This document shows, piece after piece, positions 1-32,000 of a stretch of 32,000 nt of DNA; position 1 is the first letter of the stretch, and each line of letters begins with the position of its first letter. Location: positions 390,001 through 422,000 of the forward strand of contig NC_014537.1 in NCBI RefSeq assembly GCF_000148385.1, read 5' to 3'. Under the pieces are notes generated by a model. The model saw only the letters and a program-made list of their open reading frames with translations, was not told where the DNA came from and searched no databases. The DNA is from Vulcanisaeta distributa DSM 14429. Its GTDB lineage: Archaea; Thermoproteota; Thermoprotei; Thermoproteales; Thermocladiaceae. Position numbers and translations under genes: made by a program.

Positions 1-645
1 GATTACGTCTATGTACCTGTCGCCGTACCAATAACCTCATCCTCAGCATCAATAACATACTCACTGACATACCAATACGCCGGTGGATACCCAGGTAGTA
101 TTCAGGGCGCCATGACCCTCTCCGTGCTTAACCAACCATCAATACTAGTAACCGGTTACCAAGTGGCCCCAACGCCATTAACAATCGGCGAGACGGGCTC
201 CGTGTCGCTGAACTTCGTTAACACCGGTCCAGTGCCGGCCTACAACCTAAACATAACCGCAATACCAGGCCCTGGCATTAAGATTATTAGTCAATCAAGC
301 ACGTACATGGGCACACTAAACTCCCAGCAGTTGAGTGCCGTGGCCTTCAGCTTCAGCGTTACTAGGGTGATGAACACCACCATAACCTTCCAAATACAGT
401 ACACGGACCAATTCGGTCAACAGCACGTGCAGTATTACACGGTGCCGATAACCGTGGTTAGGAACGCAACATTGTTTATACAGTCATCCTCCCAGGTGGG
501 TCAGCAGGGCACAGTCATCAATTACTATAGGTTCCACAGGACTAACTACTTCACCTACGTAATAATTGCGTTGGCTGTGGTTGCCGTGGCCATAATAATC
601 ACCGTGGTTCTGCTTCTGCGTAGGAGGCATGGTGGTTCCACATGA
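1..645 (+). CDS. Beta-rich surface/secreted protein with a C-terminal TM anchor (COG1361/CARDB-like guess). The 5' end lies outside the window.
   Basis: Frame 1 is open from base 1 (DYVYVPVAVPITSSS...) into the listed ORF 112..645, so the gene is truncated by the window edge. The sequence is rich in Thr/Ser/Gln/Asn and carries N-x-S/T sequons (NIT, NTT, NAT). It ends in the hydrophobic helix YVIIALAVVAVAIIITVVLLL followed by RRRHGG. Its stop overlaps the next start (ATGA at 642-645). Confidence 0.6.
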   Translation, partial: DYVYVPVAVPITSSSASITYSLTYQYAGGYPGSIQGAMTLSVLNQPSILVTGYQVAPTPLTIGETGSVSLNFVNTGPVPAYNLNITAIPGPGIKIISQSSTYMGTLNSQQLSAVAFSFSVTRVMNTTITFQIQYTDQFGQQHVQYYTVPITVVRNATLFIQSSSQVGQQGTVINYYRFHRTNYFTYVIIALAVVAVAIIITVVLLLRRRHGGST

Positions 646-1886
646 GGGTTAGCGACTACTTTAAACTGGCGTGGAGTGCAGCGTGGGAGCGTAGGGGTAG
701 GACTATAGGCGCCATTGTCGGGATAATAATAGCCATAGTGGCCCTTGGACTAGCCATAGGCATGGGGCAGGGCTATAAGGTGTTGACCACAAGCTTCTTC
801 GAGAGGGTCTTCGGGACGAACACAGTGTTCCTATTCCCAGGGCAGAACTCACAGTTGACGCTTACTGACGTCTATGAGGTCATGAACATACCGCACGTGA
901 CCAACGCCATACCCATACTCTCCACGGTGGCCAGGGTGAATATTAATGGGCATGAGGTCACGGCCACGATAATAGGGGCCACGGAGCAGGAGATAATGCA
1001 GCTCTACGGAGTAACCTCACTTAGCAATGCCATACTGGCCGGCGCCCCGGTACTTTCGCCAGGACTTGCGTTGGTTGGTTATAATATTGCCTTCACAAGC
1101 ACTGGTCAGCAAATTGCATACCCTGGGCAGGTGATGGTTATAACAACGCCAGGTGGTTCCGAGATAACCTACACGGTAGGGGCCATAATGCAGCAAAGCG
1201 GTATTGGCGTCATTGGCTTAAACCCAAACAATGCAATATTTATTGATGAGAACACATTCCTCTCGCAATTTGACCCGTCGGGCACGGTTGATGGGATAAT
1301 AGTTTACGTGGATTCACCAAACAACATTAACTACGTCACGGATGAGCTAAAGGCGATGTTCCCAATGGATCAGGTATTAAACCTATCAACACTACTATCA
1401 AGCATTAACCAATTCTTCACGGTACTCGAGCTCTTCTTAGCCTTCATAGCCGGGATAAGCTTCGTAATAATTGGCATTTGGATGTTCGACACAATGATGC
1501 TCAATGTGATCCAGAGGACGAGGGAGTTCGGGATAATGAGGGCCGTGGGCTTCAGCGGAAGGTCAATACCACTACTCCTAATTATTGAGGCTGCGATAAT
1601 AGCCGTAATCGGCTCCGTGATCGGCACGGCACTACTCATGGCCATAGTCAGTGTCTTCCCAAGTCCATCATCGTTCATGGGACCAGCCTTTGGAGGACCT
1701 GGCAGGGTTGCTAGGGGTGCTGCGGCAGCCGCCGCGTCGCCATCAATAATGCTACCCATAGCCCTAACGCCTCTTGACTTCGCCGCAATATTCATACTAC
1801 CCATCGTTATAAACGTGATAGCCGCATTGGTACCGGCATTAAGGGCCATGAGAATACCACCAGCCCAGACCCTGCGCTATGAATGA
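642..1886 (+). CDS. ABC transporter permease, FtsX/MacB-like (type VII)
   Basis: An N-terminal TM helix follows the basic segment WERRGRTIGAIVGIIIAIVALGLAIG. A soluble extracytoplasmic domain of about 230 aa comes next. The C-terminal FtsX domain has the canonical loop IQRTREFGIMRAVGFSGRSI and three further TM helices. The gene is translationally coupled to the upstream gene. Confidence 0.8.
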   Translation: MRVSDYFKLAWSAAWERRGRTIGAIVGIIIAIVALGLAIGMGQGYKVLTTSFFERVFGTNTVFLFPGQNSQLTLTDVYEVMNIPHVTNAIPILSTVARVNINGHEVTATIIGATEQEIMQLYGVTSLSNAILAGAPVLSPGLALVGYNIAFTSTGQQIAYPGQVMVITTPGGSEITYTVGAIMQQSGIGVIGLNPNNAIFIDENTFLSQFDPSGTVDGIIVYVDSPNNINYVTDELKAMFPMDQVLNLSTLLSSINQFFTVLELFLAFIAGISFVIIGIWMFDTMMLNVIQRTREFGIMRAVGFSGRSIPLLLIIEAAIIAVIGSVIGTALLMAIVSVFPSPSSFMGPAFGGPGRVARGAAAAAASPSIMLPIALTPLDFAAIFILPIVINVIAALVPALRAMRIPPAQTLRYE

Positions 1887-1919
1887 GACAATGGCGGCAA
1901 TAGCCTCAAAGTTAATGCA

Positions 1920-3011
1920 TTATAACTTGAGTACGGCCCTTCTGAGTATTGGGTCCGCAATCACGTAATCCTCATCAACCTTCTCCACAATTCCGTGGTC
2001 AATCAACTCCCTGAGAAGCACGTACAGCGATTTATCATTTATCGGCCTACCCTCCGCAGTCTCGAGTGCCGCCTTGAGCTCCCTCCAACTTCTTCTAACG
2101 AACAACTCCCTAAGCAATGCCCTATACCTGGGGCTCCTATTGGTTAGGAAGTTCCTAAGTTCATTGAGCGCCAAGGCCATTGCGGATTCAAGGACCTCAT
2201 CAAGTGATTGCCTACCCTCAACCACGTATTTGTGACCAATGTATGTTAACCAACCAATCACGCCATCGAGCTCATTCACAATACGCATCAACAACTCATC
2301 ACTAACCTGAACCCCATACTGCTCAAAGCCCCTCCTCAGGAAATCCAGGGACTCATCAGGACTAAGTCTCCTGGTGCTCGCGAAGTGTATGTACCTACCG
2401 AATAATGGAGCCTCTGGGTCATTAACGCGTAGGAACCTATCCAGCACACCAACCTCAGAACCGGATATGAGGAATTTTACGTATTTCAGGTTATCGTAGG
2501 AATACGCAAGCAATGCATTGAAGTCTATCCAAGTCACCCTACTTAGTTCCTGGGCCTCGTCAATCGCGATGATTACGGGATTGCCCAACTCCGTGCCAAG
2601 GTCATTAATGGCATTGAGTAACTCGCCAATGCTTAGCCTACGGAATTCACCCAGTTTAATTTCCACATGTATTGGTGATGCCCCAATCCTAACCCACCTA
2701 ATCCTGGATAGAGCATCCCTAACCCTATCGATTATTGGCTTATTCCTGGCAAGGAAATCCTCAAGCCCATGCCTAATTAATTCAATGAGGTCTGCCTGCC
2801 TAGGCCTGCCCGTGAACCTCACGTCCAGGTAAATGTATGGGTAACCAATCTCATTAAGTGCAACCCTCATTAACGAGGTCTTACCAGTCCTCCTTAAACC
2901 CCTAACGACGATTATCCTATCATTAATAATGCCGTTAATCAAATTCCTCAACTCAGCCTCAAAGTCGTAAAGATCCTCCCTCCTACTCTTAGGCTCAAGA
3001 TCAAATAGCAT
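1920..3011 (-). CDS. Archaeal AAA+ ATPase (Arch_ATPase/COG1672 type with a C-terminal DUF234-like wHTH region)
   Basis: Walker A is RGLRRTGKTSLM and Walker B is VIIAIDEAQEL. The C-terminal third is helical. It is a paralog of the gene at 25272..26348; both begin MLFDL(E/H)PK. Confidence 0.85.
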   Translation of the reverse strand: MLFDLEPKSRREDLYDFEAELRNLINGIINDRIIVVRGLRRTGKTSLMRVALNEIGYPYIYLDVRFTGRPRQADLIELIRHGLEDFLARNKPIIDRVRDALSRIRWVRIGASPIHVEIKLGEFRRLSIGELLNAINDLGTELGNPVIIAIDEAQELSRVTWIDFNALLAYSYDNLKYVKFLISGSEVGVLDRFLRVNDPEAPLFGRYIHFASTRRLSPDESLDFLRRGFEQYGVQVSDELLMRIVNELDGVIGWLTYIGHKYVVEGRQSLDEVLESAMALALNELRNFLTNRSPRYRALLRELFVRRSWRELKAALETAEGRPINDKSLYVLLRELIDHGIVEKVDEDYVIADPILRRAVLKL

Positions 3012-3051
3012 ACACCAGTTACTTACCCTATAGGTAAGCTTATTAACCCAA

Positions 3052-3510
3052 CTACCTCCTCGGCCTCAGCACAGCACCAAGTATAGCCAATATCACGCCT
3101 ATAATACCAATTACTATGCCCATGAGTTCGAATGCACCACCAGTTCTTAGCCCGCTAATAATGTAGTACGTAACAGTTACGGGTATTGAATAATTATTTA
3201 TCAAATATAGGTTACCCTTACCGGATAATACGGCATAGGCAACAACGTAATAACCATTAACATATTTTTGACTCCATTGCCCAGGGGCTGTAACGTAAAT
3301 CTCTAGGGGCTTATTAATGGAGTCCATGTAACTCACCGTTAATATCCTATCCGGATTTGCAGTACCTAGTGTAATGTTCCCACCAGGGGGTAAAGTTGCC
3401 GTTGTGACCGTGATCTTCGCCTGAGTAAGAACCATATATACGCCAATGGCAAATACCAAAACGGCAATCACGATCAAAACCGCACCAGTTATTAACAAAC
3501 CCCTCCTCAT
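3052..3510 (-). CDS. Membrane protein of unknown function with N- and C-terminal TM helices
   Basis: The ORF is 152 aa. The TM helices are LLITGAVLIVIAVLVFAIGVYMVL and MGIVIGIIGVILAILGAVL, the latter followed by RPRR. A beta-type ectodomain of about 85 aa lies between them. I recognised no catalytic motif. Confidence 0.55.
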   Translation of the reverse strand: MRRGLLITGAVLIVIAVLVFAIGVYMVLTQAKITVTTATLPPGGNITLGTANPDRILTVSYMDSINKPLEIYVTAPGQWSQKYVNGYYVVAYAVLSGKGNLYLINNYSIPVTVTYYIISGLRTGGAFELMGIVIGIIGVILAILGAVLRPRR

Positions 3511-3588
3511 GATATTATATGTCTAAAACCAAAGTAATTAAGCATTACTTCCCCATACGGTAGCAATAAATAAGAAAAGCCATAATTT

Positions 3589-3638
3589 GGGCCTGGAGAG
3601 TCGCCGCAGTTCTATAATCACGGCGACTCTTCCTGCCC
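3589..3638. repeat. Intergenic inverted repeat (long hairpin)
   Basis: A perfect 10-bp stem pairs agagtcgccg (3597-3606) with cggcgactct (3621-3630) around the 14-nt loop cagttctataatca. It extends by G-C and G-U pairs (3595/3632, 3596/3631). After a 2x2 internal loop, gggc (3589-3592) pairs with gccc (3635-3638). Confidence 0.6.
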
Positions 3639-3736
3639 AAAGCATGGAAATACCTCATTATAAGGTAATGATTAGAATAAACATTAATTTAAGACGTTGC
3701 TTATTTTTAATATTGTGAATGTGAATCTGATTTAAT

Positions 3737-4075
3737 TTAGTTCTTTAATGGCGGTGGTGCCTGCCTTGGTATTATCATGTGTATTGTTACATTATCAAAT
3801 GGCCTAATCCCGTACTTCTCCCTGATTTCCTTGGGTATCGTGAACTGCCTACTGGCCGTATGCCTAGTCCTGAGAAGCTTAACGTTATCGACCTCTATTT
3901 TATATCCATTGTACTCCATGATCACGCTCACATACTTAACCTTATCAAGCCCCAATGACCTGACGAGATTTGCCGGCACCAATACTTGATTATTTATGTA
4001 CACCTTTATTGTATATGGCAATTCATTCACTGGTAAACCCTTCCTACCAACCTTAATCTCCTCTGTGAACGTCAT
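3737..4075 (-). CDS. AbrB/SpoVT-like DNA-binding protein with two swapped-hairpin half-domains in one chain
   Basis: The C-terminal half, SRQFTIPKEIREKYGIRPFDNVTIHMI, matches the SpoVT/AbrB signature. The N-terminal half, NQVLVPANLVRSLGLDKVKYVSVIMEY, is a second, weaker copy. A TATA-like tttaaaa on the minus strand (4100-4106) lies 25-31 nt upstream of the ATG. Confidence 0.65.
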   Translation of the reverse strand: MTFTEEIKVGRKGLPVNELPYTIKVYINNQVLVPANLVRSLGLDKVKYVSVIMEYNGYKIEVDNVKLLRTRHTASRQFTIPKEIREKYGIRPFDNVTIHMIIPRQAPPPLKN

Positions 4076-4113
4076 TAACCTTACCGTGCCCCAATGATCT
4101 TTTAAAGGCTTTT

Positions 4114-4186
4114 GTGGAACTGAATTGTGAAACTAACGTGAAACTCCGCGGAGCGCCTAGTTATCCTGTGTTTCGTGATTGAAACT
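4114..4186 (-). promoter_or_regulatory. Operator-like direct repeats GTG(G/A)AACT upstream of the AbrB-like gene
   Basis: On the plus strand, gtggaact (4114-4121), gtgaaact (4127-4134) and gtgaaact (4138-4145) are spaced 13 and 11 nt apart. A further copy, gtgattgaaact (4175-4186), sits inside the palindrome gtttc-gtgatt-gaaac (4170-4185). All lie just upstream of the TATA of the minus-strand gene. Confidence 0.45.
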
Positions 4187-4291
4187 TAATTAGTAATTGA
4201 AATTAAATCAAAAGACTAGGCATCAAAAGCATACCCCTTTTCTGCTCATACTATATACCATAGACTTAAAAATCGGTTTCACTAATTAAGT

Positions 4292-4350
4292 CATTGGTGA
4301 TGAGGCGGTTGGGTCATGAGTAGTGATTGGAATCGCATGGTCTGAAATAA
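4292..4350 (+). ncRNA. C/D-box sRNA candidate (2'-O-methylation guide)
   Basis: The layout is canonical: C box GTGATGA (4297-4303), 12-nt guide ggcggttgggtc, D' ATGA (4316-4319), 3-nt spacer, C' GTGATTG (4323-4329), 12-nt guide gaatcgcatggt, D box CTGA (4342-4345). TATA-like ttaaaaat (4266-4273) lies about 25-30 nt upstream of the C box. Confidence 0.6.
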
Positions 4351-4378
4351 CTTAATAATTTGCAGCTTCCCAGTAATT

Positions 4379-5623
4379 GTGTCCTTTAGGGAGGACATTG
4401 AGTTAATCAAAGGCTCAAGGAGTAATTTACTACGTGGCAAGAGGGTTGTACTCGCCCTAACGGGTGGTATCTCAATTTATAGGGTACCGGACATTGCCAG
4501 GGAATTGATTAGGCATGGGGCTGATGTGGTCACGTTCATGAGTAAGGAGGCGAGCAGATTACTTGGTCCAAGGGTCATGGAGTGGGCTACGGGGAATCCC
4601 GTTTATGTGGAGTTAAGTGGTTATGCCGAGCATGTGAATATCTGTACGACGGCCAATGCCGTAGTTATTGCACCGGCCACGGCAAATACGATTAGTAAGA
4701 TCGCTAATGGCATTGGCGATACCTCAGTGACTTTATGTGCAATGACAGCCCTCGGCTCAGGAGTACCATTACTACTTGTACCTGCAATGAACGAATCAAT
4801 GTGGAGAAACCCAATCATTAGGTCCAACATTGAGAAATTACGCAACCTGGGGGTTCATTTCGTGGAGCCCATTATTGAGGAGGGTAAGGCAAAGTTAGCT
4901 ACTAATCAGGAGGTCGTTGATTCAGTAATCGACCTATTATCGCCAAGGGATATGAATGGCCTATCCGTACTTATCACCTCAGGCCCAACGCACGAGTATA
5001 TCGATGCCACTAAATACATAACAACACCAAGTAGCGGCCTAACTGGTTATTACTTCGCCAGGGAGGCCATGGCCAGGGGCGCCAGGGTGACGTTGATTGA
5101 AGGCCCAGTGAGTATTAGTGATCCACCTGGTGCTGAGGTTTATAGGGTTAAGAGTGTCCTTGAGATGTACGATACTGCCATAAAGCTAGTTAGTAAGCGT
5201 CATTACGACCTGGCCATACTCACGGCAGCACCGCTTGACTTCTACGTTAAGGATAAGGTGAGTGGCAAACTAAGCAGTGACTTGGATAAGGTGGTTATTG
5301 AGCTGATCCAGGCGCCTAAGATTGCTAGGGACCTGAAAAGGTACTCACCAGGCACATTCTTAATAGCCTACAAGGCCGAGGTTGGGATCACTGAGGAGGA
5401 ATTAATTGCTAGGACATTAAAGAGGGCGAGTGAGGGTGATTGGGACCTGGCACTGGCTCACCTGGTTGGTGAAGGCAAGGGTTTTGGTACTGAGAAGGAT
5501 GAGGTTCTCGTTTTAAGCAAGAATGGGGTCATAAGGAGAATAGGTCCACTTCACAAGCGTGAATTGGCAAGGGAGGTGCTAGGTCTGTACCTATCCATGA
5601 GCAGGTCACGTGTCAAAAATTAG
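4379..5623 (+). CDS. coaBC: Bifunctional phosphopantothenoylcysteine decarboxylase / phosphopantothenate-cysteine ligase
   Basis: The gene has a GTG start. The N-terminal flavoprotein domain contains KRVVLALTGGISIYRVPDIARELIRHGADV. The C-terminal DFP/CoaB domain contains VLITSGPTHEYID...ITTPSSG. At 414 aa the length is typical of Dfp. Confidence 0.9.
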   Translation: MSFREDIELIKGSRSNLLRGKRVVLALTGGISIYRVPDIARELIRHGADVVTFMSKEASRLLGPRVMEWATGNPVYVELSGYAEHVNICTTANAVVIAPATANTISKIANGIGDTSVTLCAMTALGSGVPLLLVPAMNESMWRNPIIRSNIEKLRNLGVHFVEPIIEEGKAKLATNQEVVDSVIDLLSPRDMNGLSVLITSGPTHEYIDATKYITTPSSGLTGYYFAREAMARGARVTLIEGPVSISDPPGAEVYRVKSVLEMYDTAIKLVSKRHYDLAILTAAPLDFYVKDKVSGKLSSDLDKVVIELIQAPKIARDLKRYSPGTFLIAYKAEVGITEEELIARTLKRASEGDWDLALAHLVGEGKGFGTEKDEVLVLSKNGVIRRIGPLHKRELAREVLGLYLSMSRSRVKN

Positions 5624-5690
5624 CATTGTTAAATAGCCATATATATTACTAGGTAACACTTTAAATATGCCTTTAACCCGGTAATACGCT

Positions 5691-7019
5691 ATGAGTGGGC
5701 CAACTGTTCCTGAGCATGTTAGAAGGAGGGGCTTAATGCTCGCATCAATATCGACCTTCTTAGCGTGGGCTCTTGAGTATTACGACTTCCTAATCTACTT
5801 CTCATTGATACCATACATAAGCGAGTTATTCTTCCCAAAATCAAACCCATTGGCAGCACTCATATACACATTGCTTGTCTTCGCCGTTGGTTACTTCGCC
5901 AGGCCCCTTGGCGCAATATTCTTCGGCCACATAGGGGATAAGTATGGTAGGAGAAATGCCCTGCTTGGCGATGCCATTACAATGGCCGCGGCGACGGTAG
6001 TCATTGCATTACTGCCAACGTACTCACAAATAGGGATTTGGGCACCAACCCTACTCACCATATTCAGGTTTGTCCAGGGGTTTGGTTATGGCGGTGAGGC
6101 TGGCGGTGGTGTTGTGTGGGCCTTGGAATTTGCTTCACCAAAATGGCGCGGCTTGGTTAATGGCGTGCTTAATTCAAGCATGTCAGTCGCCTCCCTACTT
6201 GCAACGGGCCTATTACTACTTGTTAGTGCCTATTACCCAATAGGCGTAGTTGGTTGGAGGATATTGTTCCTAAGTGGCGCCGTTGTTGTTATCATCGGCT
6301 TAATCATAAGGTTCGCGGCCCCAGAGTCAATACTTTGGGAGAGGAAGAGGGAGGAGGGTAGGATTGTTAAGATTCCGTTGGCCACAGCCATTAGGAGGTA
6401 TTGGTTCAGCCTAATCCTAGTCATATTAATTAACCTCGGCTTAACCTTCGTATTCTATGCGGGTTACGGCTTCGTAACAACATTCACTAAGTTACTATCA
6501 AGTTACATGCCGGAGCTTCAGAGGGCTTTCATTAAGTTAACATACCTACCGCTCATGCTTGGTAGTATTGGTGGTATAATAGGCAATACATTTGGTGGTT
6601 ACTTAACTGACCTATTTGGTAGGAGGAGGATGCTTATAATACCGACAGCAATACTCCTAATCACAATATACCCACTTTACCTAGCCCTAACAACCCTCTC
6701 AATACCAATAATGGCCTTATCACTGGCCCTCATGTACTTCATATTCACCTTAAGCGCCACAGTGCAGACTGCTTACTTCTCCGAAATATTCCCAACAGAG
6801 GTCAGGTGGAGCGGGATTGGCTTTGGCTGGAACCTAAATGCAGCCATTGGTTCACTTGCACCGACCTTCGCATTACTACTATACACTAGCCTAAAGGGTG
6901 GTATGAACCCGATAACCGCGGCTGCACTGGCGCCGTCGATCGTCGTAATGATTGGTGCGGCAATGACAATAATAGGCGCATCAATAGGTCCCGAGACCGT
7001 TAGAAAGCAACTCGAATGA
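5691..7019 (+). CDS. MFS transporter (metabolite:H+ symporter type)
   Basis: About 12 TM helices are predicted. The loop 2-3 motif is GHIGDKYGRRNALL and a second copy, LTDLFGRRRML, sits in the C-terminal half. Confidence 0.9.
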   Translation: MSGPTVPEHVRRRGLMLASISTFLAWALEYYDFLIYFSLIPYISELFFPKSNPLAALIYTLLVFAVGYFARPLGAIFFGHIGDKYGRRNALLGDAITMAAATVVIALLPTYSQIGIWAPTLLTIFRFVQGFGYGGEAGGGVVWALEFASPKWRGLVNGVLNSSMSVASLLATGLLLLVSAYYPIGVVGWRILFLSGAVVVIIGLIIRFAAPESILWERKREEGRIVKIPLATAIRRYWFSLILVILINLGLTFVFYAGYGFVTTFTKLLSSYMPELQRAFIKLTYLPLMLGSIGGIIGNTFGGYLTDLFGRRRMLIIPTAILLITIYPLYLALTTLSIPIMALSLALMYFIFTLSATVQTAYFSEIFPTEVRWSGIGFGWNLNAAIGSLAPTFALLLYTSLKGGMNPITAAALAPSIVVMIGAAMTIIGASIGPETVRKQLE

Positions 7020-7039
7020 ACTTATAACGTAATAATATT

Positions 7040-7054
7040 AAAAATAAAAACAAA
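7040..7054 (-). terminator. Oligo-T tract downstream of etfA
   Basis: The minus strand reads TTTGTTTTTATTTTT, 17-31 nt after the etfA stop. Archaeal termination typically uses oligo-T runs. The tract lies in the 51-nt spacer between the convergent MFS and etfA genes. Confidence 0.45.
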
Positions 7055-7070
7055 TGCTATTATGTTACTT

Positions 7071-8129
7071 CTATTTCTTATAATTCTTTAACAGCTCTAT
7101 CAATTCCTTAACAACATCTCTATAATCACCAACTATTCCATAATCCGCGTACTGGAATATCGGTGCATTTGGATCGCTGTTTATCGCCACGATTATCTTA
7201 GACTCCTTCATGCCGAATACATGCTGAATGGCACCACTAACGCCAACGCCTATGTATAGGGTTGGCCTTATGGTCTTACCCGTCTGCCCAACCTGCCTAT
7301 CAGCAGCCAACCAGCCAGCATCCACAACCTTCTTAGTGCCGCCAATTGTACCGCCAAGCAGCTTAGCGAGTTCCGTGAGTAACTTAACACCGTCTGCACT
7401 ACCCACGCCACGCCCAGCCACAACTACGATGTCTGCCTTCTCAACCGGCGGTAATTCCTCACCCTTAACCACAGACTTAACCTCAATCAGTCCCTGCCCA
7501 TTAATGCTAGGTATTGAGTTAATGGTCTCCTCTATAATCTCACCCTTCCTACTCGTATCCCTAGGTGGTGTTGGGAATACGTTAGGCCTAACACTGGCTA
7601 GTTGCGGTCTCCTAGTTGGAGTCCTTATGTGTGCGAGTATGTTACCGCCGTATGTCGGTCTCACCTGGTCTAAGTCCCTCGTTTTTGGGTCCACGTCTAG
7701 TTCCGTGCAGTCAGCCGTGATTCCAGTCCTCAATGAGTTGGCAACATATGGTGCCAGTTCCCTGCCTCTCTTAGTCGCTGCGAATAGTATTATCTCGGGC
7801 TTATACTTATTGGCTAGTTGAACAATGACGTTGGCGTATATGTGCGGTACGTACTTAGCCAGGGCTGGGTGGTCAACATAAATCACCTTATCCGCACCAT
7901 AGTAAATAGGCTCCTTAACAGCGTCGCCAAGATTATAACCAAGCACCACGGCTGTCACATCAGTGCTAATCTTACCAGCCAACTCCCTAGCCTTACCAAT
8001 AAGTTGCAGACTTCCATCCTTAATTACGCCATTTACATACTCGACATACACCCAAATACCCCTATACTCATTCTTATTCACTGGATTCCACTCACTACAG
8101 ATCTTCTGCTGAGCCTGTGCCGCACTCAT
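7071..8129 (-). CDS. etfA: Electron transfer flavoprotein alpha subunit (EtfA/FixB)
   Basis: The C-terminal FAD-binding region contains VVAGRGVG...PTLYIGVGVSGAIQHVFGMKESKIIVAINSDPNAPIF. The start overlaps the etfB stop (8126-8129). Confidence 0.9.
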   Translation of the reverse strand: MSAAQAQQKICSEWNPVNKNEYRGIWVYVEYVNGVIKDGSLQLIGKARELAGKISTDVTAVVLGYNLGDAVKEPIYYGADKVIYVDHPALAKYVPHIYANVIVQLANKYKPEIILFAATKRGRELAPYVANSLRTGITADCTELDVDPKTRDLDQVRPTYGGNILAHIRTPTRRPQLASVRPNVFPTPPRDTSRKGEIIEETINSIPSINGQGLIEVKSVVKGEELPPVEKADIVVVAGRGVGSADGVKLLTELAKLLGGTIGGTKKVVDAGWLAADRQVGQTGKTIRPTLYIGVGVSGAIQHVFGMKESKIIVAINSDPNAPIFQYADYGIVGDYRDVVKELIELLKNYKK

Positions 8130-8947
8130 GGCTTGATCACCCCCTCCTTAATTAGGTTATCAAGTAACCACTTGGCTGCCTCCCTTGGATCACCCTTGAA
8201 TACCTGCTTCTTCCTCTCTATGGGCTTGGCATCCTCGATCTTCGCAACTATCGTTGGTGAACCCCTAAGGCCGATACACTCCCTCTCCAGCTTCAGCGCG
8301 TTGTTATCGACGATCTTCACTAAGCCATTCAGTTTGGCCTCAACCTTCCTAGCGAGACTTATGTCCCTTGGCGGATTACTATTCTTATAAACACTGATTA
8401 TTATTGGCATCTTGTACTCGTAGGCCTCGTAGACACCCTCATCCTCAAGGTACCTGGTTACCACGATAAGCCTATCCTCAAGCTTAACCTCAGCGTCAAC
8501 TGCGTAATAAACATATGGCAGGTTGAGCCAGGAGGCCACCTGGGCGGGCATGTGGGCTGTTGTTGAGTCCGTGGTCTCCTCACCAAAGACTATAAGGTCG
8601 AAGTTAGGGAATAGTTTCTGTATGCTCCTTGCCACTGTGTATGAGGTAGCCAATGTATCAGCACCCGCGAATGCCCTGTCCGTGATTAGGTATGCCTCGT
8701 CAGCCCCCATGCCTATTGTTGATTCTAGGAAGTCCTTGCCACTCGGTGGTGCCATTGATAATGTTATTACTTTACCGCCATACTTATCCTTAAGCCTTAG
8801 GGCGAATTCGAGGGCGTTCCTATCGTATGGATTAAGCATCAGTGGTACTCCCTCACGCACGAGGTTATGGGTCACGGGGTCTAGCCTAACTGCCGTTACA
8901 TTAGGTACCGCTGCCTTCACAGGGACTATTATCGTTAATCCACCCAT
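8126..8947 (-). CDS. etfB: Electron transfer flavoprotein beta subunit (EtfB/FixA)
   Basis: The sequence IIVPVKAAV...LNPYDRNALEFALRLKDKYGGKVITLSMAPP...GADEAYLI is typical of the ETF beta family. TATA-rich sequence in the 78-nt spacer upstream (8948-9025) suggests the gene has its own promoter. Confidence 0.9.
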   Translation of the reverse strand: MGGLTIIVPVKAAVPNVTAVRLDPVTHNLVREGVPLMLNPYDRNALEFALRLKDKYGGKVITLSMAPPSGKDFLESTIGMGADEAYLITDRAFAGADTLATSYTVARSIQKLFPNFDLIVFGEETTDSTTAHMPAQVASWLNLPYVYYAVDAEVKLEDRLIVVTRYLEDEGVYEAYEYKMPIIISVYKNSNPPRDISLARKVEAKLNGLVKIVDNNALKLERECIGLRGSPTIVAKIEDAKPIERKKQVFKGDPREAAKWLLDNLIKEGVIKP

Positions 8948-9025
8948 CAGTAAAGAGCAGACATTTGACTTAATATGTATTTCTGAACTTTGACATATAT
9001 AGCATTATATAGTCTGCACGTTAAC

Positions 9026-9319
9026 CTAGCCAAACCTGTACTGAACGCCAAAGCCACTCTTGGGATAATTCCACTCAATGTTGTTCTCTGGACAGACTAC
9101 GCGGCATGTGCCGCACTCAAGGCAGCCCTCGTGTGAGAACAATACCGTGCCGTCCGGGCCTGGTGTGTAGCACCTGGCTGGGCATAGGTATAGGCAGGGC
9201 TTCTTATCGCACTTCCTGCATTGGTCAGGGTCTATAATCCTAATGTGGGGTCTTTGGTCAACGTCCCAGGCATTACTATTCAATCTCTCCTCAATTGGTA
9301 TCTTCCTGTCGAGACTCAT
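9026..9319 (-). CDS. fixX: Ferredoxin-like protein FixX
   Basis: The 97-aa product carries Cys motifs CRKCDKKPCLYLCP and CLECGTCRVVCP. It overlaps the fixC stop (ATGA at 9316-9319). Confidence 0.9.
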   Translation of the reverse strand: MSLDRKIPIEERLNSNAWDVDQRPHIRIIDPDQCRKCDKKPCLYLCPARCYTPGPDGTVLFSHEGCLECGTCRVVCPENNIEWNYPKSGFGVQYRFG

Positions 9320-10593
9320 AGGTTCATCACCAGCCTAATGGCATCCCTCGCCAAATCAATTAGTGTTAAATTGCCCTTACTCTCAAGTAGTGTTGAGCCC
9401 AGCTTTCTCGGTGTTCCATCAACCTCGAAGTACCTCCTCAATAGATTGTTTATCATTCTCACGTAATTACTATACAGCCTCGGCTCTATTAAAACCTTGT
9501 GTGCATTCCTAAAGGTCTTGAGCTCCCTAAGTACGAAGGACTCCTCAAGCAGTTTTCCGTAAACTGATAGCGCCTCATCATCGTATTTGCCCAATTCATG
9601 AGCCTTAGTAACAGCCTCGGCAGCCAACCTACCACTCTCCATGGCGAAGTCCACACCCCTAATTATCACGCCTAGGTGAAGCAGGAAGCCTGCAGCATCG
9701 CCGGTGACTAGGTAGCCATTACCGTATAATTTAGGTGGCGCAGCATTTATGCCGGCCACGGGCGTTAGGTGGGCTGAGTACTCGAGGAGTTGCCCTCCCT
9801 TAATCAATCTCTTGACCATTGGGTGTAGCCTGAACTCCTCGATTAGGTCGTGGACTGGCACATCCAGTTGGTAGCCATAACTTAGGTATATGACTATCCC
9901 CAGGGTTATGGCCTCCTTATTAGTGTATATGAAGGCGCCGCCCGGCAGGTAATGCGTTGGGAATCCAGCAAGCACCCACGCTAATCCCTCATCCTCATCA
10001 AGGTTAAACCTCTCATTAATCTCCTCCCTACTCAACTTAATGACCTCCTTAACACCAAGGGCCACTATCTCAGGGCTCAACTTAGGCGCTAGGCCACTCC
10101 TCTCGAGGACCAGCCTGTTTATCCCCTCGGCGATTATCGTCACGTCACCGTAGACCTCATCATTACCAGCCCTAACGCCAACCACCTTACCATCCCTAAT
10201 GATTAATGAGTCAACGGGTACCTCAGAAACAACGACGGCGCCTGCTGACTCCGCCTTCTTATCAAGCCACTCGACGAAGTTCGTTAAATAGGCCGTGAAT
10301 GATTTGTGTTCAACCTTCGTTGTTTCGAAGTCCACGGTTGTCCAGGAGTCCTCAGTCATCATCGTTATCCTCTCCCTCCTAACCCAACGCTCCACGGGTG
10401 CCTCCTTGACGTACTCAGGGTATAGCCTGTCGAGGACGTGGGCGTAAATCCTACCGCCAAAGACATTCTTACTGCCCGGCTTCTTACCCCTCTCAATTAC
10501 CAGCACCTTAAACCCCTTACTGGCTAATTGCTGGGCAGCCGTGAGCCCCGCCGGCCCCGCACCAACCACTATCACATCGAACTTTGTCCCCAC
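9316..10593 (-). CDS. fixC: FAD-dependent ETF:quinone oxidoreductase-like protein FixC
   Basis: The gene has a GTG start. The N-terminal dinucleotide fold is FDVIVVGAGPAGLTAAQQLA...VLVIERG. Both the size (425 aa) and the neighbouring fixX, etfB and etfA genes fit FixC. Confidence 0.9.
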   Translation of the reverse strand: MGTKFDVIVVGAGPAGLTAAQQLASKGFKVLVIERGKKPGSKNVFGGRIYAHVLDRLYPEYVKEAPVERWVRRERITMMTEDSWTTVDFETTKVEHKSFTAYLTNFVEWLDKKAESAGAVVVSEVPVDSLIIRDGKVVGVRAGNDEVYGDVTIIAEGINRLVLERSGLAPKLSPEIVALGVKEVIKLSREEINERFNLDEDEGLAWVLAGFPTHYLPGGAFIYTNKEAITLGIVIYLSYGYQLDVPVHDLIEEFRLHPMVKRLIKGGQLLEYSAHLTPVAGINAAPPKLYGNGYLVTGDAAGFLLHLGVIIRGVDFAMESGRLAAEAVTKAHELGKYDDEALSVYGKLLEESFVLRELKTFRNAHKVLIEPRLYSNYVRMINNLLRRYFEVDGTPRKLGSTLLESKGNLTLIDLARDAIRLVMNL

Positions 10594-10669
10594 GGGTCAG
10601 GGATTAGACATACACCTTATTAAGTATTAACACTAAATAGATTTAATTAATTTAGTTGAATTCTCTTTT

Positions 10670-10729
10670 GGTTGGTGATGAGGGCGAACCCAATGGATGA
10701 GTGACATGACTCTATCCTGGCTGATAGTA
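10670..10729 (+). ncRNA. Second C/D-box sRNA candidate (weaker internal boxes)
   Basis: The layout is C box GTGATGA (10675-10681), 12-nt guide gggcgaacccaa, degenerate D' TGGA (10694-10697), spacer tga, degenerate C' GTGACAT (10701-10707), 13-nt guide gactctatcctgg, D box CTGA (10721-10724). AT-rich TATA-like atttaattaattt (10641-10653) lies about 25-30 nt upstream. Confidence 0.45.
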
Positions 10730-10741
10730 TTAAACAGAGTC

Positions 10742-10790
10742 TGCTTTTTCGATAAGCCACATAGAAATTTCACGTTGCTTTTCGGATAAG
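10742..10790 (+). promoter_or_regulatory. Imperfect 15-nt direct repeat upstream of the radical-SAM operon
   Basis: tgctttttcgataag (10742-10756) and tgcttttcggataag (10776-10790) match at 13 of 15 positions, 34 nt start to start, 37-85 nt upstream of the ATG at 10827. Confidence 0.4.
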
Positions 10791-10826
10791 TAGGCTTAAC
10801 TTGATATCTAAATAGATATTACTAAT

Positions 10827-12338
10827 ATGTCATCATTGGGCGATCACATTGATAAATTAGTTGAGAGGAAGGTGGAGGATTCAGGAAGTGGTGCTGGTGC
10901 GTTAATAGCGGCGATCAGGTTATTGAATAGGGGCGTTGTTAGATGGGCACTTAGGGTATTGACTAAGGAGGTTGAATTTAATGGTGAGAGGAAGCCATTA
11001 ATGGAGTGGGTGTTGGCAAAGTACGTGGGTGAATCCCAATGCCCAACTGTGACCCACTTTGTGGCTCCATTCTTTGAGATGGGTATGAAATTGGCAACGG
11101 CCTGGCTCCACGCGGATGAGGAACCCATTAAGCAGTTGCTCAGTGATCCAGCGATTAGGAGGGGTATAGTCACGACGCTGAGGGGCATAGCACTGTTCGG
11201 TGTTACAACGCCGCAGAAGCTCCCAGCCCCATTCTTCATAGTGTGGAACTTCACAAACGCCTGCAACCTGAAGTGCATGCATTGTTACCAAAACGCCGGT
11301 AGGCCGTTACCCAATGAGTTGGCGCTTGAGGAGAAGCTCAGGGTCGTTAAGGAGCTTGATGAGGCTGGAGTACCGGCTATCGCATTATCCGGTGGTGAGC
11401 CAACGGTTCATAGGGACTTCTGGCCAGTACTTGCTGAGATAAATAGGAGGGGCTTTTACTCGGCCATCGCCACTAATGGAACCACATTTGCGAACATTGA
11501 GTTTGCCGAGAGGGCTAAGAAGCTTGGGCTTAGGTATGTGGAGATAAGCATTGACGCTGCTGACCCCAATGTTCATGATAAGTTCAGGGGTGTGCCAGGT
11601 GCTTGGGCTAAGGCGGTGCAGGGGCTTAGGAATGCTGTTAGGCTTGGCTTTAGTGCGGCGTTGGCGTTTACCGTCACTAAGTACAACATTCATGAGGTTG
11701 ATAAGATACTTGACCTGGCCCAGGAGATTGGCGTTAAGAGGGTCGTATTCTTCAATTTCATACCGGTTGGCAGGGGCCGCGAGAACCTGGAGATTGATTT
11801 ATCACCTGAGGAGAGGGAGGAGTTCCTTAGGCATATTTATAAGGAGATGAGGAGGAGGAAGATGGAGATAATAAGCACGGCTCCTCAATACGGCAGGGTA
11901 GTTAATCAATTAAGCAATGGTGAGGACGTCTCACCAACACACTTCGTAGTCGCCAACGACCCCATAACTAAGGAGTTAACCGAGTTCATTGGTGGCTGTG
12001 GAGCTGGCCGTGTTTACGCAGCCATCGAGCCCGAGGGCACGGTAACGCCCTGCGTCTTCCTACCATACCCAGTGGGCAATCTAAGGACTAAGTCCTTCTG
12101 GGATATTTGGATGGATCCATTCATGGAGAACTTCAGGGATAGGGATAGGCTTGAGGGATTCTGTGGTAGGTGCCCATATAAGTTAATTTGCGGTGGTTGT
12201 AGGGCCAGGGCATATAACTACTTCGGTGACGTACTCGCCCCAGACCCAGGCTGCATATACAACTCGGCCGAGTGGAGGAAGTTGCAGGAGGATATACTGA
12301 GGATTAAGGTGAAGGTATCACCGTTAGTCTTCAAGTAA
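10827..12338 (+). CDS. Radical SAM enzyme with a C-terminal SPASM domain and an N-terminal extension of about 135 aa
   Basis: The radical-SAM motif CNLKCMHC (CX3CX2C) is at aa 146-153. A GGEP-type motif follows (LSGGEPTVH). The 7-Cys SPASM pattern reads C-x12-G-x4-C, then C-x2-C-x5-C-x2-C, then PGC. I recognise no motif in aa 1-135. Confidence 0.85.
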   Translation: MSSLGDHIDKLVERKVEDSGSGAGALIAAIRLLNRGVVRWALRVLTKEVEFNGERKPLMEWVLAKYVGESQCPTVTHFVAPFFEMGMKLATAWLHADEEPIKQLLSDPAIRRGIVTTLRGIALFGVTTPQKLPAPFFIVWNFTNACNLKCMHCYQNAGRPLPNELALEEKLRVVKELDEAGVPAIALSGGEPTVHRDFWPVLAEINRRGFYSAIATNGTTFANIEFAERAKKLGLRYVEISIDAADPNVHDKFRGVPGAWAKAVQGLRNAVRLGFSAALAFTVTKYNIHEVDKILDLAQEIGVKRVVFFNFIPVGRGRENLEIDLSPEEREEFLRHIYKEMRRRKMEIISTAPQYGRVVNQLSNGEDVSPTHFVVANDPITKELTEFIGGCGAGRVYAAIEPEGTVTPCVFLPYPVGNLRTKSFWDIWMDPFMENFRDRDRLEGFCGRCPYKLICGGCRARAYNYFGDVLAPDPGCIYNSAEWRKLQEDILRIKVKVSPLVFK

Positions 12339-12339
12339 G

Positions 12340-13761
12340 GTGATGAACATGAGAGTCCTACTTGCCGTCCCGCCGGGTATTGATAAGTTAGAACTGTATA
12401 AAGTGCTTGGTCTGAAAGCACCGCCACTTGGCCTTGCCTGGATCGCGGCAGTGCTCGAGAGGGCTGGCCATAAGGTTAGGATAATTGATTCACCGACCGA
12501 GGGCATTGACCTAAGGACATTCATGGGCGAGGTTAAGTCCTGGCAACCAGACGTTGTTGGCATAACTGCAATAACGCCAACAGTCTATAAAGCCTATGAA
12601 ACGGCTAAGGCGATTAAGGAGTATGATAAGGACCTGCCTGTAATAATGGGTGGTCCACATGTAACGTTCATGTATGAGGAAGCATTGAGCAATAACGTTG
12701 ACGTTGTTGTTAGGGGTGAGGGTGAATACACGACGCTTGAGCTCATAAATACGATGGAGAAGTATGGGATGGACCCAGCTCACCTAAAGTCGATAAGGGG
12801 CTTAGTGTTTAAGGATGGTGATCAAGTGATTAAGACTCCCGATAGGCCGCCAATCAAGAACCTGGATGAGTTACCACCGCCAGCCCGCCATTTATTGCCC
12901 ATGGATAAGTACACACTGTTTGGCAAACCGATTAGAATAGTCCATGTTATGGCAAGTAGGGGGTGCCCATACGGCTGCTCCTTCTGTTCCACGTCATACT
13001 TCTGGGGCAGGATAATTAGGTATAGGTCGGCCAAGGCCGTGGCTGATGAGATTGAGGATACCGTGAATACGTATAAGACAAACATAATCGTATTCACCGA
13101 TGATGAGTTTACACTCGGTAAGAGGTTCGTGTATGAATTTCTCAGGGAGCTTGAGGAGAGGAAGCTCGACATAAGCTTCTCCTGTGGTTCCAGGGTTGAC
13201 ACAATAGATAGAGAGATGATGATTGCGCTGAAGAAGCATGGGTGCACTGCGCTGTACTTCGGCGTTGAGTCGGGGAGTCAGGACACAATTAACAGGATCG
13301 GTAAGAGGATAACCCTTGAGCAAGCCGTTAGGGTATTTCAGTGGGCTAAGGAGATTAAGATAGACCACGTGGGCTCCTTCGTGATAGGCTTCCCATGGGA
13401 GTCGATAGACGACATGAAGAACACCGTAAAGTTCGCAATGAAGCTAAACCCGACATACGCCCAATTCACCGTTGCCACGCCATACCCAGGCACACCACTT
13501 TACTACCAGGCGCTCAGTGAGAACCTCATTGAGGATTGGAATTGGGAGCATTGGACGACGCTTAAGGCCGTCATGAGGGGTTACAAATTCACCAAGGAGC
13601 AGGCTCAGAAAATGCTTCAGTGGGCTTACGTGAAGTACTACAGTAGGCTTGGCTTCCTAATCCATGAGTTAATACATGGTAGGTTAGGTACAATAATATC
13701 CGCGATAAGGAACTCCCTAGTTCCCTGGTTCACGGAGAAACTGCTTAGGCGTGGTGAGTGA
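12340..13761 (+). CDS. B12-binding-domain radical SAM enzyme (class B type)
   Basis: The N-terminal region VLLAVPP...PPLGLAWIAAVLERAGHKVRIIDS is typical of the cobalamin-binding domain. The radical-SAM motif is ASRGCPYGCSFCS. Three in-frame starts are possible (GTG 12340, ATG 12343, ATG 12349). SD-like AGGTGAT at 12338-12344 favours ATG 12349. The upstream gene's stop is only 1 nt before position 12340. Confidence 0.85.
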   Translation: MMNMRVLLAVPPGIDKLELYKVLGLKAPPLGLAWIAAVLERAGHKVRIIDSPTEGIDLRTFMGEVKSWQPDVVGITAITPTVYKAYETAKAIKEYDKDLPVIMGGPHVTFMYEEALSNNVDVVVRGEGEYTTLELINTMEKYGMDPAHLKSIRGLVFKDGDQVIKTPDRPPIKNLDELPPPARHLLPMDKYTLFGKPIRIVHVMASRGCPYGCSFCSTSYFWGRIIRYRSAKAVADEIEDTVNTYKTNIIVFTDDEFTLGKRFVYEFLRELEERKLDISFSCGSRVDTIDREMMIALKKHGCTALYFGVESGSQDTINRIGKRITLEQAVRVFQWAKEIKIDHVGSFVIGFPWESIDDMKNTVKFAMKLNPTYAQFTVATPYPGTPLYYQALSENLIEDWNWEHWTTLKAVMRGYKFTKEQAQKMLQWAYVKYYSRLGFLIHELIHGRLGTIISAIRNSLVPWFTEKLLRRGE

Positions 13762-13762
13762 G

Positions 13763-14431
13763 TTAAGTGGCGTTGTTCAGTATCTCCCTCAAAACCAATA
13801 GGTTTCTCCTACCCGGTAACGTGGCGTTAATGAACGAGTCCCTATCCAAATTCACACCCCACTTACTAATTATCTCTAGAACCCTATCAAGGTCATCACT
13901 GAATGATCCATTCTCAACGTAACTATGCACCAAGTTCAGGGCGCTATACACGGTGTCGAGGCCGTAAACCCTCGCCAGCCACATGATTATGTCAGGTACG
14001 TTTAGTACAACTAGGTTCTTATCACTCAATCTAATGATCAGCCTCATGTAAAACGTTGTGACGTTGTTCACGGTGACACACTGAACCTTATTGCAGTCGT
14101 TATCGCTCACGATTAAGTTATCATGAACCCTAATACTCCCGGTCCCAAATTCAAGAAGCAATGACGCGCTCAATCTGCCAAACCTAAAAATCTCTATCTC
14201 ATTGCCAATCCTCTCCACAATCCTCCTCATGCGCTTAAAGAACTTATGAACATCATTCCTATCACAATTCCTAGCCACTAGGGGTGATGTTGCTAGTACG
14301 GGTAGATCCATGCAGTTGAGACCGAGGTTCTTACAGAATTCAGTCCTTTTATAAAGTATGAATAGTATTAGGTGTAGTGTGTCCAGGTATTTAATTGGGC
14401 ATTCATTAATTGGGACTTCCCTAAAATCCAT
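13763..14431 (-). CDS. Hypothetical protein (222 aa, Cys-containing, no recognised domain)
   Basis: This is a long ORF with no competing ORF on the other strand. TATA-like tttttaag lies on the minus strand about 35-40 nt upstream of the ATG. I could not assign a motif. Confidence 0.55.
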   Translation of the reverse strand: MDFREVPINECPIKYLDTLHLILFILYKRTEFCKNLGLNCMDLPVLATSPLVARNCDRNDVHKFFKRMRRIVERIGNEIEIFRFGRLSASLLLEFGTGSIRVHDNLIVSDNDCNKVQCVTVNNVTTFYMRLIIRLSDKNLVVLNVPDIIMWLARVYGLDTVYSALNLVHSYVENGSFSDDLDRVLEIISKWGVNLDRDSFINATLPGRRNLLVLREILNNAT

Positions 14432-14506
14432 AAGTATACCACCAATTCACTGATTATTTACTTAAAAACCTATTGATCTATACAAGTGTAGATTTATACA
14501 CGTAAA

Positions 14507-14908
14507 TTACTGCTTCTTAGCCGCAGCCTTCTTCTCAGTCTTCCTCTTCTTCATCTCCTCACGTATCTTCTTAGCCTCCTCCTTCGGCATATTCCTAAGC
14601 CTTATATAAAGCGGCTCAATCCTCTCGCCCACATTGGGGTCATCATAAACGTGGGCCTCAATGACACTCCTGTGCCTACCATACTCAGTGATAACCCTCA
14701 CAACATACACCTGCTTAACATCAACACCCATGGCCTTCGCAATTTCTTCACGTAGTTGAACCCTACTTGGTGTTGGTAAGCCCACGTGCCAGGCCTCGGC
14801 AGTAACCTCCTTACGACCAATAACCTTATTCTCCCTAATGTTGAGTAGCTTAAATACGAGCTTACCTGCCTCAATGCCCTCCGGTAATTTCGGCATTGGT
14901 ATTGACAT
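14507..14908 (-). CDS. rps24e: 30S ribosomal protein S24e
   Basis: The core NKVIGRKEVTAEAWHVGLPTPSRVQLREEIAKAMGVDVKQVYVVRVITEYG is typical of S24e. The C-terminal tail is Lys-rich. Confidence 0.93.
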   Translation of the reverse strand: MSIPMPKLPEGIEAGKLVFKLLNIRENKVIGRKEVTAEAWHVGLPTPSRVQLREEIAKAMGVDVKQVYVVRVITEYGRHRSVIEAHVYDDPNVGERIEPLYIRLRNMPKEEAKKIREEMKKRKTEKKAAAKKQ

Positions 14909-14960
14909 CAGTCTTGACGTGGAGAAACCCCTTAATAAGTATTATTTGTTGCCTATGGGA

Positions 14961-15194
14961 TTATAGGACCTCGATTGCGTACATGCCAGCCTTGGTAATG
15001 CCAAGTCTCTTGGCGATGCAGGACTCCTCGGGCTTAAGTATTACTATAAGGCCCATCCAATCCTTCGTGAAGTCAGTACCACCACATACTGGGCACTTCT
15101 CAACATCCTCAGGTACGACTGCCTTACAATTCCTGCAAGCCTTATAGCCGGGCAATGGACTACGCCTAACCGGTCTCCTACCCCTCGCACTCAT
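14961..15194 (-). CDS. spt4: Transcription elongation factor Spt4 (RNA polymerase subunit E'')
   Basis: The zinc ribbon is CRNCKAVV...CPVCGG, followed by FTKDWMGLIVILKPEESCIAKRLGI. The gene sits upstream of rps24e, as in many archaea. Confidence 0.9.
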   Translation of the reverse strand: MSARGRRPVRRSPLPGYKACRNCKAVVPEDVEKCPVCGGTDFTKDWMGLIVILKPEESCIAKRLGITKAGMYAIEVL

Positions 15195-15249
15195 TACACG
15201 TGTTGCGCGGGTTTACTTTAATAAACTTATCCAGGCATTATGCTCGGCA

Positions 15250-15942
15250 ATGAACGAAACCGTGAATAGGCTAATCGAGACATTCAGGGGCATTAAGAGT
15301 GAGTTGGAGAGTGTGGGTTGGTATCCCGTGGATGCCGAGTCAACAAGGTGGTGGGGTGGTGCTGAGACGCCTGATGAGGTAATAATCACGGCAATACTTG
15401 TGCAACAAACCCGCTGGGACGTGGTGCACGAAGTGCTCAATAGGCTTAGGAAGCTTGGACTGAACACCATCGAGAGCATCGCTAATGCAGACCCTAATTA
15501 CCTAGCTGAGGTCATTAAGGGCGTTAATTATAGATTTACGAAGGCCCAGAGACTTGTTAAGCTCGCTCGCAACATCACAGTGATCGGGGGCTTAGAGAGA
15601 CTGAGGCTTAAGGGTGATGTTAGGGATTTCCTGCTTAACCAGGAGGGTGTTGGTAGGGAGACCGCGGATTCAATAATGCTCTTTGCCCTGAACATACTTA
15701 CATTACCCATTTCGCAATATACAAAGAGGGTGTTCAGTAGGGTATTGGGCATTAATCCTGGTAATGACTATGACTCATGGAAGAGGACGCTTGAGGATTT
15801 AATACCGAGGGACCTATACACCTATAAGTTGGTGCATGCCTCAGTGATTACTATCGGCAAGAAGTATTGCTTGCCTGATAACCCATTATGCGATAAATGC
15901 CCATTAAGGGATTTATGCCTATACGCTAATGGTAGGAGGTGA
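15250..15942 (+). CDS. HhH-GPD superfamily DNA glycosylase (endonuclease III-related) with a 4Fe-4S cluster loop
   Basis: The helix-hairpin-helix is LLNQEGVGRETADSIMLFAL. The C-terminal Cys pattern CLPDNPLCDKCPLRDLC matches C-x6-C-x2-C-x5-C. Confidence 0.85.
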   Translation: MNETVNRLIETFRGIKSELESVGWYPVDAESTRWWGGAETPDEVIITAILVQQTRWDVVHEVLNRLRKLGLNTIESIANADPNYLAEVIKGVNYRFTKAQRLVKLARNITVIGGLERLRLKGDVRDFLLNQEGVGRETADSIMLFALNILTLPISQYTKRVFSRVLGINPGNDYDSWKRTLEDLIPRDLYTYKLVHASVITIGKKYCLPDNPLCDKCPLRDLCLYANGRR

Positions 15943-15945
15943 CCA

Positions 15946-16503
15946 TCAGTCACCGTTTGTTAAAACCCTCATTAGCTGCTCAAGCCCATTATCAACATCA
16001 TCAACACCCAATAACTCCCTCTCCGGCGACAAATCACCCGCGGCATATCTCTCTAAGTATTTCTGATTAATTATTATGAAATTCGGGCCCCACTTATACA
16101 GCCTTAGGACCTCCATTGCCTCATCCTTAAAGCCCATTATATAGAGCGCCGCCGCCACGGCTTCAATCGTGCTTAATATGTATGGCTTGCCGTAATGCGT
16201 TGGGTTAGCGGCTATGAGTAATGGTAGCCTCCTTCTAATGAATTTACCCCTAATGAACTTAGTATGAACGTCAACAGCCCTTTTCCAGGAGCAGTCTATC
16301 AATGATAATCCCCTTGATTCAGCGATAACCCTATCACTGGGTGTTAATGGTGTTTTAACTGTTGGGTCGAGAATTATTGAACCACTTGGCAATGCCTTAA
16401 TACTATCCACTAATTGCGCAAATCCAAACCTAACCAATTTAATCGCAGTGTTCTTCCTTGGATCATCCTGCGGTAATCTATAAATGAAGACTCTGGGTAT
16501 CAC
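15946..16503 (-). CDS. tsr3: 16S rRNA aminocarboxypropyltransferase Tsr3 (DUF367 family)
   Basis: The N-terminal region is IYRLPQDDPRKNTAIKLVRFG. The DCSW motif (LIDCSWKRA) and the sequence LLAANPTHYGKP are both present. The 185-aa size is typical. Confidence 0.85.
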   Translation of the reverse strand: MIPRVFIYRLPQDDPRKNTAIKLVRFGFAQLVDSIKALPSGSIILDPTVKTPLTPSDRVIAESRGLSLIDCSWKRAVDVHTKFIRGKFIRRRLPLLIAANPTHYGKPYILSTIEAVAAALYIMGFKDEAMEVLRLYKWGPNFIIINQKYLERYAAGDLSPERELLGVDDVDNGLEQLMRVLTNGD

Positions 16504-16563
16504 AATGCTCTATAACATTAAATAACTTAATATTTTAATAACCAATCCCGGACACCAATAATA

Positions 16564-18915
16564 ATGAGTAATTTGCCTCATTACCGGGAAGGTTTACGTG
16601 CCGTAACGGGCTCTGGCGAGTACATTGATGATATACCCACACCCCCGGGCACGCTTTATATGGCCATCTACAGAAGTCCCTATGCCCATGCCCGAATACT
16701 TAAGGTTGACTTAAGCGGGGTCTTTGAGCATGGCGGCATTGCCTATGGACCCAACGACCTGGCTAAGGTAATACCAAACCCATTCCCACTCGCGGTGGAT
16801 GCCCCAATTAAGTACTACCCATTTGCCCGGGATAAGGCTAGGTTTGTCGGTGAACCGATAGCGGTGGTCCTCGCAGACGACCCATACAGGGCAATTGACC
16901 TACTTGATTACGTCCAGGTGGATTTCGAGCCATTAAAGCCCGTATTGACTTTTGACGATGCATTAAGGGGTGATGTGCTTGTTCATGAGGAGCTTAAGTC
17001 GAACGTTGCCATGCATAGGCACATGAAATTCGGACCTGTGGATAAGGTATTCTCCGAGGCTCCCGTTGTTATAAAGCGTGAGTTCTACTATCAGAAGCAC
17101 AATGCAATGCCGCTGGAGACCTACGGTGTGCTTGCTCACTATACTGGTGGTGAATTGAACGTGTGGGCCAACGCCCAGGGACCATTATTAATAACCTATT
17201 TCGTAACGAGGGCCCTAGGCCTACCAACGGGTAGCCTTAGGCTCTTTGGCCCTAGGGACGTCGGTGGTAGCTTCGGCTCTAAGTACTCATTATACCCATA
17301 CATAACCCTGGCGGCCGCCGCATCAATACTAAGTGGTAGGCCCGTTAAGTGGGTTGAGAGTAGGACTGAGCACCTCGTGGGTAGTAACTCAGGCGGCGCC
17401 AGGAAGGGTGTTGTGGAGGTTGCTGCGACGAGGGACGGCGTGATCCAGGGATTTAGGTTTAGGTTTTATGAGGATGTTGGTGCATACCCAAGACCACCCG
17501 ATCCAGGGGTTTTGTTTAGGGTTCATGGAAACATGAACGGCGCATACGATGTTAGGGCTATCGAGGCTGAGGACTACGTAGTCGTAACGAATAAATTACC
17601 AACAGGCCTAAACAGGGCCTATGGAGGTCCGCCCTTCTACTTCATGCTTGAGGTTGCGGTTAACGAACTTGCCCGTGAGCTCGGCATAGACCCACTCGAG
17701 CTTAGGATCAAGAACCTCATTAGGGATTTCCCGAAGAGGATTGGTGATGAGTATTTCTATGAGACCGTTACCGGCGGGCTTTATCCGAGGCAGGATTATG
17801 AGAGGGTTGTTAGGGCGATCGAGCCTGAGTATAGGCGTTGGCTTGAGGAGAGGAGGAAGAACCCAAACATTGGTGTTGGTATTGCTGTATTGGTTGAGCC
17901 AGCAGGCACGAATCTTGGTTACACGGACCTGGCAATCGAACCAAGTAAGCGTAAGTACCCGCATTCAGGCTCTGGTTCCTACGTAACCATTAATATAGAC
18001 ATGAGCGGTTACATTAGGGTCTTTGTCAATGGCACCAATGAGGGGCTCGGCCACGAAACAACACTCGCCGAAGTGGTTGCATCGGAATTGGGTGTTGATC
18101 CGTCAATGATCATCGTGGAGAATAGGGTTGATACCACCAGGACGTGGGCATTATCGGACGGCTCCTACTCATCTAGGTTTGCCCCGATAGTGGTCAGCGC
18201 CGCCATACTGGCGGCTAGGCAGTTGAAGGAGAAGTTGACGAGAATTGCCATGTCCATTTTAGGCACGGATAAGGTTGGTTATGAGAATGGTCAGTTCTAC
18301 GACATAAACAATCCAAGTAGGAGGGTTGATATTAGGAGGATGGCATCATCAGTTAATTGGGACCCAGGTTCATTACCGGAGGGCTTGGACGCCTCATTGA
18401 GTGTCACGGTGTTTTATCAACCACCAACGGTTAAGGCTGCCGAGGGTGATAGGATAAACTCATCAGCCACATACGCAATACAGGCGCACTTGGCCGTCAT
18501 TGAGCTTGACCCGAACACGTATGACATTAGGGTTAGGAAGTACGTAATAGCCCACGACGCAGGCAGGATACTCAAGAGGGAGTTCGTTGATAGTCAGTTG
18601 ATGGGTGGTTTAATGCACGGTCTCGCCCTCACGCTTTATGAGGAGTTGATGTATGACGACCAGGGCAACCCATTAACGACGAGTCTCGACATCTATGAAA
18701 CACCGACAATGGCTGAGGCCGTGGGTATGGAGGTGGAGTTCATACACTTTGAAACACCCACGAAGCACCTGGTCTCCGGGGCTCATGGTGTTGGTGAGGG
18801 CGCAATGATGGGCGTGCCCGCGGCAATCGTCAATGCCCTAGCCTCGATAATTGGTAAGGCCATAACGGACCTGCCACTAAGGCCGTATAAGATAATGAGG
18901 GCTGTCGAGGGATGA
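16564..18915 (+). CDS. Molybdenum hydroxylase large (molybdopterin-binding) subunit, xanthine dehydrogenase/aldehyde oxidase family
   Basis: The 783-aa product contains the motifs GGSFGSKY and [19 protein letters not shown] (active-site Glu loop). The N-terminal a/b hammerhead-type region is [26 protein letters not shown]. Confidence 0.9.
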
Positions 18916-20333
18916 TGGGCATGGCGTACACCCTCGGTATTCCCAGGGGATTTAAGTATGTCAGAGCCTCGACAATTGATGAGGCCTTGAAGCTACTCAA
19001 TGAGTACGGTGGTGATGCCAAGGTACTTGCTGGCGGCATGAGCCTAATGCCCATGCTCAAGTTGAGGATGACCGAGGTTAAGTATTTGATTGATATACTC
19101 GGTATTAATGACCTTAGGTACATCAGGGTTGAGGGTAATCACTTAAGGATTGGCGCATTAACCACGCATAATGACATTGCAATGAATAGGGTAGTTAATG
19201 ATAACGCGAAGATATTGAGTGAGTCTGCATGGCACATAGCCGATATTCAGGTTAGGAACCTGGGTACAATAGGCGGTAGCCTAGCCCACGCAGATCCAGC
19301 GGCTAATTACTACCCAGCCCTGATAGCACTGGATGCCGAGGTCATGATTAAGGGGATTGGTACTGAGAGGGTCGTTAAGGTTTCAGACCTTTACAAAGGG
19401 CCATACATCACTGACCTAAAGCCCAATGAGTTAATTACAGAGGTCAGAATACCACTCAGCGGCCTTAGGGGTGTTTATGAGATCTTCAGGAGGGGTGGTG
19501 CATCGTTCCCAAGCGTTATCATAGCCGTTGCTTATCAGGAGAAGGATGGGGTTATAACAGACTCCAGGATATCCATTGGCGCCGTTTACCCAGAGCCCGT
19601 GCTAGTGAGCGGGCACTTGAATGGACTTGGGGTTAGGGAGGTTGGGGCTAAGGTTAATGACATTGTGAACTCCATATTCTCTTCAATAGACGCAAAGCCC
19701 CTTGAGGACACACATGCACCTGGTGATTACAAGGTCAAGGTTGCAAAGAACCTATTGACTAAGGCCTTAACGGAGATTGCCAATGGGTCCGTGCAGTACA
19801 TTAAGGCGCCCATTAAGGATGAGCTTATTAAGTGGGAGTTCAGGGATGGTGTTGAGTACGTTGGCGATTTGGTTAGGGTTAGGGTTAACGTTAATGGCCA
19901 GTGGATTGAGGACTTGGTTGAGCCGAGATTATTGCTTATAGACTTCCTGAGGAGGCATGGGTTTAAGGAAGTTAGGAGGGGTTGTGATGAGGGTAAGTGC
20001 GGCGCGTGTACCGTGCTTGTTGATGGTAGGGCTGTCAAGTCATGCATGGTCCCCGTGGTCAGGGTTTCAGGGCACTCAGTAACCACCGTAAGGGGTTTGA
20101 GTAAGGGAATGGAGCTACACCCAATACAGAGGGCATTCCTTGAGGAGTACGCAATGCAGTGCGGCTTCTGTACTCATGGCTTCATGATGGTGACGCATGA
20201 CTACCTCACGAACATAGACCCGACGGCTAACGATGATCTATTGAAACTAAGCATTAAGAATATTTGCCGCTGCACCGGTTACATAAACATAATTAAGGCT
20301 ATTAAGAGGGCAGCTAAATACCTACAGCCCTGA
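18912..20333 (+). CDS. Fused FAD-binding (CoxM-like) and 2x[2Fe-2S] (CoxS-like) subunit of the molybdenum hydroxylase
   Basis: aa 1-290 form the FAD domain ([13 protein letters not shown]...[14 protein letters not shown]...[15 protein letters not shown]). aa 321-473 form the Fe-S domain ([11 protein letters not shown]...SC and CGFCTHG...CRCTGY). An ATGA overlap with the large-subunit gene lies at 18912-18915. Confidence 0.9.
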
Positions 20334-20455
20334 CGACCATTTCAACACTAAATCCTTCATAGTAATTAATCAAAATCTAATAGAATGTGAAATAGATGAG
20401 AATACTTAACAAAGCATGACTAGTCTCTTAAGAAGGTGCAGGAGATACATTTGCG

Positions 20456-20965
20456 TTAGCCAGATGTATGGATACTATTTGACCCTTTACTTAGAACGCT
20501 CATTAGTGCTCTCGCCTTAACTATGAATGACTTAATTAATGCTATAGCCGTTTCGTCATTTGGTATCTTGCTTCTAATGCCTTCCGGGTCTGGGCCGTTG
20601 TATTGATACTCATGTAATTGTAGGGCCATGGCAGTTAACTCAGCCACACCTGGGACTATTCTCTCCATCTCCGCGCTTAGCTCGGTCATTCTATTGGTCG
20701 GTATTACTGCGGCTATCCATTCATGGAATGGTATGGTGACATTCCCAACACGTTTATTCCCACGATATTTTTCCTGAAGTTGATCTGCATTCTTCAGTGC
20801 TAGATACGAGAGGAATGCCTTCCACGCCTGGAATGCCTTACCTGCCGCATTACTAGTGAGACCTTCCCTTAAGAAAACCTCCGCAACATCAAGCTCCTTC
20901 ATAGCCTCCTCAAGCCTCTCCTTCGCCAAAGCCTCTGTATTCAATCTTCTCATGCGAGCCTCCAT
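20456..20965 (-). CDS. PaREP1-family protein
   Basis: The sequence EEAMKELDVAEVFLREGLTSNAAGKAFQAWKAFLSYLA matches the PaREP1 family signature, which is common in Thermoproteales. The true start may be the second Met (20953). Confidence 0.7.
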   Translation of the reverse strand: MEARMRRLNTEALAKERLEEAMKELDVAEVFLREGLTSNAAGKAFQAWKAFLSYLALKNADQLQEKYRGNKRVGNVTIPFHEWIAAVIPTNRMTELSAEMERIVPGVAELTAMALQLHEYQYNGPDPEGIRSKIPNDETAIALIKSFIVKARALMSVLSKGSNSIHTSG

Positions 20966-21188
20966 AATTTAAACGCACAATATTAATCAATATAAAACTA
21001 GCCTTAATATTTTGATGCGGGCTCAACAAGCATTCAGTATATAATGGGCTTAGTTTCTTCTCTTTCAATCTATTTTTAATATTAAGTTTGCGGTGCAATA
21101 ATAGTTAAATTAAAAATAATCAATAATATTATGCTCATTGATTGCGTACTCCTAAAGTATTAAATACCTTCCATAAGTCTCTTTAGTA

Positions 21189-21923
21189 ATGAGTTCCACC
21201 GTGAATTCAACGGCAACGCAAATCAAGGTGTTTGGCTTTATACCACAGTATGTTTTTTACACGGTACTTGCCGCCGTGGTCATAATAGTCGTGGGATACG
21301 TAGTTGGTAGACTCGTGGAAATACTAATTAAGAAAATCTCCTACACCACGGGCCTAGATGCCTTCTTTAGGAAGACCTCCGTGGGCCGTGCACTGCTCAG
21401 GAGTGGTTATACGGCTGGTGACTTCCTCGGTCTCTTCGTTAAGTGGGTCATTTATATAGCGGCGATCTTCTATGCCCTACTTGAACTATCCTACGCAAGC
21501 CCAAACCTCGCCTTCCTATATGATACCTCAAGGAGCGTATTGACATACCTGCCATACCTAGTGTCCGGCGTGATTATTCTAATCATTGGTTTAATAATGG
21601 TCGATTGGATAAGCGATTATTTTAAGCGTAGTTACCCAGCAAATGACCAATACTCACAGACCCTGCTTAACTTCGTTGGTGATGCCTTTAGATTCATACT
21701 TTACTACATGGTCATAACAATCGCGTTGAGTGTTATGAAGGTTAACGTGACCATACTCTACATATTCGCCCAAGGACTCGCCTGGGCAGTGGCTATTGGC
21801 CTTGGGGTTGCCATTGGTCTCGTGCTTGCCGTACCATTGAGGGAGCCGCTGAGGAGGTTCCTTGAGCGTGAGTGGGATCAGTCAAGGGATGGTGATAAAA
21901 GGAGGGGTGATGTAGGTGGCTAA
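21189..21923 (+). CDS. Polytopic membrane protein of unknown function, with a charged C-terminal tail
   Basis: About 5 TM helices are predicted. The repeated helix-plus-amphipathic pattern is reminiscent of conserved TM-helix-repeat proteins (uncertain). The C-terminal tail is REWDQSRDGDKRRGD. The gene overlaps the next gene by 8 nt. Confidence 0.55.
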   Translation: MSSTVNSTATQIKVFGFIPQYVFYTVLAAVVIIVVGYVVGRLVEILIKKISYTTGLDAFFRKTSVGRALLRSGYTAGDFLGLFVKWVIYIAAIFYALLELSYASPNLAFLYDTSRSVLTYLPYLVSGVIILIIGLIMVDWISDYFKRSYPANDQYSQTLLNFVGDAFRFILYYMVITIALSVMKVNVTILYIFAQGLAWAVAIGLGVAIGLVLAVPLREPLRRFLEREWDQSRDGDKRRGDVGG

Positions 21924-23169
21924 GCCTGTCATTGGCGTTATAATGTACCAGACAAGCAATTCCAAGGGGCAGGAGTTGGTGGCTCAGAGGATGGTTAAGT
22001 GGTTTCTTAGGCTTGGTTATGAGGCCTACCTAATAACGAGTATTTACCACGACGGTAATGAGGTTGTTAGGAGGAGGGCTGTAGAGACCTCACTTGAGGG
22101 TTATGTATTTCAGGAGAAGGACCCAGCCATTGGGCTACCCACCATTAGGGTTGATAGTTATGTTGCTAGGTGGCCGCCCAGGAGGATCATGTTCAAGAAC
22201 TTCGTGGATGTGCTTAGAAGGATCAGTGAGAATTTCAATGTGAATTCATTAATAACGCATTCCACGCTTTGGAATGGGCCTGAGGACACGGCTAAGTACG
22301 TGATGTGGAGGAGGATGTTGACGACATTTGGACTTGAGAATAGTAACGTGTTCTTTGGGCACATGAGCCACTACCAACCGCCTGACCCAACTAGGTATGA
22401 CGTTGTTGAGAGGACGTATAGGCTTGCCTGGAACCACATGGCATTCCCAGAGATCTTCAAGGCAGCAAACCTCATCCTCTGCGTGACGCCACTCGAGGGT
22501 GAGGAGATGATTAGGATGGGTGCAAGGCCCGAGCAAATCTACGTATTTCCAGGGGGTATTGACGATGATGAGGTGGCTGATCTAAATGCCGTTGATTCGA
22601 GTGACTTCAGGGTTAAGTATAGGATTCCCGATGACGTCAAGATAGTGGCTTACCTGGGCACTGTTGAGGAGAGGAAGAACCCGCTTGCTGTTGTCAGGGT
22701 TGCCAAGATGCTTAGGCATAGGCGTGACGTGCACTTCGTAATTGCTGGCAAGCCCGGTGACCAATGGGATGAGGTTGTCAGTGAGGCTAGGGGCTTAAGT
22801 AACGTGACCTTGACTGGGGAGTTGAGTGTTGAGGATAAGAAGAAGTTGATTAAGGAGGCTTACGTGAACATAATAATGAGTAAGATGGAGGCCCTCGGGC
22901 TGACGCAGCTGGAGTTCATGTATGGTGGTGTTCCCGTAATAACCTCCGCGGTTTACGGCCAGAAGTGGGTCGTTAGGAATGGCGTTGATGGGATACACGT
23001 TAATGGCCCAGACGATGTTGAGGGCGCCGCTAAGGCCGTGGAGAGGCTCCTGGATCACCCTGAGGAGAGGGATAGGATGAGTAGGAATGCGAGGGAGAGG
23101 GCATCGCAATTATTAATGAGTAAGCTCGTTAAGGAACTTGCCGTTAAGATTGAGGAATACTTGCGCTAG
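21916..23169 (+). CDS. Glycosyltransferase, GT-B fold (GT4/group 1 type)
   Basis: The C-terminal domain contains VAYLGTVEERKNP...FVIAGKPGD...SKMEALGLTQLEFMYGGVPVITS, the EX7E-type region. The start is GTG at 21916, or a downstream ATG. Confidence 0.85.
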   Translation: MAKPVIGVIMYQTSNSKGQELVAQRMVKWFLRLGYEAYLITSIYHDGNEVVRRRAVETSLEGYVFQEKDPAIGLPTIRVDSYVARWPPRRIMFKNFVDVLRRISENFNVNSLITHSTLWNGPEDTAKYVMWRRMLTTFGLENSNVFFGHMSHYQPPDPTRYDVVERTYRLAWNHMAFPEIFKAANLILCVTPLEGEEMIRMGARPEQIYVFPGGIDDDEVADLNAVDSSDFRVKYRIPDDVKIVAYLGTVEERKNPLAVVRVAKMLRHRRDVHFVIAGKPGDQWDEVVSEARGLSNVTLTGELSVEDKKKLIKEAYVNIIMSKMEALGLTQLEFMYGGVPVITSAVYGQKWVVRNGVDGIHVNGPDDVEGAAKAVERLLDHPEERDRMSRNARERASQLLMSKLVKELAVKIEEYLR

Positions 23170-23567
23170 GGATCCAGTAGGGTGTTGTTGAATTGATCGA
23201 TTATTGAGTAGACAACCCAAGCCATCTCTACGGACCATAGGAAGTAGATCAGCGGCGTTATGTTCACAGTGACCCCATAGGCTGTGATCGTACCTGGTAT
23301 TGAGAGGAATATCGCCGTTATCAACGTCGCCTCACCAAGGATAACCGGGTAAGCAAGCACGTGGCCCGCCAGTAAGCCGCGTAGGAATGCCAGTACCGCG
23401 AAGGCGGCTATTAACGTAATGTACTCTGTGATTATTGACGTGAATTGGATGGGTAGGTGCGCCATGTATGAGCTGAGTAGTGAGTATAGTATTAGCATTA
23501 GGATTAGGAGTAGTACGTCGGTTGCCGCATTGACAGCGCCACTTATTAACCTATCCCTGACCCTCAT
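23166..23567 (-). CDS. Small polytopic membrane protein (about 4 TM helices)
   Basis: The 133-aa product is hydrophobic throughout. The start overlaps the upstream gene's stop (ATGA at 23564-23567). The stop overlaps the stop of the convergent GT4 gene. Confidence 0.55.
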   Translation of the reverse strand: MRVRDRLISGAVNAATDVLLLILMLILYSLLSSYMAHLPIQFTSIITEYITLIAAFAVLAFLRGLLAGHVLAYPVILGEATLITAIFLSIPGTITAYGVTVNITPLIYFLWSVEMAWVVYSIIDQFNNTLLDP

Positions 23568-23899
23568 GATGGGGTCACCGTACTGGTGACGTTGGCGATT
23601 CCAGGTATCGAAACGGTTATGTTTATTGGCAGATTAAGCGACGTTATGGGCATTATGATGCTTCCAAAACCGTAAGGCTCAACATAGACGCTCCTTGAGA
23701 GGCCTCCCTGTGTTATTGTTATTACTAATGGTAGTGGCAACGGGTTATGTATCGTGAAGTTTAGGTAATACCCAGTGCCCGTCTGGTAAATATTGGCACT
23801 AACGTACCTGCTCAAGTTACCCATTGTTAGCGCTGAAATGCCGAGTACGATCAAGGTAATCACTAGCGAGAGTATTGCTAACGCAATGGCAACCCTCAC
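23564..23899 (-). CDS. Small membrane-anchored or secreted protein
   Basis: The N-terminal TM/signal helix is VAIALAILSLVITLIVLGISAL. A beta-type domain follows with sequons NLS, NFT, NIT and NVT. Confidence 0.55.
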   Translation of the reverse strand: MRVAIALAILSLVITLIVLGISALTMGNLSRYVSANIYQTGTGYYLNFTIHNPLPLPLVITITQGGLSRSVYVEPYGFGSIIMPITSLNLPINITVSIPGIANVTSTVTPS

Positions 23900-24018
23900 A
23901 AAAATCAGTAATTTGATTGGGTAATAAGTCTTAACGCTCTGGTGATTTTAATGTATGCACGATCAATAATTAGCGGAAAACTTAACTTATTCAGTACCCT
24001 TAAGTCAGTGGAGAGGGT

Positions 24019-24279
24019 ATGGGCAAGGTTAGGATCAGTATTTATATCGATGAGGAATTATGGAGGGAGTTTAAGAGATATGCCGCGGAGCGAGGTTTAA
24101 ACGCTAGCGAATTGCTGGAGGAATTGATTAAGGAGGAGCTGATGATTGAGCTTAATACGCTAATACTCGAGGAGACTACTCCAGAACTTGATTTTGAACC
24201 GATTAAGCCCAGGGAACCGGTGAGTGGTCTCGTGAGGGAGATGAGGGATGAAAGAGAGAATAGTTTATCTGGACAGTAA
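24019..24279 (+). CDS. vapB: Ribbon-helix-helix (CopG/VapB-type) antitoxin
   Basis: KVRISIYIDEELWREFKRYAAERGLNASELLEELIKEEL is a classic RHH. An acidic C-terminal tail follows. The 3' end overlaps the start of a PIN-domain remnant. Confidence 0.75.
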   Translation: MGKVRISIYIDEELWREFKRYAAERGLNASELLEELIKEELMIELNTLILEETTPELDFEPIKPREPVSGLVREMRDERENSLSGQ

Positions 24280-24437
24280 CGCCATGATGAAGAGGTACGT
24301 TTCACCGCATTCATCAAACTTATGACCACAGGTTAGTAATAGCAAAGTTTGTGGGTGTCAGTGGGGTTGTTACGGCTGATGGGAAGTTGTGCTAGGTGTT
24401 AATTAATGAGGGGTTGAATGCTAAATACATCGGTTAG
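24248..24437 (+). pseudogene. vapC: Decayed vapC (PIN-domain toxin) with an internal deletion, a frame change and an in-frame stop
   Basis: ATG 24248 opens MKERIVYLDSNAMMKRYVSPHSSNL*, which is a PIN N-terminus with the first conserved Asp; its stop is at 24323-24325. Another frame at 24348-24437 reads FVGVSGVVTADGKLC*VLINEGLNAKYIG*, which is a PIN C-terminus with the T-x-D motif and an internal TAG at 24393-24395. Only about 190 nt remain of the roughly 390 nt expected. Confidence 0.6.
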
Positions 24438-24455
24438 GTGGGTAGTAACTACGTA

Positions 24456-24698
24456 CTACAGTGCCTGTAGGCCCCTCGTTATGAGTATTGCCCCTGCCCA
24501 GGCGATTACGGCTATGAAGGCGACCTTGTACGTGACCACCGCCAGTACGTAAAGCACGCTCTCCAGGGATGGCGGCTGTGGTATTGAGATACCCGTGAGC
24601 AACTCTATGTATGCAAGTACGGAGGCCACCAGCAGTAGGGCTATTCCAATGCCAATTAGTACGAGGCCGATCCTACGCTTCGTGGCGCTTGAGGACAT
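24456..24698 (-). CDS. Small membrane protein (2 TM helices)
   Basis: The 80-aa product has two clear hydrophobic helices. The gene lies 36 nt downstream of the archease gene on the same strand. Confidence 0.45.
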   Translation of the reverse strand: MSSSATKRRIGLVLIGIGIALLLVASVLAYIELLTGISIPQPPSLESVLYVLAVVTYKVAFIAVIAWAGAILITRGLQAL

Positions 24699-24734
24699 AC
24701 AATAATCAATGCGTAGTTCCTTTTAATGCATAAC

Positions 24735-25211
24735 CTAAATATCAACCACAAACGTGAGCCTCCAGTAGTTATCGGCCCTTTTAATCTCCATCATGTTGTA
24801 GGTCATCGCCTTGACTATCAACCCCCTATAACCATGCTTATTGATGTCGAAGTGCTCACCGCCAACGACAGCCCTGATCCTATACGGTCCATTACCCTCT
24901 ATACTAACCTCCCTGAAGTAGTCGCCATAGGCGAACTTCCTGCCATCGAATAGGTAGATGAACTCATCAATCCAATTAAACAATAACTGCTCAAGATCCT
25001 CACCCCCCACGTTAACCTCCACGAACTCCCTCGGCTCAACCCTATCAATGTAGTAGGTAAGGCCCGCAACCCCAAGTGCCGCGTTTTTGAAGGCCTCCTC
25101 AAGCGTGCAGCCGTAGGCTATCACGGCGATGTCCGCCGTATGCTCCCCATACTCATACCTAGTGGGTAATTGGCACTGCATCAAGATGCCATTACCAAAC
25201 CCCTTTAACAA
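24735..25211 (-). CDS. Archease (activator of RtcB-type tRNA ligase)
   Basis: [29 protein letters not shown] is the archease N-terminal signature. The C-terminal region ends [13 protein letters not shown]. The true start may be the internal Met at 25181. Confidence 0.88.
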
Positions 25212-25271
25212 TCTTACGTGTTATTGATCATGGCGTATTTAGGATTAACAAGTCATTAATGCATGCCGTTT

Positions 25272-26348
25272 TTAGTAATCCATTCGTAAGTACCTCTTAA
25301 TTAGCTTATCGTAATCAACCTCCCTAAGTATTGGGTCAGCAAGCCTATACTCACCCTCCCTGACCTTCACAACGAAGTTATAGTTAATTAAGGCATTCAA
25401 TGCGTTCAGGAGTTCCCTATCTCCGAATTCCCTACCAAGCCTCGTCGTCACGGCGAACTTTATATCCTTCCACCTATTCACGACTCTCAATGCGGAAAGT
25501 ATGGCTAGGTAGAGAGCCTTGTTAGCCTTGTCCTCGAGGAAGTGCTCAATCTCATTAACCATGATCTTAACCCCCTCATTAATCGTCTCCCTCAATGCCT
25601 CATCAACGTCTAAGCCCCTAACACCGTGATAATTACCAAATAATGTTAGCCAACCAACAACACCATCAAGCCTGTCAATGACGGTATCGAATGCGTTAAA
25701 TTGAATGCCCAATTCCCTGAAACCCCTCTTAAGGAATTCCCTGGATAATTCGTCATTAAACGGCTTTAGCTTAACCTCGACGGGTGGCCTGCCGTATAAT
25801 GGGGACTCGGGGTTTGGCTTGAGTAGTGTCTTTACGAGACCTACGTAGGATCCCGTGAATATGAATGAGACCCTTGGATTGCTCATGAATACGTTGCCGA
25901 GTATCCTCAAGAATTGACCAGTAACCCTACTTAACTCCTGAACCTCATCAAGCCCAATAACCGTATTCTCATCAATAGATAGTAAGAGCTCAAGCAGGCT
26001 ATTGAACACCCTGGAACCCCTGCTCAGGGTTATCCCTGCTGAACCGACTATGAAGTTTAGAGAGACGTTGAGCCTAAGCCTTAAGCGTGTCCTATTAACC
26101 TCATTAACTAGTATCGTTAATAAATCCCTAAGCGTTGTAACACCCCTGGCATTAATATAGATAGCCCTAAATCCCTCCCTAGATAATTCATTTAACACAA
26201 CCTTCATTAGGCTGGTTTTACCGATACCACGCTGACCGCCGATGACGACCCAATTACCAGCCCTAACTTGCCTCTTAACATACTCAACCTCCTCATCCCT
26301 ACCAAAGAGCTCATCTCTAGACTCCTTCGGGTGTAAATCAAAGAGCAT
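25272..26348 (-). CDS. Archaeal AAA+ ATPase (Arch_ATPase/COG1672 with a DUF234-like C-terminus), second paralog
   Basis: Walker A is GGQRGIGKTSLM and Walker B is VIGLDEVQEL. I place the start at ATG 26348 (MLFDLHPKESRDELFGRDEE) by alignment with the paralog's N-terminus MLFDLEPKSRREDLY. A TATA box upstream at the expected spacing supports this. The track ORF extends to 26564. Confidence 0.85.
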   Translation of the reverse strand: MLFDLHPKESRDELFGRDEEVEYVKRQVRAGNWVVIGGQRGIGKTSLMKVVLNELSREGFRAIYINARGVTTLRDLLTILVNEVNRTRLRLRLNVSLNFIVGSAGITLSRGSRVFNSLLELLLSIDENTVIGLDEVQELSRVTGQFLRILGNVFMSNPRVSFIFTGSYVGLVKTLLKPNPESPLYGRPPVEVKLKPFNDELSREFLKRGFRELGIQFNAFDTVIDRLDGVVGWLTLFGNYHGVRGLDVDEALRETINEGVKIMVNEIEHFLEDKANKALYLAILSALRVVNRWKDIKFAVTTRLGREFGDRELLNALNALINYNFVVKVREGEYRLADPILREVDYDKLIKRYLRMDY

Positions 26349-26380
26349 AGCAGACTCTGCAGTAACTGAAGACCCAGCAG

Positions 26381-26388
26381 TTATAAAG
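26381..26388 (-). promoter_or_regulatory. TATA box for the ATPase gene
   Basis: The minus strand reads CTTTATAA, 33-40 nt upstream of ATG 26348. This is consistent with a short 5' leader and supports the shorter gene model. Confidence 0.45.
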
Positions 26389-26558
26389 GCATCCCGAGAG
26401 ATAGTAACCAGCCCTTTAACCGAGTCTTCAGCCAATGAATAACTAACCATACTTACAGACGGAGAGGGTAAAACGTGAAATTGAGGATGGTAGGGTGTCG
26501 TAAATCCACGTGTTGTACCCGTGGGATTAATTTTTAAGTGGGCCAATGATTCACTAAT

Positions 26559-27164
26559 GTGCATCGTTGGGTTTACGCGATTGATGCATCGATTAAGCTC
26601 TTCATTAGGGATATCAATTCATTTAGGTTGTTAATTATTAACGCGGCGATACCCATAACCATATTGACAACGTATGAATTGCTAATGAACATACTTAACA
26701 CATACGTGGACTCATTAACCACTACCGTAGCTCCATACTCAAAGTCTATAATTAATAATGCGGTTTACTTCATAAACTCCATAACGTACTTAGTAGTTGC
26801 TGCCCTTGTCATAATCTTTTTCGTAACATCGGCATTCATGGTCAATGGCATAGTGAGGAATTTGAGGGATGACTTTAGGGCCATGATCAGCATCTTTAGG
26901 TCGGGTGTGGGGGTCATAATGCATATCGCATTAATAATGCTCCTTATATCCCTATACTCATTTACGCTAGGGATCTCAATATCGGCTGCCCTGGTTCTGG
27001 TGTTAATGAAAATCCTGACAACGCTGGGCATAATACCAATTACTAACTATGGCGTTGACATAACAGGCGTATTACCGGTGATGCTACCCCTGGCCTGCGT
27101 CATATGTGTTACATACATCATTGAGGGCATCATATGGGTGCGGAGGTATGCCTATCTACCCTAG
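26559..27164 (+). CDS. Small 4-TM membrane protein, minimal FtsX-like permease (inference)
   Basis: The gene has a GTG start, with TATA-like aatttttaag about 25 nt upstream. The topology is TM1, a loop of about 30 aa, TM2, a cytoplasmic loop NGIVRNLRDDFRAMISIFRSGVG that resembles the FtsX R-x-x-E-hydrophobic-x-x-x-x-G loop, then TM3 and TM4. The gene overlaps the next gene. Confidence 0.5.
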   Translation: MHRWVYAIDASIKLFIRDINSFRLLIINAAIPITILTTYELLMNILNTYVDSLTTTVAPYSKSIINNAVYFINSITYLVVAALVIIFFVTSAFMVNGIVRNLRDDFRAMISIFRSGVGVIMHIALIMLLISLYSFTLGISISAALVLVLMKILTTLGIIPITNYGVDITGVLPVMLPLACVICVTYIIEGIIWVRRYAYLP

Positions 27165-28725
27165 GGGCCTTGCCGTGATTGCGCTGTCCGTATACCTCGC
27201 GTCCATAGCCCTTGGCCTAGTCATATCCACAATGCTGGCGGTATACTACTTACCGCAACTATTCCTCCTCAACATCGGTAATGTCACGATTAAGAAGGGA
27301 GAGTCAATGTCCATATTCACGAGTTGGGTACCAATAAACCTTGCCTACTCCCTCAGGGATATGGGCTTTATGGCTATTCCCGAGGTCATAATGCCCTCCG
27401 TCGTGAATAGAACCCCAGTGATTGTTAGGGGTATTGTACCAAGCTACATTAATTACTACGGGGTCAATGCGACGGCCCAGGAATTAAATGAGGGTGCCTT
27501 AGTTGGTTATGAATTGGCTAGGGAGCTACATGTTAGGGTTGGTGATGAGTTGGTGATCACGTCCTTTAAGGGCATTACCAATAACTTGACGGTTGCGGGG
27601 ATCATAAAGTCAATTAAATACCCGCAGCTTAATTATGAAGTCGTAATAAATCTGACCACGGCGCAGCATTTAGATTCGTTGCCGTCGTCCGTGGTTAATG
27701 TAATATACGTTAATGCGAGTTATGGATTGATAAGTAGGGTTAATGGTATGTATGGGTTGAGGATAATAACCCACATACTTAATGGTTCACTCGCCGTATT
27801 AAACTCGATGAATCACACGGTATTTAATGGCCCCCTCACTAATATGACATTGACATTACCATTTGGTGTGTATTACGTGGTCGCATATAATAGATCCTTA
27901 ATTATTTGGTTCTCGACGGTGATTCTCGAGAGCAACAAGACCATAGAGTTGATGAAAATGCCCGTTCCAAGGATGGTTAGCTCATACCCAGTATCGCCTA
28001 GTGAGTGGGTCATTGTGAGGTGGCCCAATGGGTCTTTAGTGAGTAGTTACTACCTACTGATTTATTACATGAATGGCTCGCTGGCATACTCAACCGTTGG
28101 GGGCGGTGTTACGCCAATATCCGTGCCTGGCGGTATGTACAGGATCGACGTGGTCATGGGCAATACCTATTATTCTGTGAGTGAGTACGTGGTGCCCGGG
28201 TCCAATGTGACTGTCGTGCTCACGCCATACTCGATACTCGTGGGTGAATTAATGACCCACGCATATAATTACTTCACGTCTGTCCTACCACTAAGTAGTG
28301 CCTCAGGGCCTGCTGCGTTGATTAGTGCCTTGAGGGTTGGGATTGGCACATTCATTGGTGTGATAATGGGCTTATTGGTTATCGTGTCGATAGGCCTCAT
28401 AGGCATTGTTAATTACTCGGTTGAGGTCAATAGGGAGTTGATTATGTACTTGAGATTGAATCATGCAGGTAAATTGAGCATCATGCTCATGGTCGACGCG
28501 CCCCTGGTAATGATGTACCCGGCCTTCACGGCATTGGGGTTATTAACCGCGAATTACCTGTGGCGGCCCATGGTCGGCGCAATGGGCTTAAGCCTAATGG
28601 GTCAACCAATATACCTGATAGTGGTGAGTAATTACTACCCATACATCGCAGCCTTCATCATAGTCTCGGCACTATTAATAATTATGCACCTAATAACTAG
28701 GTTGAGGGTGGTGGGGGTTGAGTGA
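27106..28725 (+). CDS. FtsX/MacB-like ABC permease with a very large extracytoplasmic domain
   Basis: After TM1, the sequence VIVRGIVPSYINYYGV...GALVGYELARELHVRVGDELVITSF is a MacB-type periplasmic core. An insert of about 200 aa follows, containing two beta-sandwich-like segments. The C-terminal FtsX domain has the loop EVNRELIMYLRLNHAGKLSI and three TM helices. There are about 14 N-x-S/T sequons. An alternative start is ATG 27148. Confidence 0.7.
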   Translation: MLHTSLRASYGCGGMPIYPRGLAVIALSVYLASIALGLVISTMLAVYYLPQLFLLNIGNVTIKKGESMSIFTSWVPINLAYSLRDMGFMAIPEVIMPSVVNRTPVIVRGIVPSYINYYGVNATAQELNEGALVGYELARELHVRVGDELVITSFKGITNNLTVAGIIKSIKYPQLNYEVVINLTTAQHLDSLPSSVVNVIYVNASYGLISRVNGMYGLRIITHILNGSLAVLNSMNHTVFNGPLTNMTLTLPFGVYYVVAYNRSLIIWFSTVILESNKTIELMKMPVPRMVSSYPVSPSEWVIVRWPNGSLVSSYYLLIYYMNGSLAYSTVGGGVTPISVPGGMYRIDVVMGNTYYSVSEYVVPGSNVTVVLTPYSILVGELMTHAYNYFTSVLPLSSASGPAALISALRVGIGTFIGVIMGLLVIVSIGLIGIVNYSVEVNRELIMYLRLNHAGKLSIMLMVDAPLVMMYPAFTALGLLTANYLWRPMVGAMGLSLMGQPIYLIVVSNYYPYIAAFIIVSALLIIMHLITRLRVVGVE

Positions 28726-29377
28726 TGTAGGTATTAACGTGATTAATGTCTCGAAGTCCTTCGGAAATCACGCAGTGCTTAGGAATGTAAGTATTGAAGC
28801 ACTGCCGAACTCAATAACCTGCGTGGCTGGGCCCAGCGGTAGTGGTAAGTCAACGTTACTGAGGATAGTGGCTGGCTACCTAAGGCCTGACTCGGGTAGG
28901 GTCTTGATAAATGGTGTCGATTTGTACGCTGACTCGAGGGCCCGTGAAATCATTAACATGATATCCTACGTGCCCCAGGACGACTTATTAATAAGCGGGC
29001 TGACAATTAGGGAGAACCTTAGGCTTGCCCTTAGGGTTCAGGGGCTTGGTAATAGGGTTATTGAGGAGAGAATTAGGTGGGTAAGTGGGTTATTGGGTAT
29101 TGAGCACATACTCAACAAAAGGCCTGGGCAAATCAGCGGTGGTGAGAGGAGGAGAGCTTCAATAGCGGTTGCCCTCGCCAGGGATCACGAGTTCCTCATT
29201 ATGGATGAGCCAACGAATAGCCTTGATAGGGCCAACGTTGACCTACTAATGAGGATTCTCAGGGAGGAGGCTGGCCTTGGTAGGGTTGTTCTTGTGGCGA
29301 CGCACGACCAATACCTAATTAGGAACTCTGACAGGCTCTATATGATCAGGGCTGGTGAATTAACGATAGAGCCCTAG
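28718..29377 (+). CDS. ABC transporter ATP-binding protein (MacB/LolD-like)
   Basis: Walker A is GPSGSGKSTLL, the Q-loop is YVPQD, the signature is QISGGERRR, Walker B is FLIMDEPTNSLD and the H-loop is VATHD. The TTG start overlaps the permease stop. Confidence 0.9.
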   Translation: MSDVGINVINVSKSFGNHAVLRNVSIEALPNSITCVAGPSGSGKSTLLRIVAGYLRPDSGRVLINGVDLYADSRAREIINMISYVPQDDLLISGLTIRENLRLALRVQGLGNRVIEERIRWVSGLLGIEHILNKRPGQISGGERRRASIAVALARDHEFLIMDEPTNSLDRANVDLLMRILREEAGLGRVVLVATHDQYLIRNSDRLYMIRAGELTIEP

Positions 29378-30984
29378 GGCGTTTCCCAAAGCCATAGGGT
29401 TCTGCTTGAGTACACCAAGTCATTACTCATTAAAATATTGAGTAAGTAATGCTTAGGTATACTGACCATGCTATAGCCCGAACCGTATAGGAAGCCAACC
29501 CTTAAGTTCCTCTCAGTAAGCAGGAGTAGGCCTTGTGGTGCCTCGCCATGGATTAGGTATGTGGTTGGGTCTGAGGTGTTAATCCCCGTCATGAACATGA
29601 TCATCGACTCATAACTAATTGATGAGTATAGCGTGGAGTTCCTCGGTATTAAGCCATTTATGGCGTTAAACTCCTCATAATCAATTAACCTATAAACAGT
29701 GAGGGTTGACGAGGTTGGCAGTGAGTACGTGTATAGGGTTAATACGGCGAATATGGGTAGTGAGATCATTAGAGCTGCAGTGAGTACATAGGCTAAGGCC
29801 TTAACAGGTAACCTGTGCCTCACGGCTGAGGTAATCATTAACGCGGTTGGTATTAGTAGGAAGGGCATAACGAAGTCCAGGGACTTGGAGAGGAAGAGCA
29901 GTTCCAGTGGGTTGTTGCCCATGAGTAGGACGTAGAGTAATATGGCGAGTGATAATACCGTGGTAATGGCAACTACGGGCCTCTCGAACCCATACAGCGC
30001 GAGGTATAGTACGGCTATGAGAATCGGCAATACGTAGGGTGTCGATGATAGGACCACGGCCCTATTAAACCCCTCCAGTACATAGGGTAGGAATTTACCT
30101 GTTGAGAACATGGATATTAACATAAGGGCGAGGATTGCCAGTGTGGCGTAAATCAATATTCGTGACCCCCTACGCATCGTTACGTAATCGATTAGGAGGA
30201 TGGCTATGAGGATTGGTGTTGAGATTAGGCCTGGCGTTACGAATGTAGTGACTGTATACGCCCTGAGGTAGTCCACGTACCAGTAATAGGTGAGTAGGCC
30301 CAGGGCTATTACCGTAATTGCCACGTAAAGCGCATGCCAGGCATTATTACCGCTTAGGTAGTTACTCATCAGCACCGTTATTGTCATTATGAAGGAATAC
30401 GCCAGGGCCATTAACAATGTGAAGTGGTGGGCGAAGAGTATGGCTATGAAGGTCAAGACCATAACTAACAGGTTCTGCCTGAGGTGCTTCCTATCTATTA
30501 ATGCCATGTACGTGGTCAGCATGTAGGCGTAGAATGGGTATTGAGCCGCGGTCTCCTTCATTACTGATGAATCAACAAGGAGCTTAACACTTAGTACTGC
30601 GAATAGTAAGCCAGTGATCAGGGTTGCCATGTCACTTCCCGTAAGCCTTCTCACGAGTAGTATGAAGGGTATTATTGATAGGGATGCAAGAATGTTCACG
30701 ACATAGAACGACTGTATAGGCCCTAAGCCAAGCACAGACTGTGATAGGGCGAGCAGTAGGTTTACAGTGGGCCACTTATAATTGTAGCTGACCATTGATG
30801 GGTTTGGTGATGGACCGAAGAGATAGCCAGTCCTCAGTAGGGTTTCTGAGTGGGCTATGTGGGTCCAGGAGTCGGGTATGTACGGTAGGCCGTTGATCAC
30901 GTAATTGAGTAGTATTAATGATGCGAGTATTACAAGTGGTGCAGCTGTGGACGCGGTCTTAATTACTTCTCTATCTTTCTCCAT
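29374..30984 (-). CDS. Large polytopic membrane protein, GT-C-like (putative lipid-linked-sugar glycosyltransferase or polymerase)
   Basis: The 536-aa product has about 12-13 TM helices. An Asp-containing first external loop (PYIPDSWTH) is present, and a soluble C-terminal domain of about 110 aa. There is no WWDYG motif, so it is not AglB. The start overlaps the GT2 gene's end by 22 nt. Confidence 0.55.
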   Translation of the reverse strand: MEKDREVIKTASTAAPLVILASLILLNYVINGLPYIPDSWTHIAHSETLLRTGYLFGPSPNPSMVSYNYKWPTVNLLLALSQSVLGLGPIQSFYVVNILASLSIIPFILLVRRLTGSDMATLITGLLFAVLSVKLLVDSSVMKETAAQYPFYAYMLTTYMALIDRKHLRQNLLVMVLTFIAILFAHHFTLLMALAYSFIMTITVLMSNYLSGNNAWHALYVAITVIALGLLTYYWYVDYLRAYTVTTFVTPGLISTPILIAILLIDYVTMRRGSRILIYATLAILALMLISMFSTGKFLPYVLEGFNRAVVLSSTPYVLPILIAVLYLALYGFERPVVAITTVLSLAILLYVLLMGNNPLELLFLSKSLDFVMPFLLIPTALMITSAVRHRLPVKALAYVLTAALMISLPIFAVLTLYTYSLPTSSTLTVYRLIDYEEFNAINGLIPRNSTLYSSISYESMIMFMTGINTSDPTTYLIHGEAPQGLLLLTERNLRVGFLYGSGYSMVSIPKHYLLNILMSNDLVYSSRTLWLWETP

Positions 30985-31994
30985 ACCAACTCCTTATTCC
31001 ATAGGTTTCTAATTGCGGCCACCACGAGTATTACCTGGGTCATCACCCAGGTCCGGAAGAACTTATTGGCAAGTAGGGCGGCTCCAATCAGTAGTAATGC
31101 AATGGGTATTAAGGCGCCGTGTATTGCGGATAGGACTATGAATATGAGACCCACCATGAAAAGCCAGGGATTAATCAAGTGTAGGTATGATTCATAGAGC
31201 ATTATTTGCCTGTAATCCCTGGGTGGATCCTTACCCTCAATTAGCATGTACCTCAGGAACCTCAGGAAGTGCTGGATCAGGTGCTGAGCCCTCCTTACCC
31301 TCCACATCCAGTAGCCCTTACTTGGCACATACTCAATGCACTTAACATCCTCGGGGATAATCGCCCTATAGCCCATAATCGATATTAAGCCGGCCGTGTG
31401 GCTATCATCTGCGCCAAGGTCCGTGGGGAAACCACCCACTCTCTCAAGTAAATCCCTCCTGAACGCAGCCAACTCCCCGTGGAATATGGCAGACGAGAAC
31501 TTCCTACTCTCAGCAAGCCTAAGCAGGCCGTAGTAATTCCTATACTCGGCCTCAATGCCCTTGTCCGTCCTCGGTATCTTATTGCAGGAGACAGCGCCAA
31601 CGTCTTTATTCATTAACCAGGCAATGGCATTTCTAAGAGAGTCCTTTAACCAGGCTGAGTCAGCGTCGGTGACCACTATAATGTCCCCCTTAGTATTCCT
31701 CAATGCCGTGTTCAACGCATGCATTTTCCCCCTTCGAACACCCTCCTCAATAACTCTAACATTAACGTCTCCATGACCCTTAACCCACTCACGGACTAAC
31801 TCTATGGTTCCATCGGTACTGCCGGAATCAACGATTATGACCTCAAACCTATCCCTTGGGTAATCCTGCATGTAGATATTATTCAATTTCTGAGTTATTA
31901 CCTTAGCCTCATTGTACGTAGGTATTATTATCGACACAAATGGCGGGTCAGCATCGAGCACATTATCACTGCCCACCCCATTACCAAGCCTCAA
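30963..31994 (-). CDS. Family 2 glycosyltransferase with C-terminal TM helices
   Basis: The GT-A core reads VSIIIPTYNEAKVI...FEVIIVDSGSTDGT...IIVVTDADS. The motif WRVRRAQH sits at the position of the QRxRW motif. Three to four C-terminal TM helices follow. The listed start is TTG at 31994, but the frame stays open to the window edge, so the true start is uncertain. Confidence 0.85.
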   Translation of the reverse strand: MRLGNGVGSDNVLDADPPFVSIIIPTYNEAKVITQKLNNIYMQDYPRDRFEVIIVDSGSTDGTIELVREWVKGHGDVNVRVIEEGVRRGKMHALNTALRNTKGDIIVVTDADSAWLKDSLRNAIAWLMNKDVGAVSCNKIPRTDKGIEAEYRNYYGLLRLAESRKFSSAIFHGELAAFRRDLLERVGGFPTDLGADDSHTAGLISIMGYRAIIPEDVKCIEYVPSKGYWMWRVRRAQHLIQHFLRFLRYMLIEGKDPPRDYRQIMLYESYLHLINPWLFMVGLIFIVLSAIHGALIPIALLLIGAALLANKFFRTWVMTQVILVVAAIRNLWNKELVWRKIEK

Positions 31995-32000
31995 CCAACT

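Follow-up and report, generated by a model that had tools for sequence, protein, structure and literature searches.

Two adjoining radical-SAM genes

The DNA analysed here (the window, 32,000 nucleotides) carries two neighbouring radical-SAM genes on its plus strand. Gene 1, named here gms for GMGT (H-GDGT) synthase, is an open reading frame at 10827-12338 (+) encoding 503 residues; an exact-sequence look-up identified its product as ADN49813.1 / WP_013335538.1 of Vulcanisaeta distributa DSM 14429. Pfam profiles placed a Radical_SAM domain at residues 141-298 (E 6e-29) and a SPASM match at residues 391-450 (E 4e-13). The cluster motif CNLKCMHC (11262-11285, +; residues 146-153) supplies C146, C150 and C153, which were invariant in an alignment of 36 sequences, as were the seven SPASM cysteines C391, C409, C446, C449, C455, C458 and C476. 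The SPASM domain (11997-12254, +), delimited by the Pfam match and the invariant cysteine columns, would hold two auxiliary [4Fe-4S] clusters.

Gene 2, probably gmm, encoding a cobalamin-dependent radical-SAM GMGT methylase, is an open reading frame at 12349-13761 (+). Its product begins with a Rossmann-like B12-binding domain (12406-12744, +; PF02310, residues 23-135 numbered from 12340, E 1.3e-27), followed by Radical_SAM (PF04055, residues 206-366, E 3e-28). Two motifs were found, PPLGLAWIAAVLERAGHKVRIIDS and CPYGCSFC; the latter (12964-12987, +) contains C206, C210 and C213 in the 470-residue numbering and was invariant in an alignment of 28 sequences. In fold, the AF2 model (pLDDT 86.8) resembles cobalamin radical-SAM methylases; the cobalamin-dependent proteins that it matched are MgmA, CysS, TsrM, OxsB and TokK. 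Both reading frames, their motifs and the stop codon of gene 1 thus lie where the initial annotation had put them, and the Pfam search bore out its domain calls, a SPASM radical-SAM protein followed by a B12-binding one.

Gene 1 ends with a TAA codon at 12336-12338. Three starts are available to gene 2, GTG 12340, which is the earliest possible, ATG 12343 and ATG 12349, and the sequence AGGTGAT (12338-12344) lies over the junction. Initiation at ATG 12343 gives the 472-residue protein ADN49814.1 / WP_013335539.1 of strain DSM 14429, and initiation at ATG 12349 the 470-residue protein WP_052885865.1, both by exact look-up. We favour ATG 12349 because a Shine-Dalgarno-like GGTGA (12339-12343, +), read from the sequence and presumably functional, lies 5 nt upstream of it, because most orthologues listed in the 90% cluster have the corresponding length of 470 residues, because the RefSeq record WP_052885865.1 begins there, and because the alignment with the Methanopyrus homologue starts at this very Met. 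This start, the more likely one on these comparisons, leaves a spacer of 10 nt, and the gaps in V. thermophila and Caldivirga are 9-10 nt. The single-base separation described previously holds only for GTG 12340. Close coupling of the two genes is plausible from this arrangement, and they may be co-transcribed or co-translated.

Gene 1 and the GMGT synthase family

The first 135 residues of gene 1, reported initially as a region with one cysteine and no recognisable motif, indeed contain a single Cys (C72) and matched no Pfam family. Structure prediction had been proposed at the same time for this segment. The AF2 model (pLDDT 85.6, pTM 0.86) showed six helices at residues 22-33, 36-45, 58-66, 74-93, 98-105 and 108-124, and the helical region as a whole (residues 22-124) had pLDDT values of about 80-92. 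This N-terminal domain (10890-11198, +; residues ~22-124) is proposed to form a hydrophobic lipid-binding pocket. The region could be aligned across homologues from Thermoprotei, Thermoplasmata, DPANN, Korarchaeota and ANME-1, and the Methanopyrus homologue aligned to it from residue 31. Garcia et al. described Gms as an AhbD homologue with an N-terminal COG4001 extension of ~100 residues that forms a lipid pocket, and the N-terminal region of MoGms has six helices (Li et al., PMC11186832); both studies treat the domain as family-defining (PMC11214058, PMC11186832). As modelled, the supposedly unexplained N-terminus is this six-helix lipid-binding domain, COG4001 being the name used by Garcia et al.

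Published listings place the protein in the same family. In the Source Data of Li et al., ADN49813.1 appears as a Gms homologue with 40.21% identity to MoGms, an E value of 2e-88 and a length of 503 residues (PMC11186832), which lies within all three limits used there for Gms relative to MoGms (E<1e-50, >30% identity, >420 residues; PMC11186832). The preprint supplement of Garcia et al. records V. distributa as a Gms encoder and, under "HGM Group 1: Yes", as a carrier of group 1 Gmm; it also gives WP_188595677.1 as the Hgs/Gms of Thermocladium modestius, and this orthologue (P0002 in our comparison) is 81% identical to gene 1. Identity to the Methanopyrus gms homologue is 43% (E 2e-123). Judged by its sequence, gene 1 is Gms, the GMGT synthase, with the activity in V. 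distributa assigned from homologues.

The closest described proteins are those of the Gms / Hbs family (Tg-Gms WP_062369926.1, Pf-Gms PF0647, Tc-Gms and MoGms METOK_RS04425; Garcia et al. 2024 PNAS; Li et al. 2024 Nat Commun). Gene 1 shares with them the AhbD-like radical-SAM/SPASM core, the six-helix N-terminal domain, the length of about 500 residues and the bridging helices with a hairpin, and V. distributa, like the hosts of these enzymes, makes GMGTs. The V. distributa protein differs from these in an insertion specific to Thermoprotei (residues ~46-57 of the N-terminal domain), with a beta-hairpin at residues 48-57 and the conserved C72 after it. It also lacks the extra cysteines that some members have at positions 352 and 398, leaving seven in the SPASM region, whereas both auxiliary clusters of MoGms were described as fully Cys-ligated (Li et al.). 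One reading, which we hold to be of low probability, is that the shortage of cysteines leaves a coordination site open on an auxiliary cluster, and that the first lipid radical is captured there.

The nearest curated families to the core (residues 138-479) are AhbD, NirJ2 and TIGR04053, decarboxylases of heme and heme d1 biosynthesis. They act on tetrapyrroles and have no N-terminal lipid domain, and gene 1 scores half their equivalog cut-offs. The best NCBIfam match, AhbD (TIGR04545), reached 255 bits against a cut-off of 500 and covered only residues 138-479; NirJ2 gave 245 bits, and every Ahb/NirJ equivalog model scored gene 1 at 191-255 bits against cut-offs of 500-650. These profile scores set gene 1 apart from AhbD, AhbC and NirJ. 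The identification as AhbD was rejected on score and on architecture, 503 residues with a 135-residue extension against about 340 without an N-terminal domain. For gene 2, BchE (TIGR02026) was rejected likewise, at 239 bits, under its 481-bit equivalog cut-off.

These matches, and source annotations as 'heme biosynthesis protein' and 'Mg-protoporphyrin IX monomethyl ester cyclase', would suggest that the pair belongs to tetrapyrrole metabolism, with an AhbD/NirJ-type decarboxylase beside a BchE-type cyclase; in one MAG (L007) the pair even lies near TIGR04053 and NirJ1/AhbC-like genes. However, the AhbD, NirJ2 and BchE scores are only about half the cut-offs of 500 and 481 bits, AhbD lacks the domain that defines Gms, and the same MAG has a separate genuine TIGR04053 member (358 residues, without the N-terminal domain) that scores 468 bits against a cut-off of 395. 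Moreover, no tetrapyrrole genes flank the pair within the window, and GMGT formation has been shown for the characterised homologues both in vivo and in vitro. A tetrapyrrole function is accordingly very improbable. Firm clustering of gene 1 with the Ahb/NirJ enzymes, together with a lack of conserved adjacency, had been named beforehand as the outcome that would speak against a new type of pair; gene 1 does sit near AhbD/NirJ in sequence space but far below the cut-offs (255 vs 500 bits), and its adjacency to gene 2 is strongly conserved, so that this outcome did not occur.

The initial annotation had also considered tetraether-lipid chemistry, with a Tes-like tetraether synthase next to a Grs-like ring synthase. 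Tes and Grs do both act on tetraether lipids, and Tes / GDGT-MAS (MJ0619, PDB 7TOL; Saci_0703) resembles Gms in linking archaeal isoprenoid chains by C(sp3)-C(sp3) bonds, in its multiple Fe-S clusters, its length of about 500 residues, its N-terminal extension and its SPASM-like domain. But Tes connects the chains at their termini and contains a rubredoxin-like site, whereas Gms places its bridge between mid-chain carbons and lacks that site; the four-Cys site is absent from gene 1, as had been noted. The match of gene 1 to GDGT-MAS (7tol) was confined to the radical-SAM core (49 bits, E 4e-12), and that fold ranked 23rd with a TM of 0.35. The Tes of S. acidocaldarius is Saci_0703, its homologues being defined at E<1e-50 and >30% identity, and Gms lies apart from Tes in sequence-similarity networks (Li et al., PMC11186832). 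The chance that the pair is Tes-like and Grs-like is thus minimal: the lipid direction was right, while gene 1 is not Tes-like and gene 2 most likely encodes Gmm rather than a ring synthase.

The cobalamin-dependent partner

Gene 2 has the architecture of Gmm, an N-terminal B12-binding domain with a radical-SAM domain and a length (470-472 residues) above 400. Its B12 radical-SAM relatives form a continuum at 35-43% identity, and therefore identity alone does not classify it. Gmm proteins are delimited by E <= 1e-65 to Tg-Gmm and by a clade apart from MoeK5 and Grs; as a proxy we used the B12 enzyme encoded beside gms in Methanopyrus. It is the third-best match of gene 2 among 1.84 billion representatives (38% identity, E 3e-113), and the two proteins fall into one neighbour-joining clade of 24 members. 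In the literature Gmm "often clusters with gms", specifically in Thermoprotei and M. kandleri, and V. distributa was reported to have one Gmm homologue and to make methylated GMGTs (Garcia et al.). From the gms context, the Methanopyrus homologue and this statement, the most probable identity of gene 2 is Gmm, which methylates GMGTs with the help of cobalamin; that it is specifically the Gmm of V. distributa is our inference. With Gmm / Hgm (Tg-Gmm WP_062369928.1) it shares the two domains, the length of about 470 residues and the gms neighbour, and V. distributa makes mono- and dimethylated GMGTs, the authors assigning it a group 1 Gmm.

Homologous B12 radical-SAM lipid enzymes occur in the same organisms, namely the GDGT ring synthases GrsA / GrsB, which catalyse cyclisation, and the GDGT methylases Cgm / Pgm, which methylate unbridged GDGTs; both reactions differ from that of Gmm. 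In Sulfolobaceae the Grs and Cgm / Pgm genes occur without gms, whereas the gene 2 orthogroup follows gms. Gene 2 could conceivably be a GrsA-type ring synthase, the pair then coupling cross-linking with the formation of cyclopentane rings. Grs and Gmm are homologous, the T. guaymasensis gms cluster includes grs, which in A. profundus stands beside gmm (Garcia et al.), and V. distributa has GrsA and a second Grs; its GrsA is 54% identical to Saci_1585, and a match at 54% would fall just under the best 120 listed for gene 2. On the other hand, Garcia et al. report gmm as the B12 gene of the gms clusters found in Thermoprotei and Methanopyrus, the sole B12 gene beside gms was the gene 2 orthologue in every Thermoprotei locus examined, and the third rank of the Methanopyrus gms-adjacent homologue fits this pattern. 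Furthermore, Pyrobaculum is reported to have grs homologues, but the best 120 matches of gene 2 contain no protein from it, from Thermoproteus or from cultured Sulfolobaceae. Judged by its place in the genome, the orthologue in Caldivirga is distinct from Cmaq_1853 (GrsB'). We consider a ring synthase unlikely here and retain Gmm for gene 2.

Conserved linkage and proposed function

The tight linkage proposed initially extends beyond the window: orthologues of the two genes adjoin in eight other loci from seven organisms, in either order, and at least 21 contigs appear common to the best-120 match lists of both genes. The order gms then gmm was found in V. thermophila, C. maquilingensis, a Thermoplasma-like MAG and Methanopyrus. 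In the Desulfurococcales and Acidilobales relatives the order is reversed, gmm preceding gms with overlaps of 1-4 nt in Pyrodictium occultum, Staphylothermus hellenicus and Caldisphaera lagunensis. The T. guaymasensis cluster also contains grs, whereas that of V. distributa consists of two genes only.

Neighbouring genes differ completely between these genomes, and the pair alone is kept. SPASM enzymes often act on peptides, and the top fold matches of gene 1 (SuiB, PqqE, SkfB, BlsE and anSME) would be compatible with a maturase of RiPP or cofactor type whose substrate is an unannotated peptide. However, as reported earlier, the flanks of the pair in the window contain no precursor-like reading frame, the sole small one encoding 46 residues on the minus strand of the upstream intergenic region, and no conserved small reading frame was found near the pair in any locus examined. 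A lipid substrate has been demonstrated for the Gms family (Garcia et al.; Li et al.). A peptide maturase is therefore extremely improbable; the pair has no precursor gene because its substrate would be a membrane lipid.

The adjacency itself, which extends over Thermoprotei, Methanopyrus and Thermoplasma-like archaea in both orders and often with overlaps of 1-4 nt, could also be read as a sign that Gms and the B12 enzyme form an obligate physical complex in Thermoprotei, or that the gene 2 clade is not a simple methylase and controls the GMGT isomer or bridge position or acts on cyclised GMGTs. We hold either to be quite improbable.

Taken together, we assign the pair, with a probability of about 0.85, as the gms-gmm operon by which V. 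distributa DSM 14429 modifies its own membrane-spanning tetraether lipids. Both activities were shown for homologues, and Gms homologues make GMGTs in vivo and in vitro (Garcia et al.; Li et al.). The radical mechanisms would be as follows. Gms, a radical-SAM enzyme with three [4Fe-4S] clusters, would use 5'-deoxyadenosyl radicals to take a hydrogen from each chain, the first substrate radical probably being parked at an auxiliary cluster, and would then join the chains through a C(sp3)-C(sp3) bond to make an H-shaped GMGT. Gmm, a class-B (cobalamin) radical-SAM methylase, would have its cob(I)alamin methylated by one SAM; a second SAM would yield the 5'-dA radical that takes a hydrogen from the alkyl chain, and the methyl group would pass from methylcobalamin to the substrate radical, leading to mono- to tri-methylated GMGTs.

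The lipids of the host agree with this assignment. In V. distributa DSM 14429, GMGTs and methylated GMGTs are induced by temperature (Garcia et al., PNAS 2024): GMGT-2 to GMGT-6 account for 0.5% of the monolayer lipids at 85 C and for 22% at 99 C, and the methylation index rises from 0.09 to 0.34 between the same temperatures (Garcia et al.). The organism has Gms, Gmm, GrsA and GrsB and makes cyclised as well as methylated GMGTs, more of them as temperature increases (Garcia et al.).

The pair is thus already known, and is explained as the published gms-gmm. The suggestion that it might be something not yet described does not stand, as both families were published in 2024 with V. distributa as a test case; since DSM 14429 was among the validating organisms, nothing new about the biology comes from the window. 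What it offers is a correction: in public annotations gene 1 is still a 'heme biosynthesis protein' and gene 2 a 'Mg-protoporphyrin IX monomethyl ester cyclase', and from sequence alone the pair is easily mistaken for an orphan RiPP or cofactor system. GMGTs, being H-shaped tetraethers, make the monolayer membranes of archaea stiffer at very high temperatures, and they are also sedimentary biomarkers and precursors of ARN acids.

Gene structure and the junction of the pair

The two radical-SAM ORFs are co-directional on the forward strand, gene 1 (503 aa) occupying positions 10827–12338 and gene 2, which ends at 13761, lying directly downstream. Exact-sequence look-up matched gene 1 to ADN49813.1/WP_013335538.1 and gene 2, read from the ATG at 12343, to ADN49814.1/WP_013335539.1, both of V. 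distributa DSM 14429. Profile HMM searches found the domains proposed in the initial annotation: Radical_SAM (aa 141–298) and SPASM (aa 391–450) in gene 1, which carries the motif CNLKCMHC at aa 146–153, and B12-binding followed by Radical_SAM in gene 2. The complete seven-cysteine SPASM signature was borne out by a 36-sequence family alignment, in which C391, C409, C446, C449, C455, C458 and C476 are invariant. As first described, the N-terminal 135 residues contain a single cysteine, C72, and no placeable motif; they gave no Pfam match even at E = 10.

The layout of the two ORFs stood, but their spacing of one nucleotide probably does not. The TAA stop of gene 1 (12336–12338) is followed by three candidate starts of gene 2, GTG 12340, ATG 12343 and ATG 12349, and AGGTGAT spans the junction at 12338–12344. 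ATG 12349 is most likely the start because GGTGA precedes it by 5 nt, because the alignment with the Methanopyrus homologue begins at its methionine, and because it is the start used in RefSeq WP_052885865.1 and gives 470 aa, the length of most 90%-cluster orthologues listed. A spacer of 10 nt is thus the more probable, in agreement with the 9–10 nt observed in V. thermophila and Caldivirga.

Gene 1 and the GMGT synthase Gms

Two studies of 2024, by Garcia et al. (PMC11214058) and by Li et al. (PMC11186832), independently identified Gms, which synthesizes the H-shaped GMGT lipids. The enzyme is homologous to AhbD and carries an N-terminal extension of about 100 aa, COG4001 (PMC11214058), that forms a six-helix hydrophobic lipid-binding domain (PMC11214058, PMC11186832). 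ADN49813.1 is listed in the Source Data of PMC11186832 as a Gms homologue of MoGms, which has been characterised biochemically (E 2e-88, 40.21% identity, 503 aa) and clears the thresholds of that study for Gms homologues. Furthermore, V. distributa is named as a Gms encoder in the supplement of the Garcia et al. preprint. For this pair, the preprint supplements give an NCBI accession only for the Gms of Thermocladium modestius, WP_188595677.1, and JGI gene ids for the remaining genomes; the Thermocladium protein (P0002 in our searches) is 81% identical to gene 1. The gms homologue of Methanopyrus aligned with aa 31–476 of gene 1 at 43% identity (E 2e-123). The AF2 model of gene 1 (pLDDT 85.6) places six helices within aa 22–124, ahead of the radical-SAM barrel; two bridging helices and a hairpin region of low confidence come next, and the SPASM domain last. 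Li et al. give Gms the same architecture (PMC11186832). The AlphaFold PDB supplement of the same study gives MKTEDMAL as the N-terminus of MoGms.

We consider it settled that gene 1 is Gms. This accounts for the N-terminal domain that had seemed puzzling, since the predicted six-helix region would bind lipid. It also explains why no precursor gene lies near the pair: the substrate is a membrane lipid.

A role in heme synthesis was rejected. The best curated matches of gene 1 were AhbD (255 bits), NirJ2 (245 bits) and TIGR04053 (239 bits), far under the equivalog cut-offs, which range from 395 to 650 bits for these families and for BchE; the N-terminal domain also argues against it. The suggested likeness to the tetraether synthase Tes failed as well. 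The match to GDGT-MAS, the tetraether synthase of solved structure, reached only 49 bits and covered the radical-SAM core alone, and in the fold search GDGT-MAS ranked 23rd, behind SuiB, PqqE, SkfB, BlsE and anSME. The primer-derived termini of Saci_0703 (MTETVQE..., ...EFTSS) gave no useful match.

According to the literature, the radical-SAM cluster of Gms would generate 5'-dA radicals that abstract hydrogen from both lipid chains, an auxiliary cluster probably stabilizing the first radical before C-C coupling. The auxiliary clusters of MoGms are described as fully cysteine-ligated, whereas V. distributa Gms has only the seven invariant cysteines in its SPASM region; one of its auxiliary clusters may therefore, judging from the alignment, lack a fourth cysteine ligand. 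V. distributa lacks the additional cysteines that some family members have at the positions of A352 (19% of sequences) and A398 (36%).

Two features of the N-terminal region appear confined to Thermoprotei-type sequences, and together they span nt ~10962–11045. An insertion at aa ~46–57, modelled as a beta-hairpin at aa 48–57, is Thermoprotei-specific and is missing from the homologues of Thermoplasmata, DPANN and Korarchaeota. Near it, a 'CP' motif containing C72 occurs in 16/36 aligned sequences (44%), all of them Thermoprotei-type rows.

Gene 2: GMGT methylase or ring synthase

Garcia et al. (PMC11214058) showed that Gmm, a GMGT methylase, is the B12-binding radical-SAM product of a gene that "often clusters with" gms, and reported such clusters from Thermoprotei and Methanopyrus kandleri. 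V. distributa DSM 14429 was chosen as a test organism and is stated to carry Gms, Gmm, GrsA and GrsB, with exactly one Gmm homologue and two Grs homologues (PMC11214058). Its GMGTs make up 0.5% of monolayer lipids at 85°C and 22% at 99°C; they contain as many as six rings and become more methylated as the temperature rises (PMC11214058). Gmm prefers the GMGT product, and with a catalytically inactive Gms the unbridged GDGT was not methylated (PMC11214058).

From these literature statements, the gene context and the Methanopyrus homologue, we infer that gene 2 is probably Gmm, with a probability of about 0.85. Its orthologue is the sole B12 gene beside gms in all Thermoprotei loci compared. In a search of 1.84 billion cluster representatives, its own 50% cluster scored 653 bits and the next scores fell sharply to 375 bits or less. 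The third-best representative was the Methanopyrus enzyme, 38% identical to gene 2 by BLASTP (E 3e-113; 40% in the search table). It is encoded 3 nt 3' of gms and joined gene 2 in one 24-member clade of a rough NJ tree. The model of gene 2 (pLDDT 86.8) gave fold matches to the class-B enzymes MgmA, CysS, TsrM, OxsB and TokK, and also to AprD4. BchE, the best curated match of gene 2 at 239 bits, was discarded as far under its equivalog cut-off.

A Grs-type function, in which gene 2 would form GDGT rings, appears unlikely. Grs genes of Euryarchaeota can likewise adjoin gms, and a GrsA at 54% identity would rank just below the best 120 matches listed for gene 2. However, those 120 matches contain no protein of Pyrobaculum, for which grs homologues are reported, or of Thermoproteus or cultured Sulfolobaceae. 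This absence of Pyrobaculum and Sulfolobaceae matches, together with gms-gmm clustering, the Methanopyrus homologue and the fold, favours Gmm. Judged by its genome position, 1.157 Mb of 2.078 Mb, the Caldivirga orthologue of gene 2 is not Cmaq_1853 (GrsB'). Two exact-pattern contig scans with the published primers for grsA of S. acidocaldarius gave no match; one primer is likely mistranscribed, because it shows a TC/CT transposition relative to its partner.

Were gene 2 to act as Gmm, it would be expected to follow the canonical cycle of cobalamin radical-SAM methylases: one SAM would methylate cob(I)alamin, a second would yield a 5'-dA radical, and the substrate radical would take the methyl group from MeCbl.

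Linkage of the pair and its surroundings

Both proteins have full-length relatives at 55–60% identity throughout Thermoprotei, and the gene-1 family reaches Thermoplasmata, Korarchaeota, ANME-1, Micrarchaeota and Aenigmarchaeota. Conservation of the pair was upheld in all seven genomes compared for it, where the two orthologues are adjacent in either order. The gms gene comes first in V. thermophila (L009), C. maquilingensis (L011), Methanopyrus sp. (L012) and a Thermoplasma-like MAG labelled Sulfolobaceae (L007); the B12 gene comes first, overlapping gms by 1–4 nt, in Pyrodictium occultum (L001), Staphylothermus hellenicus (L003) and Caldisphaera lagunensis (L005). No neighbours other than the pair itself are shared among the seven. 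At least 21 contigs are apparently common to the best-120 lists of the two genes, judged by coinciding lengths. Since linkage persists despite changed gene order, these data argue for functional coupling. Among the nearest 50%-cluster representatives to gene 2, P0410 and P0413 do not adjoin gms and P0417 adjoins a 518-aa radical-SAM gene; linkage to gms thus marks the gene-2 orthogroup and the Methanopyrus clade and does not extend to every close relative.

The paralogue P0417 (RLE55227.1), which shares 41% identity with gene 2, converges in a Thermoprotei MAG (L014, 6001–8990) on the 518-aa gene, which has no SPASM match. The two may form another lipid-modifying pair with a Tes-sized partner.

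In L007 about 1 kb separates the pair (1265–3585) from a true TIGR04053 member of radical-SAM/SPASM type (468 bits, over cut-off) and a NirJ1/AhbC-like gene, so heme-type paralogues stand beside gms. A protein search seeded from this MAG gave Thermoplasma as the nearest relative of its gms (64% identity); the MAG may carry a wrong taxonomic label, or the region may be horizontally acquired. In the same search for an S. acidocaldarius orthologue no cultured Sulfolobaceae matched, nor did any appear among the matches listed for either gene.

Around the pair, V. thermophila is fully syntenic with the window, through fixABCX-like genes, the pair, a hypothetical gene, S24e, Spt4, HhH-GPD, Tsr3 and a molybdopterin dehydrogenase. 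The FixABCX-like electron-transfer flavoprotein operon (7071–10593, reverse strand, divergent from gms) comprises ETF alpha (7071–8129), ETF beta (8126–8947), a ferredoxin-like FixX (9026–9319) and an ETF-QO/FixC-like flavoprotein (9316–10593); the arrangement recurs in V. thermophila and is not beside the pair in other genera. A 222-aa ORF on the reverse strand (13763–14431) runs towards the 3' end of gene 2, leaving a gap of 1 nt, and matches nothing in Pfam or NCBIfam. In the same position, V. thermophila (L009, 11427–12086) and C. maquilingensis (L011, 4458–5114) carry a gene of 218–219 aa, also without Pfam match, that is absent in other lineages. The molybdopterin dehydrogenase cluster (16564–20333) belongs to the aldehyde oxidase/CO-dehydrogenase family; its two genes encode a large subunit of 783 aa and a fused FAD-binding/[2Fe-2S] subunit of 473 aa. 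Two archaeal ATPase_2 (PF01637) genes (1920–3011 and 25272–26564) and a PaREP1 family gene (20456–20965), all on the reverse strand, are typical of variable or accessory gene content in Thermoproteales. The window also holds a MazE-like ORF (3737–4075), an archease (24735–25211) and MacB/ABC transporter genes (642–1886, 27106–29377).

The gene pair is a real feature, correctly delineated, but already known as the published gms-gmm pair in a validation strain. A minor residual interest attaches to the misleading database names, the seven SPASM-region cysteines, the N-terminal insertion with C72, and the gene order, gms-gmm in Vulcanisaeta and inverted in Pyrodictium, Staphylothermus and Caldisphaera with adjacency kept both ways.
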